64,000 nucleotides of DNA from Clostridia bacterium (lineage in GTDB: Bacteria; Bacillota; Clostridia; Christensenellales; QALW01), in the NCBI GenBank assembly GCA_045630945.1, contig JAZQTV010000108.1, forward strand, positions 39,094 to 103,093, written 5' to 3'. The position numbers and the translations under genes were made by a program. Positions 1 to 64,000 of the stretch are shown here, piece after piece. The notes under the pieces are model-generated. The model had not been told where the DNA came from, did not search any database, and saw nothing but the letters and a program-made list of their open reading frames with translations. The stretch's first letter is position 1. The number at the start of each line of letters is the position of its first letter.

Positions 1-281
1 TGACCGCCTGCAAGCTTGACCTCGCCTATTTTTATTACCTTTCCCGAAACGCTTGAATGCACGGGTGCTGAAACAAATTTATCACTATCGCCTATCTTCT
101 GCCCCACAGTAACGGTGTCACCAACCTTTACAAGCGGTGTGCACGGCGCACCGATGCATTGCTGCATAGGAATTATCACCATTTGGGGTACGGGCATACG
201 CACGGCAGAAAGCTCTTTCGTATTTTTGTTATGCGGTACGTGTATACCGCCTCGTGCCTTTTTTACGGCTTTTTCTGTCAT
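1..281 (-). CDS. rnfC: Electron transport complex subunit RnfC, N-terminal fragment (continues beyond window start)
   Basis: Own translation of the minus strand from ATG at 281-279 gives MTEKAVKKARGGIHVPHNKNTKELSAVRMPVPQMVIIPMQQCIGAPCTPLVKVGDTVTVGQKIGDSDKFVSAPVHSSVSGKVIKIGEVKLAGG. This is the typical RnfC N-terminal GGIHxxxxK...PxxG pattern. It is absent from the ORF track because there is no stop in the window. It overlaps the upstream gene by 4 nt. Confidence 0.7.
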   Translation of the reverse strand, partial: MTEKAVKKARGGIHVPHNKNTKELSAVRMPVPQMVIIPMQQCIGAPCTPLVKVGDTVTVGQKIGDSDKFVSAPVHSSVSGKVIKIGEVKLAGG

Positions 282-784
282 AACCTTTTCTCCCCTGTTT
301 TTTCTAAATACGGCTTAAGAATTTTAAGTGAAAAGCCTGTCACTAACCCCGAAGCAAGCGAAAACGCAAGCAATACGGGGGCGTAGTATATAAGTGCCGT
401 TGTACCTGTAAGCAGTATTGAAACACCAAGCTGTGCGGCATTATGCAATATTGCACCGATAATACATATCCCCACGATAGAAAAGGGACTTTTTTTCATT
501 TTATACAAAAGCACCGTTGACACAAATGAAAGTACACCGCCTGAAAGACTTAACAAGAATGCCACGAATCCTCGCGTTATAAGTGCAAACGCCGCCTTCA
601 GCACGGTAACGTATATTGCGCTTACCGCACCCGTAACCATTAACGCTGAAACAGTTACTATATTTGAAAGCCCCGGTTTTGCACCCGGCGGTAAAAACGG
701 CAGGTTGAACAGGCTTTCAAGAAAGGATACGGAGATTGCAAGCGCACCAAGTATTCCCCACAGGGCAATTTTTTTAGCCTTCAT
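278..784 (-). CDS. Gx transporter family membrane protein (heptaprenyl diphosphate synthase component I-like)
   Basis: 168-aa polytopic membrane protein (LPFLPPGAKPGLSNIVTV...). It has 4-nt overlaps with both neighbours. The ApbE / NusG-II / Gx-transporter synteny next to rnf is common in Clostridia. Confidence 0.6.
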   Translation of the reverse strand: MKAKKIALWGILGALAISVSFLESLFNLPFLPPGAKPGLSNIVTVSALMVTGAVSAIYVTVLKAAFALITRGFVAFLLSLSGGVLSFVSTVLLYKMKKSPFSIVGICIIGAILHNAAQLGVSILLTGTTALIYYAPVLLAFSLASGLVTGFSLKILKPYLEKTGEKRL

Positions 785-1149
785 CCCGTCACCCCGTCTA
801 TTAAAGCATCGTTTTTCGTTACCGTTATAACTATTTTATTGGGCACGCACGCTACCGTTGTGCCGCTTTTTTTAGCCGTTCCGCTTTTAACACAGGTCTT
901 ATCAGGGCAATCGGATTCAGTTATACTGATGCCCTCGCTTGTAATAAGAATGTGCACGTCACCGATTATTAGGGTTTCATCTGCTTGTATTTTATCAAGC
1001 GAAATCTCCTTATAAACCGCTCCGTCAACGTACACCGTTGCCTTATTGGCGGTATTGCCGTCGTTAAACAGCCACAGGCTGATAAGCACCGTCAATATCA
1101 AAAGAATAAGAACTATATCGGCAAGCTTCAGTATTTTAATATTTTTCAA
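781..1149 (-). CDS. NusG domain II-containing protein
   Basis: N-terminal TM helix followed by ...ITESDCPDKTCVKSGTAKKSGTTVACVPNKIVITV, the characteristic DCPDxxCV...CxPN motif of the NusG_II family. Confidence 0.65.
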   Translation of the reverse strand: MKNIKILKLADIVLILLILTVLISLWLFNDGNTANKATVYVDGAVYKEISLDKIQADETLIIGDVHILITSEGISITESDCPDKTCVKSGTAKKSGTTVACVPNKIVITVTKNDALIDGVTG

Positions 1150-2104
1150 GCGTTATATCACCCCATACCGAAATATTGCCGTTTTCTTCAATAAAAACGC
1201 CCTTTGCACCGTACTTAGACAAAAGCTGCTTTCCTTCTTCCATACCAAGCACGAAGCACGCCGTTGAAAGCGCATCACTTAACGCACCATTTTCGCATAT
1301 TACCGTTACAGATTCAAGTCCGGTTTCAGCAGGGTATCCGTTTTTTGCATCAAGAATATGATGATACCTTGTGCCGCCCTCCTCAAAATATCTTTCGTAC
1401 GTACCCGAGGTGGAAACACACCCCTCTTTTATTTTGAAGGTGCCTATATAACCGCTTTCGTTAAAGGGATCGCGTATCGCACACGTCCAGTACTCCTTTT
1501 CGGGATGCTTGCCATAAAACATTACGCTTCCGCCAACGGAAACGGTTGCACCGCTGACGTTTTCCTTTTTAAGAATTTCTTTTACTTTATCAAGTGCGTA
1601 TCCTTTTGTAATGCTTCCAAGATGCACCTTGCCGTTGCCTTCAAGCACAAGCTTGCCGTCTTTTATATGGGTGCACGTTTCTTTTGCGTTTTTAACCGCA
1701 TCAGCAAGCTCGTCACTATCGGGTATGCGCGCCCCGTCAAAGCCAATATTCCAAAGTGCTATAAGTTCGCCCAAAGTGTGAGAGTAAGCACCGTTTGATT
1801 TTTCAAAAACGTCTTGTGCGACGGTTACTTGCTCAATTAAATATTTATCCGTGCTTTCACCTTGCGCATTCAACAAGTTTACCGACGACGTATCAACGGT
1901 GTATGACGAAGCATTTTCTATCTTCTGAAGCTCATCACTTATCATTAAAAGCACTTCATCTTCCCCGCCGTACACCGAAACAGAAATAACGGTACCCATA
2001 CCCGTATATGTAACCGAATGCGTGTTCGGCCCAAAACATCCTGAAAGAAGTACCGTTACCGTTAAGAACAATATTAAGCATTTAAAAATTCTCAAATCTC
2101 TCAT
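1136..2104 (-). CDS. apbE: FAD:protein FMN transferase ApbE, lipoprotein
   Basis: The ORF runs 1136..2182, but the likely start is ATG at 2104 (MRDLRIFKCLILFLTVTVLLSGC, lipobox LSGC). The body shows ApbE-family motifs (GSITKGYALDKV, VSVGGS, AIRDP, VSTSGTYERYF, HHILD). Confidence 0.8.
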   Translation of the reverse strand: MRDLRIFKCLILFLTVTVLLSGCFGPNTHSVTYTGMGTVISVSVYGGEDEVLLMISDELQKIENASSYTVDTSSVNLLNAQGESTDKYLIEQVTVAQDVFEKSNGAYSHTLGELIALWNIGFDGARIPDSDELADAVKNAKETCTHIKDGKLVLEGNGKVHLGSITKGYALDKVKEILKKENVSGATVSVGGSVMFYGKHPEKEYWTCAIRDPFNESGYIGTFKIKEGCVSTSGTYERYFEEGGTRYHHILDAKNGYPAETGLESVTVICENGALSDALSTACFVLGMEEGKQLLSKYGAKGVFIEENGNISVWGDITLEKY

Positions 2105-2230
2105 AATTGTATTATATATTATAAAAAATGAAATTTCAATATTTTTTTGTGTGCATATATTGTCAAATGTAAAAAAATTCACCCCAAAATGTGCAAGGTT
2201 AGCGCAGAATTTACGGGATGCGTAATCATT

Positions 2231-2265
2231 AAAACAAAAAAGCTCTGTAATATAACTTACAGAGC
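2231..2265 (-). terminator. Intrinsic terminator downstream of ychF
   Basis: 9-bp stem gctctgtaa(2242-2250)/ttacagagc(2257-2265), followed on the minus strand by TTTTTTGTTTT. Confidence 0.6.
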
Positions 2266-2277
2266 CTTAATTTTTTA

Positions 2278-3366
2278 TTAAACGTTAAACCTGAATAACG
2301 TTATATCGCCATCCTGCATAACGTATTCCTTACCCTCGGAGCGTACAAGACCTTTTTCCTTTGCGGCAGTCATTGACTTATACTTCATAAATTCATCGTA
2401 AGCGATTATTTCGGCACGAATGAATCCCCTCTCAAAGTCAGAGTGAATCTTACCTGCCGCCTGAGGCGCCTTTGTGCCCTCGGTAATCGTCCATGCACGA
2501 ACCTCGCTTTCGCCTGCGGTAAGGAAGGATATAAGACCAAGAAGCTTATAGCTTGCTTTTACAAGGCGGTTAAGTCCGCTTTCTTCAAGGCCGTACTCTG
2601 CAAGGAACATCTCCTTTTCTTCCGGCTCAAGCTGTGAAAGCTCTTCCTCAATACGTGCGGAGATAACCATTACCTGATCCCCGTCCTTTTCCGCCAACTG
2701 CTTAAGTGCGGTAACACCGCTGTTTTCCTTGCCTATTTCATCCTCGGAAATATTTGCAGCATAAATTATCGGCTTTGTGGTAAGCAGGAAGAACGTTTTT
2801 GCAAGTGCCTGCTCATCCTTATTCATTTCCATACTGCGCACAGGCTTTTCATCCTGAAGCTGAAGAATCATCTTATTAAGAAGTTCAACCTCTTCCTGCG
2901 CGGTCTTATCGTTACCGCGTGCCGCCTTAATTGCCTTATCAAGACGCTTTTCGCAGGTTTCAAGGTCAGCCAATATAAGCTCAAGATTGATAGTTTCAAC
3001 GTCGCGGACAGGATCTATGGAGCCGTCAACGTGAATAATATCCGAATTTTCAAAGCAACGTACAACGTGCACGATTGCATCAACCTCACGGATATGCGAA
3101 AGGAACTTGTTGCCTAAGCCTTCACCCTTTGACGCACCGCGTACAAGACCTGCAATATCAACGAACTCAATAAACGCAGGGGTGTATTTCTTGGGATTAT
3201 ATATTTTTGCAAGCTCGTCAAGCCTGTTATCAGGCACGGAAACAACGCCCACGTTAGGCTCAATAGTGCAGAACGGGTAGTTTGCCGCTTCTGCGCCTGC
3301 ATTTGTAATAGCATTAAAAAGTGTACTTTTACCAACGTTAGGTAATCCTACAACACCTAATTTCAT
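2278..3366 (-). CDS. ychF: Redox-regulated ribosome-binding ATPase YchF
   Basis: Start taken at ATG 3366 ([20 protein letters not shown]-loop). It also shows [25 protein letters not shown] and the C-terminal TGS-like ...[13 protein letters not shown]. The ORF-track N-terminal extension to 3462 is rejected. Confidence 0.9.
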
Positions 3367-3519
3367 AATCTTTACTTCTCCCTGTAATATTATACTCGTT
3401 AAGTATATCACATTGCACTCTTTTTCACAAGTGATTTTAAACAACAACCTGTTAAAAGCCATAATAAAAATAACGTTTGACTTATAATCGGTTTAGATAT
3501 ACAATTAAATAAAATTGAT

Positions 3520-3630
3520 GCAGAGTAGACGGTATGCGCTGAAGCAAATTGCTTCTTTAGTGTTATGGGATGGGAAGTTGCCCGTAAACAAGTAATCGAA
3601 AGATTTGTGATATACCGTTGCATCCGCTGC
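3520..3630 (+). promoter_or_regulatory. THF (tetrahydrofolate) riboswitch upstream of folT-folC
   Basis: 5' GCAGAGUAGACGGUAUGCGC ... AUGGGAUGGGAAG ... GUGAUAUACCGUUGCAUCCGCUGC 3'. P1 is GCAG/CUGC and P2 is ACGGUAU/AUACCGU. The conserved AGAGUAG and UUGCAUCCGC boxes match the THF-I consensus. A downstream hairpin (3658-3684) can sequester the RBS AAAGGAGA. Confidence 0.8.
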
Positions 3631-3691
3631 AGGATGTTATAGCCGTTTTGGCTACACTACTCTCCTTCATTTTATGAAAGGAGATTTTTTT

Positions 3692-4213
3692 ATGGCTTCG
3701 TATAAAAAAACACGCGTGCTTGTTGCTTCGGCACTTTTGTGCGCAATAAGCATTATTATGGGAAAATTCTTGCAAATTCCCGTGGGCGAATCCTTGCGCT
3801 TTAGTTTTGAGAACACTCCGCTTTTTTTAGCAGGATTTATGTTTGGGCCGTGGGTGGGCGCACTTACCGCACTTGCCGCCGACGTATTGGGCAGCATTTT
3901 AAGGGGATATACCATCAACCTTTACATCACCTTAGGCGCGGTACTTATAGGCTTCGTAAGCGGAACAGTATTCTTACTTTTAAAAAAGACTCCCGTTATT
4001 TTAAAGATTGCTTTAGCGGTGTCGATTTCTTACGCTTTGGGCGCAGTATTAGTAAAAACCATAGGTCTTTCGCATATGTACGGCACACCTTATCACGCAC
4101 TTCTTTTAATGCGCACGGTGAATTACGCCATAATGTTTGTTGTTGATGCCGCGGTGCTTTGTTTTCTTTATAAGAACCGCACTTTTAAAAAGCTATTGGG
4201 GTCGTTTAAATGA
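3692..4213 (+). CDS. folT: Folate-family ECF transporter S component
   Basis: Start taken at ATG 3692 (MASYKKTRV...), 8 nt after the AAAGGAG RBS. It is a polytopic membrane protein (FENTPLFLAGFMFGPWVGAL) lying behind a THF riboswitch, with a 4-nt overlap with folC. Confidence 0.75.
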   Translation: MASYKKTRVLVASALLCAISIIMGKFLQIPVGESLRFSFENTPLFLAGFMFGPWVGALTALAADVLGSILRGYTINLYITLGAVLIGFVSGTVFLLLKKTPVILKIALAVSISYALGAVLVKTIGLSHMYGTPYHALLLMRTVNYAIMFVVDAAVLCFLYKNRTFKKLLGSFK

Positions 4214-5460
4214 ATTATACTGAAGCACTTGAATATATACATTCTATAAATTGGACGTTCTGTAAGCCCGGTCTTGAACGAATAAAATTGCTTTGCGATG
4301 CACTTGGCAATCCTGAAAGCAAGCTTAAGTTCATTCACGTTGCAGGCACAAACGGTAAAGGTTCATTCTGCGCAATGCTTGAAAGCATACTTCGTAATGC
4401 AGGCTATAAAACAGGTCTTTTTACCTCGCCTTACATAAAGGTGTTTAACGAGCGTATGCAGGTAAACGGCAAGATGATCGGTGACGATGAGCTTGCAGAA
4501 ATCACCGCATACGTTAAGCCTATTGCCGACGGTATGAAGGATAAGCCTACTGAATTTGAGCTTATTACCGCCATTGGCTTTGAATACTTCAAGCGCAATG
4601 TCTGTGACGTGGTAATTCTTGAGGCGGGAATGGGCGGAAGGCTTGATTCCACCAACATAATAACCACGCCCGTTTTATCGGTAATTACAGGAATCGCACT
4701 TGACCACACCGCATTTTTAGGTGATACCGTGGAAGCTATTGCCAAGGAAAAGGCAGGTATTATAAAAGACGGTATTCCTGTTTTATACGGCGGAAGGGAC
4801 GAAAGCGCAAGAGCGGTAATAGAAGATACTGCAAAAGAAAAAAACAGCGAATTTTTTACGGTAGAGCACAGTAATCTTTTAATAAAGCAAACCTCGCTTG
4901 AGGGTACTCTGTTTGATTTTAACGGGTATAAGGATATGCGTGTGAGCCTTCTTGGCACGTATCAGCCCGAAAACGCATGCGCAGTATTAAGCGCGGTTGA
5001 TATTCTTAAAAAACAAGGTTTTAACGTTTCTAAAGAAAGCATAAAAGCAGGCTTATTAACGGCAAAATGGCCTGCACGCTTTGAAATACTCTGCCGCGAC
5101 CCGCTAATTATTTTTGACGGCGCCCATAATCCGCAGGGTATTGATGCTTCGGTTGAAAGCATTAAAACGTACTTTAAGGATAAAAGAGTGCTTGTAATGA
5201 CAGGTGTTTTGAAGGACAAGGATTACTATTACATTGCACGCCGCCTTAAAGAAGTAACCGACACCGCCTTTGTTTTCACCCCTGAAAACCCCCGTGCGCT
5301 TTCAAAGGAAGAGTACGCAGGCGTATTAAACAAGTGCGCTATTTCTGCCGTTACGTTTAACACTATCGGTGAAGCGTTTGAATACGGAAAAAAAGAAGCA
5401 CAGCGCCTTCAGATGCCGTTTATGATACTCGGCTCCCTTTACACCTACGCTTTTATTTAA
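4210..5460 (+). CDS. folC: Bifunctional folylpolyglutamate synthase / dihydrofolate synthase
   Basis: HVAGTNGKGS P-loop, SPYI..FNERM, ILEAGMGGRLDSTN and FDGAHNPQG are Mur-ligase/FolC signatures. Confidence 0.85.
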   Translation: MNYTEALEYIHSINWTFCKPGLERIKLLCDALGNPESKLKFIHVAGTNGKGSFCAMLESILRNAGYKTGLFTSPYIKVFNERMQVNGKMIGDDELAEITAYVKPIADGMKDKPTEFELITAIGFEYFKRNVCDVVILEAGMGGRLDSTNIITTPVLSVITGIALDHTAFLGDTVEAIAKEKAGIIKDGIPVLYGGRDESARAVIEDTAKEKNSEFFTVEHSNLLIKQTSLEGTLFDFNGYKDMRVSLLGTYQPENACAVLSAVDILKKQGFNVSKESIKAGLLTAKWPARFEILCRDPLIIFDGAHNPQGIDASVESIKTYFKDKRVLVMTGVLKDKDYYYIARRLKEVTDTAFVFTPENPRALSKEEYAGVLNKCAISAVTFNTIGEAFEYGKKEAQRLQMPFMILGSLYTYAFI

Positions 5461-5499
5461 TTTTTATTGACATTCGTTTTTAACGGATGTATAATTATA

Positions 5500-5665
5500 T
5501 TGCTTCGGGGCAGGGCGAAATTCCCTGACCGGTGGTTATAGTCCACGAGCCTGCTTGGCTGATGCGGTGGAATTCCGCAACCGACGGTACAGTCCGGATG
5601 AGAGAATTGCTTATTTAAGTTATTTTTGGAATTCCCCCAAGCTTTTTTGGGGGAATTCTTTTTTT
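5500..5665 (+). promoter_or_regulatory. FMN riboswitch (RFN element) with terminator expression platform
   Basis: CUUCGGGGCAGGGCGAAAUUCCCUGACCGGUGGU...AGUCCACGAGC...GAUGCGGUGGAAUUCCGCAACCGACGGU.CAGUCCGGAUGAGAGAA matches the RFN consensus. It is followed by hairpin GGAAUUCCCCCA/UGGGGGAAUUC (5628-5658) and a U7 run. Confidence 0.85.
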
Positions 5666-5677
5666 AAGGAGATATTT

Positions 5678-6268
5678 ATGAAAAACACACGCAAGCTTAT
5701 TGTAACTGCATTATTTTCGGCAATCAGTTATATTCTGATGCTTTTGGAATTTCCTTTGCCGTTTATTATCCCAAGTTTTATTCAGTTTGATTTTTCCGAG
5801 CTTCCTGCTTTAATCTGCTCATTTAGTATGGGGCCGTTGTGGGGTGCGCTGGTTTGCATTATAAAGAACGTTTTGCACGGCTTTTCTTCCTCAACAATGT
5901 GGGCAGGCGAGCTTTCAAATATGCTTTTAGGTCTTTGCTTTGTTGTTCCTGCAGGACTTATTTACAAAAAGTATCAGAGCCGTAAAAGTGCGCTTATCGG
6001 TTGCATTATCGGTGCATTTTCAACTGCGGTGTTAAGCATATTTATCAATTATTTTGTAACCTACCCCGTTTATATGCGGTTGTTTATGCCCGAATCGGTA
6101 ATTTTAGGTATGTATCAACAACTTTTGCCAAGCGTACATAGCCTTTTAAGTGCAATCCTTATTTTTAATACCCCCTTCAATTTTGCCAAGTATATGGTTA
6201 TTGCATTGATAACCTTTGTGATATACAAAAAGCTTTCACCGGTAATTAAAGGAATAAAAAATAAATAA
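5678..6268 (+). CDS. ribU: Riboflavin ECF transporter S component
   Basis: Start taken at ATG 5678 (MKNTRKLIVTALFSAISYILMLLEFPLP...), 7 nt after the AGGAG RBS. It is a membrane protein directly behind the FMN riboswitch. The ORF-track extension from 5555 lies inside the riboswitch. Confidence 0.75.
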   Translation: MKNTRKLIVTALFSAISYILMLLEFPLPFIIPSFIQFDFSELPALICSFSMGPLWGALVCIIKNVLHGFSSSTMWAGELSNMLLGLCFVVPAGLIYKKYQSRKSALIGCIIGAFSTAVLSIFINYFVTYPVYMRLFMPESVILGMYQQLLPSVHSLLSAILIFNTPFNFAKYMVIALITFVIYKKLSPVIKGIKNK

Positions 6269-6279
6269 CGCTAATCAAG

Positions 6280-6307
6280 CCGATATGCAAAAGCATATCG
6301 GTTTTTT
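6280..6307 (+). terminator. Intrinsic terminator after ribU
   Basis: ccgatatgc-aaaa-gcatatcgg followed by tttttt. Confidence 0.7.
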
Positions 6308-6372
6308 GTATATAATTCCAATTTAAGCGCATAATAACCTTTGCACCGCTACATATCAAGCGGAGGGAATTT

Positions 6373-7149
6373 ATGCAATATTCAGGCAAAGTAAAAATAT
6401 GCGGTGTAGATACTTCAAAGCTTCCGCGCTTAAAGCAAAAGGAAGCGGTTTTACTTATGGAAAAAATCAAGCAGGGTGACGAGGAAGCAAAGGAGAGGTT
6501 TATTTATTCAAACCTGCGCCTTGTGCTTTCGGTGGTGCAACGCTTTCTTGGGCGAAGTGAAACACCTGACGATTTGTTTCAGGTGGGCACCATCGGACTT
6601 ATTAAGGCGGTAAAGAACTTTGATTTAAGCCACAACGTTAAGTTTTCAACCTATGCGGTGCCCATGATAATCGGCGAAATACGTCGGTTTCTTCGGGATA
6701 ACAACAGTATTCGTGTAAGCCGTTCAATGCGCGATCTTGCGTACAAGGCAATGCAGTTACGGGAAAACCTGTACACACGCTACAACCGTGAAATCACAAA
6801 CGAAGAGCTTGCAAAGGCACTTGAGGTCCCCCTTTTCGACCTTGAAAACGCCCTTGAAGCCGTTACCGATCCCATATCCATATTCGAGCCTGTTTTTAAC
6901 GACGGAAGCGAGCAGGTGTTTATTCTTGACCAGATAAGCGATATAAAACAAAGTGACAGGCGTTGGACTGAGCAGATAGCCTTAAAAGAAGCCTTATCAA
7001 AGCTTGATAGCCGTGAATACAGTATAATTAAAATGCGGTATTTTTCAGGAAAAACACAAATGGAAATTGCTTCTGAAATCGGTATTTCGCAGGCGCAGGT
7101 TTCGCGGCTTGAAAAAAGCGCGCTTCAGCATATCAAAAAGCTTATGTAA
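6373..7149 (+). CDS. sigG: Sporulation (forespore) RNA polymerase sigma factor SigG
   Basis: KICGVDTSKLPRLKQKE...NLRLVLSVVQRF..R.E..DDLFQVGTIGLIKAVKNFD...VKFSTYAVPMIIGEIRRFLRDNNSIRVSRSMRD is near-diagnostic of SigG/SigF-group sigmas. The N-terminal CGVDTSKLP favours SigG. Confidence 0.8.
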   Translation: MQYSGKVKICGVDTSKLPRLKQKEAVLLMEKIKQGDEEAKERFIYSNLRLVLSVVQRFLGRSETPDDLFQVGTIGLIKAVKNFDLSHNVKFSTYAVPMIIGEIRRFLRDNNSIRVSRSMRDLAYKAMQLRENLYTRYNREITNEELAKALEVPLFDLENALEAVTDPISIFEPVFNDGSEQVFILDQISDIKQSDRRWTEQIALKEALSKLDSREYSIIKMRYFSGKTQMEIASEIGISQAQVSRLEKSALQHIKKLM

Positions 7150-7159
7150 AAGGAGCTTT

Positions 7160-7717
7160 ATGAAATATATACCCAATCTTCTTTCTTTTTTACGGTTAGC
7201 CTTATGCCCTGCTTTTATATGGGCATTTTTTAATCTTTCGTCGCAAACAGCGTTTTTTATTTTTTTGACTGCTTCGTTACTTGACGTTATCGACGGCTTT
7301 ATTGCAAGAAAATTTGATGCGGTTTCCAGCCTTGGAAAAATTCTTGACCCCGTTGCCGATAAGGTGCTTCAGCTTTCCGCACTCGTTTGCTTTACTCTTA
7401 AAGGAAGCATTCCTTATTTTGCGGTGCTTATAATTGTTTTAAAGGAGCTTTTTATGCTTATCGGCGGCGGAATTATTTCAAAAAAGCAGGGAGATATGGT
7501 GTATTCAAACACGTTTGGGAAGATATCCTCATTTTGCACCTCGTTTTCATTATGCCTGCTGTTTTTTATCGATGATTTTCTTAAGCCGTCAGCGTGGTTT
7601 GTTTATATTATTCTCTATTTTTCGTTGGTTTTAAGTGTTATTTCCCTGATACAGTACGGTATCGGCACTTTATCTAAAGAAAAAGCCGCAAAAATAAAAA
7701 ATCAGTTGCTAAAATAG
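7160..7717 (+). CDS. pgsA: CDP-alcohol phosphatidyltransferase (CDP-diacylglycerol--glycerol-3-phosphate 3-phosphatidyltransferase-like)
   Basis: Start at ATG 7160 (MKYIPNLLSFLRL) after the AGGAG RBS. The motif DVIDGFIARKF....S.LGKILDPVADK is the CDP-OH_P_transferase DGxxAR...G...D...D signature. Confidence 0.7.
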   Translation: MKYIPNLLSFLRLALCPAFIWAFFNLSSQTAFFIFLTASLLDVIDGFIARKFDAVSSLGKILDPVADKVLQLSALVCFTLKGSIPYFAVLIIVLKELFMLIGGGIISKKQGDMVYSNTFGKISSFCTSFSLCLLFFIDDFLKPSAWFVYIILYFSLVLSVISLIQYGIGTLSKEKAAKIKNQLLK

Positions 7718-7744
7718 ATAATATATAGTATACTTAACGGGTAA

Positions 7745-7988
7745 TATTATGCACGTTGAAAAAGAGGAGTAAAGGCCGTTTTGCTTTTAAAGAGAGTGCC
7801 CCATTGGCTGAAAGGGCATACTGCATACGCCTTGAAGGTAGCTTTGGAGTGCTTTGGGTGAACGTTTATTCAGTAGCCCAAACGGTAAGGTGACCGTTAC
7901 ATCCCGTTAAGTGCCGATTTTTTCGGAATTAAGGTGGTACCGCGTTAATTATGTAACGTCCTTTTTTATAAGGGCGTTTTATTTTTTT
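7745..7988 (+). promoter_or_regulatory. T-box leader (tRNA-sensing riboswitch) upstream of valS
   Basis: AGAGAG stem-I motif at about 7791. The conserved T-box sequence AAUUAAGGUGGUACCGCG lies at 7927-7944. A terminator hairpin lies at 7955-7978 with a U-run to 7988. A GUA (Val) codon at 7838-7840 in context GAAG-GUA-G is a tentative specifier. Confidence 0.8.
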
Positions 7989-8003
7989 AAGGAGAGAGAT
8001 TTT

Positions 8004-10625
8004 ATGAAAGAAATCGCTAAGACCTACGATCCTAAACAGGTTGAGGACAGACTTTACAAGCATTGGATGGAAAAGGGATACTTCCATGCCGAGCCTGACA
8101 AAAACAAGAAGCCTTTTTCAATCGTTATGCCCCCGCCCAACATCACGGGTCAGCTTCATATGGGACATGCGCTTGACAATATGATGCAGGATGCTATTAT
8201 CCGCTTTAAGCGTATGCAGGGATATTCTGCACTCTGGGTGCCCGGCACCGACCACGCAAGCATTGCAACCGAGGTTAAGATTGTTGATGCTATGGCAAAG
8301 GAAGGTCTTAAAAAGGAAGACCTTGGCAGAGAAAAGTTCCTTGAGCGTGCTTGGGAATGGAAAAAACAGTACGGTGGCAGAATAGTTGAGCAGCTTAAAA
8401 AGTTAGGCTCCTCATGTGATTGGGACAGAGAACGCTTTACTATGGACGAAGGCTGTTCAAAGGCTGTTACCGAAGTTTTTGTAAAGCTTTACGAAAAGGG
8501 ACTTATTTATCACGGTTCACGTATAATCAACTGGTGTCCCGAATGTAAAACTGCGCTTTCAGATGCAGAGGTTGAATACGAGGAGCAGGCTTCACATCTT
8601 TGGCATATGCAGTACTTCACACCCGACGGTAAGGATTCCATTACTGTTGCAACAACACGTCCTGAAACGTATATGGGTGATACTGCAGTTGCGGTTCATC
8701 CCGATGATGAAAGGTATAAGCACCTTGTTGGCAAAACGGTTGTGCTTCCCCTTATGAACAGGGAAATTCCCATTGTTGCCGACGAGTACGTTGAAATGGA
8801 ATTCGGAAGCGGCGCGGTTAAAATTACACCTGCACACGACCCCAATGACTTTGAGGTTTCGCTTCGCCACAATCTTCCCGTTATCCGTGTAATGAACGAT
8901 GACGGCACGATTAACGAGGACGGCGGAATTTTTGCAGGTCTTAAGCGTGAGGATGCACGTAAAGAGGTAGTTAATAAGCTTACCGAATGCGGTTGCCTTA
9001 TCAAGACCGAGGATTACACACATAACGTTGGCACCTGCTACCGTTGCCACAGCGCAGTTGAGCCTATTATTTCAAAGCAATGGTTCGTTAAGATGGAAAG
9101 CCTTGCAAAGCCTGCTCTTGAGGCTGTAAGAAACGGTGAAACCAACTTTGTACCCGACAGATTTTCTAAGATTTATTATAATTGGCTTGAAAACATCCGC
9201 GATTGGTGTGTTTCACGTCAGCTTTGGTGGGGACACAGAATTCCTGCATACTACTGTGAGGAATGCGGCGAAACACACGTTGCACGCGAAATGCCCGCGA
9301 AATGTAAAAAGTGTGGTTCAACAAAGCTTTATCAGGATGAGGACGTACTTGATACGTGGTTCTCGTCAGCATTGTGGCCCTTCTCCACGCTCGGTTGGCC
9401 CGAAAAGACGCCTGAGCTTGATTACTACTATCCCACAAGTGCATTGATTACAGGCTACGACATCATTTTCTTCTGGGTTGCCAGAATGATGTTTTCGGGT
9501 ATTGAGCAGATGGGCGACGTTCCCTTTAAGACCGTTCTTATTCACGGTATCGTTCGTGATTCACAGGGCAGAAAGATGTCAAAGAGCCTTGGTAACGGTA
9601 TTGATCCCCTTGAGGTTATTGATAAATACGGTGCTGATGCATTGCGCTTCTCCCTTGCCGCAGGTAACTCACCCGGAAACGATATGCGTTTCTATTGGGA
9701 AAAGGTTGAAGCATACCGCAACTTTGCAAACAAGATATGGAACGCTTCCCGTTTCGTTATGATGAACGTTGAAGGAAGAGAGCTTCCCGATATTAAAGAC
9801 GTTACACTTGACGAGAGCGATAAGTGGATACTTAAAAAGTACAACGCACTTCTTGAAAGCGTTACAAGAAGCTTTGACAGCTATGAGCTTGGTATTGCTG
9901 CGCAAAGCCTTTACGACTTCATCTGGTCAGAATACTGCGACTGGTATATTGAGCTTACCAAACCCCGTCTTTACGGTGAGGATGAGGAAGCAAAAACCAC
10001 CGCTTGCACAGTTCTTAACTACGTGCTTAACAACACCTTAAAGCTTTTGCATCCCCTTATGCCATTCATTACCGAGGAAATATGGACTTCACTTCCCGAT
10101 GCAGGCGAAAGCATTATGATTTCACAGTGGCCCACAGTTGACGAAGCACTTAAGCTTGATACTGATTTTGATGCTGTTGTTGATATTATCAAGAGCATTC
10201 GTAACATCCGTACGGAAATGAACGTTCCCCAGAATAAGAAGACCGAAATTCTTATCTTAACAAAGCTTGATATGGCATCAGCAAGTCAGTACATTGAAAA
10301 GCTTGCCTCCTCAAGCAAGGTTACGTTTATAACACAGAAGCCCGAAAACGAGGATAGTTATGCTTCAACCGTAACAGGTGCCGCGCAGTGCTATATTCCT
10401 ATGGGTGAGCTTGTTGACGTTGAAAAGGAGCTTGAGCGTCTTACCAAGGAAAAGGCTACCATTGAAGCTGAAATCAAGCGTGCCGAGGGCAAGTTAAATA
10501 ACCAAGGCTTTGTTGCAAAGGCACCTGAAAAGCTTATAAACGAAGAAAAAGCAAAGCTTGAAAAATACACAGAAATGCTTAAGAAGGTAAGCGAGCGTCT
10601 TGATTCGCTTAACGGTAACAAGTAA
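8004..10625 (+). CDS. valS: Valine--tRNA ligase
   Basis: Start at ATG 8004 ([14 protein letters not shown]). It has [14 protein letters not shown] (HIGH), KMSKSLGN (KMSKS) and a C-terminal coiled coil. The ORF-track extension from 7911 overlaps the T-box. Confidence 0.95.
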
Positions 10626-11113
10626 TGGGACTTATTCCTACCCTGCGTTACAAGAGGATATGTAACATTCCCCTTGATAAGCTTAAAGAATTAAACATAA
10701 AGCTTATTCTTCTTGATATGGATAACACCGTTGCGCTTTGGCGTGCAAGCGAGGTTTCCGAGGAAACGACCCAATGGGTGAAAAGGGCAAAGGAGGAAGG
10801 CTTCCGTGTTGCGCTTTTCACCAATTCAAAGGGTATGAACGCCGATACCATTGGCAAAAACCTTGATATTGAGGTGTTTAAAAACGCAAAAAAGCCTTTT
10901 AAGGCACCCACTAAAAAGCTTTTAAGCACCCTCGGTATTGTCCCCGAAAACGTGCTTATGGTTGGTGATCAGCTTTTTACGGATATTCAGCTTGCAAACA
11001 GCGTAAAGGCAAAAAGCGTGCTTCTTGAGCCGTTAAGTGACTACGAATGGTGGTGCACCAAGGTGTTTAACCGTTCAAGAGAAAAGCTTGTTTGGAAATT
11101 TTTATTCAAATAA
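10625..11113 (+). CDS. YqeG-family HAD IIIA phosphatase
   Basis: LDMDNTV (HAD motif I), FTNS, KKPF and MVGDQLFTDI (motif IV). It starts 1 nt after the valS stop. Confidence 0.7.
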   Translation: MGLIPTLRYKRICNIPLDKLKELNIKLILLDMDNTVALWRASEVSEETTQWVKRAKEEGFRVALFTNSKGMNADTIGKNLDIEVFKNAKKPFKAPTKKLLSTLGIVPENVLMVGDQLFTDIQLANSVKAKSVLLEPLSDYEWWCTKVFNRSREKLVWKFLFK

Positions 11114-11188
11114 TATCAAGTTTTTACCGATTTTTTATATACAAAAACGGAAAAATATGTTATCATATTACAGAAAGTGGAGTTTTAA

Positions 11189-12226
11189 GTGTTAAAAGCT
11201 CTTTTAGAGAAATTCCCGCAACTTGAAGGCTACGCAATCTCAAACCCCGCGGATATATTTTATCTTACGGGATATTATTCCGTTGATGCGCTTTTACTGT
11301 ATTCCCCATCGCCCGTGCTTGTTACGGACAGTAGATATACAGTTGCCGCAAGGGTTGCTTCCTGCCCCGTTAAAATTATTAACGGAAGCTATATTGACGG
11401 CATAATTGAAGAAGCAAAGGTGCAAGGCATCAGCAAGTTAGGTATTCAAGAGGATTATCTTACTGCCGCAAATTACGTTACGCTTTCAGAAAACGGTTTT
11501 TCGCTTTTTAAAACTGAAAATATTTTTACCTCATTACGTTGTCAGAAGACGGATACCGAGGTTGAAAATATAATAAATGCGCAAAAGATAACAGACGAAG
11601 CTTTCAGGCAGATACTTCCCTTTATAAAGGAAGGTGTTACCGAAAAGGAAGTTCGTGCGCGCCTTGAATACATTATGTTTTCATTGGGCGCTGACGGCAT
11701 TGCTTTTGATACAATAGTTGCTTCGGGCACAAACGGTGCAAAGCCGCACGCGGTACCAAGCGACAAAAAAATTAAAATCGGCGAATTCGTTACCCTTGAT
11801 TTCGGCGCACGGCTTAACAACTACAATTCGGATATGACGCGTACCGTGCTTGTAGGTAAGGCTACCAATGAAATGCTTAACGTGTATAACACCGTATTAA
11901 AGGCACACGAGAAGGCAAGAGATGCGCTTCGCCCCGGCATAAAGGGTTGCGAGGTTGATAAGATTGCGCGCGATATTATTTCACAGGCAGGCTACGGTGA
12001 ATGCTTTTCACATTCTTTAGGTCACGGTGTGGGCATTGAAATACACGAATCGCCACGGCTTTCTTCAAGAAGCAACGACGTACTCAGTATTGGCGACGTA
12101 GTTACGGTTGAGCCGGGCATTTACATTGAAGGCGATATGGGTGTGCGCATTGAAAATATGTACGTTATTACCCGCGACGGTTACAAAAATTTAACTATTG
12201 CGGATAAAAAACTAATAAATTTATAA
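11189..12226 (+). CDS. Xaa-Pro aminopeptidase (M24 family)
   Basis: Creatinase-like N-domain followed by the M24 metal ligands (DFGA..NNYNSDMTRT, HSLGHGVGIEIHE, VEPGIY, RIEN). GTG start. The conserved position upstream of efp supports the call. Confidence 0.8.
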   Translation: MLKALLEKFPQLEGYAISNPADIFYLTGYYSVDALLLYSPSPVLVTDSRYTVAARVASCPVKIINGSYIDGIIEEAKVQGISKLGIQEDYLTAANYVTLSENGFSLFKTENIFTSLRCQKTDTEVENIINAQKITDEAFRQILPFIKEGVTEKEVRARLEYIMFSLGADGIAFDTIVASGTNGAKPHAVPSDKKIKIGEFVTLDFGARLNNYNSDMTRTVLVGKATNEMLNVYNTVLKAHEKARDALRPGIKGCEVDKIARDIISQAGYGECFSHSLGHGVGIEIHESPRLSSRSNDVLSIGDVVTVEPGIYIEGDMGVRIENMYVITRDGYKNLTIADKKLINL

Positions 12227-12250
12227 TAATAATTTAGGAGGAAACTCAAA

Positions 12251-12808
12251 ATGATTACAGCAGGTGAATTCAGAAAGGGTATTACAGTAGAAATCGACGG
12301 CAACGTTTATATTATCGTTGAATTCCTTCACGTTAAGCCCGGCAAAGGCGCTGCTTTTGTTAGAACAAAGATTAAGAACGTTATGACAGGTCAGGTGCTT
12401 GAGCGCACCTTCAACCCCAACGAAAAGTATCCCCTTGCCCATATCGAGCGTAAGGAAATGCAGTATCTTTACAACGATGAAGGTCTTTACTACTTCATGG
12501 ATAACGAGACCTATGAGCAGATCGCACTTGATAAGGAATCAGTTGATTCAGCACTTCCCTATCTCAAGGATAACCTTGAGGTTACAATTAAGTTCTATAA
12601 GGGTGCTGCTTTCTCAGTTGATGCACCTAACTTTGTTGAGTTTGAGATTATCGATGCTGAACCCGGTGTTAAGGGCGATACAGCTACAAACGTAACAAAG
12701 CAGGCTACCATTGAAACAGGCTTCAAGGTAAACGTACCCCTGTTCGTAAACGTTGGCGACCGTATCAGAATCGATACCCGTACAGGCGAATATATGGATC
12801 GCGTATAA
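12251..12808 (+). CDS. efp: Elongation factor P
   Basis: [43 protein letters not shown]... is a canonical EF-P. A strong RBS (AGGAGG) lies upstream. Confidence 0.95.
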
Positions 12809-12823
12809 TTTGGAGGTTTTTAA

Positions 12824-13285
12824 ATGTCAGTAGAAAAGAAAGTTCAATATCTTAAGGGCCTTGCAGACGGTCTTGATATTAATAGCGATACCAAAGAAGG
12901 TAAGCTTTTGCTTGCCATAATCGACACACTTTCATCCATCGCTAACGAGCTTGAGGACGTTGATGATGAACTTACACAGCTTGGCGAATACGTTGAAGAG
13001 CTTGACAACGATCTTTTAGAGGTTGAAGAGTATCTTTACGATGATGACGATGATTGTGATTGTGATTGCTGTGACTGCGATTGTGACGATGACGATTGCT
13101 GCTGCTGCGATTGCGATGATGACGATGATGATTGTTGCTGCTGTTGCTGTGACGACGATGATGACGATTTTGAGTATACAGAGTACGTTTGCCCTGCATG
13201 CAAGGAAACCGTTTCATTCTCAGGCGAATTTGCAGACGATGAGTTTGTTTGCCCCAGCTGCGGTGCAAAATTAGAAGAAGCTTAA
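12824..13285 (+). CDS. CD1247 N-terminal-domain-like small protein with a 43-residue Asp/Cys-only tract and a C-terminal zinc ribbon
   Basis: N-terminus is YLKGLADGLDINSDTKEGKLLLAIIDTL... A D/C-only tract follows, then CPACKE...(17)...CPSCG. GGAGG RBS. Position just after efp. Confidence 0.6.
   Translation: MSVEKKVQYLKGLADGLDINSDTKEGKLLLAIIDTLSSIANELEDVDDELTQLGEYVEELDNDLLEVEEYLYDDDDDCDCDCCDCDCDDDDCCCCDCDDDDDDCCCCCCDDDDDDFEYTEYVCPACKETVSFSGEFADDEFVCPSCGAKLEEA
13040..13168 (+). repeat. In-frame cryptic GAY/TGY trinucleotide tract (26 Asp + 17 Cys, no other residue)
   Basis: The 129 nt are read directly and consist only of GAT/GAC/TGT/TGC codons: DDDDDCDCDCCDCDCDDDDCCCCDCDDDDDDCCCCCCDDDDDD. 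Confidence 0.9.
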
Positions 13286-13299
13286 TATTTTGCAATAAC

Positions 13300-13339
13300 A
13301 AAAAAACACCGACAAAAAAATGTCGGTGTTTTTTGTTTT
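13300..13339. terminator. Bidirectional intrinsic terminator between convergent genes
   Basis: caccgaca(13307-13314)/tgtcggtg(13321-13328), flanked by an A-run on the left and a T-run on the right. Confidence 0.7.
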
Positions 13340-13346
13340 CATTAAA

Positions 13347-14105
13347 TTATCCAAATAGCTTTAACGCAGTTTTAAGGCTTTCGTTTCTATCAAGCAACGG
13401 CGAATATTCTAAACCAAGCGCGCCCTTATAGCCTGCCTTATCGATTTCGTCAATAATAAAGCGATAATTATTCTCGCCGTTTTGCATTTCGTGCCTGCCA
13501 GGATGCCCCGCACCGTGAAGATGGGCAATATACTGAAGATTGTTCTTTATATTGGGTATTATATTTCCTTCCATCACCTGCTGATGATAGATATCATATA
13601 CCACCTTTACATTTTCACTGTTTACTTCCTTTACTATGTCAAAGGCTTCGATTGATGACCACAGGTAATATCCCGGATGATTAACGTGGGTATTAAGCGG
13701 CTCTATCATAACGGTTACACCGTACTTTTCAAGTATGGATGCGCCAATTTTAAGACCTTCGACAATTGATGCGTGCTGAACGGCTCTGTCAGCGCCCGTA
13801 TCGGCACCAACCTGAGTAATAAGTTTTTTTACACCAAGCTTATTTGCGGCAATACAGCTTTCGTGAATACCCTCAACCCACGCATTTCTAAACGCAGAGT
13901 CGGTCAGATTAAACGCGGTGGTACACATACTTAAAAGTTCAACACCAGTTTCCTTAAGCGTGTCGCTTACTCTTTCTAAATCAAGATTGCGCCACGAATA
14001 CGTTTCCACTGCATTATAACCAAGCGCAGATATTTGCTTTACTGCATCGCAAAAATCCACTTCCTTCAAATTAAAGAAGCAAGGAACTACTACGCATAAT
14101 CTCAT
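13347..14105 (-). CDS. Sugar phosphate isomerase/epimerase, xylose-isomerase-like TIM barrel (hydroxypyruvate isomerase-like)
   Basis: 252 aa. GYNAVE, IEPLN and HLHGAGHPGRHE are the typical AP_endonuc_2/Hyi-like metal-ligand pattern. Confidence 0.7.
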   Translation of the reverse strand: MRLCVVVPCFFNLKEVDFCDAVKQISALGYNAVETYSWRNLDLERVSDTLKETGVELLSMCTTAFNLTDSAFRNAWVEGIHESCIAANKLGVKKLITQVGADTGADRAVQHASIVEGLKIGASILEKYGVTVMIEPLNTHVNHPGYYLWSSIEAFDIVKEVNSENVKVVYDIYHQQVMEGNIIPNIKNNLQYIAHLHGAGHPGRHEMQNGENNYRFIIDEIDKAGYKGALGLEYSPLLDRNESLKTALKLFG

Positions 14106-14116
14106 AACAATACTCC

Positions 14117-16759
14117 TTAAATATTAGCACTTACCGTATGCCTTCCCTTAGGAAACGCCTTTACGTTGCCATCGGGCAATATTAAGGTTACGTTACGTTC
14201 ACTTGAGAACGTATATACAACCTTATTATCCTCAACGTACCATTCAACACTTATCAAGCCGTAAACCGTCTTAAGTTGTGCTTTAAACTCACCTATTTCC
14301 TTAATGAACGTAGGTCTTAACACAACGTGCGAAAAGCCGGGGGTGGATTCCTTATAACGAATGCCGCCAAGATATTCAAACATCCATCCCGTTACAGTAC
14401 CGAAAACGAAGTGGTTCATACTGCAACTTGCTTCAAATTCCATATCCTTTATGCCTTTCCAGGATTCAGGAAGTGTTGTAAGCCCCTTTATCATATTCTT
14501 CCATGAAGGATGTTCTTCCCTGTCAAGAAGCATAAACGCAGTATCCTTATAGCCGTAATCGCACAAAACGCCAAGCACAAGAGCAGTTGTTACACCGCCC
14601 GTGGTAAGATGTCCCTTTTCAAGTATCTTCTCATTCAGCTTCTTTGCCAATGCCTTTTCCCTGTATACAGGCACAAGACCAAGCGCAAGGGGAAGTATTA
14701 TGGACGCCTGTGACTCAGGAGTGTACTCATTCTTTTCATTATCGAAGAATTTTTTATTAAACGCATCTATTGCAGGCTCAACCATTGCCGCAAATTCGTC
14801 ACTTGTTTTGTAATCGCCCAGAACCTCGGCTATCTGCGACACGATTTTAAGCATATAGCAATAATAGCAGCAAGCAAAGAAATTTTGGTCAAGCACAATG
14901 CCCTCGGGTGCAAGCCAATCACTGAAGCTTGATGCATCGGTAGGCAGTAAATTCTTTGTCTGATCGCATCTTGAACGTGCGTACTTAACGATTCCGTCGT
15001 AGCATTCTTCAAGCACGTTCTTATCACGATAGAACCTGTAAAGTGTCCAGGGCAAGATATATTTTTCATCGCCCCAACCGTATACGGCTTCGCACATTTT
15101 TCTGCCCGTATGCGTCCAACGCGCAATAAAATCATCGCAGTCGGAAAGATAACACGCAGTAGCAATAAATATCTGTGCATCACCCGTCCAATAATTCTTT
15201 TCGCGGGTAGGACAATCCATCGGTCCGTTTACAATGTTACTGTACCACGTGCGTGCCGTCATATCGAAAAGCTGATTTATAAGGGGATAACTGCTTTTTA
15301 ACGTACCTGTTTTTTTAAGGTCGTTATGCATTACGTTCATTGCAATATCCTTGATTTGCGACCTGTCCTTTACACCCTCAATGCACAGGTATCTGAAACC
15401 TGTGAACGCAAACCTTGGACGGTACGTTTCCGTTTCACCGCCCTTACAGGTGTAAAAATCGAAGTTGCGCATACAGCCTAACGCTCTGCCATCGTAAATA
15501 CTGTCACGGTTAAAGAACACGGGAGTATAAACGCCCACCATAAATTCGCCCATTTCATCAAGGCGCTCACACATACTTAATTTTATTTCCTGTCCCTTGA
15601 AGGTATTTAAAAACGTAACGTCATACCTGCCTGCACAGTTTTCGCCAAAGTCGTATATGATTCTTGTATCACGCATCATCGTTTTAACGGGCGCAATCCT
15701 GCGTATTACCTTTACGGGCGGATACGAGCGTGCGACAAATTCCCTTGCTTCAAGAGAACGTGGTGCTGAATCAACCTTAGCCCAATCAGAATCGTCAAAC
15801 TCTGCACTGCACCAATTTTCTATTTCACACCGTGCATCATAACGTTCACCGAACTGCAAATCGTTATCGGTCAACGGCGAAAACGCACATTTAAAATCCT
15901 GATCAGTTCCTATAATCTCGCTTGTGCCGTCAGAATAGGTAATTTCAAGCTCCATTATAAGCATATTTTTGTTCATATATACCGAGGAATGCGACTCACT
16001 GTTAAGCCAGCCGTTACCCGTTATTGCACCAAGCACGTTCTTGCCTGTTTTTATAAGCAAGGTAACGTCAAAAACGTGAAATTCCTTAACGGTTTCACAA
16101 ACACCATCGGAAAACACCTCGTCATCGGTGCGCATACCGTTAATATAAGCCTCTGAAAGTCCCTGCGTTGAAGCGTAAAGAAGCGCCTTTTCTACCGTTC
16201 CCGTAACCTCGAACGCTTTTCTCATATAAAGCGAACGCTTAAAAAGGCGGGGATGTATTACGCACGCATAGGTCTGGCTATACGTTCTTTGCGCCATAGT
16301 CATCCAATTCTCAGGCTCATCATTCTCCCAGAACGTTACGGGAATATACGATTGCCAGCTTTCGTCGGTGACTATTAACGTTTCCGCACTCCTTATCATA
16401 CCCGTGATTGCAGAGGTAAAGAACCTATCGTCATTAGTCTGATAAGAACGGATATTTATTCTGTTTTCGCCGTTCTGAAGGAATTCAGTAACGTCACCTG
16501 AAAACTTGCGTTTATTAAGGGAAACAGGCTTTCCGTTTATAAACAAATCGAACGCATTATCACAAATAAACTGCGCCTTTGTAGGCAGAACCTCTTCAAT
16601 TTCAAAGGTTTTGCGGATATATACCCTTGTGTAAAACACAGGCCATATCCATTTTGCACCCTCTATATTTTCTATATTCTCTGCGGTTTTTAAAAATTCG
16701 TCGGCACCGAATATCCACTTCGAATTATTAAATTCTCTTTTTTCAACCGAATAAGCCAT
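14117..16759 (-). CDS. Alpha-L-rhamnosidase (GH78 family)
   Basis: 880 aa. It has the N-terminal rhamnosidase beta-sandwich pattern (WIWP..., FINGK) and a six-hairpin domain with DCPTREKNYWTGDAQI, the conserved GH78 DCP.RE+.GW.GD motif. Confidence 0.75.
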   Translation of the reverse strand: MAYSVEKREFNNSKWIFGADEFLKTAENIENIEGAKWIWPVFYTRVYIRKTFEIEEVLPTKAQFICDNAFDLFINGKPVSLNKRKFSGDVTEFLQNGENRINIRSYQTNDDRFFTSAITGMIRSAETLIVTDESWQSYIPVTFWENDEPENWMTMAQRTYSQTYACVIHPRLFKRSLYMRKAFEVTGTVEKALLYASTQGLSEAYINGMRTDDEVFSDGVCETVKEFHVFDVTLLIKTGKNVLGAITGNGWLNSESHSSVYMNKNMLIMELEITYSDGTSEIIGTDQDFKCAFSPLTDNDLQFGERYDARCEIENWCSAEFDDSDWAKVDSAPRSLEAREFVARSYPPVKVIRRIAPVKTMMRDTRIIYDFGENCAGRYDVTFLNTFKGQEIKLSMCERLDEMGEFMVGVYTPVFFNRDSIYDGRALGCMRNFDFYTCKGGETETYRPRFAFTGFRYLCIEGVKDRSQIKDIAMNVMHNDLKKTGTLKSSYPLINQLFDMTARTWYSNIVNGPMDCPTREKNYWTGDAQIFIATACYLSDCDDFIARWTHTGRKMCEAVYGWGDEKYILPWTLYRFYRDKNVLEECYDGIVKYARSRCDQTKNLLPTDASSFSDWLAPEGIVLDQNFFACCYYCYMLKIVSQIAEVLGDYKTSDEFAAMVEPAIDAFNKKFFDNEKNEYTPESQASIILPLALGLVPVYREKALAKKLNEKILEKGHLTTGGVTTALVLGVLCDYGYKDTAFMLLDREEHPSWKNMIKGLTTLPESWKGIKDMEFEASCSMNHFVFGTVTGWMFEYLGGIRYKESTPGFSHVVLRPTFIKEIGEFKAQLKTVYGLISVEWYVEDNKVVYTFSSERNVTLILPDGNVKAFPKGRHTVSANI

Positions 16760-16841
16760 AAATTATCTCCCATATAAATTCGTTACGTATATTATAGCAT
16801 ATGCAACTTACTAATTCAATATAAAACCATAGGGTTAATAC

Positions 16842-16872
16842 AAAAAAATCCCGCATAATTTGCGGGATTTTT
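16842..16872 (-). terminator. Intrinsic terminator after the Gfo/Idh/MocA pair
   Basis: atcccgca(16848-16855)/tgcgggat(16861-16868), with A/T runs on both sides. Confidence 0.65.
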
Positions 16873-16884
16873 CAACTGATTAAA

Positions 16885-17901
16885 TTAAATTTCAGGGTAT
16901 TTGATATTAACAGGCTTGCCTGTTTGTGTTGATTCAACCGTTGCACAGGCAACCGCTACCGTTGCGGCACCGTCATAAGAAGATACCGGAACCTTTCTGC
17001 CTGCCATAAGTGCTTTTACAAAGGTGTTGATCTCGTCCTCTGCATTGTGGTCCTTCGGCGGAACCTTGATGATCTGTTCATCGTGGTAGTTCTTGCCCTC
17101 TGCATCCTCGTAAAGAATTACCTCACCGGGTACGTTTTGTGCAATTATTGTACCCTTTGTGCCGTAAAATACTGAACGCATCGTATATGCACGCTTAGCA
17201 CCGTTCGAAACGAACACCTTGCCCATTACGTTGTTAGGGAATTTATAAATAGCAATAGTGGTATCATCGGTGGGCCAATCGGTCATAATCTTATGGTTTG
17301 CGTGTGCATAAACCTCATAAGGATCGCCTGCAATCCATCTTAAAAGGTCGATTGCGTGACAGCCACCGCCAACAACGGTATTGCGTTCGGGCACCATACG
17401 CCAATTATTATAGCCCTTCGAATCATCGTAGTTGTGTGCGTATTCGCTTTCTACAAAAACAAGCTCGCCTATCGTGCCTGCATCTATAAGCTCTTTCGCC
17501 TTAATGAACGTGGGGTTGCAACGGCATATCTGACCTATCATAAGCTGCTTGCCCGTTTCCTTTTCGGTGCGCATCATATCCTCGCACTCTTCAAGCGTAA
17601 GCGCCATAGGCTTTTCGCAAAGCACGTCTTTGCCCGCCCTAAGAAATGCGTTTACCATTTCCTTATGAAGCTGATCAGGCGTAACAATGATAACTGCATC
17701 AATATTTTCATCATCAAGCAGTTCCTTATAATCACTTGTTACTACCTGAGGCTCGAACTCATTTCTGAACTCCTCAAGTCTTTCTGCTGCAGTATCGCAG
17801 ATACCATAAAGCACTGCACCGTTTGCAACAACACCCTTTGCGTGTCTTTTTCCCATGGGACTGCATCCTACAAGCGCAATATTAAGCTTTTCCTTACTCA
17901 T
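16885..17901 (-). CDS. Gfo/Idh/MocA family oxidoreductase (copy 1)
   Basis: Start at ATG 17901 (MSKEKLNIALVGCSPMG, Rossmann fold) with a GAGG RBS. The EKP motif appears as LCEKPMAL. It is about two-thirds identical by eye to the adjacent copy. Confidence 0.8.
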   Translation of the reverse strand: MSKEKLNIALVGCSPMGKRHAKGVVANGAVLYGICDTAAERLEEFRNEFEPQVVTSDYKELLDDENIDAVIIVTPDQLHKEMVNAFLRAGKDVLCEKPMALTLEECEDMMRTEKETGKQLMIGQICRCNPTFIKAKELIDAGTIGELVFVESEYAHNYDDSKGYNNWRMVPERNTVVGGGCHAIDLLRWIAGDPYEVYAHANHKIMTDWPTDDTTIAIYKFPNNVMGKVFVSNGAKRAYTMRSVFYGTKGTIIAQNVPGEVILYEDAEGKNYHDEQIIKVPPKDHNAEDEINTFVKALMAGRKVPVSSYDGAATVAVACATVESTQTGKPVNIKYPEI

Positions 17902-17919
17902 TTTTATGTACCTCACTTT

Positions 17920-18924
17920 TTATTTTTCAGGATATCTTATCTTAACAGGCATACCCGTTTTTGTTGATTCAACTGCGGCAACGCATACCGCAACGGTGGA
18001 AGCACCGTCATACGCGGTAACAGGAGCTTTTCCGTCGCTTTTTATTGCAGCAATAAGTTCCTTTAATTCCTGTTCAACGTTGTGGTTTGAAACTGCAACC
18101 TCAATCCTTTGGGGTGTAGTATAATCGTCACCGTTAAAGAGTGTAATAAAATCGGAAGTATTATCCGCTATAATAGTACCCGTTGTGCCGTAGAATACCG
18201 AACGCATAGTATAATTGCGCCTACAACCGATGGAGCAGAACACCTTACCTATAACGTTATTGGGGAACTGGAATACCGCAATGGTCGTATCATCCACAGG
18301 CCAATCGGTAAGTACCTTGTGGTTAGCCTTTGCATAAACCTCGTAGGGATCGCCTGCAATCCATCTTAAAAGGTCGATTGCGTGGCAACCGCCGCCGATT
18401 ATCCCGTGGCGTTCGGGTGTAACGCGCCAATCGTTATAGCCCCTTGCAACACCGTAATTATGTGCATATTCGCTTTCTACAAAGGTCAGTTCGCCGATAG
18501 CACCACTATCAATAAGCTCCTTAACCTTCACAAAGCCGGGTGCAACACGACATACCTGACCAACGGTAAGTATTTTACCTGCTTCCTTTGCAGTTTTCAT
18601 CATATCCTCGCATTCCTCAAGCGTAAGTGCAAGAGGCTTTTCGCACAGGACGTGCTTGCCTGCCTTAAGGAACGCATTTACCATTTCTCTGTGATACTGA
18701 TCGGGCACGCAAATTACCACACCGTCAATATTTTCATCGTCAACCAACTCTTTATAATCTGTTACTGCACGAACGGGTGAATATTTATTCTTTGCATTTT
18801 CTGCTCTTTCAGGTGCTGAATCGCAAACTGCGTAAAGATTCATTCCGTTTGAGATAACGCTCTGTATGTGAAGCTCACCCATAGGACTTGCGCCAACAAC
18901 CGCAAAATTAAACTTTTCTCTCAT
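17920..18924 (-). CDS. Gfo/Idh/MocA family oxidoreductase (copy 2, tandem paralog)
   Basis: FAVVGASPMG, LCEKPLAL and GGGCHAIDLLRWIAGDPYEVYA are shared with copy 1. Confidence 0.8.
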   Translation of the reverse strand: MREKFNFAVVGASPMGELHIQSVISNGMNLYAVCDSAPERAENAKNKYSPVRAVTDYKELVDDENIDGVVICVPDQYHREMVNAFLKAGKHVLCEKPLALTLEECEDMMKTAKEAGKILTVGQVCRVAPGFVKVKELIDSGAIGELTFVESEYAHNYGVARGYNDWRVTPERHGIIGGGCHAIDLLRWIAGDPYEVYAKANHKVLTDWPVDDTTIAVFQFPNNVIGKVFCSIGCRRNYTMRSVFYGTTGTIIADNTSDFITLFNGDDYTTPQRIEVAVSNHNVEQELKELIAAIKSDGKAPVTAYDGASTVAVCVAAVESTKTGMPVKIRYPEK

Positions 18925-19021
18925 TTTTGTTTACTTCCTTTCTTGATTGTGATATAATTTTATCATAAATCAAAGGACTTTTCAACATTCATATGTTGGT
19001 TCTTTTCCTCAATTTGTTGTT

Positions 19022-19843
19022 TTGGTGATAGCTATGATATATGAAAACGTAACGAAAAAATATCACGACGGCCCTATTTTATACTATTGCGGTGAAGACG
19101 TTAACCTGTGCCCAGGTGCAAAATACGGCCCTGTAATTCGTGACGTATATATTGTGGAATGCTGCACGGGCGGCTTTGGTACGTTTTCGGTAAACGGAAC
19201 TGTGTTTGACGTTAAGCCGGGCGATTGCTACGTGCTTATGCCCGGTGATACCATTATTCAGACGGCAGACGTAAAAGAACCGCGCCGCGGATTCTGGTGT
19301 GCTATTGACGGAAGTATGCTGCACAGGGTACTAAAATCAACGGGTATTACAAGCCAGATGCCATTTGCGCCCAAGGAAGCCTTCGACGAGGTGTGCGAGC
19401 TTGTACGTTCGCTTGTTATAACTCGGCACGAGGACGATCCCGGTGCAGAAATGCGCAGGTCTGCAAAAATTTACGCTATTCTCGGTGCGCTGATGCGTTA
19501 TTCGGGCGAAAGCAACAAAAACGCCTTTATTCAAAAGGCGGTAGGTATAATGGAGTTAAACTACCACCAAAGTATTTCGGTAGAAGATATTGCCGCAATA
19601 ATCGGTCTTGACCGCACGTATTTTTCAACGCTTTTCAAGAAGGAAACGGGCACGACACCGCACCATTACCTTACCGCATTAAGAATACGCAAAGCCTCGG
19701 TGTTATTAAAACAGGCCTCGTCCTCGGTGGGCGATGTTGCCGTATCCGTGGGACTTGACAACAAAAACTTTTCACGAATCTTTAAAAAAGAAACAGGACT
19801 TACACCCTGCGAATATCAAAACAAGCATAAAAAGGAGATTTAA
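19022..19843 (+). CDS. AraC family transcriptional regulator (cupin sensor + HTH)
   Basis: The C-terminal double HTH (SVEDIAAIIGLDRTYFSTLFKKETGTTPHHYL...FSRIFKKETGLTPCEY) supports the call. It is divergent from the oxidoreductase/GH78 operon. The start is ambiguous: TTG 19022 or ATG 19034. Confidence 0.8.
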   Translation: MVIAMIYENVTKKYHDGPILYYCGEDVNLCPGAKYGPVIRDVYIVECCTGGFGTFSVNGTVFDVKPGDCYVLMPGDTIIQTADVKEPRRGFWCAIDGSMLHRVLKSTGITSQMPFAPKEAFDEVCELVRSLVITRHEDDPGAEMRRSAKIYAILGALMRYSGESNKNAFIQKAVGIMELNYHQSISVEDIAAIIGLDRTYFSTLFKKETGTTPHHYLTALRIRKASVLLKQASSSVGDVAVSVGLDNKNFSRIFKKETGLTPCEYQNKHKKEI

Positions 19844-19844
19844 A

Positions 19845-20666
19845 ATGAAGCTTACCTACCTTGGCACTGCCGCCGCCGAAGGATTTCCTGCCGTTTTTTG
19901 CAACTGCAAATTCTGTAACGAAGCAAGACGCTTAAAGGGCAAAAATATCCGCACTCGCTCACAGGCAATAATAAACGACGACCTGCTTATAGATCTTTCT
20001 GCCGATACGTATCACCACTTTTTGCAAAACGGCATTGAGGGTGACAAAATAAAATATTTATTCGTTACCCACGGTCATCAGGACCATATGTATATTGAAG
20101 AGCTTGCTATGCACGGAAGCTGTTATGCCCATGACCTTCGCGCAGACCGCCTTGACGTGTTTGGCGGAAGCCGTGTAGAAGAGATATTCTACGGCAATAA
20201 GGACGTTTCAAACAACGTTTTCTTTAACCCCATAAAAGCATTTGAAACAAAGGAAGCAGGCAATTACAAGCTTACTGCACTTCCTGCAAGGCATATGCTT
20301 AACACCGATGCGTTCTTCTATATTATAGAGGAAGACGGAAAGTGCATTCTTTACGCCCACGATACAGGATACTTTTATGAGGAGGTATTCGCCTTTATTA
20401 AGGAAAAAGGCTTTAAGTTTGACCTTATAAGCTATGATTGCACCAACATAGATATTAAAATTTCAGACGAAGGCACACACATGGGCATTGATAACATTGT
20501 ACGCGTGCGCGCACGTTTAGGTGAGCTTGGCGCATTAAAGGATAACACCAAGCACGTAATAAATCATTTTTCACACAATGCAAATCCCCTGCACCACGTG
20601 CTTGAGGAACGCGTAAAGGACCTTGATTTTCTTGTTTCCTTTGACGGAATGACGGTAGAAATTTAG
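19845..20666 (+). CDS. MBL-fold metallo-hydrolase (PhnP-like)
   Basis: Start at ATG 19845 (MKLTYLGTAAAEGFPAVFCNCKFC) after the AAGGAG RBS. It carries the HGHQDH metallo-beta-lactamase motif. Confidence 0.7.
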   Translation: MKLTYLGTAAAEGFPAVFCNCKFCNEARRLKGKNIRTRSQAIINDDLLIDLSADTYHHFLQNGIEGDKIKYLFVTHGHQDHMYIEELAMHGSCYAHDLRADRLDVFGGSRVEEIFYGNKDVSNNVFFNPIKAFETKEAGNYKLTALPARHMLNTDAFFYIIEEDGKCILYAHDTGYFYEEVFAFIKEKGFKFDLISYDCTNIDIKISDEGTHMGIDNIVRVRARLGELGALKDNTKHVINHFSHNANPLHHVLEERVKDLDFLVSFDGMTVEI

Positions 20667-20686
20667 GCTTTAAGATTCGACATTGC

Positions 20687-20715
20687 TTGACATAAATCGC
20701 ATTGTTTGTTATACT
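20687..20715 (+). promoter_or_regulatory. Sigma-A-type promoter for the SH3 lipoprotein gene
   Basis: TTGACA(20687-20692), 17-nt spacer, TATACT(20710-20715). Confidence 0.5.
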
Positions 20716-20739
20716 CCCTCTTGAAAAGAGGCGAACCCT

Positions 20740-21912
20740 ATGAAAAAATTACTCGCGCTGTTTATGGCAATGCTTTCAATCCTTATTGCCGTTGGTTGCG
20801 CTAAAGAAACACCTGTTGGTCAGGAAGTGCCTACACAACAAATTACACAGGCACCTACTCAAGCACCTACCGAAGTACCCACACCCACGCTTGTTCCCGA
20901 GGAAACGACTACACCCACACCCGATCAGGCGCCTTCACCCGTTGCAACACCTGAGCCCACAAAGGTACCCGAGGTGGATTTTACAAAGTTCACAATTATG
21001 TACGTTTCAGGTTCAACGGTAAACGTAAGGGAAAGTGCTTCCAAATCAAGCAAAAAGATTACTGCACTTCCTATAAATACCGAGGTTAAGGCATACTTAA
21101 ATGAAAACGGCTGGTATTACGTAAGCTATGATGACGGTGCATACGGCTATATGTCGGCAGATTATCTTAAGACACAGCCTGTCGCAACACCCGCACCTAC
21201 GCCCGTGATAACACCTTCACCCCTTCCCGATTATAAGCCTAACACCAACCTTGACATCAATGATAACGTTTTCCTTGATGCACTTGAATACACGGGCTAC
21301 AACCTTAAAAAGCACCGCGAAGACGGTAATATGTGGGTATTCATTTTAGGAAAGTACAAGCAAGGCTTAGGCTATCTTTCAGGACTTGGCTACGACTACG
21401 GTAAAAGCACAGGCTATGAAACAAACGAAAACGGGAAGCCCGATATTGCACGTTTCAAAAAACGCGGCGGTCTTGTTTGCGCTTCATACCTTACCTACGT
21501 TTATTTTAACTATCTGCCCAACGTTGCAGGTATAGACACCTCACACCTTACCCGTCCCGAATATCCCTGCTCGGCACAGTCATGGCGACTTGCCGCAAAG
21601 GATTGGGTTAAAAAGGGACTTTCACGCAACATAAGCTTTACCGCTACGCGCCGTTCAAACGGAACGGTAGTGTTTAACCCCAGCGAGCCTATCCCCGTTG
21701 GTTCAATCGTGGTGTTTAAGGTGTACGGTAATTCCGATTCCTCTGCGGCACGTCACGTTGCGCTTTATGCAGGTAACGCAGGCGGATATCATTGGCTTAC
21801 CCACGTTGGTAATGAACGCGGTCCCGAGATGATAACAGTTGAAAATATGGGCTTTGGTTCCACACCCGAAATACCCGTAGAAATTATCACCCCACCGATA
21901 AGCTTTGAATAA
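20740..21912 (+). CDS. Lipoprotein with Pro/Thr-rich linkers, SH3b domain and a C-terminal NlpC/P60-like (papain-fold) domain
   Basis: Signal peptide plus lipobox (LIAVGC). The PT-rich linker is QAPTQAPTEVPTPT.... The SH3b-like segment is VNVRESASKSSKKITALPINTEVKAY..NGWYYVSY. The C-terminal GGLVCASYLTYVY...HVALYAG fits a Cys/His peptidase arrangement. Confidence 0.55.
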   Translation: MKKLLALFMAMLSILIAVGCAKETPVGQEVPTQQITQAPTQAPTEVPTPTLVPEETTTPTPDQAPSPVATPEPTKVPEVDFTKFTIMYVSGSTVNVRESASKSSKKITALPINTEVKAYLNENGWYYVSYDDGAYGYMSADYLKTQPVATPAPTPVITPSPLPDYKPNTNLDINDNVFLDALEYTGYNLKKHREDGNMWVFILGKYKQGLGYLSGLGYDYGKSTGYETNENGKPDIARFKKRGGLVCASYLTYVYFNYLPNVAGIDTSHLTRPEYPCSAQSWRLAAKDWVKKGLSRNISFTATRRSNGTVVFNPSEPIPVGSIVVFKVYGNSDSSAARHVALYAGNAGGYHWLTHVGNERGPEMITVENMGFGSTPEIPVEIITPPISFE

Positions 21913-21930
21913 AAAAACCGCAGGCAACGG

Positions 21931-22710
21931 TTAAATTTTCCGATAGCCTGCAGTAAGATCCATAGTTCCGCCATTTATAATGTAATTTTTAAGCGCTCTT
22001 TGAAGGCTTGTGTCTTCGGGAGCGTTTTTTATATTTTCCTTTTTAAAGCCGAATCCGAAAACACGCTCTACCGCCTGCGCACTCTCATCCGAAACGAACG
22101 GAATGGGTGTCCACATACGCATAAACTGTACCACGTTTGATTCAGGCTTCATTATCTTTTCAAGGTTGGGATTTAAAAGCCACGAATCGCACATAAAATA
22201 ATGCAGCTTGGTTTCGGGAAAAATCTTATTAAAGAATTCCTTTGCCATTTCAAACGATTCAAGGCACGCCTGCGCATTAAGGGGTTCGCCCTGCGGAATA
22301 TGCGTTTCTATTGCGTATTCGCCCTCGGGCACACCCTGAAGGCTTTTTTCAAGCCTATACTGGAGCCTTCCCAACTTAAAAAGGTCGCCTGTGTAGTGAT
22401 ACCTGAGCCACGAAAACTCGCCAAGCCCCGTTTTGCCCGTTGCCTGCTTATAGTTATCAAACCACACGTTTATATCCTTAAGGGTGGCAATGGTTATTTC
22501 CCTTGAAATACCGCGCTCAAGATTCTTTTTTATTGCATAATCGGTAAGATATTTCAGCACGTACATCTGAAGAAGACCTGCCTGAATTTTAACGTCATCA
22601 CCGTTTATAACCTGTTGTGCGATAGCTTTTGCCTCATCATTTTCAGGCTGCTCTGTCAAAATTTTTTTGATTTCGGCATTTTCAATTATTTCATTAAAAA
22701 AAACGTCCAT
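21931..22710 (-). CDS. Acyltransferase-domain (GNAT-like, DUF5596-type) protein
   Basis: Start at ATG 22710 (MDVFFNEI). LGRLQY...THIPQGEPL...FP...YFMCDSWLLNP resembles this family by eye. The call is tentative. Confidence 0.4.
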   Translation of the reverse strand: MDVFFNEIIENAEIKKILTEQPENDEAKAIAQQVINGDDVKIQAGLLQMYVLKYLTDYAIKKNLERGISREITIATLKDINVWFDNYKQATGKTGLGEFSWLRYHYTGDLFKLGRLQYRLEKSLQGVPEGEYAIETHIPQGEPLNAQACLESFEMAKEFFNKIFPETKLHYFMCDSWLLNPNLEKIMKPESNVVQFMRMWTPIPFVSDESAQAVERVFGFGFKKENIKNAPEDTSLQRALKNYIINGGTMDLTAGYRKI

Positions 22711-22711
22711 T

Positions 22712-23566
22712 TTACTTATTGATCTGCGGAAGAATATGCGAAACCTCGTCACCCTTTAAAAACCGCATTAAATTCCCTTCGTAAATTTTTTCGCGCACGG
22801 CATCGGATACACCTAATTCATCCATTATTCCGTTATCTATCCTGAGCCATTTTTCAGCCCATTCGGGATGATAGTCCTCTGCCAACGAATCGGTGCCAAA
22901 CATTATGTTGTCTTCAACGTCATAGCCCACGGTGAAAAGCTTTGTAATTAGCTCCTTCCTGTATATTTCAGGGGTGCCGGGGGTAATATCAAAAAACATC
23001 TCGCTTCGTTTTTCGGTATTGTAATAATTAAGGAATTTTCCGTACACGGCAATACATTCATCTATCCAAGGCCACGAGCAATGTCCCATAGAAAACTTTA
23101 CGTTTTTGAATTCAAGAAGGCTTTCCCACTCGCAAGGGCGGTTATATTTTGAGCTTGCACGTCCGCTCCACAAAATTCCCGTATGAAAAAGAACGGGCTT
23201 TTTTGTTTTTTCTATTTGCTCAAGCATACGCATACAAGCAGGATCGCTTACGTAAAAATTATCGCATATGATTTTAAACGCTGCTATGCCTTCTTCAGCC
23301 GCATTGGATATCCTGTTTAATACGTCGTCCTCTTCCGGATGCACCCACAGTATAGGAATAAGTCTGCCGTTGGAATTCTTCGTCCAATCAAGCACGCTTT
23401 TAAGGCGTTCCTTATATTCAAGTTTCAAAAGTGGTGCCTTTGACTGTAAGGGGCAGGGCGAAATAAGACCGCCGCCGTATACGCCTGCCATTTCCATTTT
23501 TTCAAGCAAATTATTTTTATCACCATCCATACTGTTAATATGAATGTGCATATCAAATATCTTCAC
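22712..23566 (-). CDS. Amidohydrolase-family (TIM-barrel metal-dependent hydrolase) protein
   Basis: MKIFDMHIHIN (HxH metal motif), an internal HTG/GHCSWP segment and FGTD near the C-terminus. Confidence 0.7.
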   Translation of the reverse strand: MKIFDMHIHINSMDGDKNNLLEKMEMAGVYGGGLISPCPLQSKAPLLKLEYKERLKSVLDWTKNSNGRLIPILWVHPEEDDVLNRISNAAEEGIAAFKIICDNFYVSDPACMRMLEQIEKTKKPVLFHTGILWSGRASSKYNRPCEWESLLEFKNVKFSMGHCSWPWIDECIAVYGKFLNYYNTEKRSEMFFDITPGTPEIYRKELITKLFTVGYDVEDNIMFGTDSLAEDYHPEWAEKWLRIDNGIMDELGVSDAVREKIYEGNLMRFLKGDEVSHILPQINK

Positions 23567-24303
23567 TAAAGTTTCTCCATCTCGCTTAATTCTGTTTTTT
23601 CGAATTTATCGTTCAAATATACATTGTTATTGATTTTTTCGAATTCGTCAAAGTACCTTAAGCCAAACTCATAAAGCGCATCCGAGTTAAAATGCAGGTT
23701 ATCCTCTTTACCCTTTAAACCCTCGGCACTTACAAAGCCTATACGCTCATCATCCGCTGCAATGCTTTTAAGCTGCTTGTTTACTTCTACATAAAGCGAA
23801 CGGTCGGTACTGCCTGCATAATCCTTAAGGAAATCACCAAGTCCGCCTACAAGCACGGGCACATCAAGTCCAAGATCACTTTTTAACGAGCTTATCATCT
23901 CATTAAAGCGTTCCTTATAGGTTGCGGCAAGATGGTCGTAACAGTCACTTTCACCCTGATGCCACAAAATACCTGCAACGGTAGAAGAACGCATTGCAAG
24001 CTTGGTCTGATATACTGCGTTATCGTAAAGCACCGAACCCTTCTTCCACTGTTCAAGCTTTGTGCCGCCGTCTGCGCAGGGAATAAGGCCTACGTCACAG
24101 CCGTACTTTTTTGCACAAGCTTCAGCAAAGCTTTCTGCAAGGCATACACCCGAAAATGACCTGTCCGGATTAACCGGGCGAAACATATTTAAAAATCTTC
24201 CGTTTCTCAAAATAAATATACGCGATGTGTCAATAGGCCTTGCTTCCGAAATAACTCCTCTGCCCGCCATATTGGATTGACCTATAAGAAGAAACGATAT
24301 CAT
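23566..24303 (-). CDS. Sialate O-acetylesterase-like (SASA/DUF303) carbohydrate esterase
   Basis: LLIGQSNMAGRG (GQSN nucleophile block), WHQGESD and LHFN motifs. Confidence 0.7.
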   Translation of the reverse strand: MISFLLIGQSNMAGRGVISEARPIDTSRIFILRNGRFLNMFRPVNPDRSFSGVCLAESFAEACAKKYGCDVGLIPCADGGTKLEQWKKGSVLYDNAVYQTKLAMRSSTVAGILWHQGESDCYDHLAATYKERFNEMISSLKSDLGLDVPVLVGGLGDFLKDYAGSTDRSLYVEVNKQLKSIAADDERIGFVSAEGLKGKEDNLHFNSDALYEFGLRYFDEFEKINNNVYLNDKFEKTELSEMEKL

Positions 24304-24442
24304 TTAAACTATTCCCCTTCAAAAAAAGATTCCTTTATTATGATACCATATCAAAACAAATTTTTCAATAAGTAATTGCATTTAATCTTCGTATGATTTA
24401 TAATATATTAAATATCTCAACAAATATTTAAGAGGTGAACTG

Positions 24443-25291
24443 ATGAAGCTTATCGAAACATCCCCGTTTGTACGTTTTGCATACAAAGTCCGTCTGAAAT
24501 CAGGGTCGCCCTCCGTTGCCAGTGATATGCGCCTTTTTTACGTTATTGACGGTGAAGGAAGCATTATTGTCGACGGCACAAAGCATTCGTTTTCTCCCGG
24601 CACCGTAATGGTGTGGCAGGCAGGTGTAAGCTATACGTTGTCTTCCGAAACGCTTACGTCGGTAATCTCCATCAATTTCGATTACACCGCAGACGGTGCT
24701 TCACATACTATGCCCTATCCGGTGCTTGATGCAACGAAAAAGGAAAGCTTCCAGGGTATTACTCCCATAGTTTTTGAAGATTGCCCCGTGTTTAACAAGC
24801 CTATTATCTGCACGGCTAACTCGCTTATTTTTAGTATTCTTGAGCGCATCATCTTTGAAAACACGTCCTGCCAGCCGTTTTACAGAGAGCGCACTTCGGC
24901 GTTGTTAAAGGAATGTCTTGTTTTAATTGCACGCAACGTTTCAACCTCAAGCGATGCACGCTCGGATTCAGCGATTGACAGGGTTCTTGAATACATACAC
25001 AAGAACTATGCTTCAAGCGTGGATAATTTTACATTAGCCAAGATTGCAGGGTATCACCCCTACTATTTAAGCAAGCTTTTTCTTGCCCTTAACGGCATCA
25101 CCCTGCACAAGTACGTTTCAAACTACCGCATTGCAGTTTCGGAGCAGCTATTGCTTTCGACCACCGCTTCGGTAGACGAAATAGCCTTAAAGGTGGGCTT
25201 TTCCTGCGCGTTAAGCTTTTCTTCAAGCTTTAAAAAGAAAAACGGTATGACGCCCACAGAATTCAGAAAGAGATTCGGTTTTACAGTCTGA
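24443..25291 (+). CDS. AraC family transcriptional regulator
   Basis: Cupin-like N-domain followed by a C-terminal AraC HTH (LAKIAGYHPYYLSKLF...FSSSFKKKNGMTPTEFR). It is divergent from the esterase operon. Confidence 0.8.
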   Translation: MKLIETSPFVRFAYKVRLKSGSPSVASDMRLFYVIDGEGSIIVDGTKHSFSPGTVMVWQAGVSYTLSSETLTSVISINFDYTADGASHTMPYPVLDATKKESFQGITPIVFEDCPVFNKPIICTANSLIFSILERIIFENTSCQPFYRERTSALLKECLVLIARNVSTSSDARSDSAIDRVLEYIHKNYASSVDNFTLAKIAGYHPYYLSKLFLALNGITLHKYVSNYRIAVSEQLLLSTTASVDEIALKVGFSCALSFSSSFKKKNGMTPTEFRKRFGFTV

Positions 25292-25974
25292 TGGATAAAT
25301 TAAAGATAATTGCGCATATTTACAACGGATATACCGAAAAATTCGGCATTCCCCGTCAAAGTGGCATCAACGATTCGGTGCTTTCCACCATCGTGTTTGA
25401 AAAGGACTATCTTAACGACGATGCATTAAGGGGCATTGAAGAATATTCGCACCTGTGGCTGTTGTGGTTGTTTTCAAAGAACAATGATGAAAAATGGCGC
25501 CCAACGGTAAGGCCACCCCGTCTTGGCGGCAACAAGCGTGTGGGGGTATTTGCCACACGTTCACCCTACCGTCCCAACGCAATAGGGCTTTCCTCGGTAA
25601 AGCTTATAAAAAAGGAAAAGACCGAAAACGGCACCGTGCTTACCGTTTCAGGTGCAGATATTCTTTCGGGTACACCAATAATAGATATTAAGCCGTACAT
25701 AACATATACGGACAGTCACCCCAACGCAGTATGCGGCTTTGCAGACGAGGTAAAGGATTATCATCTTAACGTTGTTTTTAAGGAAGAGCTTTTAAATAAG
25801 CTTCCCCCTGAGATTCAGCCTGCAGTTATAGCAATGCTTGAAAACGACCCCCGCCCCTCCTACCAAAGCGACGAAGCACGCATTTACGGTATGTGTTACA
25901 GCGGTTATGAAATAAAATTCACTGTTGATGGTGATATTCTGACAGTTTATGATGTTGAATTTTTGAATAAGTAG
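25291..25974 (+). CDS. trmO: tRNA (N6-threonylcarbamoyladenosine(37)-N6)-methyltransferase TrmO (TsaA/YaeB family)
   Basis: FGIPRQ, EYSHLWLLWLF, RPPRLGGNKRVGVFATRSPYRPNAIGLSSVKL and TPIIDIKPY are YaeB/TrmO signatures. Confidence 0.8.
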   Translation: MDKLKIIAHIYNGYTEKFGIPRQSGINDSVLSTIVFEKDYLNDDALRGIEEYSHLWLLWLFSKNNDEKWRPTVRPPRLGGNKRVGVFATRSPYRPNAIGLSSVKLIKKEKTENGTVLTVSGADILSGTPIIDIKPYITYTDSHPNAVCGFADEVKDYHLNVVFKEELLNKLPPEIQPAVIAMLENDPRPSYQSDEARIYGMCYSGYEIKFTVDGDILTVYDVEFLNK

Positions 25975-26015
25975 TGATATACTAATCTTACAAACGTAAT
26001 TAAGAGGATTTTTTT

Positions 26016-27374
26016 ATGAACATTATTATTTCCGGTTGCGGAAAAATAGGCTTATCTATTATAGAAAGCCTTGTGGCTGAGGGTCACGACATAACACTTA
26101 TAGATACTTCCTCGCAGTTGATTGAGGAAACTGCAAACGTACACGATATTATCGGTGTATGCGGCAACTGTACCGACTGTGAGATATTAAAGGAAGCACG
26201 TGTTGAGGATGCGGAGCTTTTCGTTGCCGCAACAGGCTCGGACGAAACCAATATGCTTTCCTGCTTTTTAGCAAAAAGGCTTGGTGCAAGGCAGACCATT
26301 GCAAGAATAAGAAACCCCGAATACAACCAACAGGCAATGGTATTTTTAAGGCAGCAACTTGATCTTTCAATGGTGCTTAATCCTGAGCTTCTTGCCGCGC
26401 ACGAGCTTTATAATATTCTTAAATTCCCCTCGGCTGATAAAATCGAGCATTTTTCAAGACGAAACTTTGAAATGATTGAAATAAGCCTTAAGCCCGATTC
26501 GGTGCTTGACGGAATAAGCCTTATTGAAATGCGCGAAAAATACAAGGCACGCGTTCTTGTATGTGCCGTTCAGCGCGGTGAAGAGGTATTTATCCCTAAC
26601 GGAAGCTTTCGCCTTAAGGGCGGTGATAAATTGGGTATTACCGCTACGGCTTCAGAGATTTCAAAATTCTTTAAGGAAATAAACGTATATCAAAAGCACG
26701 GTAAGGATACGATGATACTTGGCGGAAGCCGTATTGCGCACTATCTTGCCAAGATGCTTATTGCCGACGGAAATACCGTTAAGGTTATTGATATTGACCC
26801 CGAGGTATGCCGTCATTTTTGCGACGAAGTACCTAAAGCTACCGTTGTGTACGGTGACGGTGCAAGGCAGGAGCTTTTGATTGAGGAAGGCATAAAGGAT
26901 ACGGATGCTTTCGTTGCACTTACAGGCATGGATGAGGAAAACATACTTATTTCCGTTCTTGCCCGTTCCTTTGACGTGCCCAAAGTAATTTCAAAGGTAA
27001 ACCGTGACGAATTCCACTTGCTTGCAGAAAATCTTGGGCTTGATACCATTGTTTCGCCCAAGCGCATTGTTGCTGACGTGCTTGTAGGTTACGCACGCGC
27101 GTTAAGAAACTCTCTTGGCAGTAACATTGAAACGCTTTACAGGCTTATGGATGATCACGTTGAAGCTATTGAATTCAAGGTAAACGATGACTTTGGTGCG
27201 ATTGACGTTCAATTAAAGGATATGCGCCTTAAGGAAAATATTCTTATTGCAGGTATAATCCGTGCAAAAAAGCCTATTATCCCAACAGGTAACGACGTTA
27301 TTCTTGCAGGCGACAAGGTAATAATTATTGCCGCTGACAGAAAGATACAGGAAATTTCCGACATTCTTCAATAA
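26016..27374 (+). CDS. trkA: Trk system potassium uptake protein TrkA (two RCK/NAD-binding modules)
   Basis: MNIIISGCGKIG and a second ILGGSRIA Rossmann motif, each followed by a TrkA_C-like segment. Confidence 0.85.
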   Translation: MNIIISGCGKIGLSIIESLVAEGHDITLIDTSSQLIEETANVHDIIGVCGNCTDCEILKEARVEDAELFVAATGSDETNMLSCFLAKRLGARQTIARIRNPEYNQQAMVFLRQQLDLSMVLNPELLAAHELYNILKFPSADKIEHFSRRNFEMIEISLKPDSVLDGISLIEMREKYKARVLVCAVQRGEEVFIPNGSFRLKGGDKLGITATASEISKFFKEINVYQKHGKDTMILGGSRIAHYLAKMLIADGNTVKVIDIDPEVCRHFCDEVPKATVVYGDGARQELLIEEGIKDTDAFVALTGMDEENILISVLARSFDVPKVISKVNRDEFHLLAENLGLDTIVSPKRIVADVLVGYARALRNSLGSNIETLYRLMDDHVEAIEFKVNDDFGAIDVQLKDMRLKENILIAGIIRAKKPIIPTGNDVILAGDKVIIIAADRKIQEISDILQ

Positions 27375-27385
27375 AGGAATTTTTT

Positions 27386-28819
27386 ATGAACTATAAAATG
27401 ATAATTCACACCACCGGTCAAATGATCGGTGTGGGCGCGGCTTGCTTACTTGCTTCTGCAGGTGTATCGCTTTTATACCGTGAAGCAGAGGGCTTCTGGT
27501 TGCTTTTAACCGCATTGATTGCAAGCCTGCTGTTTTTCGCTTCACGCTTTTTTAAGCCTAAGGATACGGTATTCTTTGCAAAGGAAGGTCTTGTTACCGT
27601 TGCGTTAAGCTGGATAGTGCTTTCCATCGTAGGTGCGCTTCCGTTCTTTTTAAGCGGTGAAATACCCAGCTATATCGACAGTATTTTTGAGACCGTTAGC
27701 GGTTTTACCACAACGGGTGCAACCATTTTAGATAATCCCCAGTTATTAAGCCACGGCACTATGTTCTGGCGTTCGCTTACCCATTGGATTGGCGGTATGG
27801 GCGTACTTGTGTTGCTTGTTGCCATTCTGCCTGCCGCACCGGGAAGAAGCATACATATGCTTCGCGCAGAAATGCCCGGTCCCGTTATAGGTAAGCTTGT
27901 GCCGCGTGCAAAGCATACCGCGCGCCTTTTATACATAATCTATATTGTTCTTACCCTGCTTTTGTTTGTGTTTCTTCTTTTAGGCGGCATGCCCCCCTAT
28001 GAAAGCGCAATTCACGCAATGGGCACGGCAGGTACGGGCGGCTTTGGTGTATACGGAAACAGTATTGCAAGCTATTCGCCTTACATACAGTGGGTGATTA
28101 CAATATTTATGTTTGTATTTGCAATCAACTTCAACCTGTTCTTTTTTATAATTATAAAGAGATTTAAGGCAGCTTTTTCAAGTCAGGAATTATGGACCTT
28201 TGTGGGTATAGTTTTTGTTTCGGCAATATTGGTATCGGTTAATCTGTATCAGAACAACCTTTTCCCCACTTTTTCAGAAAGCTTCCGCCACGGTGCGTTT
28301 CAAGTATCATCATACGTCAGCACCTCAGGTTTTGCCACTACCGACCCTAACCTTTGGCCTACGTTTTCAAAATGCGTACTGTTGCTCTTAATGTTTATGG
28401 GCGGCTCGGCAGGCTCTACCGCAGGCGGCTTTAAGGTTGCGCGTATGGTGCTTTTAATAAAGGCGGTACGCAACCGCATCCGCCGTGTTGTAAACCCACG
28501 CGCAGTTAAGGCAGTCCGCTTCGAAGGCAAGGTAATGGATGATGAAAGCGTTTCGGGCATAACCTCGTATATGGCGCTTTACATTATGTGCTTTATTGCT
28601 CTTTTAATGGTGCTTTCACTTGAGCCGTTCAACTTTGAAACAAACTTTTCTGCCGCCGCATCGGTATTTAACAATGTTGGTCCGTTGTTTGGCGAATTAA
28701 GTAATTTCAGCCAATACTCCGTTTTTTCTAAGGTGATACTGTCGTTTGCAATGCTTTTCGGCAGGCTTGAAATCTATCCCATGCTGATACTTTTCTTGCC
28801 TTCAACATGGAAAAAATAA
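27386..28819 (+). CDS. trkH: Trk-type potassium transporter membrane subunit TrkH
   Basis: Polytopic membrane protein with repeated selectivity-filter-like segments (SGFTTTGAT, TAGTGGFG, STSGFATT, GGSAGSTAGGFKV). Confidence 0.85.
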   Translation: MNYKMIIHTTGQMIGVGAACLLASAGVSLLYREAEGFWLLLTALIASLLFFASRFFKPKDTVFFAKEGLVTVALSWIVLSIVGALPFFLSGEIPSYIDSIFETVSGFTTTGATILDNPQLLSHGTMFWRSLTHWIGGMGVLVLLVAILPAAPGRSIHMLRAEMPGPVIGKLVPRAKHTARLLYIIYIVLTLLLFVFLLLGGMPPYESAIHAMGTAGTGGFGVYGNSIASYSPYIQWVITIFMFVFAINFNLFFFIIIKRFKAAFSSQELWTFVGIVFVSAILVSVNLYQNNLFPTFSESFRHGAFQVSSYVSTSGFATTDPNLWPTFSKCVLLLLMFMGGSAGSTAGGFKVARMVLLIKAVRNRIRRVVNPRAVKAVRFEGKVMDDESVSGITSYMALYIMCFIALLMVLSLEPFNFETNFSAAASVFNNVGPLFGELSNFSQYSVFSKVILSFAMLFGRLEIYPMLILFLPSTWKK

Positions 28820-28882
28820 CAAAATTTTTAATGGCATTTCAATTGTGAAATTAATACATTATTAAAGTGATAAAAATTTTGC

Positions 28883-28911
28883 TTGCCAATTTGTATAAAA
28901 TCACATATAAT
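28883..28911 (+). promoter_or_regulatory. Near-consensus sigma-A promoter
   Basis: TTGCCA(28883-28888), 17-nt spacer, TATAAT(28906-28911), about 30 nt upstream of the 28943 start codon. Confidence 0.5.
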
Positions 28912-28942
28912 GTACCCACAATATTAGCCGAGGTGAATTTTA

Positions 28943-29287
28943 ATGTATATTAAATGTCCCAGATGTATGCTTAACTATATCAATGAGGAAACTGAGCAGT
29001 ATTGCAAGGTATGCCTTGTGGATATGGGTAAAATTCAGGGTCAGCCCGAGCTTGAACTTGACGATGATTATAAGCTTTGCCCTGAATGTAATGAAAACTA
29101 CCTTGAGGAAGGCGAAGAACTTTGTTATGCTTGCCGTAACAAGCACATTTCAATGGAAGAGAAGGATGACGATTCCATTGACGATTATGATGATGACGAT
29201 ATGCTTCCCGATACCGTCGAGGATTCCCTTGAGGTAATGGCTGAAATGGAAGAGGAAGAAGAGGAAAAGGAAGAAGAGGAAGAATAG
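28943..29287 (+). CDS. Small double-zinc-ribbon protein with a polyacidic tail
   Basis: CPRC...(12)...CKVC and CPEC...(13)...CYAC, followed by DDDSIDDYDDDDM...EMEEEEEEKEEEEE. GAGG RBS. No recognisable family. Confidence 0.5.
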   Translation: MYIKCPRCMLNYINEETEQYCKVCLVDMGKIQGQPELELDDDYKLCPECNENYLEEGEELCYACRNKHISMEEKDDDSIDDYDDDDMLPDTVEDSLEVMAEMEEEEEEKEEEEE

Positions 29288-29316
29288 CCTCTTTTATTCT
29301 CTGTCAAACCAAAATG

Positions 29317-29350
29317 AAAAACGAGGATCTTTTAAAGACCCTCGTTTTTT
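29317..29350. terminator. Bidirectional intrinsic terminator
   Basis: Imperfect 10-bp stem acgaggatct(29321-29330)/agaccctcgt(29336-29345) with a 5-nt loop, an A-run upstream and T6 downstream. It lies between convergent genes. Confidence 0.6.
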
Positions 29351-29356
29351 GTTTTG

Positions 29357-30085
29357 TTATGAATTTTTATATGCGTTACATACCTCAAGGGCATCACCTA
29401 ACATTTTAAGTTTGCCTTTTTCAAGCCACGCACAATGCTTGCAAAGCCTTTCTATCTGCTCAATGGAATGGGATACGATAATAACCGTGGTATCATCGTT
29501 TATCATTTCGTTGATACGTCTTTCACATTTTTCCTGAAAGTGAAAGTCACCTACCGCAAGGATTTCATCCACGATAAGTATATCAGGCTTGGTGATAGTT
29601 GCAATAGCAAAGCCTATTCTTGCCACCATACCCGAAGAATAATTCTTCATAGGCGCATCAAGAAACTCACGCATTTCGGAGAAATCAACGATCTCGTCAA
29701 ACTTCTCGTCCATAAACTTTTTGGAATAGCCAAGTACGGAGCCGTTAAGATAGATATTTTCCCTTGCAGTAAGCTCCATATCAAAGCCTGCACCCAATTC
29801 GATAAGCGGTGCAATTGTGCCAACCGTTCTTACCGAGCCCTTTGTGGGAGTAAGTATACCTGAAATAACCTTTAATATGGTGCTTTTTCCGCTTCCGTTA
29901 AGACCCACGATGCCGAAAACGTCACCCTTTTCAATATTGAAGCTGACATTATCAAGTGCAACGAAATCTTCAAACATAAGCTTGCCCTTTACAAGACGCA
30001 AAAAGTATTCCTTAATGCTGTCAAGCCGTTCCTTGCTCATATTAAAGTGCATTTCTATATTTTTTAATTCAACTGCATTTTCCAT
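29357..30085 (-). CDS. Polysaccharide/teichoic-acid export ABC transporter ATP-binding protein (TagH/Wzt-like, short form)
   Basis: GLNGSGKST (Walker A), YSSGM (signature-like) and ILIVDEILAVGD (Walker B), the typical ABC_tran of TagH type. Confidence 0.85.
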   Translation of the reverse strand: MENAVELKNIEMHFNMSKERLDSIKEYFLRLVKGKLMFEDFVALDNVSFNIEKGDVFGIVGLNGSGKSTILKVISGILTPTKGSVRTVGTIAPLIELGAGFDMELTARENIYLNGSVLGYSKKFMDEKFDEIVDFSEMREFLDAPMKNYSSGMVARIGFAIATITKPDILIVDEILAVGDFHFQEKCERRINEMINDDTTVIIVSHSIEQIERLCKHCAWLEKGKLKMLGDALEVCNAYKNS

Positions 30086-30096
30086 AAGCTACACCC

Positions 30097-30897
30097 TTAA
30101 ATGTGAAGAATAAATTTCTTTTGTGCTTTTGCAAAAATCAGACTACCCAATATTAACGTACCAAACGAAACTGCAATACAGATAAGATTAAAACTCATAT
30201 CCGGAATAACGCCATCCATAACGACGTTTCTGAAATACGTTACAAAGTAGTACATAGGATTGCATTTTACAAGCATTTCAATCTTACTGCCTTCAAGCAT
30301 ACTCATAGGATAAATAATGGGTGTTACGTACATCCAAGCAGTAAGAACTACACCGTAAAGATGCTGAACGTCTCTGAAATACACGGTAAGTGCACTTAAA
30401 ATAAGGCTCATACCCACGCTGAAGATAAGACAAAGAATAATGGGTACCGGTGCAAGTGCAAGCGTCCATGTGGGATATACCTTTTGAATAAGCATAACCG
30501 CAACCACCGCAATAAGACTGAACAAAAAGTTCACCAACGCAAACAAGCACTTTTCAACGGGGAAGATATACTTTGGTATATACACCTTCTTTATCAATGA
30601 CGAGCCTATTATTATAGACGGCATTGAAAGGGACGTTGCTTCTGAAAAGAAGTTCCATATTGACCAGCCAACCATATAGTACGTCGCAAAATTTTCAACG
30701 GAAATATTTAAAAGAATACCAAATACGCTGGTTATAACAAGCATTGTGAATAACGGATTCAAAATACTCCACAAAATACCTAAAAACGAACGGCGGTATT
30801 TTAACTTAAAATCCTTGCCCGTCAAATTTAAAAGCAACGGATAAAACTTTTTAACGTCATTTACAAAATGCTTTATTCCTTTTGCATTACTGTCCAA
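30097..30897 (-). CDS. ABC-2 type transporter permease (TagG/Wzm-like)
   Basis: 266 aa with about 6 TM helices. The N-terminal DFKLKYRRSFLGILWSILNP motif is typical of Wzm/TagG permeases. Confidence 0.8.
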   Translation of the reverse strand: MDSNAKGIKHFVNDVKKFYPLLLNLTGKDFKLKYRRSFLGILWSILNPLFTMLVITSVFGILLNISVENFATYYMVGWSIWNFFSEATSLSMPSIIIGSSLIKKVYIPKYIFPVEKCLFALVNFLFSLIAVVAVMLIQKVYPTWTLALAPVPIILCLIFSVGMSLILSALTVYFRDVQHLYGVVLTAWMYVTPIIYPMSMLEGSKIEMLVKCNPMYYFVTYFRNVVMDGVIPDMSFNLICIAVSFGTLILGSLIFAKAQKKFILHI

Positions 30898-30914
30898 GGT
30901 AACATCTCCTATCC

Positions 30915-32930
30915 TTATTTAAGGCGATAATCCGAGTAATCCAATGAGAAATGGGGATTAAAGTACGGATCGCCATCATCAAGAATCTTCTTCCAACGGT
31001 TTCTGAATTTCTCACACTCTTCTTCAAAGCGCGCCACGTTTTTAGTATCGGTATCGCTTCCGCGGCTGATTGATTCGTAGTGATAAAGTTCTGCCATAGG
31101 TGTGAACACGTTAAGATAGCCTTTTTCCCTTAAACGCAAGCAGAAATCAACATCGTTAAACGCAACTGCAAACGAGGTGTCAAGTCCGCCAACCTCCTGA
31201 TAAAGAGCTTTTCTTATCATAAGGCACGCACCTGTAACCGCACTTGTATTACGCGCATAGCAAAGCCTGCCCATATAACCAACGTTTGCATTATCAACGC
31301 CGTAGTTTTCGTGGCCTGCAGTTCTGTGTTCGCCCATACCGATTATTATACCTGCGTGCTGAATGGTGTTATCGGGGTAAAGAAGCTTTGCACCTACTGC
31401 CGCAACATCATCACGCTGCGCGTACATAAGGAGCTGCTGAAGCCAATCAAGCGTAATAATTTCAGTATCGTTATTAAGTAATACAACGTATTCGCCGTTT
31501 GCCTGTTCAACTGCAACGTTATTGATATCGGAATAGTTAAATTCCTTTTCGTATTTGATAACTCTTACACCGAACACCGTGCTGATGTATTCGTAGTATT
31601 CAAACAATTCCTTATCGTCACTGTTATTTTCAACCACGATTATCTCATAGTTATCGTAGGTGGTTTTAAGAATAATTGAATCAATACACTTTTTAAGGTC
31701 TTCAAGATGGTTGTAGTTAGGAATGATGATTGAAATCATCGGCTCACCTACAAGTTCAAACTCCACGTTATAGATAGTGGGGAATGCCCTTGAACTGAAC
31801 ACCTTACATTCTCTGCCCGTTGTACGAACAATGCTGTCGTGAACAGCCTTTTTACCTGCTTCGATAGCGTACGGCTTTGAATTTATATCAGCCGCAACGG
31901 ATGCCTTGTGTGAACGCCAGAAATACAGAAGCTTTCTGATATGGAACACCTTGCTTGCATTTTCAGTAAGACGAAGTATCATATCGTGGTCCTGACTTCC
32001 GTCGTATTCGTGGCGGAATCTGCCTGCTTTGTTAAGCAATTCCCTTGAAAATACCGAGAAATGACAGATATAGTTATTTGAACGAAGGTTATCCACCGCA
32101 TAGTCGGGCTTATAATGCATGGTGATAATATTTGTTATATCGTTACCCTCAAACGTTGCCTCGTCGGTATACATAAAATCGGCACCGTGATTGCAGATAG
32201 CAATCATATTTTCATAAAGCGCAGAGGGATGAAGAATATCATCGTGGTCAAAAAGTGCAATATATTCACCTGTTGCCATATCGATACAGGCATTTGTATT
32301 TTCCGAAATGCCCATATTCTTTTCAAGCTTCTTATAAACGATACGTGAATCCTTTTCCTGAAGCTTTTTAACAAATTCGCCAACCTCACCGTGCTGATCG
32401 TCACTTCCATCAGCAAGACAAAGCTCCCAATTCTTATAGGTCTGCTTCTGAACGGATACTATCATATCCTCAAGGAACTTTATGGGCGTATTGTAAAGGG
32501 GTACAAGAATACTGAATTTTATATCCTTATCAAACTTAACCGCCTCTTCGTTCTTGCGCTGTTCATCACTTATTGCGTAATAGTTGCGCACGGGGCCGAT
32601 ATGCATTTCCTTTTTAAAGCGGCGAAGCGTTTCCTTGGGGCCTACCGTAAAAAGTAATCTGAATCCCTTTTTAAGCTTTCTGAAAAAAGCAAACTTCCTT
32701 AAAAACGCCTTGATCTTATCGCCTACAAAACGGAACGGCTTTGTAATTCTCCACCAGCCCGATTTTGTAATGCTGTTATATGCTACCATATAGTTATGCA
32801 GATGTCCTGCCGTTTCCTGCTGCCTTGAACGAAGCTTTTCGTACTTATCGTCAAGCTTTTGAAGTTCTCTTTTAAGTACCGCATTTTCAAGCTTAAGCTT
32901 TTCAATCGAAACGTCTGATTCCTTATTCAT
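30915..32930 (-). CDS. Glycosyltransferase with two GT2 (GT-A) domains and an N-terminal coiled coil
   Basis: Domain 1 is FSILVPLYNTP...LADGSDD...FDHDD. Domain 2 is ISIIIPNYNH...VVENNSDD...LNNDTE. The N-terminus is a heptad-like LKLENAVLKRELQKLDDKYEKL. Confidence 0.8.
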   Translation of the reverse strand: MNKESDVSIEKLKLENAVLKRELQKLDDKYEKLRSRQQETAGHLHNYMVAYNSITKSGWWRITKPFRFVGDKIKAFLRKFAFFRKLKKGFRLLFTVGPKETLRRFKKEMHIGPVRNYYAISDEQRKNEEAVKFDKDIKFSILVPLYNTPIKFLEDMIVSVQKQTYKNWELCLADGSDDQHGEVGEFVKKLQEKDSRIVYKKLEKNMGISENTNACIDMATGEYIALFDHDDILHPSALYENMIAICNHGADFMYTDEATFEGNDITNIITMHYKPDYAVDNLRSNNYICHFSVFSRELLNKAGRFRHEYDGSQDHDMILRLTENASKVFHIRKLLYFWRSHKASVAADINSKPYAIEAGKKAVHDSIVRTTGRECKVFSSRAFPTIYNVEFELVGEPMISIIIPNYNHLEDLKKCIDSIILKTTYDNYEIIVVENNSDDKELFEYYEYISTVFGVRVIKYEKEFNYSDINNVAVEQANGEYVVLLNNDTEIITLDWLQQLLMYAQRDDVAAVGAKLLYPDNTIQHAGIIIGMGEHRTAGHENYGVDNANVGYMGRLCYARNTSAVTGACLMIRKALYQEVGGLDTSFAVAFNDVDFCLRLREKGYLNVFTPMAELYHYESISRGSDTDTKNVARFEEECEKFRNRWKKILDDGDPYFNPHFSLDYSDYRLK

Positions 32931-33116
32931 TGCTTAACACTCCTCATTTCTGAATGAACATTCCTTATTATTTTAGCACACTATGACTCATAAGTCAAAT
33001 TATATCGTTTTTATTGTTTACGCATATAAAAATAGAGTTTTATGTACTTAAAAAGTCTTGTATAAATTTTTTATTGGTGCTATAATATATTTATATTTAT
33101 TGAAGGAGTATTCATT

Positions 33117-34322
33117 ATGAATATTTATGAAAACATCACTACGCCCATTAAATATGAATGTGACGTACTTGTTGCAGGTGGCGGCTTTGGTGGTATTGCG
33201 GCAGCTTTGGCGGCGGCAAGAGAAAACAAAAAAGTTATTCTTATTGAAAAGGAATATATGCTTGGCGGGTTAGGTACTGCAGGTCTTATTGTTATTTACC
33301 TCGCTTTATGCGACGGCTACGGCAAACAGGTTTCCTTCGGTTTAGCTGAACACCTTTTAAGACTTTCACTTAAATATGACGATCATGCAGATTTAGGCAG
33401 AAACTGGTGGGGCAACGAAAAAGGAAGCCGCACCGAAAAGGATAACCGTTTTGAAGCGGTCTTCAATCCTCAGCTTTTTGCTATAACTGCTGAACAGGAA
33501 TTACTTAAGCTTAACGTTAACGTGCTTTACGGCACCTACGCAGTTGCTACCGACGTTAAGGATGACAAAATCAACGCAGTAATCGTTGAAAATAAATCGG
33601 GCAGGCACGCAATAAAGGCAAAAAGCATAGTTGATGCTACCGGCGATGCGGATATTGCACACTTTTCAGGTGCAGGCTGTGACACGTTCAAGCAGGGTAA
33701 TATTCTTGCCGCATGGCATTACCGTTACTCCAAACAGCTTGGCTATAACTTAAAACCTCTCGGTTACTGTGATATTCCCGAAGACCAGAAGACCGAGGAT
33801 AACCACGTAACCACACTTATTGCCCGTCGCTTCTCAGGTCTTGTCGGACAGGAAATTACCGAATACGTTCAGCTTGCACACAAAGCGCTTCTTGACGATA
33901 TATTAAAGTCGCGCGAGGAGTTTGGTGACGATTTAGTACCCGTTACCATGCCAACCATCCCACAGCTTCGTATGACAAGAAAGCTGAAGGGTGAATATTC
34001 ATTAAGTGACAAGGAAATGCACACGTACTTTGAGGATTCCATCGGTATGGTGTCGGATTGGCGCAAGCGCGGTCCCGTGTACGAGGTACCGTTCAGAACT
34101 CTTTATTCAAATAAAATGAAGAATCTTATTATGGCGGGCAGATGCACCTCCGTTACCGAATCAATGTGGGATATAATGCGTGTTATTCCCTGCTGTTCGG
34201 TTACGGGTGAGGCCGCAGGTACTGCCGCTGCCTTGACTGACGATTTTACTACCCTTGACGTTAAGCTTTTGCAGAAAAAGCTTACGGACAACGGTGTTGT
34301 ACTTCACGAAAAGGATCTATAA
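33117..34322 (+). CDS. FAD-dependent oxidoreductase (FAD_oxidored family)
   Basis: The dinucleotide-binding motif CDVLVAGGGFGGIAAALAAA and the later VDATGDADIA are typical of this family. Confidence 0.7.
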   Translation: MNIYENITTPIKYECDVLVAGGGFGGIAAALAAARENKKVILIEKEYMLGGLGTAGLIVIYLALCDGYGKQVSFGLAEHLLRLSLKYDDHADLGRNWWGNEKGSRTEKDNRFEAVFNPQLFAITAEQELLKLNVNVLYGTYAVATDVKDDKINAVIVENKSGRHAIKAKSIVDATGDADIAHFSGAGCDTFKQGNILAAWHYRYSKQLGYNLKPLGYCDIPEDQKTEDNHVTTLIARRFSGLVGQEITEYVQLAHKALLDDILKSREEFGDDLVPVTMPTIPQLRMTRKLKGEYSLSDKEMHTYFEDSIGMVSDWRKRGPVYEVPFRTLYSNKMKNLIMAGRCTSVTESMWDIMRVIPCCSVTGEAAGTAAALTDDFTTLDVKLLQKKLTDNGVVLHEKDL

Positions 34323-34343
34323 ATTACAAGTAGGTGAAATGCT

Positions 34344-35822
34344 TTGAAAAAGATCGGTTTTGATAACGAAAAATACCTGAATATGCAATCCAAGCACATT
34401 CAGGACAGAATAAGTAAATTTGACGGCAAGCTTTATCTTGAGCTTGGCGGCAAGCTGTTTGACGATTATCACGCATCCCGCGTGCTTCCCGGTTTTGAGC
34501 CTGACAGCAAGATAAAAATGCTTATGCAGCTTAAGGACTATGCCGAGATAGTTATTACCATCAACGCAGGCGATATCGAACGCAACAAAATGCGTGGCGA
34601 TCTTGGCATTTCATACGACAATGACGTTATAAGGCTTATTGAAGCCTTCCGCAACCTTGATTTAAAGGTTTCAAGCGTAGTTATGACCTGCTATACAGGT
34701 CAGTATTCGGCTGACATTTTTAAGAAAAAGCTTGTCAATTACGGTGTAAAGGTATATTTGCACTACCCCATCGTTGGCTATCCCAACAACATTCCGCTTA
34801 TTGTTTCCGAGGATGGCTACGGCAGAAACGAATTTATTGAAACAGAAAAGCCGTTGGTTATAGTTACTGCGCCTGGTCCCGGAAGCGGTAAGCTTGCCAC
34901 CTGCCTTTCCCAGCTTTATCACGAGCATAAGCGCGGTGTGCGTGCAGGATATGCAAAGTTTGAAACGTTCCCCGTGTGGAACCTTCCCCTTAAGCACCCC
35001 GTAAACCTTGCTTACGAGGCGGCAACTGCCGACCTTAACGATCTTAATATGATTGACCCCTTCCACCTTGAAGCATATGGCGATATGACGGTAAACTACA
35101 ACCGCGACGTTGAAGCTTTTCCCCTTCTTAAAGCTATGCTTGAGTCCATTTTAGGTGAAAGCCCTTATAATTCGCCTACCGATATGGGCGTTAATATGGC
35201 AGGCAACTGCATTTTTGACGATGACGCAGTATGCGATGCCGCTAAAAAAGAAATCCTTCGCCGCTATTTTAAGGTTAAATGCGATAAGGTAATGGGGCTT
35301 GTTTCAGAAAGTGCCGTTACAAAAACCGAATCCATTATGCAGCAGGCAGGGGTTTCGGTTCAGGACAGAACTGTGGTTAAGTACGCCATCGAAAAGGCAC
35401 GTCAGGCAAACAACCACGCCGTTGCAATCGAGCTTGATGACGGTACAATTGTAACAGGTAAAACCAGTGAGCTTTTAGGCTCCGTTTCCGCCGCACTTCT
35501 TAACGCAATGAAGAAGATGGCAGGCATTGATGATGAAGTTCCGCTTATTGCGCAAAGCTATATTGAGCCTATCGTTAAATTGAAGCGCGAAACGTTCCGT
35601 TCGGCAACATCGCACCTTAATTCAAACGAAATGCTTATTGCACTTTCCTCAAGTGCAACCCTTAATCCCCAAGCCTCAAAGGCACTTGATACAGTTGCAA
35701 GGCTCCGTGGTTGTGAGCTTCATTCTTCGGTTATGCTTTGCTCTGCCGACCAAAAGGTTTTAGGCAAGCTTGGCATCAACTGCACTTGTGAGCCCGTACC
35801 CCGTACAAAAGCTACCTACTAA
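34344..35822 (+). CDS. DUF1846 (UPF0371) family protein
   Basis: TTG start. IGFDNEKYLNMQSKHIQDRI..F.GKLYLELGGKLFDDYHASRVLPGF is the highly conserved N-terminus of UPF0371 proteins. Confidence 0.75.
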   Translation: MKKIGFDNEKYLNMQSKHIQDRISKFDGKLYLELGGKLFDDYHASRVLPGFEPDSKIKMLMQLKDYAEIVITINAGDIERNKMRGDLGISYDNDVIRLIEAFRNLDLKVSSVVMTCYTGQYSADIFKKKLVNYGVKVYLHYPIVGYPNNIPLIVSEDGYGRNEFIETEKPLVIVTAPGPGSGKLATCLSQLYHEHKRGVRAGYAKFETFPVWNLPLKHPVNLAYEAATADLNDLNMIDPFHLEAYGDMTVNYNRDVEAFPLLKAMLESILGESPYNSPTDMGVNMAGNCIFDDDAVCDAAKKEILRRYFKVKCDKVMGLVSESAVTKTESIMQQAGVSVQDRTVVKYAIEKARQANNHAVAIELDDGTIVTGKTSELLGSVSAALLNAMKKMAGIDDEVPLIAQSYIEPIVKLKRETFRSATSHLNSNEMLIALSSSATLNPQASKALDTVARLRGCELHSSVMLCSADQKVLGKLGINCTCEPVPRTKATY

Positions 35823-35850
35823 TTCTTTGACGCTCTAATTTAAAAATTTT

Positions 35851-36717
35851 ATGGAATATTGTAATATTTGCCCGAGGAAATGCAATATTGACCGCACCGA
35901 ACGCACAGGCTTCTGCAAGGCACCTGTTGGCTTTAAAATTGCGCGGGCATCCCTGCACCAATGGGAAGAACCGTGCATTTCCTTTAAAAACGGCAGTGGC
36001 ACGGTTTTCTTTTCGGGTTGTAATTTAGGTTGTGTCTTTTGCCAGAACGAAAGTATATCCCACAAAACCGCAGGCGCATTGGTTTCAAAGGAACGGCTTA
36101 TTGAGATTTTTTACGAATTAAAGGCACAGGGCGCGCATAACATAAATCTTGTTACACCCACGCATTATACGGCACAGCTTGCAGATATTCTTTCACTTTC
36201 ACCGCTTCCTGTCGTGTGGAATTCTTCCGCCTACGAAAGCGTTCAAGCGTTACGGTTGCTTGAAAACAAGGTGGATATTTTTCTTCCCGATCTTAAGTAT
36301 TCTGTAAACAGCGTTGCTAAAAAATATTCAAAATGCGATAATTATTTTGAAACCGCCACGGAAGCTATTTTGGAAATGTACCGTCAACGCGGTGCGTACA
36401 AAATGAAGAACGGTCTTTTAACAAACGGTGTTATAATAAGGCACATGATTTTGCCCGATAACCTTGAAAACACCTACGGTGTTATCGATTGGGTTGCTTC
36501 TACGTTCAAAAAAGGCGAGGTTTTGTTTTCACTTCTTGCGCAGTACACCCCATACTGTTTCCTGCCCTTTGATGAGCTTAACCGCAGAATAACAAAGGTG
36601 GAATATATCAAGGCGCGCAACTATATGCTTAAAAAGGGTATTACCGACGGTTTTGTACAGGAATTATCCTCGGCAAAAGAGGAATATACGCCAAGCTTTG
36701 ATTTAACGGGAGTTTAA
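35851..36717 (+). CDS. Radical SAM protein (PflX-like activase family)
   Basis: The N-terminal Cys cluster is CNICPRKCNIDR..GFC. The radical SAM CxxxCxxC motif appears as GCNLGCVFCQN. Confidence 0.75.
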   Translation: MEYCNICPRKCNIDRTERTGFCKAPVGFKIARASLHQWEEPCISFKNGSGTVFFSGCNLGCVFCQNESISHKTAGALVSKERLIEIFYELKAQGAHNINLVTPTHYTAQLADILSLSPLPVVWNSSAYESVQALRLLENKVDIFLPDLKYSVNSVAKKYSKCDNYFETATEAILEMYRQRGAYKMKNGLLTNGVIIRHMILPDNLENTYGVIDWVASTFKKGEVLFSLLAQYTPYCFLPFDELNRRITKVEYIKARNYMLKKGITDGFVQELSSAKEEYTPSFDLTGV

Positions 36718-36718
36718 A

Positions 36719-37297
36719 ATGTTAATAAAAGAAGCCATTACAAAGCGTTTGTGTATAAAAATAATAAAATCCTATGGTGAGCAAGGCTTTATTGCACTTG
36801 CTTTAGCCCTTCCCCTAAGCTTTTTTCTTCTGTATTTTGGAGTTAAGGTTTCATCATATTGCGGATTAGGCATCTTAACCGTCTTATACTATCTAATCGC
36901 CTGTGCGATTATAGGTTGCGCGCTCTACTTCGTAGCAGATTATGCAACCGACCTTATTAAGCTTTATTCGGGCAAATTTTATATCGTGGAAGCACCTCTT
37001 TTATCGAAAGCGCAAAATGATCATATTTTCTTCCACCGCAGAAGATATTATTCGGATTACATTTTCAAATTTGAAGAATACGGTAGTTACCGCTTTTCGC
37101 GTGATTTATATCCTTGGAGCAAGGAGAACCGTATGGATGCAAAAATGGCTGATATCATCACCGAGAAAAACGAGGAATTTTATTTACTTGTTCGGGGTGG
37201 TAAAAGAAAGAAAATAGTCGCAGTATTTCACAAGAAATTTTTTTGTTTAAGCGATACGGATTTTAATTCTAGCCTTTACGGCAAATATTACTTATGA
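36719..37297 (+). CDS. Hypothetical membrane protein (2 TM helices + soluble C-domain)
   Basis: The ORF starts 2 nt after the radical SAM stop. It has two hydrophobic helices (FIALALALPLSFFLLYF, LTVLYYLIACAIIGCALYF). No family recognised. Confidence 0.4.
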   Translation: MLIKEAITKRLCIKIIKSYGEQGFIALALALPLSFFLLYFGVKVSSYCGLGILTVLYYLIACAIIGCALYFVADYATDLIKLYSGKFYIVEAPLLSKAQNDHIFFHRRRYYSDYIFKFEEYGSYRFSRDLYPWSKENRMDAKMADIITEKNEEFYLLVRGGKRKKIVAVFHKKFFCLSDTDFNSSLYGKYYL

Positions 37298-37311
37298 TGA
37301 GGTGATTTATT

Positions 37312-38064
37312 TTGACATTAAGTGACTGGATTTATAGCCGATACCCTGCAGACTCAGTTATTAACGGGCGTTGGGGAACGCTGCACATTATAACGGTGGT
37401 GGCGACCGTTGCCGTTATCCTGCTGATAGCGCTCATCTTTTCCAAGAAAAGCCTTAAAGTACGGCAAAACGTTATACTTGTTCTTGCGGCATTCATTCTT
37501 TTGTTTGAGCTTACAAGAAGATGTATAAATCTTTCAAGGGGTGGAGATCTTGCTTTCAAGGATTATCTGCATCTGCTTCTGCCGCGACCGTGGTGCGCTA
37601 TTTCATGCTGGCTCTTAATGGCGGCTTCGATTTTTAAGAAAACGCGTTTTTACAATTTCGCAAGCATGAACGCTTTAATTAACGCAATTATCTTTTTTGC
37701 TTACCCATCCGTTGGCTTTAACGACAAATACATACTTTTTGAAAACGTATATTCTATTACCACTCACGCACTTTTGCTTACTACCTCGATATCGTTGATG
37801 ACGCTTCATCTTACCGATTTCACATTAGGCAAAGGTACTATAAAGGAAGCCGTCGGTTTAGCACTTGTATTTGCCTATGCATTCATTGAAATATACGTTC
37901 TTAAGATAGAAAAAGATCCCCTCTACTTTATGCCCGACAATGAAGTTCAAGCGTTCTTAGGTGTTGAATATCCCCTGTTTTTAGTTATCTACGCAGGATT
38001 TTTAGCATTCTATTTCAGTGCGTTCTACATAGGGCATTGGTTATTACACAGGAAAAAGAAATAA
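37312..38064 (+). CDS. Polytopic integral membrane protein (possibly YwaF/TIGR02206-like)
   Basis: TTG start, about 7 hydrophobic segments. The family assignment is tentative. Confidence 0.4.
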   Translation: MTLSDWIYSRYPADSVINGRWGTLHIITVVATVAVILLIALIFSKKSLKVRQNVILVLAAFILLFELTRRCINLSRGGDLAFKDYLHLLLPRPWCAISCWLLMAASIFKKTRFYNFASMNALINAIIFFAYPSVGFNDKYILFENVYSITTHALLLTTSISLMTLHLTDFTLGKGTIKEAVGLALVFAYAFIEIYVLKIEKDPLYFMPDNEVQAFLGVEYPLFLVIYAGFLAFYFSAFYIGHWLLHRKKK

Positions 38065-38100
38065 AAAAATGGCGAACCAAACGGTTCGCCATTATTTTTA
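38063..38100. terminator. Bidirectional intrinsic terminator
   Basis: 10-bp stem atggcgaacc(38069-38078)/ggttcgccat(38083-38092), with an A7 run before and a T-rich run after. It lies between convergent genes. Confidence 0.75.
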
Positions 38101-38110
38101 TTTATGCCAA

Positions 38111-39901
38111 TTACTTCGTTGCTTTTTTACCAAGCATTTTGATAACGGACAATCCGCCTACAACAAGCGCAATACCGATTGCAAGTAATACGATTGCATT
38201 CTGTATGAATGCCGCAATAAGATACATTACAAACGATATTACCGCTACGTATATTGCATAGGGAAGCTGTGTTGAAACGTGGTTTACGTGGTTTGAACGG
38301 CTTCCTGCCGAGGACATAATGGTGGTATCTGAAATTGGTGAGCAATGGTCACCGCAAACAGCGCCTGCAAGACAAGCTGAAATACCGATTATAAACATTT
38401 CGCTTGTGGGCTCAAACATAGTGATAACGATGGGAATAAGTATACCGAACGTACCCCATGAAGTACCAGTTGAGAAAGCAAGCACGCAAGCAACAACGAA
38501 TATGATTGCAGGCAGGAAGTTAGCAAGACCGGGTGCAGCGGAGCTCATAATTGCTTCAACAAAGTCTGCCGCGCCTAAAAGGCCTGTCATTTCCTTAAGT
38601 GCAGTTGCAAAGGTAAGTATAAGTATTGCAGGTACCATAGCCTTAAAGCCCTTGGGAATGCATTCCATAGCCTCTTTAAAGGTAACGATACGGCGTAGCA
38701 TAAGATAAATAACGGTAAATACAAGCGCGATAATTGCACCCCAAGGCAAGCCAACGGTTGCATCAGTATCACCGAACGCATCAATGAAGCTTGCACCTGA
38801 GAAGTAACCGCCAACGTAGATAAGACCGATTACCGAAAGTGCTACAAGCACGATAACGGGAAGAATAAGGTCAATAACACGTCCCTTGGGATTCTCTTTT
38901 TCAGTTTCAACGCTTTCAACTTTATCCTGTCCGCTTGTGAAAAGATCACCGTTTGCCGCATTAAGCTCGTGCTTCTTCATAGGTCCGAAATCAACCTTCA
39001 TAAGAACGATGCTTACTACGAAAACAAGCATTAAAAGTGAATAGAAATTATAAGGAATTGCACGGATAAACAGCTCGATTCCCGAATATGCGGTGCCTTC
39101 AGCATACTGTGATACTGCCGCCGCCCAGGAAGAAACGGGTGCTATCATACAAATAGGCGCCGCAGTTGCATCGATAAGGAATGCTAACTTTGCACGTGAA
39201 ATCTTGTGCTTATCTGTTACGGGAAGCATAACACTACCAACGGTAAGGCAGTTAAAGTAGTCGTCAATAAAGATAAGTACGCCTAAAATGAAGGTAGCAA
39301 TTGATGCGCCAACCTTGGATTTGATATGTGTTTCTGCCCATCTTCCGAATGCTGCAGAACCGCCTGCCTTATTAATAAGTGCAACAAGCGCACCAAGCAC
39401 AACAAGGAAAATAAATATACCCGCAGTACCTGAAACCGCCGAAATGATACCTGCGTTAAGCACGTTATCAAAGGCTTCAACAGGCTTCCAGTTTGCCGCA
39501 AGCAGACCACCTAAAAGTATACCTACAAACAGGGATGAGTAAACCTCTTTGGTTATAAGTGCAAGCACGATAGCAACAAGTGGCGGAACAAGTGCCCAGA
39601 ACGTTGCAAAATACTTGGGCTTTTCGGGGTTAAAATCTTCACCGCATACGCCGCAGAACTTTGCGCCCTCTTTGCTGGAATGATCTTCAGAGCAGGTAGC
39701 TCCGTTTTCAAATTCAGGTCCGTACAACGTGCCGCATTCAGTACAATAGCTCTGTCCAGCCTCTATCGTACCCTGCTGACACTCTGTGCAGGTTATAGCC
39801 GTGTTTGTTTCACCCTGCGCTGAGGCAACAACTGTCATCAAACACATTGCAATAAGCGTTATGGCAAACATAGCAAGGCTTCTTTTGCTAAAAAGCTTCA
39901 T
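38111..39901 (-). CDS. Na+/H+ antiporter NhaC-family transporter with an N-terminal signal peptide and Cys-rich double-zinc-ribbon extension
   Basis: The polytopic core resembles NhaC_C-type proteins. The N-terminus has signal-like MKLFSKRSLAMFAITLIAMCLMTVVASA, then CTEC..(11)..CTEC and C.....(13)..CGVC. Confidence 0.7.
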   Translation of the reverse strand: MKLFSKRSLAMFAITLIAMCLMTVVASAQGETNTAITCTECQQGTIEAGQSYCTECGTLYGPEFENGATCSEDHSSKEGAKFCGVCGEDFNPEKPKYFATFWALVPPLVAIVLALITKEVYSSLFVGILLGGLLAANWKPVEAFDNVLNAGIISAVSGTAGIFIFLVVLGALVALINKAGGSAAFGRWAETHIKSKVGASIATFILGVLIFIDDYFNCLTVGSVMLPVTDKHKISRAKLAFLIDATAAPICMIAPVSSWAAAVSQYAEGTAYSGIELFIRAIPYNFYSLLMLVFVVSIVLMKVDFGPMKKHELNAANGDLFTSGQDKVESVETEKENPKGRVIDLILPVIVLVALSVIGLIYVGGYFSGASFIDAFGDTDATVGLPWGAIIALVFTVIYLMLRRIVTFKEAMECIPKGFKAMVPAILILTFATALKEMTGLLGAADFVEAIMSSAAPGLANFLPAIIFVVACVLAFSTGTSWGTFGILIPIVITMFEPTSEMFIIGISACLAGAVCGDHCSPISDTTIMSSAGSRSNHVNHVSTQLPYAIYVAVISFVMYLIAAFIQNAIVLLAIGIALVVGGLSVIKMLGKKATK

Positions 39902-39929
39902 TAGTATTCCTCCTAATATTTTTTTAATA

Positions 39930-40802
39930 TCAACAAAAGACAGTTAAACCGCCTTTTATGAGCTTCGCTGTAAACGTAGGCATTTTAAAAAGCTCACCGT
40001 CAAGGTTTATTTCAACCTCAGGCGTTACGGTGCACTCAACCTTTGTGCTGTGATACACGTCTACGTACCGTGCATCCTCCTTAAGCCTGCCCTTCATAAA
40101 CCTGATAAGCAAGCCGGGAATGCGGTAAAGGGGCATCTTCTTAACAAGAACAAGCTCCATCACGCCATCGTCTATTTCCGATTCCAAGGAAATGGGCATT
40201 CCGCCACCGAAGTATTTGCCGTTTGCCATAGACATTATAAGGCACTCCTCGTTTATTTCCATTTCGTCATCTATCCGCATTGTGAACTTGCGGAATTTAA
40301 GTGTAAACAAGGTCATAATAAGAGAAACGTAATACCCTGCCGAGCCGCCAAGCACCTTGCGAAGCTTTTTCTCGCGTATAAGAATATCCACGTCAAAGCC
40401 TGTGCCTGCCACGTTAAGCGAGCGCTTACCATTCACTTCAATAAAATCAATGCACTTGGTTTTGCTGTTTATAATAGGTTCCAACTGCTCTTCAACAGTT
40501 TTTTTATCGGAAAACGAACGCATAAAATCGTTGCCCGAGCCCGACGATACAAAGCCCAACGGAACATTTGTATCAATACCGTTAAGCACCTCGGAAAACG
40601 TTCCGTCACCGCCAACGGCAACTATACCTGAGCAATCTTCCTTTTTAGAAAATTCACGGGCAAGCTGGGTTGCATGCTCTTTTGCGGCAGTATACGCCAT
40701 CTGAAAATCCACTTTAATATCGGCAAGGTACTTTTTTATCTTTTTACCGATTTCCTCGCCCTTGCCTTTTCCTGAAATTTTATTTACTATAAAATAGAGC
40801 AT
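39930..40802 (-). CDS. Diacylglycerol/lipid kinase family protein (YegS/BmrU-like)
   Basis: Likely start at ATG 40802 (MLYFIVNKISGKGKG). It has VAVGGDGTFSEV, GSGNDF and the C-terminal LDGE motif. Confidence 0.75.
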   Translation of the reverse strand: MLYFIVNKISGKGKGEEIGKKIKKYLADIKVDFQMAYTAAKEHATQLAREFSKKEDCSGIVAVGGDGTFSEVLNGIDTNVPLGFVSSGSGNDFMRSFSDKKTVEEQLEPIINSKTKCIDFIEVNGKRSLNVAGTGFDVDILIREKKLRKVLGGSAGYYVSLIMTLFTLKFRKFTMRIDDEMEINEECLIMSMANGKYFGGGMPISLESEIDDGVMELVLVKKMPLYRIPGLLIRFMKGRLKEDARYVDVYHSTKVECTVTPEVEINLDGELFKMPTFTAKLIKGGLTVFC

Positions 40803-40930
40803 GCTGCGTCCCCAATCATCAAAATCAGCATTATTATACAATTTTTTTACAGCTTCCGTCAATAGCTATTGCGCATTTTTTATTGCATTTACTTAAAAAA
40901 TAGCGTATAATTCATTACGAGGTGACTTAT

Positions 40931-41551
40931 ATGCCCAAAATTACCAAATTAGAAAGACAGAAGCACGATCCGGCACGGGTTTCCGTGTTTGTTGACGGTG
41001 AATATTCCTTTTCCGTTTCGGACGAGCTTATAATTGAATATAACGTTTCATCAGGCAAAGATGCTTCTTCTCTCCCACTTGACGTTATTATGCGTGAGGA
41101 TGAGTATAAGCGTTGTATTTCAGCCGCCTTTAAGCACGCTTCCGTTTCCGAAAAAACGGAAAAGCAGATGCGTGATTTTCTTTTAAGAAAGGAATTTTCG
41201 CCTCAGGCAATTGATAAAACAATCGCACGGCTTAAGGAGCTTGACTATATAAATGACCTTAACTATGCCGTTCAGCTTGCAGGGCATTCCTCAAGCGGTG
41301 TGCGTGCGTTAAAATATAAATTACGATCAAAGGGCGTAAGCGAAAGCGATATAAACGCCGCGCTCGAAAACGAAACCGAGGAAATGCAGATAGAAAAAGC
41401 ATTAAAGCTTGCAAAAAAGCAGATAGATAAATATTTAAAATACCCATTATATGAAAGAAAGCGCCGTCTTAACGGCTATCTTTTAAACCACGGCTTTGAT
41501 TTTGACGTGGCGGCACAGGTAATAGAAAAATTATTAAATGACGAGGATTAA
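40931..41551 (+). CDS. recX: Recombination regulator RecX
   Basis: ITKLERQKHDPARVSVFVDGEYSFSV is the typical RecX N-terminus, followed by three-helix repeats. The start is ATG 40931 after GAGG (alternative GTG 40922). Confidence 0.75.
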   Translation: MPKITKLERQKHDPARVSVFVDGEYSFSVSDELIIEYNVSSGKDASSLPLDVIMREDEYKRCISAAFKHASVSEKTEKQMRDFLLRKEFSPQAIDKTIARLKELDYINDLNYAVQLAGHSSSGVRALKYKLRSKGVSESDINAALENETEEMQIEKALKLAKKQIDKYLKYPLYERKRRLNGYLLNHGFDFDVAAQVIEKLLNDED

Positions 41552-41553
41552 AA

Positions 41554-42978
41554 ATGAAATACGTTGTAACGCCCAAGGAAATGCTTGAAGCCGAAAACAC
41601 CGCATTTGCTTCAGGACTTGAACCCTTAAAGGCAATGGATACCGCAGGAAATCATATATATGAATTTGCAAAAGCATTCGATCGCATTCTTGTTGTTGCC
41701 GGTGCAGGAAATAACGGCGGCGACGGCTTTAAGGCGGCTTGCGAACTACATAATTCAGGCAAAAGCGTAGACGTATTGTTTGTAGGCGACAAAAGCAAAT
41801 TAAGTGCCCATGCGCTTCATTTTTACGAAAAAGCTGTTTCGCTTATTACCGACGAAATTAAAGCTGATTACCAATTGGTTATAGATGCGCTGTTTGGAAT
41901 CGGCTTTAAGGGTACGCTTAAGGATGATTTTCTTGATGCCGTAAGGCTTATAAATTCATTTAAGGAAAAGGCGCACATACTTTCGGTGGATATTCCGTCA
42001 GGTCTTAACGGCTTGACCGGCGAGGCTGAAAATGCAGTCTGTGCTGATACCACGATTACGTTTCAAGCAAAAAAATTAGGACATATAATAGGCAAGGGCG
42101 CAGATTTTTCGGGCGAGCTTATCGTAAAGGATATCGGTATTGACCTAGCCTCCGCCGTGCTTTATCCCGAACCCGAGGACGTTGAATTAAATAAAATTGC
42201 CCCCACGGCACACAAGGGCACACAGGGGCATATAGGTATTATTGCAGGCTCATTGGGTATGGAAGGGGCGGCATTGCTTGCTTCCTCGGCGGCGATCAAA
42301 ACGGGTGCAGGCAAGGTTTCACTTGCAGTTGATAAGAATATTATAAGCAATTTTTCTCACCGCGCACCCGAAATTATGGTGACAAGCCGTGAAAGCACCC
42401 CCGATTTTATCAAGGATAAAAGCGTTGTGCTTTTCGGTTGCGGTATAGGCAGGGGTGCTGACAACAAGGAAATTCTTGACACCCTTATCAACAACTGTAC
42501 CTGTCCGTTGGTAATTGATGCAGACGGCTTGTTTTTCTTAACTAAGGAGCATTTAAGGAATGCAAAATGTCCCGTTATTTTAACACCCCATATGGCTGAA
42601 GCCGCACGGCTTTTTAATACGGATATTGTAACGCTTTTAAGTGCACCGATAGAAAATTGCCGTAAATTTCATCTTGAAACAGGCGCAACGATACTGTTAA
42701 AAAGCAATTATAATCTTACCGTTTCCTTTGATGGAATGTTCATAAGCCAATTTGGTTGTAAGGGAATGTCTACCGCAGGCAGTGGTGACGTGCTTGCAGG
42801 GCTTGTGGCAGGTGCGGTAAATCTTCAAAAAAATATTACCGAGGGCGTTTTGCTTGGTGCATATCTTCACGGCACGGCAGGACGGTATGCCGAAAAAGAA
42901 AAAACCGAATACGCAATGACCGCTTCGGATATAATAAACAATATTTATAATGCATTTAAAGAAAAAGCAGGGAAATAA
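41554..42978 (+). CDS. nnr: Bifunctional NAD(P)H-hydrate repair enzyme Nnr (epimerase + ADP-dependent dehydratase)
   Basis: The YjeF_N part has GAGNNGGDG. The carbohydrate-kinase part has HKGTQGH.GIIAGS..GAA and GSGDVLAG. Confidence 0.85.
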   Translation: MKYVVTPKEMLEAENTAFASGLEPLKAMDTAGNHIYEFAKAFDRILVVAGAGNNGGDGFKAACELHNSGKSVDVLFVGDKSKLSAHALHFYEKAVSLITDEIKADYQLVIDALFGIGFKGTLKDDFLDAVRLINSFKEKAHILSVDIPSGLNGLTGEAENAVCADTTITFQAKKLGHIIGKGADFSGELIVKDIGIDLASAVLYPEPEDVELNKIAPTAHKGTQGHIGIIAGSLGMEGAALLASSAAIKTGAGKVSLAVDKNIISNFSHRAPEIMVTSRESTPDFIKDKSVVLFGCGIGRGADNKEILDTLINNCTCPLVIDADGLFFLTKEHLRNAKCPVILTPHMAEAARLFNTDIVTLLSAPIENCRKFHLETGATILLKSNYNLTVSFDGMFISQFGCKGMSTAGSGDVLAGLVAGAVNLQKNITEGVLLGAYLHGTAGRYAEKEKTEYAMTASDIINNIYNAFKEKAGK

Positions 42979-42990
42979 CCCTGCTTTTTA
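42966..42990. terminator. Bidirectional intrinsic terminator shared by nnr (+) and the candidate cluster (-)
   Basis: agcaggg(42966-42972)/ccctgct(42979-42985), with T-runs available on both strands. Confidence 0.65.
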
Positions 42991-42992
42991 TA

Positions 42993-43841
42993 TTATAATT
43001 TTTTGATCGCATCAACCACAGTTTCGCCTGCGGGGCGTTTTTTGATGGATATGTACTTTTCTTCAAGGAATTCTGCGTACTCCTTAAGGAACGGATAGCC
43101 TTTTAATTTATCAAGTTCTGCCTTAAACGTTTCAAGTCCCTCTTCATCGGTGTGGTCGGTTACACCTATGAACTGATCGATAACGTCCTTAAATAGTTCC
43201 ATTTTTTCTGCTTCATCAGGTGTTTGGGGAATAGGCTGAGGCTTTGCAAGCTCAGAAAAGCTACCCTCGCACGCAGTACGAAAATGCAAGAGCATGGTAG
43301 TAGGCAACAGTTCGTTTTTTAAAAGATTTACAATGTTTTCTCTTTTGCCACCGTTTATTATGTAGTTTATCGTGGGAACAACTATATAATATGACTGCGC
43401 GCTTGAAAAATTGGAACGGACTCTTGAAATATTTCTTACCTCGTCCTTTGTAATCTCAAGCACCATTTCACCCTCAAACTCATAAACAAGTCCCGTTTTC
43501 ATAAGGGATTCTATCTGCTCACTAAAAGTAAAAAGTTCCAGTGTGCTATCAGGTTTTCTTACAGAAAGCATCATCAACGCAGATATTTCCGCATTACTAA
43601 GCACATAACCGAGCCAGTTTAAGTCATACTGCTTATAGTCTTTTTTTTCTAACTTTTTTGTATTTACCGCATAATATATTCCGTCACATTTTTTGCCTAT
43701 AACCTTTTCTTTTCTTAACATTTCCATCATCTGCCGTGCAACAGAATAATCACTTTTTAAATGAAATTGAATATCGGCTATCGATACTTTATCCTTGTTT
43801 TTCAAAAAGGCGAATATAATTTTTTTAATTCCTTCTTCCAT
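42993..43841 (-). CDS. Winged-helix (FtsK-gamma/MarR-like wHTH) domain protein, remainder unknown
   Basis: N-terminal VSIADIQFHLKSDYSVARQMMEMLRKEKVIGKK.DGIYYAV has wHTH character. The 200-aa C-terminal part matches no family I recognise. AAGGAGG RBS. It is the last gene of the cluster. Confidence 0.45.
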   Translation of the reverse strand: MEEGIKKIIFAFLKNKDKVSIADIQFHLKSDYSVARQMMEMLRKEKVIGKKCDGIYYAVNTKKLEKKDYKQYDLNWLGYVLSNAEISALMMLSVRKPDSTLELFTFSEQIESLMKTGLVYEFEGEMVLEITKDEVRNISRVRSNFSSAQSYYIVVPTINYIINGGKRENIVNLLKNELLPTTMLLHFRTACEGSFSELAKPQPIPQTPDEAEKMELFKDVIDQFIGVTDHTDEEGLETFKAELDKLKGYPFLKEYAEFLEEKYISIKKRPAGETVVDAIKKL

Positions 43842-43865
43842 ATAAGTCCTCCTTTTTAAGAAAAC

Positions 43866-43887
43866 ACGTGGCGAATTATCGCCACGT
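43866..43887 (-). terminator. Internal hairpin (attenuator / partial terminator) between the Card1-like and wHTH genes
   Basis: Perfect 9-bp stem acgtggcga/tcgccacgt with a 4-nt loop. On the minus strand it is followed by GTTTTCTT and then the RBS of the next gene. Confidence 0.45.
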
Positions 43888-43889
43888 CT

Positions 43890-45125
43890 TTATCTTGACT
43901 TCAAGCCCGCCATAATCTTCAAGAGCTCTTTTTCATTTTTATCGGTAATATTATCTATAACTATTATGCCCATATCCTCAGCACGTTGACGGATGTACTT
44001 GCCTGTTTCATCCATTGCGTCAAGCGCAGTTGCAATAAGCACCTTTTTGGCGTACTTTCCGCCAAAGCGATGCGCAACGGTATTAAGCTTATAAAGCTCC
44101 TCCGCATCGAACGCACCGTTCTTACAGGAAATAAACATAGGCCAGATTCCGCGCATAGCGAGAATATCGATCTCGTTTTCAGTTTCGTATTTAACGTTTA
44201 AAATACCGTCCCAATCAATGCTTACACCGTTTACAACGTCATTGTACATTCTGTTGTTTTTATTATCGGTAGCTTGCTTAACGTAGTGGAACACTATCAT
44301 TTCAAGCACCTGACCTGCCTTGGTAAGACATTTTTTGACCTGCGGATTTTTAAACGTTATTTTGAATTCCGTTTCGTTTGAAGAATATGCGGTAATAACG
44401 CCTGCCTTTTTAAGTGCGGTGATTATATCCTTAAACTCAACGTATTCTTTATTTTTAAGCTGTCTTATAAGCCTGCTGTGCGAAATGCTGATGCTAAGTT
44501 CATTATCGACTGCGCATTCGCTTGCCGCCTGAAATACGTTTATCTGGGTATTCCACTTGCGCACGTCCGTCTTGCAGATATCCCACATTCTTTTGATATC
44601 CTCAACGAACTCACCGTCCATCAGCCACTCGTAAGTACCACGTGAAAACACGTTATTAGTATATTTGATATTTCCACCGTAAATGCGGATATTATCCCTT
44701 ACCGTGATAGCGGGGATACCCTCGGTAACAACGGTAATACCGTCTCTGTCACAATCTTCAACAGTACTGTTTCTTATGTTAAAGCGATGCATCTGTATGT
44801 GGCGCTCCTTATATTTCTCGCTTATTATACCAACCGCCACAAGATACAGGTCTTCACCGCCTGTAAGATCAAATATGCAATCAGGTTCCTCATCCACGAT
44901 TTTAGAAAGCGCATCCACGATACTGTCAAGCTTTTTGGAATCAAGGGGCATAGGAACAAAATCAATATGCTTGTCTCTGTCGGCAAAAAAGCTTTCGTAC
45001 AATTCCGTCTGCTTTATCAATTCCTCACGCCTGTTGCCTATTAAAATTACCTTTTCAGGTGCTTTTGCAAGACAGGCAACAATATTTTCGGTTGCGTTTT
45101 TATCAAAGAACTCAATATACGTCAT
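43890..45125 (-). CDS. Card1/Can2-like CARF + PD-(D/E)xK nuclease-fold protein (DUF1887 family), not CRISPR-associated here
   Basis: Start taken at ATG 45125 (MTYIEFFDKN), 1 nt after the anti-sigma stop. The CARF-like N-domain has ...VILIG... and FDLTGGEDLYLVAVG (compare the NxTGGTK loop of Card1). The C-domain has KAGQVLEMIVFHYV, NEIDILAM...(11)...FISCKNG and LYKLNTVAHRFGGKYAKKVLIAT. These parallel Card1 segments GGWFEEYVY, NELDVIYL...VIECKS and LYKLQAI..KFGLYVK as I recall them. Confidence 0.75.
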   Translation of the reverse strand: MTYIEFFDKNATENIVACLAKAPEKVILIGNRREELIKQTELYESFFADRDKHIDFVPMPLDSKKLDSIVDALSKIVDEEPDCIFDLTGGEDLYLVAVGIISEKYKERHIQMHRFNIRNSTVEDCDRDGITVVTEGIPAITVRDNIRIYGGNIKYTNNVFSRGTYEWLMDGEFVEDIKRMWDICKTDVRKWNTQINVFQAASECAVDNELSISISHSRLIRQLKNKEYVEFKDIITALKKAGVITAYSSNETEFKITFKNPQVKKCLTKAGQVLEMIVFHYVKQATDNKNNRMYNDVVNGVSIDWDGILNVKYETENEIDILAMRGIWPMFISCKNGAFDAEELYKLNTVAHRFGGKYAKKVLIATALDAMDETGKYIRQRAEDMGIIVIDNITDKNEKELLKIMAGLKSR

Positions 45126-45126
45126 T

Positions 45127-45363
45127 TTATTCTTTTGCTTCCAATTCCTCAATCATTGTTTTTTCGTCTTCATCAAAGACTTCGTTTATATCGCAAACGG
45201 CACCAATACCGTTCAAGCCGTCGTGTACGTTCTGAAATGCGCGAACCTTGTTAAAGCAGGTCTGACACCGCAAAATATGTGTGGTAACCTTTGATGCAAG
45301 CTCGCAATCAACCTTTTCGGTGCTAACAAAATCTATTATTTCATCAATTGTCAGATGTTTCAT
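45127..45363 (-). CDS. Small soluble anti-sigma factor, zf-HC2 (ZAS) type
   Basis: 78 aa. MKHLTIDEIIDFV.....HILRCQTC gives an exact H-x3-C-x2-C motif. No TM helix. It overlaps the upstream sigma-like gene by 20 nt. Confidence 0.6.
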   Translation of the reverse strand: MKHLTIDEIIDFVSTEKVDCELASKVTTHILRCQTCFNKVRAFQNVHDGLNGIGAVCDINEVFDEDEKTMIEELEAKE

Positions 45364-46168
45364 TTATATACTCCCGTTTGATAAGATTATTCATTCTGTT
45401 TACCCAGTCGCTTACGGTAGCCGCTCCGCCCTTTTTCATAAAGAACTCACCGTAAGTTACCTGCCCAAGAACACGGCCGTCACCGTATTCCTTTTTTAAG
45501 GCAGTATTTATTTTTTTAATCTGAGCTTCGCTGAATCTCATCCACGGCACACGTTCGGATGCTTTAAATATTACGTTACGCATTTTAAAAAGCGAAAGAT
45601 TTTCAAAATTCTTTACCACAAGTGCCTTGCTCTCGCTATTTGATACGTCAAAGGTAACAAGAATAACCGACTGTGCAAGCCACGTGAGAATTTTATAAAC
45701 GCTTGAATCTGAATTTACCACAATCCTGAAGGATATTTCAAGATTATCGTAAATATGCGGTGACGTTTCATAATCACCTGCGCTTATCATATCCTCTTCC
45801 TCTTCGTAAAAGCCTCGTTCCGAGGAAACCTTTATATATTCTTTACGGGCAAAATCCTTTTTAGTGTTTTTTGCAACCGTAAACATCCAATTTTTGAAGC
45901 CCTCAAAATCCCTGTTCAATTCACCCTCAGGACCGTTCTTCAAAAAGAAATGCGTAACACATTTTTTAATTATTTTATCCATTGATACGGAAAAAATGTC
46001 ATCCTCGTAACCTTTTCCCTTCAACAGACTGTCTGCATAGCACCATTTGGCGATGCTTGCCGTTAAAAGTGCCTGTGCAGATTCAAACATAGTATCGAAC
46101 CGTGCGCCTTTTTCATCAAAAAGCTCTTCAATTATCTGTTCAAATTCTTTTTCAGTAAAGCCTTGCAT
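45344..46168 (-). CDS. Sigma-70-family-like (ECF-type region 2 / region 4) protein, atypically long
   Basis: The region-2-like segment is DDIFSVSMDKIIKKCVTHFF...FKNWMFTVAKNTKKDFARK. The C-terminal region-4.2-like helix is GGAATVSDWVNRMNNLIKRE. It is paired with a ZAS anti-sigma. The call is tentative and by eye only. Confidence 0.45.
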   Translation of the reverse strand: MQGFTEKEFEQIIEELFDEKGARFDTMFESAQALLTASIAKWCYADSLLKGKGYEDDIFSVSMDKIIKKCVTHFFLKNGPEGELNRDFEGFKNWMFTVAKNTKKDFARKEYIKVSSERGFYEEEEDMISAGDYETSPHIYDNLEISFRIVVNSDSSVYKILTWLAQSVILVTFDVSNSESKALVVKNFENLSLFKMRNVIFKASERVPWMRFSEAQIKKINTALKKEYGDGRVLGQVTYGEFFMKKGGAATVSDWVNRMNNLIKREYINETSDN

Positions 46169-46200
46169 TTTGCCGTTCCTTTCATATAATGCTATATTGC

Positions 46201-46229
46201 ATTTTATAACATTTTTCGTAAAAAGTCAA
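46201..46229 (-). promoter_or_regulatory. Sigma-A-type promoter for the sigma/anti-sigma/Card1-like unit
   Basis: On the minus strand: TTGACT(46229-46224), 17-nt spacer, TAAAAT(46206-46201). The -35 context GTATTGACTTT is identical to the promoter at 51364-51392. Confidence 0.5.
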
Positions 46230-46247
46230 TACAGCATCATAGGAACT

Positions 46248-47882
46248 TTAAGGAATATACCGGTATTTCTCACTTGAAAAGCTTATTTTCTGTCCGCGGG
46301 CGCTTACGTCTGCCTGTTCGCCGTCAAATTCAGGGCACAGATAGCTTCTTTCCATTTTCGACCACAAAACGTCCTCACGCATCTGTGTAACGATGCATTC
46401 ACCGGGTGTGATGCTGTTAAGCTTGCTTACAGGCACAAGTGCAACAGTATCCTTTTCGTAGCGTTCGATAGTTTCACCGTTTCCGTTAAGCGCGGACATA
46501 GGCGAAATTATTGTTTTGTACCCGCATTCAAGAGAAAACTCACGCTTAGTTTCAGGATTGTTTGTTCCAAAGAAAATATGTGTATTAAGGTTATCCTTAA
46601 TTATTTCGGCAGTTTCCTTGCCGTACACGTTATTAAGCTGTGCATACGACTGAAGAATAAGCAAAAACCATATATTTCTTCCACCGCAGGCAGATATAAC
46701 CTTGTCAAAATCGTTAAATCTGGGCAAATTTCCGAACTCGTCAAGCAAGAAGTAGAACGGGCGTTCAAGTGAAATGCCTTTTTTACGGGATATTGCTATA
46801 AGCTCGCTGTACAGGTTGCTTAAAAACATACTTATTATCTCGTAATGCAAACATTCCTCATCCTTATACGTTACAAAAATAACCGTAGGCTGATCACCGT
46901 CAAGTTCACTCATTTCAAATGAGTTTGCACAGGTTATTCTGCGCACCGACGTATCACGAAACTTGCTTATTTTTGCCGCAAATGCGGATGAAATACATCT
47001 TCTTGTGTTATCAGCCTGCTCGATTATGCACTTTCTTGCAAGCTGATGCGCCTTTGACGTTTCAATATCTCTGTTACGGAAATATCCGTTATCGTAATTG
47101 GTTTTGCTATCTGAAAAGGAATCGAAAATTCTTAACACGGTATCAAAGGAAAAGTTATCCTCGGTTATTTTTCCCGATGCGCTATCCTCAAGCATACCGT
47201 AGATGATAGCCTTAAACAAATCCCTTGCCGAGTCATCCCAATACGGATCCTTTTGATTGGTTGCGGTAATAACCGTTTGTGAAAGAATGGTTATACCCTT
47301 TTCCACCTCGTCGTAGTATCCGTCCTTCACCTCGAATATATCTCTTTCAAGCTCTGCCTGATCATCATATATCCTGCCGTTAAACTTATTACGGGGACCT
47401 TCAGGAGTCTGCACCGCTTCAATCTGCTTTTCTACCTCAAGACTTTTTTGATAAAGGCGGTAATATTTAGTTAAGGGGTTCCAGCAATCGCTGTGATGAT
47501 AATCGGTAAAGTCAAGAAGTATTACCCTGTACCCTGCGTTTTCAAACTTTTTGGCATTCTTTATATACAGTTCCTGCTTGGGATCGCTTATTACCATACT
47601 TGGCTTATTCTTTTTGTTTAAAAGAACGTTAATGGTAGGGATAACGAAGCCCGTTGTTTTGCCGCTTCGGGTTGCACCTATGGCAAGTAGGTGGGTATTG
47701 GGGGTAAAGGTAACCTCTAATTTACCCTTGGCATCTCTTGTTATACAAATCGGTATGCCGTCAATATTCTGTTTTGAAAGGTTTGAAAACTTATACGTGC
47801 TGCTTCTGTGTGCTGCCACGTATTCTTCAGCACGCGTTATCTTTGCGTTTTCATAATCCTTGAAAATATCGATGTTAAGCAT
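46248..47882 (-). CDS. VirD4/TraG/TraD-type (type IV coupling protein-like) P-loop ATPase lacking transmembrane helices
   Basis: Walker A is LLAIGATRSGKTTGFVIPT. Walker B is PFYFLLDEFGNLP. It also has RNIWFLLILQSYAQLNNVYG (the T4CP arginine/Q-box-like block). There is no N-terminal hydrophobic segment. Its start abuts the stop of the upstream gene. Confidence 0.75.
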   Translation of the reverse strand: MLNIDIFKDYENAKITRAEEYVAAHRSSTYKFSNLSKQNIDGIPICITRDAKGKLEVTFTPNTHLLAIGATRSGKTTGFVIPTINVLLNKKNKPSMVISDPKQELYIKNAKKFENAGYRVILLDFTDYHHSDCWNPLTKYYRLYQKSLEVEKQIEAVQTPEGPRNKFNGRIYDDQAELERDIFEVKDGYYDEVEKGITILSQTVITATNQKDPYWDDSARDLFKAIIYGMLEDSASGKITEDNFSFDTVLRIFDSFSDSKTNYDNGYFRNRDIETSKAHQLARKCIIEQADNTRRCISSAFAAKISKFRDTSVRRITCANSFEMSELDGDQPTVIFVTYKDEECLHYEIISMFLSNLYSELIAISRKKGISLERPFYFLLDEFGNLPRFNDFDKVISACGGRNIWFLLILQSYAQLNNVYGKETAEIIKDNLNTHIFFGTNNPETKREFSLECGYKTIISPMSALNGNGETIERYEKDTVALVPVSKLNSITPGECIVTQMREDVLWSKMERSYLCPEFDGEQADVSARGQKISFSSEKYRYIP

Positions 47883-49526
47883 CTAGCTCACCCCCTCTAT
47901 AAAGCCAAGTCCCTTGCCGCGTTTATGTACGGTAAGATTATTTTCGCTCATAAGCCCTCTTACGCACTCAACCGTAATGATTCTGTCGCCCTCGTACACG
48001 GCGTTTCTTAATGCCGAGTCAACTATCTGGCGGAAGCTTTTTGCATCAAGCGTTGCAAGCACACCGTCAACGCCTTCCTCAAACACCTTGCCGTCAAGAC
48101 CGAACACCTTGGAGCGTACGTTTATTATTGAGCGCACTGCCTGAATTTTTTCTTTTTCGTCCATTCTTCTTGTACGAAGAACGTCACATTCTTCAGAAAG
48201 CTTTTCAAGCACCTGATTTTTCTCGGATGCAAACAGTATGAATACTGCGCCCGAAATATCCATTGATACTGCAGGATTGAACAGCTTGAAGCGTTTTCTG
48301 TACTCGTAATCAAGCAGATTGCTTAAATCATCAAGCATCCCCTTATCAAGCTCCTCGCAGTCCTTTATCATAAACACGGTACGTGCAGTCTTGGTTTCAG
48401 AAAGTCCCCTCAACACAAGGTTTTCACCTGTGCCGGAAAAGTCACGCTGACTCAGCGCGCCCGCATCAAGCTCGATAACAGGAGTATCCTTAAGTCCTTT
48501 TTTGATGGCGTAGTAGTACATATCCCTTACGTACTCCTCTTGCGAAACTATCATCAGGGGTGCGTACGCCCTTTCGGAGCAATTACTTAAAACCGAAAGG
48601 CTTTGAAGTATCTTTTTAATTTCACCCTCGCGCCTTACAGGCACCGAATCAAACAGCTTGGGTTCAAAACTTATTTTTTGCTCCGTCTTAACGTCAAAGG
48701 GAATGTCGTTAAGCTGTGCCGCCACGTCCTTTTGCTTTTTAAGAAGGATTTTTTCCTTATCCTCATCAGAAAGCAAGGGTGAAAAAACCACCTTGGCAAA
48801 TTCCCTGTCGTACACGCCTGCGTTTACGGTACCTAACAGGCAAGCCTTTTCAATTATTCTTGCGCGGCGGTTCTTTTTAGGCATCATACCCTCGCCCGTT
48901 TTTGCTAAAACGTGCTCAAACACGTTTTTAGCACCTGCTGAACGGGACACCGTATAGAGAATATCAAGGTATAAATCCTTGTTCTCTTTATCGTACTTAA
49001 TGCCCATAAGGCAGTTGAACAGGTCGTTCCACCTTGCACCGTGGCGTATTCTTTTTACTGCATTAGGCGCATCCTTATAAATGCTGATGCCGTGATATTC
49101 AAGGAACGAAAGTGTCGCCATAGCCTGCACCGAGCCATGCTCAGACAGGAACACAAGCTCCGTTTCCACGGTCTTGGGTGTAAGCTCGCCCATCCCCTTG
49201 AACAGTTGTTTTTTTATGCTTAACGCTTCACGCTTTTGAGCAAGCAAGGTTTTATCGCATTCACTAAGTCTGATATCCTGTCCACTTTTTTTAGCGAACT
49301 CAATCGTCCTTATAAGCCTTTCGTAGCTCTCGATATTCTTTAAGCCCTTAAGTTGTTCACTTCTTGATTCGAGGTAAAAATCCTTAACGTTTTCTTCATC
49401 AAGGCAGAACACCTCAGCAAGCTCGCGGTATATTTTCTTCAGCGTTTTTTCTTCTACGAAGTCGCCTATAAGCGCTTCAAGAATGAAGAACTGTGTAAGG
49501 AACGGCTCTATTAAGTAGTAATTCAT
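47883..49526 (-). CDS. Hypothetical protein: Sel1-like helical N-part + Clp-D2-like AAA+ module with a degenerate P-loop
   Basis: The C-terminal 230 aa align by eye with the ClpA/B D2 module. Parallels are IELDAGALSQRDF (DMSEY..), VFMIKDCEELDKGMLDDLSNLLD (V.LFDEIEKAH.DV.N.LLQ.LD) and VSMDISGAVFILFASEKN (VDF.NT.IIMTSN). Where GPTGVGKT is expected the sequence reads LMIVSQEE. The N-part GSVQAMATLSFLEYHGISIYKDAPNAVKRIRHGARWND is Sel1-repeat-like. Confidence 0.4.
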   Translation of the reverse strand: MNYYLIEPFLTQFFILEALIGDFVEEKTLKKIYRELAEVFCLDEENVKDFYLESRSEQLKGLKNIESYERLIRTIEFAKKSGQDIRLSECDKTLLAQKREALSIKKQLFKGMGELTPKTVETELVFLSEHGSVQAMATLSFLEYHGISIYKDAPNAVKRIRHGARWNDLFNCLMGIKYDKENKDLYLDILYTVSRSAGAKNVFEHVLAKTGEGMMPKKNRRARIIEKACLLGTVNAGVYDREFAKVVFSPLLSDEDKEKILLKKQKDVAAQLNDIPFDVKTEQKISFEPKLFDSVPVRREGEIKKILQSLSVLSNCSERAYAPLMIVSQEEYVRDMYYYAIKKGLKDTPVIELDAGALSQRDFSGTGENLVLRGLSETKTARTVFMIKDCEELDKGMLDDLSNLLDYEYRKRFKLFNPAVSMDISGAVFILFASEKNQVLEKLSEECDVLRTRRMDEKEKIQAVRSIINVRSKVFGLDGKVFEEGVDGVLATLDAKSFRQIVDSALRNAVYEGDRIITVECVRGLMSENNLTVHKRGKGLGFIEGVS

Positions 49527-49627
49527 AAATCATGCCTCCTTCTGCGCATTCGCAATTTTCTTTCTTCATACAATATAACGTAACTATCCTTGTTTTTTCG
49601 CACACCTCCTAAATATTAAAAATCGGT

Positions 49628-51277
49628 TTAAAACGGAAGCTCATCCTCAAACTCATATGAATCTTCAATTAAATTGAATTTGTTGCGCCACTTTTCATAT
49701 GCATCAAGCAATGCAGGAACGTCCTCAAAAGCATTATTGTTTGCCGTGCGGTGCTGTTTTACCTTTTTTTCATCCAGCTCGATTGCGCCCACAGGCTTGC
49801 CCTCAAAGGATACGCACACAATAGGGTTACTATCCGCCTTCCAATCTATAAGACAGTTGTTAAGCGATTCACCCAGCTTGCGCACTTGTGCAAGGTTTTT
49901 TACCGAAGCAAATTCAAAGCCATCCACCACGGTATCGAAAATATCCTTGTGGGGCATACGCATGGGCACGGAAAAATCACAGGCTATTTTGTAATTTTCA
50001 AAATAATCGCCCGACCATTTTTTAATTTCCTTTTTGCGCATCGGCTCACTTAAAAGCGCAAATTCCGATGCGTAAAAGCAAAGTCTTCCCCAGCTGCTTA
50101 TAATGCTATCGGTAAACGTGACCGCCGAAACGTTTTTGGAATATTCGTTAAGGAACGTATCAAGCGCAGGCTTTATTTTAAGATCGCTTAAAATTTTAAA
50201 TGCGGACTTTGATTTTAACACCTTTAAAAAGCAATCAACGTTGTTTGTATAACTGAAAAGCAGTTCGCATTCGTTTTTATAAAACAAAAGTTCGGGGTTT
50301 ATAAAAAATTGCTTTCTTACCGATTTCGCCCTGGGCAGAGTACTGTTTTCGTATAAGCTTATTGCTTTTTCGGGATTTTTAAGATTTTTCTTAACGCCTG
50401 TAAACGAACTGTCAACCTGACGCACAACCTGCCAGAAGCTACCTGCTTCTTCCCTTTCGGTAACGTACGGAATTGCATTATAAAATCCCTTATCAAAGCC
50501 TGTGAACTGTGTGTATGTAATAAGCTTTTCTATATCAAGCATTCCGTCATTTTTGATTTCAAGAAGCTTTTTAATGGCTTTATTCACTCTTGAATCAGTT
50601 TTAAGCACCGTATCAACTGCACTTGAAGTAAGAATATACGGGTACTTGGTAATATCGCGCTTTATAAACACCCTGTTTTCCTTATCCGATACCTCCACGT
50701 AGGTTTTACCCTTTTTCACGTTGAATATGAGGTGTTGATATATAGGGAAATTTATAACCGCATTACCGACAAGCTGCTCAAGCACAGGCATTTCTTTCAT
50801 ATTTATTATCTCGCAGGAAACAGTTAATTTACCACGCCTGAAATACACGCTTACGTCGCGCATAGTTATATACGGCATAGAAACCTTTGAGCATCTTGGG
50901 CACTTAAACGCACCCTTTGGCTTAACAAACGGATTGAATACAAGGTCTCTTTCATCCTCGCAGAGCATACGCATCTGTCTTTCGCCCCATTTTTCCACTC
51001 TGCTTCGCTTTATAAGTCCGTGTTCTTTTTTATTGGTTGAAAAAATGGGATTAAGGAAACGTGCATATGCAGGTACCCTGTTAAGACAATGCGGACATTC
51101 AACGTAGTGCTGTGTAAGCACCGCGGTGTTTTTATCGTCGTTTCTTATTGCCTCGGTAAACCTTCTTTGCAACTTGCCAAGAAGCAGTTCTACAGCAATA
51201 TCTATTGAAATTTCCTTTTCACGCTTCTTTAAAATATAGCCGTCTGCAAGCTGGAAGTTGAATTTTTCTCTTTTCAC
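49628..51277 (-). CDS. PcfJ-like domain protein with an N-terminal zinc ribbon
   Basis: GTG start with a GGAAAGGA RBS. It has CPHC...(about 63)...CPRC. The C-terminal KNLAQVRKLGESLNNCLIDWKADSNPIVCVSFEGKPVGAIEL resembles the PcfJ-like core (L..EG..M.HCV..Y...I..v). An acidic tail follows. Confidence 0.5.
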   Translation of the reverse strand: MKREKFNFQLADGYILKKREKEISIDIAVELLLGKLQRRFTEAIRNDDKNTAVLTQHYVECPHCLNRVPAYARFLNPIFSTNKKEHGLIKRSRVEKWGERQMRMLCEDERDLVFNPFVKPKGAFKCPRCSKVSMPYITMRDVSVYFRRGKLTVSCEIINMKEMPVLEQLVGNAVINFPIYQHLIFNVKKGKTYVEVSDKENRVFIKRDITKYPYILTSSAVDTVLKTDSRVNKAIKKLLEIKNDGMLDIEKLITYTQFTGFDKGFYNAIPYVTEREEAGSFWQVVRQVDSSFTGVKKNLKNPEKAISLYENSTLPRAKSVRKQFFINPELLFYKNECELLFSYTNNVDCFLKVLKSKSAFKILSDLKIKPALDTFLNEYSKNVSAVTFTDSIISSWGRLCFYASEFALLSEPMRKKEIKKWSGDYFENYKIACDFSVPMRMPHKDIFDTVVDGFEFASVKNLAQVRKLGESLNNCLIDWKADSNPIVCVSFEGKPVGAIELDEKKVKQHRTANNNAFEDVPALLDAYEKWRNKFNLIEDSYEFEDELPF

Positions 51278-51321
51278 GTTAATGCACGTCCTTTCCGTTT
51301 ATATTATAAACGTTTTAATCC

Positions 51322-51334
51322 TGCGAATTTCGCA
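51322..51334. promoter_or_regulatory. Perfect palindrome in the leader of the PcfJ-like gene (candidate operator)
   Basis: TGCGAA-T-TTCGCA, located between the -10 box (51364) and the start codon (51277). Confidence 0.3.
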
Positions 51335-51363
51335 AGCATAGAAAAATTTAGTGAGGGAACGAA

Positions 51364-51392
51364 ATAATATCACATTTTTTTATTAAAGTCAA
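51364..51392 (-). promoter_or_regulatory. Near-consensus extended -10 sigma-A promoter for the PcfJ-like/AAA+/T4CP-like unit
   Basis: On the minus strand: TTGACT(51392-51387), 17-nt spacer ending in TGA, TATTAT(51369-51364). The context is GTATTGACTTT. Confidence 0.55.
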
Positions 51393-51400
51393 TACCATTT

Positions 51401-51436
51401 AAAAAAAATTACACTCTGCAAAAAAATTGCAGAGTG
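51401..51436 (-). terminator. Intrinsic terminator ending the permease/C26/TIR/GATase operon
   Basis: cactctgc(51412-51419)/gcagagtg(51429-51436). On the minus strand it is followed by TAATTTTTTTT. Confidence 0.7.
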
Positions 51437-51442
51437 CATATT

Positions 51443-52477
51443 TTAAATCTTAAATAAATATTGGGGTGCAGTAACCGTTTCGTTTGCGCCTTCACGTATA
51501 ACCGTGCGTTTTTTTAAAACGCCCTGCTTATCAAGCGTTTGAAGTGCTTCGTATGTAAGCGGGTAATCCGAATACCCTTCATACCCATCAAGCACCGTAT
51601 CCACCGCATCAACACATTGCCAGAAATCAAGTTCATTCTTTTCAAGCGCACCTTTAAGTGCGCCGTACGCCCTGATACGTGATTCGGTATCCATAGGTTT
51701 TACGCTTAAGGGTGCGCTAAAGGGTGCGATTTCAACGTGATCGGCATATATTTTACCCGATGAGCAGGCAGGTATAAGCACTGCTTCTGAAGCATCCCCA
51801 GGGAACTTATCGGGCATTGAAGCCACGTATGCGCCGTGGGATGCAAAGCTTACGTACAGGGGAGCATCTATTCTTGCAAAGGATATGGCATCCGGTTCAT
51901 CCGTATTAATGCTAAGCCCCACTATTTCGGCAGGCATCTTACAAAACGCTTTTGCCATAGCCTGCGCACCGTCGTCACCACGTTCCTTATTGCTTGCAAT
52001 AAGGTGACACATAACGTCACTTATGTGCAGATATGCGCCGTCTGCAAGCTGAGGATAATGCTCACTTTCTATGCCCGTAAGATACGAATGCATAATTCTG
52101 CCGCCTTCGTGAAGGCTTCGGGCTATTTTTTCATACTCGCGCAGATTTCCTTTAAAAAATCCGTTACTACCCGTTGCGGCGTATGCAAGATATGGCTTGC
52201 CGTCAAAATCGCTTACGAACGGTTGCGCCCAATTATCACCGCCGCCTGCATTTGAACGGCTATGTATTATACCTAAATTGCCGGAGAAATTTTTTCCGTC
52301 AGTTTTTTCTAAAAGATCGCTTAACGCACCTGTAAGCTTTGCAAGGTTCATTTTACCGTCACAAATAGTGGTTATGCCTGTGTAATACCCCCCTGCATAA
52401 GCTTCTTGTTTTCTTATGAGCTCAATAAGAATAGGCGCCGCGGCTTTTTTGCCTACGTAACCTGCCATATTGCACAT
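51443..52477 (-). CDS. Class II (Ntn-type) glutamine amidotransferase-domain protein with an unknown C-terminal domain
   Basis: MCNMAGYVGKKAAAPILIELIRKQE...GIIHSRSN parallels the GlmS/PurF-type N-terminus (MCGIVGYVG..AAPIL..L..LEYRG...GIGHTRWA). No SIS domain is present. The last 130 aa or so are unassigned. Confidence 0.6.
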   Translation of the reverse strand: MCNMAGYVGKKAAAPILIELIRKQEAYAGGYYTGITTICDGKMNLAKLTGALSDLLEKTDGKNFSGNLGIIHSRSNAGGGDNWAQPFVSDFDGKPYLAYAATGSNGFFKGNLREYEKIARSLHEGGRIMHSYLTGIESEHYPQLADGAYLHISDVMCHLIASNKERGDDGAQAMAKAFCKMPAEIVGLSINTDEPDAISFARIDAPLYVSFASHGAYVASMPDKFPGDASEAVLIPACSSGKIYADHVEIAPFSAPLSVKPMDTESRIRAYGALKGALEKNELDFWQCVDAVDTVLDGYEGYSDYPLTYEALQTLDKQGVLKKRTVIREGANETVTAPQYLFKI

Positions 52478-52489
52478 TTATTTTTCCCC

Positions 52490-54142
52490 CTATTTGTATG
52501 ACCAATTCTGATTAGAAAGTCTGATTCTTGAAACCTTACCCGTTTCCTTCTCCATATCTATGTTGATACTGTAATCTCTTTCCTTGTATTCGGAATATGA
52601 CCACATATGTGAATACGAGCCCTCATAATAATCAAGTTTATCAGACGAACTGTTTATACTGTCAAAGGAGCTATTGAAATCCACACCCAACGCTATCTGC
52701 ACGTTCACCTTATCGTAATCTGACACACTAACCGTATATACTGCGCAGTTTTCAACAGCAACCTGATATTCGGAATAATTTTTCACTATCACAGAAAGCC
52801 TCGCTTCACCCTTACTTAACGTAATGCTTGCAGTATTACCCGCAGGAACGTCGCCTGAGCTTTCCTTAATATTCCAGCCATCATTAATAAATTCACTTAC
52901 AGGTGCGGGTAATTCGTACAGCTTGCCTTCAACGGAAATAACGCTTGAAAATCCGCTTCCCATACTACTTGGTGCAACGTATTTTGATAAATATTCAGGT
53001 CTTTCAGTCTTTGTTTCGGTTTTTTCGTTGCTTTCCTTTTGATTGATAACGGTAATACTTGAATACTTAAGGTAGTCTGCTTTCGTATAGCACATAAACG
53101 AAACGCCGTTACTGTTGTTTTTATCACTGTAATATCTTAACGAAACGTAATCGGTACCGTCGTTTCTGTATCCGGGTGCGCCGTAAGCTTCAACTATTGC
53201 ATCAACGTCCGATAAAACAGTTATTCCTTTTGCAAGCTTGATATCGGTTATACTGCCATCCCATTCGATACCGCCCACAAGACAATCCTTAACCTCTCTT
53301 GCGTGACCGCTTGTGTTATATACCATTACGCCGATTTTCTTGCCGTTTTTGGACATATTGAAACTAAGAGTTTCTTTACCAAGAACCTTTGAGGTATCGC
53401 TTGTGCCTGATGAAGATATTGTCCAACCCATATTGCTTAAAACGGAATAATCGCAGGGAAGCTGAATGATTCCATCGCCCATATCAATGGTGAAATCAAA
53501 AAGTTCATCCGACATTTCGGGTGCAATGTAAACAGGCGGAAGCATATCTGAAGGATTTTCCGTTGCCGTAGGCGAGGATGCATCATCCTTATCCTTAGGA
53601 AGCGCAACGGTAATTACTATCGCAATTACAAGAACTATCGCAACCGCAATCAAGAAGAACGTTTTGCTTTTAAAGAAGCTTACCTCCTCCTTTTTCTCCT
53701 CTTTCTTTTCAGGTGTGCTTGCGGTAAAGCTTATACCGTCGCCACCACCAATAATGCCCTTTAATTCGCGAAGCATTTTTTCAATGGCGGCAGATTTATT
53801 TTCATATGCCGCATAACGCTGAACGTTTGTAAGGTAGAAATTAAAGTCATCCTTAAGCTTACAGTTTTCAAGCATAAACGGCAATATAACCTTGCCTTCG
53901 TTTATGGCGATATCAACCTCTCTTGAAACCCACTTGGATGCCTGTGATTTTGAGGATAAAATAAGCACAAACGCTTTTGCGCCCCTTATTGCCTGAGGTA
54001 TTTCGGAAGCGTAGCTTGCGCCGCCCTGAATGCAATCGGGTGCCATCCAACAGGAAATTCCGTTTGCCTCAAGCACGTCCCTTACCCAACGTGCTTCTTC
54101 AAGCTCTTCAGCCTTATAGCTTATAAATACGTCCTTCTGCAT
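52490..54142 (-). CDS. TIR-domain protein with a single TM helix and two tandem extracytoplasmic repeat domains
   Basis: N-terminal TIR_2 pattern: DVFISYKAEE...A.WV...L...GISCWMAP.....G..Y..EI..AI..AK.FVLILS..S..SKWVSREVD (Glu75 at the catalytic-Glu position). The TM helix FFLIAVAIVLVIAIVITVAL spans residues about 161-181 (nt about 53600-53662). Two domains of about 150 aa follow that align to each other (GIIQLPCDYSVLSNMGWTISSSG.../GKLYELPAPVSEFINDGWNIKESSG..., ending ITVINQ / IRLSNQ). Confidence 0.8.
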   Translation of the reverse strand: MQKDVFISYKAEELEEARWVRDVLEANGISCWMAPDCIQGGASYASEIPQAIRGAKAFVLILSSKSQASKWVSREVDIAINEGKVILPFMLENCKLKDDFNFYLTNVQRYAAYENKSAAIEKMLRELKGIIGGGDGISFTASTPEKKEEKKEEVSFFKSKTFFLIAVAIVLVIAIVITVALPKDKDDASSPTATENPSDMLPPVYIAPEMSDELFDFTIDMGDGIIQLPCDYSVLSNMGWTISSSGTSDTSKVLGKETLSFNMSKNGKKIGVMVYNTSGHAREVKDCLVGGIEWDGSITDIKLAKGITVLSDVDAIVEAYGAPGYRNDGTDYVSLRYYSDKNNSNGVSFMCYTKADYLKYSSITVINQKESNEKTETKTERPEYLSKYVAPSSMGSGFSSVISVEGKLYELPAPVSEFINDGWNIKESSGDVPAGNTASITLSKGEARLSVIVKNYSEYQVAVENCAVYTVSVSDYDKVNVQIALGVDFNSSFDSINSSSDKLDYYEGSYSHMWSYSEYKERDYSINIDMEKETGKVSRIRLSNQNWSYK

Positions 54143-54159
54143 AAATACAAACCTTTCAT

Positions 54160-54816
54160 CTATAAATTATTTGTAGTTAAATTACACATTTTAATAAAAT
54201 ATTCGAATATGCTTTTTCCGTCAACAGTATCTGATCTTAAATGCTCACCGCACATACGCTCAGGATGAAACTGCACCGCAATTACAGGAAGCACCGTATG
54301 CTCAATAGCCTCAACTATCCTTCCGCACCTTGCAGTAACGTTAAAGCCGTCACCCAGCGTGTTTACCGCCTGATGATGATTACTGTTTACATAAAACTCT
54401 TCACCGTACAAGTCCTTTAAAATACCAAAAGCACAAATCTTATGCACCGCATCACCCTGCTTTTGATGCTTATCCCGTTCCTTTATATCCTGAATAAGCG
54501 TTCCGCCAAAATACACGTTAAGCATTTGAAGTCCACGGCAAATACCTAAAACGGGCAGCCTTCTTTTAACAAAATACTCTGTTAAAAGCAGTTCTTCCTT
54601 ATCCCGATTTTTATCAATGCCTACCGCACCGCTAACGACTTCACCGTAAATTGACGGTTCGATATCACCGCCGCCGCAAAGAATGAGTCCGTCATAGCTT
54701 GTGCCAATGCAAAATTCCTTTTTTGCAATACCGCCCGCGCAATTTACCGCACTTAAATAATTTTCGGTTTTAAGATTTCCCGAAAGTAATATAACAGGTT
54801 TTTTCATATTTATCAC
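54160..54816 (-). CDS. Gamma-glutamyl-gamma-aminobutyrate hydrolase-like peptidase C26 (class I glutamine amidotransferase fold)
   Basis: PVLGICRGLQMLNV (nucleophile elbow), NSNHHQAV and QFHPE (His-Glu). Confidence 0.8.
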   Translation of the reverse strand: MINMKKPVILLSGNLKTENYLSAVNCAGGIAKKEFCIGTSYDGLILCGGGDIEPSIYGEVVSGAVGIDKNRDKEELLLTEYFVKRRLPVLGICRGLQMLNVYFGGTLIQDIKERDKHQKQGDAVHKICAFGILKDLYGEEFYVNSNHHQAVNTLGDGFNVTARCGRIVEAIEHTVLPVIAVQFHPERMCGEHLRSDTVDGKSIFEYFIKMCNLTTNNL

Positions 54817-54842
54817 CTGTTAAATTATATGCCTAAGCTTTA

Positions 54843-55979
54843 TCAGATTGCCTTTAAAACAAGCATAAGCCCCGTAAGAATTATAAGAAAACCAAAGTTA
54901 AACAGTGAAAACATACCGATGTAATGCCCCGTCTTATCGGGATTATGCTTTACGTATTCACGGAACGTTATCAAGCTTGCAAGTGACGAAATAAGCGTAC
55001 CAACACCACCGATATTTACGCCAACCAGCAAATCGGCATAATTCCCCGTGAACTGCGAAAGCAGAATAGCCGACGGAACGTTACTTATAAACTGACATGA
55101 AACAACGCTGAATAAAAGCGTATTTTTCTGCAACAGCCAAGAAAAGCCGTTTCTTATTGCTTCTATCCTTGCCATATTGCCTGCAAAGATAAAGAAAAAT
55201 ACAAAGGTGAAAAGCAAGCCGTAATCCACCATTTTGAGTGCTTTTCTATCAACAATCATCAGCACCGTGGGAATTACTATAAGCCCTATCCAATAAGGAA
55301 TACCCCTAAACACAATTACAATGGAAAGCGCAAAAAGGACAAGATATAAAACCGTGCGTTTGGGGTCAAGCACTATACGCTCATCATCAAGGCTTAACGG
55401 CTCGGGCTTTACAAAAATAATACAACACAAGGTTATTAAAAGCACCGAAATAACGAACGGAGGTGCCATAATAGTCATAAATTCAAGATTAGGTATTTCA
55501 AACCGTGTGTACAGATACAGGTTTTGAGGATTACCAAAGGGTGTAAGCATTCCGCCTAAATTTGCGGCAATGTTCTGCATAATAAAGGTGAACGCCATAT
55601 ACTTTTCCTTACCTGTTGAGGTAAGCACGAAAAACCCAAGCGGCAAAAACGTCAATAACGCCATATCGTTTGCAATCAGCATTGAGCCGATAAACGTAAT
55701 GTACACAAGCGCAAGCACGCTCATCCTTGCTGTTTTAAAAAGCCGAACTACCTTTCTTGCAAGCATATAAAAGAAGTTAATATTCTTTAATGCGCAAACC
55801 ACCGCAAGCACGCAGAAAAGACAGGTAAGCGTTTTATAATCAAAATACCCCAGATATTCCTTATCAACGGGAATAAAAATACTTGTTATTACCGCCGCTA
55901 TAAAAGCAATACACATAACTGCATTCTTTTTAACAAACGCAATTATTTTATCCCGCGCCGAAGATACTTTATTTTCCAT
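54843..55979 (-). CDS. Anion permease of the ArsB/NhaD / SLC13 (citrate-transporter-like) superfamily
   Basis: Start at ATG 55979 (MENKVSS) after the AAAGGAAAG RBS. It is polytopic. LIANDMALLTFLP and LTPFGNPQNLYLY are typical motifs of this superfamily. Confidence 0.7.
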   Translation of the reverse strand: MENKVSSARDKIIAFVKKNAVMCIAFIAAVITSIFIPVDKEYLGYFDYKTLTCLFCVLAVVCALKNINFFYMLARKVVRLFKTARMSVLALVYITFIGSMLIANDMALLTFLPLGFFVLTSTGKEKYMAFTFIMQNIAANLGGMLTPFGNPQNLYLYTRFEIPNLEFMTIMAPPFVISVLLITLCCIIFVKPEPLSLDDERIVLDPKRTVLYLVLFALSIVIVFRGIPYWIGLIVIPTVLMIVDRKALKMVDYGLLFTFVFFFIFAGNMARIEAIRNGFSWLLQKNTLLFSVVSCQFISNVPSAILLSQFTGNYADLLVGVNIGGVGTLISSLASLITFREYVKHNPDKTGHYIGMFSLFNFGFLIILTGLMLVLKAI

Positions 55980-56088
55980 TAGTCGCTTTCCTTTATAGAC
56001 GCGCTCACTTCCCAACGCTTACGTTAAAATGTGCCACGGTCACTTACTATCACAAAATTACTTTACTAACTGACGTACGCCACCTTTA

Positions 56089-56117
56089 ATTTTACCACAT
56101 TATTTTTTTTAAAGCAA
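56089..56117 (-). promoter_or_regulatory. Sigma-A-type promoter of the permease/C26/TIR/GATase operon
   Basis: On the minus strand: TTGCTT(56117-56112), 17-nt spacer ending in TGG, TAAAAT(56094-56089). This leaves a leader of about 100 nt before ATG 55979. Confidence 0.45.
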
Positions 56118-56166
56118 GCACCGATTGCTTAAAACAAAGCTTTTGCTTCGTTTTTGAAGCAAACCC

Positions 56167-56193
56167 ATAAAAAATACAGGCCGTAGGCCTGTA
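56167..56193 (-). terminator. Intrinsic terminator after the metallophosphoesterase gene
   Basis: tacaggcc(56175-56182)/ggcctgta(56186-56193). On the minus strand it is followed by TTTTTTAT. Confidence 0.7.
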
Positions 56194-56196
56194 TTT

Positions 56197-56898
56197 TCAT
56201 TCATCTAAAACCAATACGTTTATCTGCTTTGAATCGCAGGTGCCCGCATCAATGGCAATAAGCCCGTTACCGTAATATATATCAGCGCAGCTCATATGCC
56301 GAGTATCATCAATAAGCCTTGCAATAAGCGTGGGCATATGACCGCAAACGACGGTTTTATCCGCTAACGGTCTTTCGCCGGTATATCTTTCGCTCCATTT
56401 TACCCAACGCGCCTTTGCCCATTCTTCGCTTGAGGCTTTTTTTCTTTCTTCCTTGGTATCCCCTATAAACCAGCCGTGCACAAAAAGGTGATTTTCGGTT
56501 TCATAGTAATCCGACGTACTGTTTATAAAATCTACTATTCTGTCTACCGTACGGCTTTTCCCCGAAAAATCGAGGCTATCGTCAACAGGATCGATAAAGT
56601 TGTTGCCAAAGAATTCAGTCAAGGTCTGCACAGTACCGTTTACGTAGTTGTGCATCTGCAACTTACCCGTGTACAGAACCTTTAATAAAAGATCCTCATG
56701 ATTGCCACGCAATAGTACCTTGTTTTCGATTCTTTCAAAGAACTTAAGCACCTGCACATTTTCGGTACCTCTGTCGAAATAATCGCCAAGGCACACCAAA
56801 AGATGCGAGCTGTCGTTTTCATTATAGCCTGCGTTATCAAGTGCGTTTTTTAACAGGGTGTAATGTCCGTGGATATCAGATACGACAAACGTTTTCAT
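56197..56898 (-). CDS. Metallophosphoesterase (Ser/Thr phosphatase / ApaH-PrpE-like)
   Basis: SDIHGH, GDYFDRG, RGNHE and VHGW/CGH are calcineurin-like phosphoesterase motifs. Confidence 0.75.
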   Translation of the reverse strand: MKTFVVSDIHGHYTLLKNALDNAGYNENDSSHLLVCLGDYFDRGTENVQVLKFFERIENKVLLRGNHEDLLLKVLYTGKLQMHNYVNGTVQTLTEFFGNNFIDPVDDSLDFSGKSRTVDRIVDFINSTSDYYETENHLFVHGWFIGDTKEERKKASSEEWAKARWVKWSERYTGERPLADKTVVCGHMPTLIARLIDDTRHMSCADIYYGNGLIAIDAGTCDSKQINVLVLDE

Positions 56899-57806
56899 AT
56901 TATTTCACCTGCTTTAAGCGCATCAAGCACCTCGGCATATACGGGTATTGACGGTGCGGCGCCCATTCTTGACACCGCAATGGATGCCGCCATTGCCGCT
57001 ACACTTAATATTTCGCCAATATTTCCGTTCTCGGTAATTCCCTTAACGAAATATCCCGTGAACGTATCCCCTGCCGCAGTAGTATCAACCGCATTTGCTT
57101 TATATGCTATTTGGAATACGGTGCTTCCGTTTTCAAGATAAACGCTTCCGTTTACCCCAAGCGTAAGCATTACCTTTAACTGCGGATAGCGCTTTTTAAA
57201 ATATTCAAGAATACCTGAAGATTCACTGCATCCCGTTATCGCCTTGGCTTCAACCTCATTCAAAATAACGTAGGTAAGCTTATTAAAATCGACTTCCTTT
57301 ATTTTTTCGTCCATAGGCGAAGGATTAAAAACGGTGGTCATTCCCTTTTTGTAAGCCTGTTCTACAATATACCCCGTAAGGTTGGTTTCGTTTTGCAAAA
57401 GAACGGTATCCCCCGAAGAAAAGCCTTCAAGCACGTTATCGATATAATCTGCGGTAAGCATTCTGTTTGAGCCCGGATACAAAAATATAGAATTTTCGCC
57501 CTTTTTGCTCACCTGAATTATTGCATGACCGCAAGGCGCATCAACGGTTTTAATTAAGCTTGTATCAACACCGCTTTCAGATAAGGCTTCCTTTAAAAAC
57601 GCACCGTCTGCACCGATACAGCCTGCGTGAAACACCCGTGCGCCTGCGCGTGCCGCAGCGATGGACTGATTAAGTCCCTTTCCGCCTGAAAATATTTCAA
57701 GCTTATCCGTGGTTTCCGTTTCTCCGTCCCTTACTATATGGTCAAGTGAATACACGTGATCGACGTTTAAAGAGCCGATGTTAAGTATCTTCATCTTTTT
57801 CCTCAT
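56895..57806 (-). CDS. rbsK: Ribokinase (PfkB family)
   Basis: GSLNVDH, GGKGLNQSIAAARAG, NEVEA and TTAAGDTFTGYF (the anion hole/DTxGAGD equivalent). Confidence 0.7.
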   Translation of the reverse strand: MRKKMKILNIGSLNVDHVYSLDHIVRDGETETTDKLEIFSGGKGLNQSIAAARAGARVFHAGCIGADGAFLKEALSESGVDTSLIKTVDAPCGHAIIQVSKKGENSIFLYPGSNRMLTADYIDNVLEGFSSGDTVLLQNETNLTGYIVEQAYKKGMTTVFNPSPMDEKIKEVDFNKLTYVILNEVEAKAITGCSESSGILEYFKKRYPQLKVMLTLGVNGSVYLENGSTVFQIAYKANAVDTTAAGDTFTGYFVKGITENGNIGEILSVAAMAASIAVSRMGAAPSIPVYAEVLDALKAGEII

Positions 57807-58447
57807 TTCATCTTGTTAAAGGTGTCAAGCCACAGTCTTTTGATTACCTCGTGACCGTAAGCGGTGGGATGAACACCGTCTGCCGTCCAGTAATCAGCCG
57901 GCGCTTTCTTTAACGCTTCATCAAAAGCAGGCTGAAGTTCAATAAGCGGGAAACCGTATTTTTCAGCTATGCGTTTTGAAACCTCTGCCTTTTCCCCAAC
58001 GTCAACGTTAAAGCGCTCAAGTCTGTCGGGAATATCCTCGGTATTGCAGGTTGCCACGCCCTCAAGCACGAAGGGTGCAATAATTATTATTTTGGTATCG
58101 GGGCAAGCCTCCTGTATTTCATCGATAAGCATAGTATATATTTTTTCGAATTTTTTAGTATCCACACCGTTCTGACGGCTTATTTCGTGCCAGGTATCGT
58201 TTACACCGATATATATACTTAAAACGTCAGGCTTTAAGTTGATAAGATCGATTTTAATACGCGCATAAAGGTCAACGATTCTGTTGCCGCTTATGCCGCG
58301 ATTAATAAATTCATATTCATTGGGTGAATCCATTTCCATCCAATTTTTTACCAAAAGCGGATATCCGCTACCCATATTGTAAAATTCTTCTCTGTTTCTG
58401 CCACAGTCGGTTATTGAGTCACCTTGAAATAAAATTCTGATTGCCAT
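57803..58447 (-). CDS. SGNH/GDSL hydrolase family protein
   Basis: ILFQGDSITD (block I), GISGN (block II), GVND (block III) and DGVHPT (block V). Confidence 0.75.
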   Translation of the reverse strand: MAIRILFQGDSITDCGRNREEFYNMGSGYPLLVKNWMEMDSPNEYEFINRGISGNRIVDLYARIKIDLINLKPDVLSIYIGVNDTWHEISRQNGVDTKKFEKIYTMLIDEIQEACPDTKIIIIAPFVLEGVATCNTEDIPDRLERFNVDVGEKAEVSKRIAEKYGFPLIELQPAFDEALKKAPADYWTADGVHPTAYGHEVIKRLWLDTFNKMK

Positions 58448-58481
58448 TGTTTTTTTTCCTTTTTTGATTTATTAGATTATA

Positions 58482-60749
58482 TCAACAATCTTTAGCGCCT
58501 GTCAAGATTTCAAGCACGGTTTCATTGCCGTTTGCCGTTTTATTTACGCACGTTACGCAAGAAAAGTCATACTCAACGGTAAAATCACCGTCGCATTTAA
58601 CGATAAGAAACATTTTGCCGTTTTCCTTTTTCCACGAAACGAACACCGCACCGTTATCCCTTTTATATGAACCCAAAGCATAATCCATTTCCTTTAGCGT
58701 GCAGGGCTTAATAAGAATATGCTTATGATTTTCGCCGTTGGGATTTACGTTTATGCCCAGAATATTTTTAAGAAACCAACTTGAAATATCCCCGAACATA
58801 TGGTGGTTTAACGAGGTAAGACTTCCTCCACCTACACGCTTTAAGCTTTCGCCTGCTTCCGTTTCATAAAATCTTTCCCACAGCGCAGTTTGTCCCTTCT
58901 TTGCCCATTCGCCCCAGCTTGGAAATTCGGGACCGATTATCATTTTAAGTGCAAGGTCACCATATCCGTAACGGCTTAACACGTGAAAAAGCTCTCGCGC
59001 GCCAAGTATGCCCACACACATTTTGCCGTTGTTTTCACGTATTATTTCAACGAGTCTTTCTACTGCAATCTTACTTTCAGCCTCGGTAAACATTCCGTAA
59101 GCTATCATAAGCGCATATGCCGCCTGCGTTTCAATTTTCAGCGTACCGTCTTCGTTTAAGTAACCGCTTCTGAAATCACGGTATATTTCCTGCCTGATTT
59201 TTTCGGAATACTCGTATTCCGCTTTCATATCAAGCTTTTTAAAAATGAACGAAGCTATTCGGGTAAGGTTATAGCAGGTAAGTGTATCCGTTACTTCAAG
59301 GGGCGTAGTAGGATTCCATGTATTTACCTCACACCAATCGCCTAAGCCGTAAGCAAAGCCGTGTTCACCTTTTTTAGTCATCATATACTTAAGATACCTG
59401 AAAAGCGCAGGGGCATTTTCCTTTAAAATTTCAGTATCACCGGTGTATTTATAAACGTAATATGGGATAACGCCTATGACCTGATCCCACGCAGGCCCGT
59501 TCCCCCATTCAAATCCCCAGCCTGTTGTTGGCACTATTCCGGGGAACGTACCCTCGTCATTTTGCGCCCCACGCACGTTACGCATCCATTCCTTGAAATT
59601 TATTTCAGATGAATAGTTAAAAAGCATATACTCTGCCGAAAGTGCCGCATCCCCTGTCCATCCGTTCTTTTCCCTGTGGGGACAATCGGTAGGGATATGA
59701 TAAAAGTTTGAGCGCGCCGAATTCTTACACATTGTCTGAAGCTTATTTACAATGGGGTCGGAACATTCGAACTCCGTCAGCTCATCAAAATCAGTACTGT
59801 AAACGTGGTAGGTAAGCAGTTCCTTTGTCGCCTGTTCTTCGGTTAATCCCTCCACAAGCACGTACTGAAAGCCGTGGTAAGTAAAGGAAGGCTCGTACAC
59901 ATCTTCACCCGTTCCCTTTAAAACGTAGATATCCTTATGAGCAAGCTCACGGTTAGTTTTTGAATTGTAAAGGTTTTCAAGGTCAAGCTCACCATCAAGC
60001 ACTACCTCACCGTAATAAAGGGTGAGCCTTTGTCCCCTTTCGCCCTTTATTTTAATTTGGCACAAACCTGCGCTGTTGTAGCCGAAATCGTATATATAGC
60101 CGCGGCTTGATTTAATTATGCGTTCAGGATAAACCGTACATATTTTTTTGATGGGCGGAACGGTACCTAACACCCGCTCACCCTTGGGCACCGATGCGTA
60201 CTGACAGTTTTTCCATAAGGAATCGTCAAAGCAGGCAAGATTCCAATTTTCAATCTCAAGCCTTGCATCATAATGGGTTCCGTATCTGAGGTCGTCAAAC
60301 AAAACGGGTGACTCGGTCCACTTAAACGTTTCGTCTGCTTCAAAAAGCAACGCACCGTCCTTAACAAAGGAAAGTGCAACCTTGGGGCTTCCCACGAATT
60401 CGCCCACGTTTAACCGCCAATTTTCACCGCCCAGCGCATTTTGCATACCGTTACCAAGCATTATACCGATGCAGTTTTCGCCCTTTTTTATAAGCGCGGT
60501 AACGTCATATTCATCATAATATACTACGTCGTCGGGATTGGATATATACGGTGAAAGAAGACCCCTTGTAATTTCCGTGCCGTTAACAAACAACCTATAA
60601 AAGCCAAGACCGCAAATAGATATGCGTGCATTGTTAAATGCTTCTATATTAAAGGTTTTTCTGATATACGGTGCGTTTACAAAGCCTTCGTTTGTTGAAA
60701 ACGCCCTGTCACCACAGATGAAGCTTGTTGAAAAGTGCATTATGCTCAT
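58482..60749 (-). CDS. Alpha-L-rhamnosidase (GH78 family), second copy
   Basis: N-terminal YIRKTFNIE...FYRLFVNG. DCPHREKNGWTGDAALS has the same GH78 catalytic-domain motif as the 14117-16759 gene. Confidence 0.75.
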   Translation of the reverse strand: MSIMHFSTSFICGDRAFSTNEGFVNAPYIRKTFNIEAFNNARISICGLGFYRLFVNGTEITRGLLSPYISNPDDVVYYDEYDVTALIKKGENCIGIMLGNGMQNALGGENWRLNVGEFVGSPKVALSFVKDGALLFEADETFKWTESPVLFDDLRYGTHYDARLEIENWNLACFDDSLWKNCQYASVPKGERVLGTVPPIKKICTVYPERIIKSSRGYIYDFGYNSAGLCQIKIKGERGQRLTLYYGEVVLDGELDLENLYNSKTNRELAHKDIYVLKGTGEDVYEPSFTYHGFQYVLVEGLTEEQATKELLTYHVYSTDFDELTEFECSDPIVNKLQTMCKNSARSNFYHIPTDCPHREKNGWTGDAALSAEYMLFNYSSEINFKEWMRNVRGAQNDEGTFPGIVPTTGWGFEWGNGPAWDQVIGVIPYYVYKYTGDTEILKENAPALFRYLKYMMTKKGEHGFAYGLGDWCEVNTWNPTTPLEVTDTLTCYNLTRIASFIFKKLDMKAEYEYSEKIRQEIYRDFRSGYLNEDGTLKIETQAAYALMIAYGMFTEAESKIAVERLVEIIRENNGKMCVGILGARELFHVLSRYGYGDLALKMIIGPEFPSWGEWAKKGQTALWERFYETEAGESLKRVGGGSLTSLNHHMFGDISSWFLKNILGINVNPNGENHKHILIKPCTLKEMDYALGSYKRDNGAVFVSWKKENGKMFLIVKCDGDFTVEYDFSCVTCVNKTANGNETVLEILTGAKDC

Positions 60750-60827
60750 TCCTTTCGCATCAGGTATTCTGCAATCATTATACCATATACGCCCCGTGAT
60801 TGCAATTTTTTTGCCGCCTTTACGTGT

Positions 60828-60872
60828 TTTTAAATAAAATTATCGCCCTCACAAGCACTTGCGGGGGCGATA
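60828..60872 (-). terminator. Putative intrinsic terminator after the ABC-2 permease gene
   Basis: tatcgccc(60841-60848)/gggcgata(60865-60872) with an imperfect inner stem. A T-rich tract follows on the minus strand. Confidence 0.45.
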
Positions 60873-60875
60873 TGA

Positions 60876-61637
60876 TTATAACTGTTTTTTATTGAATACG
60901 GGAATGCTTATCACGAAAGAAGCAACGCTTAATATTGCCGTTATCAAAAACGCAATAAGGTAATCTTCAGGCTTTAACGCACCGTAGATAAGCGCATTTG
61001 AGGAAGTAAGCATAGTAGGCAGATATTCTTCTATTTTAGGAATAAGCGCAAGCATATATGATACGATCACCGCACCGCCGCACCCAAGAAAAACACTTGT
61101 GCTTGAGCTTGACACCGTAGAAAAAAGCACCGCCATAGAAAGCACCCACAATCCGAACAACCACCAGCTTGCAGATGAAAAAGCAAGGCTTTGCACCACC
61201 GAATTATCCCAGAAATACGCATTGTAAAGGTAGGTAACGTAAAAGCAAAGCCAATACCCTGCCGTCCATAATCCGTAAAGCACAAACGCTTTTACGCAAA
61301 GCACGTTGCGCCTTTTAAGTCCTTTAGTCAACGACAGGATAAGTGTGCCCGAGGAATATTCCTTTGTAACAATGCCGCCCTGAAGCAGTACGAACGCTAT
61401 TAACGCAATGGGAATATTCTTAAAAAACTGCACCCACGAATCCATAGCGCTTACGTTTTGCACAGTTACCGTCATTCCGCTTTCAGCTAACGAATCCGCC
61501 ATTACCTCAAGCAGCCACGGCGTAAGCTTTGCAATCGCAGGATTCATAACACCGAAAAGCACGAATAAAATTGCCATAAACAGCATTTTGCCCGAGCGCA
61601 CCTGCTCAAGCAATTCTTTTTTTATAAAGGCGATCAT
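60876..61637 (-). CDS. ABC-2 family transporter permease (YxlG-like)
   Basis: 253 aa with about 6 TM helices. It overlaps the upstream ABC ATPase gene by 4 nt. Confidence 0.65.
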   Translation of the reverse strand: MIAFIKKELLEQVRSGKMLFMAILFVLFGVMNPAIAKLTPWLLEVMADSLAESGMTVTVQNVSAMDSWVQFFKNIPIALIAFVLLQGGIVTKEYSSGTLILSLTKGLKRRNVLCVKAFVLYGLWTAGYWLCFYVTYLYNAYFWDNSVVQSLAFSSASWWLFGLWVLSMAVLFSTVSSSSTSVFLGCGGAVIVSYMLALIPKIEEYLPTMLTSSNALIYGALKPEDYLIAFLITAILSVASFVISIPVFNKKQL

Positions 61638-62527
61638 TTTTCTATCACCTCCATAAACAGCTTTTCAAGGGTTGCTTCAACACGTTCAACCTTTAAAACG
61701 GGAAGCTTTTTTTCCGCTATAAAATTAAGCACCGCATAAAGCGAATATTCCTTTTCATCAAAGGTAAGCTCCCTTACGTCCTGCTTTTTCATTTGGGGAA
61801 ACACATTTAAAAGCATTAGTGCTTGTTGGGTGTTTTCCGTTTCAACAAGATATTCATCACTTCTGTACATTGCTTTTATATCTTCTAACTTACCCTGAAG
61901 CGCTGCTTTGCCATCGTTAAGAAGCGCCACGTCGGTACAGATACGCTCAACGTCAGCAAGCACGTGCGTTGAAAATAAAACGGTCGTCTGCTCCTTTACT
62001 GCAAGCAGAATGTCAAGTATTTCCTTTCTGCCAACAGGGTCGAGGGCAGAGGTAGGCTCATCGCAAATTAACAATTCAGGTCTGTTCAAAAGTGCCTGTG
62101 CAATGCCAAGCCGTTGCTTCATACCCCTTGAATAGCCTTTTATACGGTGCTTTTCATCCTTAAGCCCCACAAGCGCAAGCAATTCGTTACTGCGGCTGAT
62201 GCGCTCACTTTTTTTCATTCCCGCAATCTCCCCGCAAAAATTAAGATACTCACTTGCAGTCATAAAGGAATAAAATTCAGGCACGTCCGGAAGATAGCCT
62301 ATGCACTTATCGGTATTGCCATAAACAACCTTTCTGCCGTTTACGGTAATTTCGCCCGAATTTGCACGAAGCAGACCCAGCACCGTTTTCATTGTGGTAG
62401 TTTTACCTGCGCCGTTCTTACCGATAAAGCCGTATATACTGTTTCGCGGTACCGAAAACGTTAATCCGTCAAGCACTCTTTTATCGCCAAACCGCTTGTT
62501 GAGCCCTTCTATACGCAGAATATCCAT
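61634..62527 (-). CDS. ABC transporter ATP-binding protein (YxlF-like)
   Basis: GKNGAGKTT (Walker A), YSRGMKQRLGIA (signature) and LLICDEPTSALD (Walker B). Confidence 0.85.
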   Translation of the reverse strand: MDILRIEGLNKRFGDKRVLDGLTFSVPRNSIYGFIGKNGAGKTTTMKTVLGLLRANSGEITVNGRKVVYGNTDKCIGYLPDVPEFYSFMTASEYLNFCGEIAGMKKSERISRSNELLALVGLKDEKHRIKGYSRGMKQRLGIAQALLNRPELLICDEPTSALDPVGRKEILDILLAVKEQTTVLFSTHVLADVERICTDVALLNDGKAALQGKLEDIKAMYRSDEYLVETENTQQALMLLNVFPQMKKQDVRELTFDEKEYSLYAVLNFIAEKKLPVLKVERVEATLEKLFMEVIEK

Positions 62528-62730
62528 TAATTATCGTCCTTTCCAAGCACGAAATAAAGGATGGGCCCTACAAAATTCATAAATACGATGGTAATTATAA
62601 GCCACGTAACACGGTTGCCATGCTTATATGTGCTATGCGTAAGAATGTGATACAGAGTATAACCGAGTAACGCAAACTGCAAGATTATAAGAGGAATTAA
62701 AAAAGGGAGAAATTCCAAAAATTCAGCCAT
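62527..62730 (-). CDS. PLDc_N (PLD nuclease N-terminal) domain small membrane protein, YxlE-like
   Basis: Start taken at ATG 62730 (MAEFLEFLPFLIPLIILQFALLGYTLYHIL...WLIITIVFMNFVGPILYFVLG). It has two TM helices with the ...GPI.YF..G ending. The ORF-track extension to 62937 overlaps merR and is rejected. Confidence 0.6.
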   Translation of the reverse strand: MAEFLEFLPFLIPLIILQFALLGYTLYHILTHSTYKHGNRVTWLIITIVFMNFVGPILYFVLGKDDN

Positions 62731-63460
62731 TATTTTTATCCTCGCTTTCTGCATACACCTCAACACATAAGCCGTTATACTGACATTCGGGGCATTTAAG
62801 CTTGCGCATTTTAGGCGTATGGTTTGCCCAAAACGCTTCCTTAAAGCGCGGCTTGAACACCGCGTGACATTCGGGGCAAATATATTTAACATGATTAAAG
62901 TAATAAATTGAAACCGATGTACCCCACGCGGTAGCAATCACCGCCCACAAAACAAACAACCACCAAATACCGTTTGTTATCCACAAAATGATGGAGGTTA
63001 TCTGCAGTGCAGTTACGGGAATGCCCGTAATCAGCATCATCAATCTCATTGCCGTAAGCTTATTTTTCTGCTTCATTATATACGCTATGTCACCTATTGA
63101 ATCAACGGAAAAGTTCTCGATATCCTTCATTTCGCGCTTGATTGCCTCAATTATATTGCGCTTTTTTTCAAGGTCGGCTATTTCTTCATTTAATTCCTGA
63201 TATTGCTGATTAAGCAATATGGAAATTATCTTTTCGGGATGCTTTTCTGAAAAAAGCTGTGCAATACCGTTTATTGGTATATTTGCTTCACGCAGAAAGC
63301 AGATTATACGCATTTTTTTAAGATCTTCATCCGAATACAACCTTCTGCCGCCCTCTGAAAGTTCACTTGGTACAAGAATGCTTCTTGCATCGTAATACTG
63401 CACCGTTCTTACCGATACGTTGCAGAGCTTTGCAATCTCGCCCGTTGTGTATTTTGGCAT
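62723..63460 (-). CDS. MerR family transcriptional regulator fused to TM helices and a C-terminal zinc ribbon
   Basis: YTTGEIAKLCNVSVRTVQYYDARSIL.PSE..EGGRRLYSDEDL is the MerR HTH. After a coiled region come two TM helices (LMMLITGIPVTALQITSIILWI, WWLFVLWAVIATAWG), then CPEC...(22)...CPEC. Confidence 0.8.
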   Translation of the reverse strand: MPKYTTGEIAKLCNVSVRTVQYYDARSILVPSELSEGGRRLYSDEDLKKMRIICFLREANIPINGIAQLFSEKHPEKIISILLNQQYQELNEEIADLEKKRNIIEAIKREMKDIENFSVDSIGDIAYIMKQKNKLTAMRLMMLITGIPVTALQITSIILWITNGIWWLFVLWAVIATAWGTSVSIYYFNHVKYICPECHAVFKPRFKEAFWANHTPKMRKLKCPECQYNGLCVEVYAESEDKNNG

Positions 63461-63727
63461 AGCTTTTTCACCACCTTCATCCCTATTATATTATATTACC
63501 CTGCGTAACAAGCAACTGTTTTTTATAAAAATCAAGAAATATACCGTTATTTTATACTTATATTATACCAAAAACAAAAAAATAATTAAGGTTTCCGTGA
63601 TTTTACTATAATAATAAAACCAATAGGATAAGTGAAGCGAACCCCATTTAGTTCACAAACAAAAAAAGCGAATTAAAGGTTCCGTCGAAATCACTTCCGA
63701 GAATTTTCATTCATTTACCCTTTGATA

Positions 63728-64000
63728 TCAAATTATTCTTTCCATTCCGTCGTAGGCAACCTCAACACCGAATTCCTGCATATTTTTTACAAGCTCCTCG
63801 TGGGAATTATGCAGGGTGCGTGCCATATGACTTATGCAAAACTGCTTTACGTCAGGATTTAAGGTGTAGGTCATTTCCTTTACCATATTAAGATTGTTGT
63901 GTTCAAAAATTCTGAAATCGCCCTTAATATCGCCTACCGTTGCATCTAAAATAGCGTAATCGATATTGTTTTCCTTTATAGCGGCTACCTCCTTATAGGT
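63728..64000 (-). CDS. MBL-fold metallo-hydrolase (PhnP-like), C-terminal fragment; paralog of 19845-20666
   Basis: Own translation of the minus strand gives ...AAIKENNIDYAILDATVGDIKGDFRIFEHNNLNMVKEMTYTLNPDVKQFCISHMARTLHNSHEELVKNMQEFGVEVAYDGMERII*. This is colinear with the C-terminus of the 19845-20666 protein (...INHFSHNANPLHHVLEERVKDLDFLVSFDGMTVEI*). The gene continues beyond the window end. Confidence 0.6.
   Translation of the reverse strand, partial: TYKEVAAIKENNIDYAILDATVGDIKGDFRIFEHNNLNMVKEMTYTLNPDVKQFCISHMARTLHNSHEELVKNMQEFGVEVAYDGMERII

Follow-up and report, generated by a model that had tools for sequence, protein, structure and literature searches.

A sigma/anti-sigma pair, a soluble coupling-protein-like ATPase and a Walker-less AAA+ protein in a rare gene island of Oscillospirales

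Introduction

The sigmaR-RsrA system induces Clp and Lon. The promoter of SigW is TGAAAC-N16-CGTA. Modules composed of a protease, an anti-sigma and a sigma factor are known from type III CRISPR immunity; in CalpL/T/S and in Craspase-Csx30-RpoE the sigma/anti-sigma pair represents the transcriptional output, and the likeness of these systems to the island is conceptual only. The pair DdvS/DdvA, formed by an ECF sigma factor and a ZASD anti-sigma factor, controls a defence island (PMC11506125) and is a precedent for a sigma/anti-sigma pair governing such a region. An earlier note on the DNA under investigation had proposed the existence of an undescribed, CRISPR-independent multigene module.

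Organization of the island

The ORF calling performed on the window (i.e., the whole stretch of 64 kb) showed that the seven co-directional genes of the earlier note are real and that they all lie on the minus strand between two terminators. In the order of transcription, they encode G1 (49628-51277, 549 aa), G2 (47883-49526, 547 aa), a type IV coupling-protein-like ATPase, T4CP (46248-47882, 544 aa), the sigma-like G4 (45344-46168, 274 aa), the anti-sigma-like G5 (45127-45363, 78 aa), a CARF nuclease (43890-45125) and the long form of the wHTH protein G7 (42993-43841, 282 aa). The ORF coordinates place the start of T4CP directly beside the stop of G2 and reveal a 20-nt overlap between the sigma and anti-sigma genes, as already reported. 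The ORF of the CARF nuclease spans 43890-45152; the alignment of homologs sets its true start at the ATG at 45125, just 1 nt after the anti-sigma stop, in agreement with the previous reading.

The left boundary is an intrinsic terminator-like hairpin (51410-51438, minus strand) with a 12-bp stem, 5 GC pairs and a T-run, which closes the upstream GATase-like/TIR unit. The right one is a bidirectional terminator (42966-42990), visible in the sequence as a hairpin plus T-run, AAAAAGCAGGG-ttatttc-CCTGCTTTTT, and common to the island and the convergent nnr gene (identified as nnr/YjeF). The flanks of the island are housekeeping genes. A GC-rich hairpin with a short T-run, disclosed by the hairpin scan between the CARF nuclease and wHTH genes (43866-43887, minus strand), is a possible attenuator or terminator; this hairpin and the two ECF-type motifs at 49572-49602 and 51304-51334 had been missed previously. 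The rest of the window contains no CRISPR-like array according to the array scan, and no match to cas, cas10 or CD-NTase genes was retrieved by PADLOC at 1e-5, as had been claimed.

Conservation and distribution

About 30 species-level Oscillospirales genomes (29, plus metagenome contigs) carry the cluster, in which the order ClpP, pseudo-AAA+ G2, soluble T4CP, FtsK-gamma-like wHTH G7, sigma and anti-sigma is maintained at 25-73% identity. The homologs thus co-occur well beyond a single genome. In the 32 loci harboring G2, ClpP is present in 29, T4CP in 30 and the sigma/anti-sigma pair in 22. The island of the window is devoid of ClpP and, on the basis of this comparison, can be considered a variant, lacking this gene, of a chromosomal island conserved in Oscillospirales. 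Members of the family are very rare and patchily distributed (G2 accounts for 31 clusters among 5.8 billion proteins), and the flanks differ in every genome. Neither relaxase, VirB4 nor integrase is recurrent in the flanks of the relatives, and no phage or plasmid copies of G2 and sigma were found; the relatives are therefore not embedded in conjugative elements. No description of the module was found in the accessible literature or among the systems called by the tools used. The seven-gene composition put forward previously has nevertheless to be revised: the core consists of ClpP, G2, T4CP, G7 and the sigma/anti-sigma pair, while the CARF nuclease (10/32 loci) and the PcfJ-like protein (3/32) are accessory.

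Proteins of the putative machine

Six of the seven protein assignments of the earlier note stand, several of them only through weak profile or fold matches. G2 (47883-49526, minus strand), called a degenerate, P-loop-less Clp-like AAA+, combines a helical N-domain with a Lon/Clp-type AAA+ fold lacking both Walker A and Walker B. Its family has no Pfam domain; the structure model (pLDDT 86.8) matches LonA AAA+ modules with an E value of 4.5e-9. The disordered C-tail bears a conserved (L/F)G(F/Y)xGG motif (FGYxGG/LGF), which resembles the IGF loop of ClpX. T4CP corresponds to the TM-less VirD4/TraG-type ATPase proposed: both Walker A (GATRSGKT) and Walker B (YFLLDEF) are intact, and in the whole family no member has a TM segment and the Walker motifs are kept. 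Its plasmid relatives are CD1115-family T4CPs of 724 aa, about 27% identical and located within conjugation modules.

The G7 of the window contains wHTH domains in tandem, the N-terminal one being FtsK-gamma-like (FtsK_gamma, E 1.3e-3), and a C-terminal extension. In the relatives, the family alignment shows a short form of 180 aa following T4CP, and in two loci (L022 and L032) the gamma-like wHTH is fused to T4CP. The ClpP, G2 and T4CP genes overlap or abut, suggesting that they might be translationally coupled.

G1 (49628-51277, minus strand) has two CxxC pairs (Zn ribbon) and a weakly PcfJ-like C-terminal domain, with an invariant (E/D)(L/M)PF at the C-terminus of the family. The Pfam PcfJ profile is matched by 4/6 family members (best E 0.0039), the window G1 itself giving no match, so that its description as a PcfJ-like Zn-ribbon protein holds in this weaker form. 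The family comprises only 4 clusters; besides the three G2 loci mentioned above, it occurs in L062 and, alone, in L040.

Sigma-like and anti-sigma-like proteins

G4 (45344-46168, minus strand) is a divergent sigma-70-family-like protein in which a disordered acidic linker connects a sigma-2-like N-domain to a larger, helical C-domain carrying an invariant SDWxNR helix. The profile search gave E 0.007 against TIGR02937, and the structure model has two domains (pLDDT 86.8). Sigma70_r2, the only recurrent Pfam family, is found in 14 of the 62 family members (best E 9e-6), and hhalign aligns the family with SigW (88%, E 3e-6). The sigma-region-2 domain previously recognized is thus supported; as for sigma-4, Foldseek returned nothing significant and hhalign gave E values of 0.2-0.5. 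The 78-aa G5 (45127-45363, minus strand), with no TM segment and no Pfam match, harbors the HHCC zinc-anti-sigma motif H3-x25-H29xxxC33xxC36, whose four residues are invariant across 16 sequences, in keeping with its former assignment as an HxxxCxxC anti-sigma. The HxxxCxxC stretch is in register with RsiW and RsrA in a weak alignment.

Promoters and ECF-type motif

The two sigma-A-like promoters noted previously were found again. That upstream of G1 (51364-51392, minus strand) reads TTGACT-17-TATTAT with an extended -10 TG and 10/12 matches, and that of the sigma/anti-sigma/CARF nuclease operon (46201-46229, minus strand) reads TTGACT-17-TAAAAT; both rank among the three best promoter matches of the scan. 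The 11-mer GTATTGACTTT that they share has exactly two copies in 64 kb, against 0.02 expected. Equivalent TTGACx-17-TGnTAtAAT sites precede the sigma gene of the relatives, so that the promoters of the sigma operon are near the sigma-A consensus in all these cases.

A different motif, TGCGAAAAA-N13-CGTTATA (also written TGCGAA-N16-CGTTA), is always located upstream of ClpP or G2, i.e., of the ClpP/ATPase operon, and precedes ClpP in about 27 relatives. It was counted 37 times on the operon strand and once on the reverse strand, against 0.55 in shuffles; the matches show strict strand specificity and precede start codons by 30-150 nt, with a fixed block spacing of 23 nt in 29 of the 42 intergenic sites. 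Its two-block architecture, the fixed spacing and the CGT-containing -10 block match ECF promoters such as that of SigW. At least four relatives have additional copies before the sigma gene, and further ones precede accessory genes. In the window, the motif is associated with G2 and G1 only. The canonical copy, TGCGAAAAA-N13-CGTTATATT (49572-49602, minus strand), is the sole exact match in 64 kb; it precedes the ATG of G2 by 46 nt, and a GGAGG ribosome-binding site comes after it; the variant upstream of G1, TGCGAAATT-N13-CGTTTATAA (51304-51334, minus strand), keeps the 23-nt block spacing of the family and has a -35 part that doubles as the palindrome TGCGAAATTCGCA. Neither the sigma gene nor the CARF nuclease of the window is under such a motif. 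No clear intergenic motif was observed in the sigma-only loci L035 and L037, and in L016, L018, L026 and L031 the motif or the core is present with sigma not within reach. The presence of an ECF-type promoter before the ATPase operon and of a sigma-A-type promoter on the sigma operon points to sigma as the probable driver of the ATPase/protease machine, the motif being a candidate recognition site of the island's sigma.

CARF nuclease and variable cargo

The Card1-like assignment of the CARF nuclease (43890-45125, minus strand) is borne out over its full length by PADLOC (CARF4--CARF_PDDEXK, 2.8e-33); it exceeds the Card1_endonuc cutoff of 26.4 with 26.5 bits, and among PDB structures it is matched best by Can2 (7bdv) and DUF1887 (8bao). 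The protein joins a CARF domain to a PD-(D/E)xK nuclease with S-C-K in place of E-C-K as motif III. In many metagenome contigs it occurs without the core (without sigma or T4CP), and it can be regarded, from its distribution, as an optional, swappable cargo. After the core, other loci carry an AAA-FtsH protease, TM-RyR, SIR2 or repair enzymes, and TIR-LRR adjoins loci with only the sigma/anti-sigma pair. The immune-flavoured cargo (CARF nuclease, SIR2, AAA-FtsH protease) is what suggests an immune role; the repair-type cargo (Metallophos-ASCH, HAD_SAK_2, ARH, SprT-like) would fit a stress/repair regulon equally well. The loci yielded no cyclase.

Discussion

A mechanism can be proposed that, taken as a whole, has in our opinion an even chance of being correct. 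The sigma-A promoter would constitutively express G4, the soluble zinc anti-sigma G5 and the following cargo effector (in the window, the CARF nuclease and the wHTH protein). The inactivation of G5, which thiol/zinc attack or proteolysis could trigger, would free sigma, and this would transcribe, from the dedicated TGCGAA-N16-CGTTA promoters, the operon of T4CP and the AAA+ adaptor G2, which in the relatives also includes ClpP and the FtsK-gamma-like wHTH; in the window, G1 might be induced as well. The resulting machine might be a DNA- or substrate-tracking protease with T4CP as the motor, the wHTH as the DNA reader and G2 bridging to ClpP (in the window, to the host ClpP) through its IGF-like tail, and it might degrade the DNA-bound proteins of an invader, or the anti-sigma as a positive feedback. 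The CARF nuclease would be a swappable effector, with a ligand source outside the island.

The earlier note had wired the same genes in the opposite direction: the NTPase unit (G1/G2/T4CP) would sense the invader, the CARF nuclease would be activated by a ligand, and the output would come from the sigma/anti-sigma pair. The overlap and cotranscription of CARF nuclease, sigma and anti-sigma, as well as the CRISPR-associated modules mentioned above, speak for it. However, a gene present in 10/32 loci, and elsewhere found without sigma or T4CP, cannot be the core relay; the fusion partner of the CARF domain is a nuclease and not a protease, no cyclase was detected in the loci, and the dedicated motif upstream of the NTPase operon marks this operon as one that receives the regulation and does not originate it, all of which makes this wiring quite improbable. 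Another alternative is a non-immune regulon of the sigmaR-RsrA kind, in which a thiol/zinc-sensitive anti-sigma would sense electrophile or oxidative damage and sigma would induce the DNA-tracking protease (T4CP, G2, ClpP and SprT-like proteases) together with repair enzymes, for example for clearing DNA-protein crosslinks or ADP-ribosyl adducts. G5 is indeed soluble and ZAS-type, ClpP is part of the motif regulon, the motif precedes an SprT-like+tudor gene, GDSL and a long-wHTH/Metallophos unit, and the recurrent genes of these loci include ARH, HAD_SAK_2 and one NADAR-DarT1. Nonetheless, the rarity and patchiness of the family, the different flanks and the classic suicide/immune effectors of the cargo (CARF nuclease, SIR2, TIR-LRR) render this explanation unlikely.

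It is also conceivable, albeit unlikely, that the TGCGAAAAA...CGTTATA motif is not read by the island's sigma, being an operator/activator site of G7 or the promoter of an alternative sigma of the host, with G4 acting as a sigma-like regulator in another role. The absence of a significant sigma-4 match in G4 and the loci having the motif with no nearby sigma are compatible with this idea, as is the perfect palindrome at G1, typical of dimeric HTH operators; that palindrome, though, occurs only in this copy of the window, and the ECF-like layout and the strand-specific position before start codons speak against this reading. Finally, the nearest annotated relatives of T4CP, which are plasmid VirD4-like proteins of the CD1115 family, and the fact that PcfJ is a family of conjugative plasmids might recall ICE debris, in which the coupling protein and the PcfJ-like gene would be remnants and the sigma-like protein a former ICE regulator. 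This appears extremely improbable, given the gene order kept across species, the TM anchor lost in every T4CP member with the Walker motifs preserved, the distance from the T4CPs of true conjugation modules, flanks with no recurrent relaxase, VirB4 or integrase, and the lack of plasmid or phage copies of G2 and sigma.

Conclusions

The locus belongs to a rare and conserved gene system, apparently undescribed so far, that uncultured gut Clostridia carry and whose dedicated sigma factor probably controls an ATPase/protease machine.

Composition and distribution of the island

The island at 42993-51392 is a real, conserved system and an apparently undescribed one, no published description of this gene combination having been found in the literature searched. 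Its relatives were collected from the neighbourhoods of homologs of G2 (a pseudo-AAA+ protein) and from 29 species-level genome loci, with clustering, tblastn and our own, crude ORF calling; they come from Oscillospiraceae, Acutalibacteraceae, Faecousia and related MAGs. In the earlier note, failure of the homologs to co-occur beyond this genome had been named as a refutation; they do co-occur, in a recurring gene order: ClpP, G2, T4CP (a soluble coupling ATPase of the VirD4/TraG type), a short form (~180 aa) of the wHTH protein G7, the sigma-like protein G4, the anti-sigma-like protein G5, and then variable cargo. The ClpP, G2 and T4CP genes overlap by a few bases, suggesting translational coupling of the core genes.

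Among the 32 non-redundant loci containing G2, T4CP is present in 30, an adjoining ClpP gene in 29, G7 in 23 and the sigma/anti-sigma pair in 22, several of the remaining loci ending at a contig edge. The CARF nuclease, which is of the Card1/Can2 type, is found in 10 of the 32 loci, a YbjN-like pair, an AAA+/FtsH-M41 protease (~1150 aa) and a TM-RyR protein in nine each, a Metallophos(-ASCH) protein in eight and the PcfJ-like protein G1 in three; SIR2, HAD_SAK_2, ADP-ribosylglycohydrolase, GDSL and SprT-like proteins are further cargo of the relatives. The core is composed of ClpP, G2, T4CP, G7, sigma and anti-sigma. The gene calls of the earlier note stand for the most part; its list of core parts, which included the CARF nuclease and G1, does not. 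ClpP and the short G7 are missing from the window, and likewise from L039, its closest relative (73% identity in G2).

The flanks of the island differ in every genome. No relative of G2 was found in 2.9 million viral contigs, and none of G2 or of the sigma-like protein in the PLSDB plasmids; a phage- or plasmid-borne origin was rejected on these grounds.

Repair-type genes recur in the cargo of six loci (L001, L005, L017, L018, L022 and L028), in some cases behind the private promoter described below. They encode Metallophos(+ASCH), HAD_SAK_2 and ADP-ribosylglycohydrolase proteins, a SprT-like protein with a PcrA/UvrD tudor domain and, once, a NADAR-DarT1-like product, suggesting a nucleic-acid damage or ADP-ribosylation theme.

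Organization of the locus in the window

ORF calling placed seven co-directional genes exactly where they had been read before, all of them on the minus strand: G1 (549 aa) at 49628-51277, G2 (547 aa) at 47883-49526, the T4CP-like ATPase (544 aa) at 46248-47882, G4 (274 aa) at 45344-46168, G5 (78 aa) at 45127-45363, the CARF nuclease ORF at 43890-45152 and G7 (282 aa) at 42993-43841. The G2 stop abutting the T4CP start and the 20-nt overlap of the sigma and anti-sigma genes were both recovered in the ORF coordinates; as had also been proposed, the CARF nuclease starts 1 nt past the anti-sigma stop, homolog alignment placing its ATG at 45125. A consensus scan ranked both sigma-A-like promoters (51392-51364 and 46229-46201) and the upstream terminator (51438-51410) among its best matches, and the downstream terminator can be seen in the sequence as a hairpin and T-run at 42990-42966. 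The 11-mer reported as common to both promoters, GTATTGACTTT, occurs exactly twice in the 64 kb, against 0.02 expected.

No break in G+C content is observed across the island, which is flanked by housekeeping genes on one side (nnr, recX, DAG kinase and an antiporter) and on the other (peptidase C26, CitMHS, PfkB, a rhamnosidase and ABC transporters). In agreement with the earlier reading, an array scan and PADLOC were both negative for a CRISPR array, cas10 or other cas genes and a CD-NTase in the window. The island had been taken as not yet covered by defence-system catalogues, and the PADLOC profiles indeed pick out the CARF nuclease alone, apart from a partial mad8-like match on T4CP.

Two further minus-strand genes lie directly upstream of the island (51443-54142), a terminator being located between them and the island. 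One encodes a TIR protein of 550 aa (Pfam TIR_2, 3.5e-21; SAVED_TIR/ThsB-like matches in PADLOC), in which a TM segment occupies the centre and a large domain the C-terminal part, the other a protein of 344 aa with a glmS/purF-type Ntn amidotransferase N-terminus, and the two genes are separated by 12 nt; they may represent a separate defence gene pair. A link between this TIR protein and the TIR-LRR protein located beside a sigma/anti-sigma pair in L037 was looked for and not established, the similarity being that of generic TIR domains only.

Elsewhere in the window, the Rfam search disclosed only elements far from the island and unrelated to it, i.e., a THF riboswitch (3519-3631), an FMN riboswitch (5497-5613) and a T-box leader (7747-7966), all matching at the gathering score. 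At 13055-13169 there are imperfect tandem repeats (periods 15, 30 and 36 nt) rich in GAT, GAC and TGC. In the otherwise housekeeping region 1-43000, PADLOC matched one ORF each to mad3 (3e-25), MzaA (7e-18), PDC-M62A, mad8, PtuA and AbiLi; these matches may reflect generic ATPase and other housekeeping domains.

The sigma/anti-sigma pair

In this work G4 is treated as a divergent member of the sigma-70 family with a putative sigma function. The window protein itself gives weak matches only (TIGR02937, E 0.007), under every curated cutoff; its family comprises 277 representative clusters, across which Sigma70_r2 is the sole recurrent Pfam family (8/41 and 14/62 members, best E 9e-6). When a diverse family profile was compared by hhalign with SigW, the whole sigma-2 domain was aligned (88%, E 3e-6, 77 columns). 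The reference sequences of RpoE, SigW, RsiW and RsrA were entered by hand, and every hhalign or alignment result against them depends on their accuracy. The AlphaFold model of G4 (pLDDT 86.8) has two helical domains with a disordered acidic linker between them; Foldseek searches of the whole two-domain model against PDB and BFVD returned nothing significant, phage and bacterial sigmas appearing only among the non-significant matches. In the C-terminal domain, a helix with the invariant motif SISDWxNRxN occupies the position in which a recognition helix would be expected; no Pfam r4 match was obtained, and hhalign against the sigma-4 domains of SigW and RpoE gave E 0.2-0.5. The sigma-like assignment of the earlier note therefore stands for the sigma-2 domain; the sigma-4 comparisons gave no significant match.

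The anti-sigma-like protein G5 has no database match, either in Pfam at E 0.1 (zf-HC2 included) or, by profile, to anti-sigma factors in the PDB. Its residues H3, H29, C33 and C36 are invariant in 16 homologs and form the HHCC motif of zinc anti-sigma factors (ZAS), and its HxxxCxxC stretch aligns in register with RsiW and RsrA, in line with the call that had been made on this motif. Members of the family are soluble proteins of 78-92 aa, and G5 has no TM segment. Profile searches against the PDB with the sigma, anti-sigma, G1 and CARF alignments reached at best E 0.016-0.4.

The pair is conserved in 24 loci and can also occur without the ClpP-G2-T4CP trio, beside other cargo. In L037 (10001-14550), it is followed by a TM-RyR and a TIR-LRR protein, and in L035 (605-11489) by proteins of 874, 1162 (Tubulin_2), 744 and >1700 aa (transglutaminase core).

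The proposed private promoter motif

Nearly every relative carries, upstream of ClpP, the motif TGCGAAAAA-N13-(C)GTT(A/T)TA. Its occurrence is strand-specific and position-specific: in 492 kb of loci, 37 copies are on the operon strand and one is on the opposite strand, against 0.55 in shuffled sequence, and a distance of 23 nt between the first T and the G of GTT is kept in 29 of 42 intergenic sites. The SigW promoter, TGAAAC-N16-CGTA, is of the ECF type; judging from the sequence, the geometry of the motif (a hexamer, 16 nt and a CGT-containing -10 block) is likewise that of an ECF promoter.

A single exact copy of the motif is present in the 64-kb window. It lies between G1 and G2 (49602-49572), at a distance of 46 nt upstream of the start codon of G2, and is followed by a GGAGG ribosome-binding site. 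Upstream of G1 there is a variant of equal spacing (51334-51304), downstream of the sigma-A-like promoter at 51392-51364. The -35 block of this variant (51322-51334) is a perfect palindrome, TGCGAAATTCGCA, a feature that the other motif copies lack; it may serve as an operator.

Extra copies are located upstream of the long-G7/Metallophos unit, of the genes c13, c33 and c36, of the SprT-like+tudor gene and of the GDSL gene (three copies in L016). The sigma operons are preceded by sigma-A promoters that are close to the consensus and have an extended -10; a copy of the motif lies upstream of this promoter in at least four relatives (L008, L013, L019 and L029), and none is present upstream of the sigma gene of the window. 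No clear intergenic copy was found in the sigma-only loci L035 and L037, which are non-discriminating in this respect.

ATPase, pseudo-AAA+ and accessory proteins

T4CP matches the Pfam families T4SS-DNA_transf (5.2e-52), TraG-D_C (6e-27) and TrwB_AAD_bind (1.2e-17), and its Walker A (GATRSGKT) and Walker B (YFLLDEF) motifs are intact. No hydrophobic 19-mer above 1.8 was found in the 30 members of the family analysed, and none that is N-terminal. On the basis of these matches and of the absence of an N-terminal hydrophobic segment, its description as a TM-less T4CP-like ATPase is therefore correct. The score against the NCBIfam equivalog model of the CD1115 family is 238.8 bits, under the cutoff of 250, and the nearest annotated relatives are plasmid coupling proteins of this family (~27% identical). 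The plasmid homolog inspected (724 aa) bears an N-terminal extension of ~117 aa ahead of the aligned region and sits in a genuine Gram-positive conjugation module; in the neighbourhood Pfam lists and the flank scan of the island, no relaxase and no T4SS/VirB4 was found near T4CP.

G7 is a tandem wHTH protein, the first wHTH of which resembles the gamma domain of FtsK (E 1.3e-3, family alignment). In L022 (744 aa) and L032 (767 aa), T4CP and G7 are fused into one protein with the motor-plus-gamma layout of FtsK, an argument for their functioning as a single unit.

No match to G2 was obtained in Pfam, NCBIfam, PHROG or PADLOC, and its family is very small (31 clusters, all of ~550 aa). The description of this protein as a P-loop-less Clp-like AAA+ finds support at the fold level: its AlphaFold model, built on the family alignment (pLDDT 86.8), was compared by Foldseek with the PDB, and the top 50 matches were all LonA AAA+ modules (best E 4.5e-9). 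Neither Walker A nor Walker B is present in the family, in which the consensus sequences PLLVxxxDxY and TVFLxKxCEE contain no Gly-rich loop or Lys, and profile and fold searches disclosed no protease, CARF or SAVED domain in this Lon-like protein. The ClpP of the relatives is a protein of ~200 aa, with the catalytic motifs present in the one sequence examined.

The last ~12 residues of G2 are disordered in the model and carry the conserved tail (R/K)x(F/L)G(Y/F)xGG, the window version being KGLGFIEG (tail segment at 47883-47925, (L/F)G(F/Y)xGG). ClpX docks onto ClpP through its IGF loop, an internal loop in that protein; the G2 tail resembles it in sequence and is a candidate ClpP-docking element. 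The short G7 proteins (e.g., L019, 13314-13844) have a conserved C-terminal tail, FDxLF(D/E), and G1 an invariant one, (E/D)(L/M)PF. These short hydrophobic tails of G1, short G7 and G2 could be docking peptides for T4CP or ClpP.

G1 had been described as a PcfJ-like Zn-ribbon protein. Its two CxxC pairs are invariant; four of six family members give weak matches to Pfam PcfJ (PF14284; best E 0.0039), the window protein itself giving none at E 0.1. A G1 homolog also stands alone in a different, unrelated island (L040, 10001-11632), among genes for a MoxR-type AAA+/DUF2201, an NAD-dependent DNA ligase, an HD protein, a Cas4-like/DUF2779 protein and an nSTAND-like NTPase.

The CARF nuclease

The assignment of the CARF nuclease to a Card1-like type was upheld. 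PADLOC CARF4--CARF_PDDEXK matches it over its full length (residues 11-413, 2.8e-33) and Pfam Card1_endonuc with 26.5 bits (cutoff 26.4); its only profile matches in the PDB are Can2 (7bdv) and a DUF1887 protein, at best E 0.016. The invariant CARF loop DLTGGE aligns with NVTGGT of Can2 7bdv, and the nuclease motifs NEID...SCK with NELD...ECK. Since the acidic residue of motif III is replaced by Ser in all eight members (S-C-K instead of E-C-K), nuclease activity appears plausible but not assured.

No type III CRISPR context of the nuclease was found in the ~50 loci examined, and no CRISPR-like array in 81 sequences (80 loci and the window). The same subfamily is present in 40 further metagenome loci (L041-L080), mostly without sigma, G2 or T4CP and never beside a CRISPR array. 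Its partners there are mostly the AAA+/FtsH-M41 protease (~1150 aa), the TM-RyR protein or the pair of YbjN-like proteins, with which it looks like a portable effector module. No cyclase was detected in any locus, and a hidden cyclase as the source of a ligand was discarded on present evidence, the YbjN-like pair, AAA-M41, TM-RyR, Metallophos-ASCH and the other cargo showing no cyclase family.

A JGI metagenome contig (L034) is 99.5% identical to the window over 5.3 kb; in its CARF nuclease gene (2195-3431, corresponding to window 43890-45125), a 1-nt insertion (A, gene position 790) splits the protein into ORFs of 274 and 136 aa, representing either a sequencing error or a natural inactivation of the effector.

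Comparison with known systems

By analogy, DdvS/DdvA and the Calp and Craspase modules are the nearest systems in regulatory concept, and the individual parts resemble Card1/Can2, CD1115-type coupling proteins, FtsK, LonA/ClpX and ZAS anti-sigmas. DdvS/DdvA is a pair formed by an ECF sigma and a zinc anti-sigma that controls a CBASS-CRISPR defence island in Myxococcus xanthus (PMC11506125). As is proposed for the island, a zinc-binding anti-sigma domain keeps hold of an ECF-type sigma, whose release is the switch for immune genes. However, DdvA is a transmembrane protein of ~970 residues with a periplasmic TPR-CHAT sensor, processed by RseP (PMC11506125), whereas the anti-sigma of the island is soluble (78-92 aa); moreover, the regulon of the island would be a ClpP/T4CP machine rather than CBASS/CRISPR, and its sigma is far more divergent, with no recognisable sigma-4.

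With CalpL-CalpT-CalpS and Craspase-Csx30-RpoE, the island shares the association of a protease, an anti-sigma and an ECF sigma with CARF/SAVED-type signalling proteins in an immune-type context. There, the anti-sigma of the type III CRISPR modules is cleaved by a protease that cOA or RNA activates, and the output is sigma; the island, on the contrary, contains no CRISPR array or cyclase, its optional CARF domain is fused to a nuclease, and its protease, ClpP with a pseudo-AAA+ adaptor, is seemingly downstream of sigma. No SAVED/CARF-fused Lon protease of the CalpL type was found, the nuclease being the only CARF protein of the island. This nuclease shares with Card1/Can2 the CARF plus PD-(D/E)xK architecture, with TGG loop and D...K motifs aligning with Can2 7bdv, but differs in the absence of a type III CRISPR context (~50 loci), in motif III (S-x-K) and in its very weak similarity to solved structures (E 0.016).

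T4CP has the same nucleotide-binding domain, all-alpha domain, TraG-D_C region and Walker A/B motifs as VirD4/TraG/TraD proteins (CD1115 family, Firmicutes plasmids), but it lacks the N-terminal anchor and T4SS/relaxase neighbours, and its gene stands with those of ClpP, a pseudo-AAA+ and a gamma-like wHTH. T4CP (anchor and T4SS context), the AAA+ (Walker motifs) and the CARF nuclease (CRISPR/cOA context) each depart from their families in one or more defining features and hence count as derived relatives, not as ordinary members.

Comparative genomics has led to the proposal of HerA/FtsK capture defence systems (PMC10853773, PMC12839542), which also combine an FtsK/HerA-superfamily ring ATPase, a fast-evolving wHTH and effectors in conflict islands, and the T4CP-wHTH fusions mimic the FtsK architecture (motor plus gamma wHTH). 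In the island, by contrast, the ATPase belongs to the T4CP clade and not to HerA, its partner is ClpP and not a nuclease, and control would be exerted by a private sigma; the two papers (PMC10853773, PMC12839542) make no mention of T4CP, ClpP or sigma.

Alternative readings and proposed mechanism

That the locus is a conserved system with its own sigma regulon is considered probable. Regarding the direction of signalling, the earlier note had proposed a wiring from an NTPase sensor through the CARF protein to a sigma output, recalling the order of events in the Calp and Craspase modules; this direction appears wrong, as the private motif precedes the ATPase operon and the sigma operons are driven by sigma-A-type promoters, and we regard such a wiring as improbable. 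The motif might also be an operator of a wHTH protein or a promoter of a host sigma: the sigma-4 comparisons of G4 gave no significant match and the G1 copy is palindromic, but the ECF-type geometry, together with the strand and position bias, makes this reading rather unlikely. As for debris of a conjugative element, suggested by the plasmid relatives of T4CP, no integrase, relaxase or VirB4 is recurrent in the flanks (flank scan and Pfam neighbourhoods) and no plasmid or viral copies exist in the collections searched, so that this origin, envisaged in the earlier note as a possible refutation, is extremely improbable.

A non-immune regulon for stress or for the repair of DNA-protein crosslinks represents a different possibility. 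SigmaR-RsrA governs the thiol-stress regulon of actinomycetes, with a soluble ZAS anti-sigma and Clp/Lon proteases among the sigma targets. The island resembles it in the soluble ZAS anti-sigma and in the Clp-type protease among the putative sigma targets; SigmaR-RsrA differs as a housekeeping, vertically inherited system with a canonical ECF sigma and no known T4CP or immune-type cargo. A regulon for stress or repair seems unlikely here.

The preferred model is that of a sigma-switched ATPase/protease system, for and against which the balance is even. G5 would hold G4 inactive until a trigger releases it, which could act through thiol/zinc chemistry, as in other ZAS proteins, or through proteolysis; free G4 would then transcribe the (ClpP-)G2-T4CP(-G7) operon and the accessory genes. 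T4CP, G7, G2 and ClpP might form a DNA- or substrate-guided proteolytic machine, which could destroy DNA-bound proteins of an invader or degrade the anti-sigma, giving positive feedback; this part of the model is more tentative and somewhat doubtful. The sigma-A promoter serves the CARF nuclease together with the sigma/anti-sigma pair, as one transcript; the nuclease would wait for a ligand made elsewhere.

A bolder version of the sigma-switched model, to which only a small probability is assigned, is that of a new class of inducible immune/repair machine. In it, a private sigma and promoter code would switch on a soluble coupling-protein motor, with an FtsK-gamma-like DNA reader as guide and a dead Lon/Clp-type AAA+ ring as bridge, feeding DNA-attached invader proteins (relaxases, terminal proteins, crosslinked or pilot proteins) into ClpP, and plug-in effectors would include a CRISPR-independent CARF nuclease. 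If true, the machine would attack the protein moiety of the invading nucleoprotein.

Significance

Little is known about the defence repertoire of the hosts, which are abundant, uncultured Oscillospirales of gut and rumen. It is unexpected to find a co-opted soluble coupling protein combined with a pseudo-AAA+ ClpP adaptor and a private sigma/promoter code, sigma-4 and all interactions being presumed. If the sigma-switched model holds, a type IV coupling protein would have been co-opted as a soluble protein acting away from any secretion channel, and a dead Lon/Clp-type AAA+ may recruit ClpP to a foreign motor. The Card1/Can2-like CARF nucleases, never near CRISPR, would reopen the question of what non-CRISPR CARF domains sense. 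The very divergent sigma/zinc-anti-sigma pair and its readable private promoter (TGCGAA-N16-CGTTA) would constitute a small mobile regulon, and the promoter motif makes this regulatory hypothesis directly testable.

Follow-up and report, generated by a model that had tools for sequence, protein, structure and literature searches.

The gene under study occupies positions 43890..45125 (minus strand, like all features described below, and with the stop codon included) of the window, the 64,000-nucleotide stretch of DNA that was analysed. It encodes a Can2/Card1-like protein of 411 amino acids, combining a CARF domain with a PD-(D/E)xK nuclease. Its start codon is the ATG at 45125; a TTG-extended form of 420 amino acids was considered and rejected, because M1-T2 is the conserved N-terminus among 121 sequences (M1 in 121/121, T2 in 119/121). 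The exact protein sequence is absent from the contig index, and the gene is taken to be real since 2335 homologs were found at E<=1e-3. A terminator-like hairpin (43866..43887; 9 bp, 6 GC pairs, then a T-rich tail) directly follows the stop codon.

Upstream lies a 78-amino-acid ORF (45127..45363), whose stop is 1 nt before the ATG of the nuclease. It is zinc anti-sigma-like by its invariant motif H29-x3-C33-x2-C36, and neither HMM nor PDB searches supported this. The start of this ORF is overlapped by 20 nt by a gene for a 274-amino-acid protein (45344..46168) that is weakly sigma-70/ECF-like, matching TIGR02937 below cutoff (E 0.0067) and, in a profile search, an ECF sigma region 2 at an E of only 1.7. 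A promoter-like site upstream of this gene (TTGACT-17-TAAAAT, 46201..46229), identified by consensus match only, is the possible start of a three-gene unit.

The surrounding genes form an island. The gene for a VirD4/TraG-like coupling ATPase (46248..47882) has counterparts close to the nuclease gene in 13 loci. Beyond it, at higher coordinates, are encoded a protein of 547 amino acids (47883..49526), in which Sel1-like repeats are combined with a weak Lon-like AAA+ module, and one of 549 amino acids (49628..51277) that has conserved CxxC pairs and no assigned function. These last two each recur in 6 loci, as does a 282-amino-acid winged-helix-like protein encoded downstream of the terminator (42993..43841). 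A TIR-domain protein of 550 amino acids (52490..54142) marks the far edge of the island. The possibility that the island is a conjugative element was dropped, as the scanned neighbours of the VirD4/TraG-like gene include no other type IV secretion or transfer genes, and housekeeping genes begin at 54160. No CRISPR array was found in the window, and no Cas protein among its 55 other ORFs (PADLOC at 1e-8).

Fold and active site of the nuclease

Can2 and Card1 (SthCan2, 7BDV; TresuCard1, 6WXW/6XL1; Dysgonamonadaceae Can2, 8BAO; Cdn1, 9U49) are cA4-activated CRISPR ancillary nucleases in which a CARF domain is joined to a PD-(D/E)xK domain. A first inspection of the DNA alone (hereafter the initial annotation) had placed the 411-residue protein in this group, and independent lines of evidence agree. 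The PADLOC model CARF4--CARF_PDDEXK matches over the full length (residues 3–404, 1.9e-33), while the Pfam family Card1_endonuc (PF09002/DUF1887) is barely above its cutoff (26.6 vs 26.4 bits). As a PDB search with the single sequence returned nothing useful, a family profile was used for alignment to known structures. The CARF domain, a Rossmann-like sensor, spans approximately residues 1–135 (44721..45125), based on profile alignment to residues 13–110 of the SthCan2 CARF and on the secondary structure of the model. The nuclease domain spans approximately residues 262–405 (43911..44342), based on the Pfam match (residues 270–400), the family profile and the model. This AlphaFold2 model (pLDDT 88.6, pTM 0.86) gave full-length Foldseek matches to VC1899, Can2, Cdn1 and Card1 (E 5e-21 to 1e-15), and each of the best 20 matches is one of these four. 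The protein shares with Can2/Card1 the fold over its full length (Foldseek E 6e-20 to 6e-15, TM 0.61–0.80), the two-domain architecture with a helical insertion, the TGG loop and, in the nuclease, the E..ExD..xCK..YK blocks, but with an identity of only 13–17%. The best structural match (E 4.7e-21) is VC1899 from Vibrio cholerae (1XMX), the founding structure of DUF1887; its ligand site is divergent, and in vitro it showed no response to cA4 (PMC7969007).

The codons at 44129-44121 read TCC TGT AAG and encode S333-C334-K335. In the family profile, S333 lies opposite the Glu of I-E-C-K in SthCan2 (7bdv), VC1899 (1xmx) and the Dysgonamonadaceae Can2 (8bao), so that a Ser replaces the catalytic Glu, as the initial annotation had observed. 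It was also right that the Asp of the EID block is retained: E318-I-D320 (44166..44174, with the D320 codon at 44168-44166) forms the metal-binding ExD strand, and E275 (44301..44303), in the AGQVLE helix, is the first Glu of the motif. Its view that Ser-Cys-Lys is unusual for the family did not hold. E275, E318-x-D320 and S333-C-K335 are invariant in the closest set of 121 sequences (including 120 full-length homologs), in the 153 loci collected and in 120 sequences of a sister subfamily, ∼390 sequences from two large subfamilies, despite an overall identity of only ∼35–50%. The Can2 nuclease motif has moreover been published as E-ExD-(E/S)CK (PMC10783487), of which this protein is the Ser variant. 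S-C-K is thus the normal residue set of this clade, and an ordinary, catalytically competent Can2 variant.

The closest precedent is TbrCan2 from Thermoanaerobacter brockii (8Q3Y), a clade 1 Can2 with the motif E-ExD-SxTTS-K, which carries a Ser at the position of Card1 E308 and SthCan2 E291. TbrCan2 is an active, cA4-dependent ssDNase/RNase, in which this residue (Ser356) makes an outer-sphere contact to Mn (PMC10783487); Ser at this position is therefore compatible with two-metal catalysis. The parallel is not exact: TbrCan2 has no Lys two residues past the Ser, but a later Lys369 and an SxTTS DNA-binding motif, whereas the clade described here keeps the Lys of S-C-K.

In PD..S-x-K nucleases of the Cfr10I/NgoMIV type, an acidic residue is relocated to the helix after the S-x-K strand, and the initial annotation had raised such a migrated residue for this protein. 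The candidate, E343, is kept in 120/121 sequences of the query's own subfamily, but the corresponding residue is Ala in 110/120 sequences of the sister S-C-K subfamily, so that an acidic residue there is not generally required.

As the alternative, the initial annotation had raised catalytic impairment, leaving a CARF sensor that could act by protein-protein contact, for example on the coupled anti-sigma-like protein. CRISPR-controlled signalling of this kind exists, in CalpL-CalpT-CalpS, where a cA4-activated SAVED-Lon protease is combined with an anti-sigma and an ECF sigma factor. In the window, too, a sensor lies beside anti-sigma-like and sigma-like genes, in one apparent unit from the promoter-like site to the terminator, and proteases (AAA-M41, ClpP) recur near the nuclease genes of the clade. 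However, the window sensor carries a nuclease and not a protease, and all catalytic residues are invariant across the ∼390 sequences, which makes a catalytically dead domain unlikely. The gene pair, whose sigma-like identity is weak, is likewise not a conserved partner: the sigma-like gene was found in 13/153 loci and the anti-sigma-like gene in 11/153 (in either case less than 10%), usually with two YbjN-like genes between them and the CARF gene. An impaired sensor with a transcriptional output is accordingly very hard to reconcile with these data, and from its conserved residues the protein most probably has nuclease activity.

The CARF ligand pocket

While the active site is ordinary, the sensor domain is not. 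Residues 85–99 of the protein (FDLTGGEDLYLVAVG) contain the ligand loop T88-G-G-E91-D92 (44850..44864). The initial annotation had recognised the TGG but missed the change that follows it: the loop reads D-L-T-G-G-E-D, in place of NxTGGTK, a motif that every one of the seven described Can2 clades conserves, TbrCan2 included (PMC10783487). Across the clade T-G-G-T-K is replaced by TGG(E/D)(D/E) or TGGKE. T88-G89-G90 is invariant among relatives of the closest set, and position 92, equivalent to the Lys, is D/E in 121/121 sequences of this set and in 120/120 of the sister subfamily. Position 8 is acidic in 112/121 and 116/120, respectively.

The residues equivalent to S19, T42 and K99 of SthCan2 were located by combining the family-profile alignment with the published SthCan2 contacts. 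All three of these conserved cA4 contacts differ in the clade: D or E stands in for S19 and for the loop Lys, and D or N for T42. These substitutions suggest that the sensor pocket is a real departure of the clade from Can2, and that it may read an unusual signal.

One could nonetheless propose an ordinary Can2, activated by cA4 or cA6, in which the acidic loop reflects neutral drift or a metal-bridged ligand and the associated CRISPR loci (see below) use cyclic oligoadenylates. Every characterised Can2/Card1/Cdn1 enzyme does use cA4 (or cA6), and the invariant T88-G89-G90 fits such a ligand. Against this, an acidic residue takes the place of the phosphate-binding TGGTK Lys in 241/241 sequences from two subfamilies, which points to conservation and not drift, and the equivalents of S19 and T42 have changed with it. 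Together with the evidence from the CRISPR loci discussed below, this leaves ordinary activation unlikely.

Distribution and genomic context of the clade

Together with its relatives, the protein forms a large clade of Can2/Card1 nucleases that had not been described before. The clade counts more than 3000 sequence clusters and 331 species genomes, and gut Clostridia of animals and humans account for all of them. No relatives were found in a plasmid collection, a phage collection or IMG/VR viral contigs, and a mobile-element or anti-defence origin was therefore dropped.

As in Can2/Card1, some members lie in type III CRISPR-Cas loci. Their identity to the query (34–49%) is on a par with that of nearly all members of the family that were examined, and they occupy four separate positions in the tree. 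Besides Cas6 and Cmr1-6, the complete type III-B loci contain CorA and, in most cases, a DEDD phosphodiesterase. In L085, for instance, the order is CARF-Cas6-CorA-Cmr1-Cas10-Cmr3-4-5-6, and in L044 it is CARF-DEDDh-CorA-Cas6-array-RT-Cas1-array; similar arrangements are present in L163, L158, L159 and L077, while L167 and L168 lie CRISPR-linked on a single 36-kb contig. Searching from the Cas10 side identified two further III-B loci with the nuclease (L170 and L171), and in 2/6 Cas10-side loci there was no such nuclease within 10 kb. Every CRISPR-linked case is of the CorA-containing III-B type, setting the clade apart from other Can2/Card1 enzymes, such as TbrCan2 in its type III-D loci, and no other Cas family was found among 69 recurrent neighbour families. 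In L021 and L081, what looked like arrays proved to be coding repeats. The neighbourhood in the CRISPR-linked loci (L044, L077, L085, L158/159/163, L167-168, L170 and L171), which includes Cmr1-6, resembles the SAM-AMP-signalling III-B (and III-D2) systems in which CorA is combined with NrN/DEDD or a SAM-AMP lyase, and is absent from the window.

The DEDD enzymes bear on another possible role, in which the PD-(D/E)xK site would cut the phosphodiester of a messenger (SAM-AMP or other) and act as an off-switch, as NrN/DEDD do in CorA systems. CorA immunity does need messenger degradation (PMC12255297), and no DEDD, NrN or lyase was identified in the examined parts of L085 and L170, where the nuclease is adjacent. 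However, L044, L163 and L171 carry both a DEDD and the nuclease, the nuclease domain keeps a DNA/RNA-cleaving architecture, and degradation of its own activator is not known for any enzyme of the Can2 family (PMC12825302). I consider this role very unlikely.

Unlike in Can2/Card1, most copies lie outside CRISPR loci. CRISPR-Cas adjoins the nuclease in only 6/153 loci found from the nuclease side, and in 5/79 of those with at least 4 kb of flank on both sides; most copies are orphans or lie within another conserved module. This module, present in about half of the sufficiently flanked loci, comprises two YbjN-like genes, a TM-Rossmann-RyR gene, AAA-AAA-M41 and a RyR gene. Nothing relevant was found in the literature on YbjN/RyR/TerB/M41 modules. 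The searches with island and module proteins detected no relative of F12, and for F15 they gave no more than weak similarity to Sel1 and Lon-like AAA+. The orphan copy L172 has three paralogs of ∼400 amino acids beside it, none of them related to the nuclease.

This distribution might indicate an effector or sensor that is independent of CRISPR. Its signal would then come from the island or the recurrent module, through TIR proteins, RyR/Rossmann membrane proteins or a cyclase that has escaped recognition, much as Thoeris or Panoptes systems work with Rossmann-type sensors but no CRISPR. In favour of this, the module accompanies about half of the well-flanked copies and Cas genes only ∼6%. TIR proteins also recur: in addition to that of the window, a TIR-TPR gene lies directly downstream of the nuclease in 7 loci, and a TIR-kinase is present in L003. 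CARF effectors outside CRISPR are now known, from the Panoptes papers. However, no cyclase, mCpol or CD-NTase was detected in the scanned island and module proteins (with Pfam and PADLOC, and PDB profiles for two families), and 28/79 well-flanked loci have none of the partners named above, some copies standing alone between housekeeping genes. Module genes also adjoin CorA III-B loci (L163 and L168), which fits an accessory role equally well. Independence from CRISPR is improbable for the clade, although the ligand of the non-CRISPR copies could differ, since only 6/153 loci adjoin CRISPR-Cas.

Signal and proposed mechanism

Acidic residues of Cas10 (D70 and E151) have been tied to SAM binding (Chi et al., 2023). 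I aligned the Cas10 of L085 to PDB 9lq5_B, an entry whose matching residue numbers suggest that it is the B. fragilis enzyme, and found counterparts of both acidic residues, D70 and E151 in the B. fragilis numbering. The equivalents of both, along with GGDD or SGDD, are kept in the L085 Cas10 and in 120/120 of its homologs. Some CorA systems have been proposed to signal with cA6 (PMC11229360; PMC12830947), which would suit an ordinary Can2. The loci linked to the clade, however, are III-B with DEDD phosphodiesterases and do not belong to the III-D Csm6-2/CorA class. Effectors that use different signals almost never occur in one locus (PMC11229360). The SAM-AMP pathway is described as poorly characterised (PMC12669027); in the literature searched, to mid-2026, CorA is the only known SAM-AMP receptor, and there is no report of a CARF protein or a nuclease that responds to this molecule. 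CorA, a membrane protein with a sensor domain of its own, is unlike the nuclease described here.

For Cas10, Chi et al. (2023) argued along similar lines to what is proposed here from the gain of acidic residues in the sensor pocket. Because three conserved cA4 contacts have turned acidic or, at T42, polar, and because the clade shares loci with CorA, I tentatively propose that the ligand could be SAM-AMP, or a related molecule with the positively charged methionine moiety of SAM, and not cA4. The architecture of CARF dimers suits cyclic ligands with symmetry, while SAM-AMP is small and asymmetric, and this counts against the proposal.

Taken as a whole, the data are best explained by an active Can2/Card1-type nuclease from a clade associated with CorA-type III-B CRISPR-Cas, possibly responding to a SAM-AMP-like ligand, a reading to which I assign a probability of roughly 0.6. 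The CARF domains of the homodimer would bind a small nucleotide signal, which would switch on the C-terminal, metal-dependent PD-(D/E)xK nuclease, and the enzyme would then cut DNA and/or RNA non-specifically. By analogy with Ser356 of TbrCan2, Ser333 probably helps to hold a metal through a water molecule. The systems with which the clade is associated, of the CorA-type III-B class, use SAM-AMP as their signal.

A more ambitious and rather speculative extension of this reading is that the clade represents the first CARF sensor retuned from cyclic oligoadenylate to SAM-AMP/SAM-AMP2, and the second SAM-AMP effector family, and that it has spread outside CRISPR with the YbjN-like, RyR/Rossmann and AAA-M41 module. 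The module may then provide further arms of the same pathway, including, in some genomes, a transcriptional arm of sigma and anti-sigma factors. If true, a soluble and easily assayed nuclease would serve as a second SAM-AMP effector and as a tractable reporter of the messenger, and the three changed cA4 contacts would constitute a natural experiment in the re-specification of a CARF pocket.

The initial annotation had noted that its reading would be overturned if S-C-K turned out to be common in CRISPR-linked homologs; this is largely the case, with S-C-K homologs lying within complete III-B loci. Its family assignment, the Ser, the retained Asp and the lack of a type III CRISPR system in the window all stand, while the rarity of the motif and the impairment do not. 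Detached copies, that of the window included, would respond in trans to a III-B locus elsewhere in the genome. A single MAG, to which L049 and L165 belong, indeed carries an orphan copy and a CorA III-B locus on different scaffolds, keeping in mind that binning can err. This pair, and the relatives within III-B loci, favour an active and probably trans-acting ancillary nuclease; for the window copy in its own genome, I put action in trans at about even odds. As the clade is abundant and mostly detached from CRISPR, it bears on the reach that type III signals have in trans within a genome.

The S-C-K nuclease and its family

The nuclease gene occupies 43890..45125 on the minus strand and encodes 411 amino acids from an ATG at 45125. 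I set aside a longer, TTG-initiated form, because M1 (121/121 aligned relatives) and T2 (119/121) form the conserved N-terminus of the relatives. Residues S333-C334-K335 are encoded by TCC TGT AAG at 44129-44121, and D320 by GAT at 44168-44166, exactly the codons named in the initial annotation. The Pfam Card1_endonuc model is barely above cutoff (26.6 vs 26.4 bits), and the PADLOC model CARF4--CARF_PDDEXK covers residues 3-404 (1.9e-33). In a profile built from 37 relatives, F-V-S-C-K is aligned to V-I-E-C-K of SthCan2 (7bdv), I-I-E-C-K of VC1899 (1xmx) and F-V-E-C-K of the Dysgonamonadaceae Can2 (8bao). An AlphaFold2 model (pLDDT 88.6, pTM 0.86) gave full-length Foldseek matches to VC1899, Can2, Cdn1, Card1 and TbrCan2, with E between 5e-21 and 5e-13. 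No CRISPR array was found within the window, and no Cas model matched its 55 other ORFs at 1e-8 (PADLOC), confirming that an S-C-K CARF nuclease gene lies here in a stretch lacking a type III system.

The initial annotation regarded this motif as unusual for the family, a reading that does not hold. E275, E318, D320, S333, C334 and K335 do not vary within any of three sequence sets: the closest homolog set (120/120 full-length members; 45–68% identity), the gene copies from genome and metagenome contigs (153/153), and a sister subfamily with ∼34% identity to the window protein (120/120). At E<=1e-3 the window protein's own subfamily comprises 2335 sequence clusters and the sister subfamily 755; the former is carried by 331 species-representative genomes, the named records all being Clostridia-class gut MAGs (Oscillospiraceae, Acutalibacteraceae, Ruminococcus, Faecousia). 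Jinek and colleagues give the Can2 motif as E-ExD-(E/S)CK (PMC10783487). The same work describes TbrCan2, a cA4-dependent ssDNase/RNase which, like the present clade, has Ser in place of the catalytic Glu: in its motif, E-ExD-SxTTS-K, Ser356 stands where Card1 has Glu308 and SthCan2 has Glu291, and contacts Mn2+ via water, and impairment of the S356A mutant indicates that it contributes to activity. The Glu to Ser substitution in the Can2 active site is therefore already covered by the literature.

That all catalytic residues are retained at only ∼35–50% overall identity is what an active enzyme, not a decayed one, would show. S-C-K is the normal configuration of a large Can2 clade, whose members I predict from this conservation, with a probability of roughly 80%, to be active nucleases. 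The earlier observation was accurate, but its meaning was over-interpreted. A migrated or alternative acidic residue had also been proposed. The candidate, E343, lies in the helix after S-C-K and is invariant in the window protein's subfamily; it is not a general compensation, since the position is Ala in 110/120 members of the sister subfamily.

Two members of the sister subfamily, P0307 and P0315 (699 aa), are natural fusions of an S-C-K Card1-like protein to a metallo-beta-lactamase-fold domain (PF00753).

Linkage to CorA-type III-B loci

ORFs were called and clustered in 153 nuclease loci and their flanks, which extend to at most 10 kb. CRISPR-Cas adjoins the nuclease in six of these loci (5/79 among those flanked by at least 4 kb at each end), and every one of the six is CorA-type III-B. 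No other Cas family occurs among the 69 recurrent neighbour families. L085 reads nuclease - Cas6 - CorA - Cmr1 - Cas10 - Cmr3 - Cmr4 - Cmr5 - Cmr6, and its nuclease, at 49% identity, is about as close to the window protein as almost all other relatives examined. In L163, L158 and L159 the nuclease is followed by Cas6 - Cmr1 - Cas10 - Cmr3-5, with CorA and DEDD after the Cmr genes in L163 and L158 (the L159 contig stops earlier); in L077, Cmr4-6 - DEDD - CorA precede the nuclease, with a few genes in between. L044 has the order nuclease - DEDD exonuclease - CorA - Cas6 - array - RT-Cas1 - array. Its two arrays (15760-16040 and 19365-19548) are short, share the 29-nt repeat CTTTCATTACCTCTATAAGGAATTGATAC and, 4.5 kb from the nuclease gene, flank an RT-Cas1 fusion gene. 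The CRISPR-linked members fall at four separate positions of a neighbour-joining tree. The clade, when CRISPR-linked, is found exclusively with CorA-type III-B loci, and most of its copies are scattered away from CRISPR loci.

The linkage was also surveyed from the Cas10 side, starting from the L085 Cas10, with 221 homologs, six of whose loci were fetched. CorA is present in 6/6 and a detectable DEDD in 3/6. The S-C-K nuclease directly follows the Cmr operon in L170 and L171, lies 19 kb away on one 36-kb contig in L167/L168, and was not found within 10 kb in two of the six. In a relative's MAG, JAMPDR01, a Cas10-side locus (L165) coexists with an orphan S-C-K nuclease on another scaffold (L049). 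S-C-K homologs are thus embedded in complete type III-B loci, and an orphan copy can share a genome with one, which largely removes the grounds on which the protein had been considered exceptional. The term orphan fits the window, not the family.

Directly downstream of one CorA type III-B locus (L169, 19291-21581) is a gene for a 1272-aa Tubulin_2-domain protein.

The CARF pocket and its predicted ligand

The NxTGGTK motif of the CARF domain is conserved in all Can2 clades described (PMC10783487). It is absent from the present clade, which differs from them in having a TGG loop with an acidic residue in place of Lys: T-G-G-(E/D)-(D/E) in the window protein's subfamily, and T-G-G-K-E in the sister subfamily. 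Four cA4 contacts are common to Can1 and Can2 (SthCan2 S19, T42, K99 and Y118), and three of these were mapped onto the clade by profile alignment. S19 corresponds to position 8 (D/E in 112/121), T42 to position 31 (D in 86/121, N in 13/121), and K99 to position 92 (D/E in 121/121). The sister subfamily has D8 in 115/120 and an acidic position 92 in 120/120. The predicted pocket is thus strongly conserved, with inverted charge at the sites that bind phosphate.

Systems making SAM-AMP instead of cyclic oligoadenylate have as their signature CorA and a DEDD/NrN phosphodiesterase beside Cmr1-6 (PMC10600005, PMC12255297). In an alignment to PDB 9lq5_B (E 2e-23), the Cas10 of L085 has D and E at the SAM-associated positions (D70/E151 equivalents); it also possesses GGDD. 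Both acidic residues are kept in 120/120 of its homologs, as is GGDD or SGDD. Effectors of different messengers almost never occur in one locus (Hoikkala et al., PMC11229360), and Chi et al. argued that the methionine moiety of SAM makes the ligand locally positive instead of negative. The inverted pocket, together with the CorA/DEDD/Cas10 signal class, tentatively suggests SAM-AMP, or a related molecule with SAM's positively charged methionine moiety, as the ligand, although I hold this at somewhat less than even odds. No SAM-AMP-sensing CARF protein was found reported in the literature searched up to mid-2026. A single preparation of the protein, with reagents that already exist, would suffice to test the SAM-AMP reading. 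The clade is set apart from described Can2 by its lack of NxTGGTK, by its exclusive CorA III-B ties when CRISPR-linked, and by its dispersal.

The CARF domain also has a D-x-D-x-D-G hairpin (DCDRDG in the window protein, residues 124-129; 44739-44756, minus strand), invariant in the window protein's subfamily. It resembles the calcium-binding DxDxDG motif; neither the sister subfamily nor L170 has it.

Genomic neighbourhoods

In the window, the nuclease gene closes what looks like a three-gene unit, which runs from a promoter-like site (46229-46201) to a terminator-like hairpin (43887-43866). Its first gene encodes a weakly sigma-like protein of 274 aa (TIGR02937 E 0.0067, below its cutoff), and is overlapped by 20 nt by a 78-aa ORF with an invariant H-x3-C-x2-C, the stop of which is 1 nt upstream of the nuclease ATG. 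Output through this ORF, read as a translationally coupled anti-sigma factor, had been suggested. Sigma-like genes occur in 13/153 nuclease loci and anti-sigma-like genes in 11/153, and in most such loci a pair of YbjN-like genes stands between them and the nuclease; the pairing being rare and usually interrupted, the tight coupling in the window is not a conserved feature. A CalpL/T/S-like transcriptional output is a weak possibility.

Upstream of the unit are a VirD4/TraG-like coupling ATPase (46248-47882, minus strand; CD1115-family score 238.8, slightly below the 250 cutoff), a Sel1/Lon-like AAA+ protein, and two proteins with no assigned function, one a CxxC protein and the other of 344 aa; a winged-helix protein lies downstream of the nuclease. 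No further type IV secretion genes were identified among the scanned neighbours of the ATPase, whose family adjoins the nuclease in 13 loci; L163 and L077, both CRISPR-linked, are among these. Housekeeping genes at 41554-42978 and from 54160 delimit an island of ∼42993-54142, with a 550-aa TIR-domain protein (52490-54142, minus strand) at its edge. A TIR + TPR protein is directly downstream of the nuclease in seven loci (for example L015, 2011-5265), and a TIR-kinase is near it in L003 (15633-17579). These TIR proteins may reflect defence-island clustering, or may be a signal source. Elsewhere in the window, PADLOC matches to mad3 (two proteins, best 2.4e-26), MzaA (7e-18), mad1 (1.5e-12), AriA (5.5e-9) and PDC-M62A may mark other defence-related genes.

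Of the loci with 4 kb or more of flank at each end, about half share a conserved gene array around the nuclease. Two YbjN-like genes and the nuclease are accompanied by a ∼600-aa membrane protein with TrkA_N-like Rossmann and RyR domains, a ∼1170-aa protein in which two AAA+ modules are combined with Peptidase_M41, another membrane RyR protein (700–950 aa), a small RyR protein of 95 aa, and a TerB-like protein; ClpP and a VirD4-like ATPase join them in some cases. Examples are L063 (2302-13583) and L073 (1832-17424), and parts of the array stand beside CorA III-B loci in L163 (546-9823) and L168 (1-9985). No description of a YbjN/RyR/AAA-M41/TerB module was found in the searchable literature. 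These may be further accessory genes of the nuclease's pathway, or an independent system that recruited the nuclease.

Beside one orphan nuclease copy (L172, 5021-8772) are three tandem paralogs of 401, 415 and 418 aa, which have no Pfam match and are unrelated to the nuclease; their mutual identity is 51–72%.

Follow-up and report, generated by a model that had tools for sequence, protein, structure and literature searches.

Can a single bacterial gene encode a transmembrane receptor whose output is a TIR domain? This question is raised by an open reading frame on the minus strand (52490-54142) of the window, i.e. the whole stretch of 64,000 nucleotides of Clostridia DNA that was analysed. 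A reading made from the letters without database searches, in the following the sequence-only reading, had proposed for this gene a TIR domain, a single transmembrane (TM) helix and a duplicated extracytoplasmic domain, and Pfam, hydropathy and BLASTP agree with this layout. The complete gene consists of 550 codons, starts with an ATG at 54142, to which the ribosome binding site AAAGG (54152..54156, minus strand) is placed at a distance of 9 nt, and ends with a TAG stop codon (52490-52492). Its product of 550 aa, named here the query protein, is a 100% match to P0001; full-length relatives comprise 549-551 aa. The parts of the gene described below are all encoded on the minus strand.

The TIR domain, which is predicted to be cytoplasmic, covers residues 1-135 (53738..54142) and was delimited by means of Pfam and of sequence matches to PDB entries. 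The Pfam model TIR_2 (PF13676) matches residues 5-109 with an E-value of 3.5e-21 and a score of 76.4 bits (cutoff 28 bits), in agreement with the earlier assignment of the N-terminal 130 or so residues to the bacterial TIR_2 type; the Pfam models ThsB_TIR and TIR also score above their cutoffs. When the N-terminal 153 aa were compared with PDB chains, the top sequence matches were AbTir (E 2e-5) and SARM1 (E 4e-5), which are the closest solved structures. In HMMER alignments to these structures, Glu75 (codon 53918..53920) of the segment SKWVSREVD lies opposite the glutamate of DWVHKEIV in SARM1 and of DWTNYELD in AbTir, which we take to be the catalytic residues E642 and E208, respectively. 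Together with Trp71, Glu75 constitutes a WxxxE motif that aligns residue for residue, and the proposal that it occupies the catalytic position of NADases has thus been borne out by alignment. Among the 112 TIR domains of the family, Glu75 is present in all and Trp71 in 109. The query TIR is therewith of the catalytic type; a conserved glutamate by itself is no proof of enzymatic activity. SARM1 and AbTir are soluble proteins, the former regulated by ARM/SAM domains and the latter by a coiled-coil N-terminal region, whereas the query TIR forms the N-terminus of a protein in which a TM helix and an ectodomain follow; the sequence identity of this TIR to both enzymes is low and its activity is putative.

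The TIR domain is followed by a low-complexity, K/E-rich linker (residues 136-160, 53663..53737), which is only 26-42% identical among orthologues, and by the TM helix (residues 161-181, 53600..53662). The latter is the sole hydrophobic segment of the protein (maximum of the Kyte-Doolittle 19-mer 3.38), and a TM segment follows the TIR domain in 112 of 112 relatives with an N-terminal TIR, 101 of which possess exactly one. The query protein contains no N-terminal signal sequence; strand βA of the TIR domain begins already at residue 4. Both the single helix and the missing signal peptide had been noticed in the sequence-only reading. As the TIR domain starts at residue 4 and is not preceded by a signal peptide, the N-terminus should stay in the cytoplasm, and an N-terminus inside combined with one TM helix would place the duplicated module outside. 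Charges are distributed with little bias around the helix (5 K/R vs 5 D/E on the N-terminal side, 2 vs 4 on the C-terminal side); for this reason, the independent support from lipoprotein homologues weighs more. In P0124, P0125, P0127, L016 and many other representatives, the d1-d2 module immediately follows a lipoprotein signal peptide that contains an L-x-G/A-C lipobox, and members of the ectodomain family also occur behind bare N-terminal membrane anchors, which places the module outside the cytoplasm, as had been supposed. Based on hydropathy and on the lipoprotein homologues, the query protein is predicted to be oriented N-in, C-out, with the TIR domain in the cytoplasm and d1/d2 outside.

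The outside part begins with an acidic, Ser/Thr/Pro-containing stalk (residues 182-206, 53525..53599), which has low pLDDT values where the model starts. It is followed by the membrane-proximal copy d1 (residues 207-369, 53036..53524), an inter-domain linker (residues 370-386, 52985..53035) containing TETKTERPEYLSKY, and copy d2 (residues 387-550, 52493..52984), the borders of the two copies being derived from alignments and structure models. The more variable copy is d1; d2 is the C-terminal copy in all relatives. A BLASTP comparison of residues ~191-375 with residues 376-550 gave 27% identity over 183 columns and an E-value of 8e-12. The duplication recognised in the sequence-only reading is real; the size of about 150 aa given there has to be corrected to approximately 165 aa. 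In a single-domain alignment of 37 sequences comprising d1- and d2-type copies, columns P23, G33 and W34 are invariant and N70 and C81 near-invariant, so that each copy has a near-invariant lone cysteine and asparagine; the repeat signature reported before (LP...GW...N...C) corresponds to these conserved columns.

An AlphaFold2 model of both domains, computed with an alignment of 24 sequences, reached a pLDDT of 93.8 and a pTM of 0.84; for d1 alone, the values were 96.6 and 0.91. The predicted d1 fold is of the alpha/beta type with about ten strands and three short helices. For these confident models, Foldseek provided no acceptable neighbour in the PDB: with the two-domain model, only noise (TM ~0.1) was obtained, and the best result for d1, an Rhs immunity protein, was rejected due to a TM value of 0.37 and an E-value of 0.019, the remainder being lipocalin-like noise. 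Searching the PDB chains with the ectodomain sequence and with its profile gave no match either. In a viral library, there was one significant match (TMq 0.60, E 5.8e-4, 15% identity), a gut-virome protein of 292 aa annotated as restriction endonuclease. The modelled fold can thus be called new relative to the PDB only.

Pfam has no match to residues 190-550 and detects neither LRR nor PASTA domains there. DUF4309 (PF14172) was considered as a candidate family and rejected: the query protein has no match, a few distant relatives score 13-15 bits (cutoff 25) over an alpha-beta sub-motif of about 50 residues, and the best E-value among the members of the ectodomain alignment is 4.1e-5, all of these matches being sub-threshold. 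PepSY_2 and Imm33 were dismissed as well, as their matches were sub-threshold. When 1.84 billion cluster representatives (clusters at 50% identity) were searched exhaustively with the profile, 3,501 proteins were found at E<=1e-3, 1,861 at E<=1e-10 and 735 at E<=1e-30. The d1/d2 module is therefore a large, unnamed extracytoplasmic domain family without a Pfam model.

Members of this family differ with respect to copy number and to the part on the other side of the membrane. A single copy (d1 only) exists in P0070, P0113 and P0118, two copies (d1-d2) are arranged as in the query protein, and P0005 and P0006 contain three (d1-d1-d2); the d2 type is invariably the last one. The cytoplasmic parts comprise TIR domains of at least four sequence subtypes, a Zn-ribbon plus a Ser/Thr kinase, a Zn-ribbon alone and low-complexity tails, or are missing. 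Among the best 150 representatives of the ectodomain, approximately 27% possess a TIR domain and 15% a Ser/Thr kinase, the rest being mostly lipoproteins or anchored proteins. Examples of kinases with this ectodomain are P0009, P0014-16, L006, L007 and L014. In its ectodomain, kinase P0009 matches the TIR protein P0003 at 79.5% identity and P0121, which contains only the Zn-ribbon, at 85.5%; the ectodomain of the query protein shares 51% of its residues with that of a kinase and 54% with that of its own orthologue. Recurrent fusion of an ectodomain across the membrane to two unrelated outputs, TIR and Ser/Thr kinase, is a hallmark of a sensor input domain. Fusions to PF04018 (P0024) and FHA (P0126) were not accepted as additional architectures, as the module begins mid-domain in these proteins, which are probably chimeric or truncated calls.

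The TIR module is reused in a similar manner. At 60-81% identity, it occurs in more than 100 Clostridia proteins with C-terminal parts that are LRR, DUF4190 or other unrelated regions; for the 112 relatives with an N-terminal TIR, the median length of the outside part is 435 aa, and most are of the LRR type. Because the same TIR is combined with different ectodomains, the query protein is one member of a family characterised by a constant TIR, one TM helix and a variable ectodomain. The coupling of a sensor outside to a TIR output inside, as put forward in the sequence-only reading, is strengthened by these findings, namely by the 79.5% identical ectodomain on a kinase and by the occurrence of TIR domains with LRR and other ectodomains.

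The two halves of the protein also differ in their rate of divergence. Between the query protein and its orthologue P0002, identity is 86% for the TIR domain, 55% for d1 and 51% for d2; the products of the flanking CitMHS gene and of the neighbouring 344-aa gene are 88% and 76% identical. Considering ranges, ectodomains are 46-55% identical, compared to 69-86% for TIR domains and 78-88% for the flanking CitMHS proteins. A comparison of P0008 and P0011 gave 99% for the TIR domain, 40% for linker plus TM helix, 45% for d1 and 89% for d2. Between P0008 and P0011, d1 was thus exchanged like a cassette; within the protein, it is the outside portion that evolves fast and recombines.

In the window, the neighbours of the TIR gene are a glutamine amidotransferase (GATase), CitMHS and an Ntn-like protein. 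The class-I glutamine amidotransferase / Peptidase_C26 gene (54160..54816, minus strand) lies upstream at a distance of 18 nt and probably shares a transcription unit with the TIR gene. Downstream, after a gap of 13 nt, follows a gene of 344 codons (51443..52477, minus strand) with its own ribosome binding site GGGGG; its product starts with Met-Cys and has weak similarity to the N-terminal Ntn amidotransferase domain of GlmS. Neither of them qualifies as an obligate partner: the amidotransferase is kept only in L002 and L018, and the 344-aa gene only in L002 (76%). The transcription unit is closed by a strong intrinsic terminator (51410..51438, minus strand) with a stem of 12 bp and a T-run, which had been noticed before as separating the TIR gene from a Card1-like cluster. 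Beyond this terminator, there is a promoter-like site, and then a separate cluster encoding two unrelated proteins of about 548 aa without a family match, a TraG/VirD4-like ATPase, a 274-aa protein, a CARF-PD-(D/E)xK nuclease (PADLOC E 2.8e-33) and a small FtsK-gamma/AbiEi-like protein. On the contig L002, which contains a 58% identical orthologue, the gene order is CitMHS, GATase, TIR gene, a 345-aa gene and then GtrA, and the TraG/CARF cluster is absent. The cluster must therefore be regarded as an independent insertion to which the TIR gene does not belong; due to this finding and the intervening terminator, a functional link to the TraG/CARF-nuclease cluster, considered in the sequence-only reading, was discarded.

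Related loci were collected by scanning genomes with an alignment of six ectodomain sequences; the same scan with the query protein alone gave zero relatives. After clustering the neighbours in 16 loci, no recurrent partner gene was detected beyond local synteny, which is consistent with sensor and output being united in one protein. In L001, L002 and L015, the closest relatives, the gene occupies the same chromosomal position beside CitMHS. A downstream reader of TIR-made signals was not detected near the TIR gene.

How does this protein relate to known TIR systems? Sensor-coupled TIR NADase effectors are a known kind, represented by Thoeris, TIR-STING, TIR-SAVED, SPARTA and SARM1. Similarity to ThsB of Thoeris is restricted to 27.4 bits for the ThsB_TIR model (cutoff 21.2 bits) over just 50 residues, and the PADLOC matches to ThsB are weak and domain-level (E 7e-5 to 3e-3); moreover, ThsB lacks the TM helix and the ectodomain of the query protein. 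In agreement with the sequence-only reading, no ThsA (SIR2/SLOG or Macro-TM) adjoins the gene in the window, and the 16 related loci lack it as well. With respect to CBASS and Pycsar, no CD-NTase, nucleotide cyclase or TIR-fused nucleotide-sensing domain was found in the protein or among the genes from 42993 to 56898. Having neither ThsA nor a cyclase, the query protein belongs neither to Thoeris nor to CBASS. PADLOC reported no full-length match to any system; the matches of the TIR are domain-level only.

With respect to topology, the query protein resembles Toll-like and IL-1 receptors, which have the same final arrangement of a sensor outside, one TM helix and a cytoplasmic TIR; in addition, paralogues with 60-80% identical TIR domains bear LRR ectodomains. 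In contrast to Toll-like receptors, the polarity is reversed, as the query protein is of type II with an N-terminal TIR and without a signal peptide, and its ectodomain is neither LRR nor Ig, LRR being present only in the paralogues. Furthermore, it keeps the catalytic glutamate, unlike the TIR domains of TLRs, which serve as scaffolds. PknB/PrkC-type kinase receptors follow the same one-component design, consisting of a cytoplasmic output, one TM helix and repeated extracellular sensor domains, and some such kinases use the same ectodomain family; the query protein differs from PknB/PrkC-type receptors by its TIR output and by an ectodomain that is not PASTA. In the searchable literature, we found no prior description of bacterial membrane-anchored TIR or TIR-TM-ectodomain receptors; the closest case is TirC of Dictyostelium, a TIR NADase that is of bacterial origin and tethered by a TM helix, for which filaments and toxicity were reported after loss of its helix (bioRxiv 10.64898/2026.04.30.722052, PMC13142454). 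The likeness, a catalytic TIR held at the membrane by one helix, is one of described architecture; TirC is eukaryotic and has only the N-terminal helix without an ectodomain, whereas the query protein is bacterial and possesses one.

The interpretation that we favour, with a probability that we judge to be about even, is a one-component outside-in receptor for a surface or envelope cue, the TIR NADase being switched on when ligand binding clusters the protein. The d1-d2 module would bind an extracytoplasmic ligand, most likely a molecule associated with the cell surface or the envelope, and binding would cluster the receptors. Clustering would then assemble the cytoplasmic TIR domains, which may cleave NAD+ as SARM1, AbTir and other catalytic TIRs do, and the outcome would be either a lower NAD+ level, leading to growth arrest, or a signal derived from ADP-ribose. 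The domain layout, the catalytic type of the TIR, the position of the module outside, its reuse with both kinase and TIR, and the missing partner gene follow from the analyses above. That the TIR is enzymatically active, that clustering switches it on, what kind of ligand is bound and what follows for the cell are points that we infer from analogies, namely from SARM1, AbTir and other TIR assemblies, and from kinase receptors requiring ligand-driven dimerisation. A surface or envelope cue is favoured over a phage-specific one because the sensor is common to kinases and lipoproteins. Several considerations count against the receptor explanation: a conserved glutamate is no proof of activity, the orientation is predicted from hydropathy and lipoprotein homologues with little charge bias at the helix, the ectodomain has no structural neighbour hinting at a ligand, and no reader of TIR-made signals was detected nearby. 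Moreover, a lethal NADase that is constitutively present and controlled from outside would be a risk if its gene has a syntenic place in the chromosome.

The same architecture could act as an anti-phage surface sentinel, whose ectodomain would detect phage or envelope damage and whose TIR would deplete NAD+, such that the cell dies before phage release (abortive infection by a single gene). The TIR type is that of Thoeris, SPARTA and retron-TIR, there are domain-level PADLOC/NCBIfam matches to SAVED-TIR, Aga-TIR, ThsB and retron-TIR, and a constant TIR combined with a fast-evolving, cassette-swapped ectodomain, with paralogues bearing other ectodomains, is what an arms race would be expected to produce. 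In six related loci, a second TIR gene with another fused domain (LRR, methyltransferase, TPR) is found at a distance of up to about 6 kb, one locus (L003) also contains MazE and TnpV genes, and in the window the gene adjoins the inserted CARF-nuclease/TraG island. That island, however, is transcriptionally separate and missing from the syntenic L002, where ordinary metabolic genes surround the TIR gene, and L001, L002 and L015 all keep the gene beside CitMHS. As the ectodomain is also present on Ser/Thr kinases and many lipoproteins, which suggests general surface sensing or binding, and as a full-length PADLOC match is lacking, we consider a sentinel rather unlikely. The specifically immune part of the sequence-only reading (phage adsorption, a gene of a defence island) is therefore not supported, in view of the CitMHS synteny and the absence of a recurrent defence partner from the 16 loci. 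An immune role of the receptor is possible; the gene context lends it no support, because close relatives are syntenic beside a transporter gene.

Two further alternatives assign the decisive role to only one half of the protein. The TIR could be a non-enzymatic scaffold, i.e. a homotypic interaction module of the TLR/MyD88 kind that recruits other TIR proteins encoded in the genome. Animal TIR domains are known to operate in this way, and the additional TIR genes adjoining relatives would supply the partners; yet a further TIR or ectodomain gene is absent from the window, the solved structures closest in sequence belong to enzymes, and the catalytic glutamate and the tryptophan four residues earlier are essentially invariant, which is unexpected for a pure scaffold. 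We regard this explanation as improbable. To the same low degree we credit the idea that the outside module is the working part, which would bind cell wall, glycan or another cell at the surface, the TIR being an accessory for tuning or local NAD+ turnover. It accounts for the approximately 40% of the top family representatives that are plain lipoproteins or membrane-anchored proteins without a cytoplasmic signalling domain, and it is compatible with the near-invariant cysteine and asparagine of each copy and with the metabolic neighbour genes; it is at odds with the recurrent fusion to TIR and Ser/Thr kinase described above.

To our knowledge, the characterised bacterial TIR systems all sense intracellular events, i.e. 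phage proteins, nucleic acids or cyclic nucleotides. If the outside-in receptor reading applies, the control of a TIR enzyme from outside, through an extracellular domain acting across the membrane, would be a new input mode for NAD+-based signalling, and it would bear on the origin of the sensor-TM-TIR design of animal innate immunity. What is new here is the TIR-TM-ectodomain variant of a sensor-coupled TIR, and, as a by-product, a new ectodomain family. The identity of its ligand would annotate thousands of proteins (about 3,500 clusters), among them kinases, TIR proteins and lipoproteins from bacteria that are abundant in gut and rumen.

A more far-reaching idea, which we put forward tentatively and with less than an even chance of being right, is that gut Clostridia of the Oscillospirales possess diversified "bacterial Toll-like receptors", in which a constant catalytic TIR plus TM helix was recombined with interchangeable ectodomains, each extracellular cue being reported by NAD+ cleavage. 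The ectodomains of such a repertoire would be LRR, the d1/d2 module and others; conceivable cues are phage particles, competing bacteria, and host or dietary glycans. If this were true, these proteins would be the first class of bacterial transmembrane receptors to signal through a TIR, and the TLR design could have in them an evolutionary analogue or its source. All 13 species-representative loci originate from metagenome-assembled genomes of Clostridia from animal gut or rumen (Oscillospiraceae, Acutalibacteraceae, Ruminococcus and relatives).

The ectodomain of the TIR protein consists of two copies, the membrane-proximal d1 (window positions 53036-53524, minus strand) and the C-terminal d2 (52493-52984, minus strand). 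Each copy contains one near-invariant cysteine, found in the motifs KDC and ENC, respectively, and one conserved asparagine (YNxSG and NYSE). In d2, the cysteine is retained even without a second cysteine being available for a disulfide bond; a conserved cysteine lacking such a partner is unusual in an extracellular domain.

An exchange of an ectodomain copy can be traced in a pair of relatives from outside the window, P0008 and P0011. Their TIR domains are 99% identical and their d2 copies 89%, whereas identity is merely 45% in d1 and 40% in the linker/TM segment. The pair is a clean case in which the membrane-proximal ectodomain has been replaced in a cassette-like manner. Among Clostridia, more than 100 further proteins (P0025-P0120) combine a TIR domain 60-80% identical to that of the query with a TM helix (mostly one) and a C-terminal ectodomain, which is mostly LRR. 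Two database proteins, P0024 and P0126, possess a truncated ectodomain fused to a PF04018 membrane protein and to an FHA-domain protein, respectively. These were set aside, as the ectodomain begins mid-domain; they are probably chimeras of assembly or gene calling and not real architectures.

The sole significant structural match of the ectodomain was the BFVD entry A0A8S5QJ85 of Siphoviridae sp. ctezl47 (292 aa; TMq 0.60, E 5.8e-4, 15% identity), a gut-virome protein annotated as restriction endonuclease. A "lipoprotein" from the same virome contig was found further down the match list. Proteins of phages or prophages may carry the ectodomain module.

Close translational coupling links the TIR gene to a gene (51443-52477, minus strand) for a protein of 344 aa, which starts with Met-Cys. 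It gave no Pfam match and contains no synthase domain; it resembles the glutaminase (Ntn) domain of GlmS, but only weakly. The protein is conserved only at L002, the syntenic locus carrying the 58%-identical orthologue, where identity is 76%. Further downstream, a cluster of six genes (42993-51277, minus strand) encodes a CARF-PD-(D/E)xK nuclease of the Card1/Can2-like type (PADLOC E 2.8e-33), a TraG/VirD4-type coupling ATPase with an additional weak PADLOC match to mad8, a small FtsK-gamma/AbiEi-like protein, a 274-aa protein without assigned family, and two mutually non-paralogous proteins of 549 and 547 aa, for which family searches gave no match. The cluster is preceded by a promoter-like site of its own and has no counterpart at L002, despite the synteny of that locus; it therefore has the appearance of an insertion, either a defence island or a mobile one.

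At locus L001, the genes at 5135-13019, adjoining the orthologue P0004, encode a TIR-methyltransferase fusion, a transglutaminase-core protein, a PrsW protease, a 741-aa protein without assigned family, and a large Tubulin_2-family protein; this unusual gene set resembles conflict-system neighbourhoods. At L002 (3256-4905) and at L015, another close-relative locus (3992-5641), a TIR gene of a subtype other than the query's lies directly upstream of the same CitMHS transporter gene. According to Pfam matches, the L002 product is a TIR-LRR protein, an assignment that covers the L002 gene only. In the window, a metallophosphoesterase gene occupies this place upstream of CitMHS.
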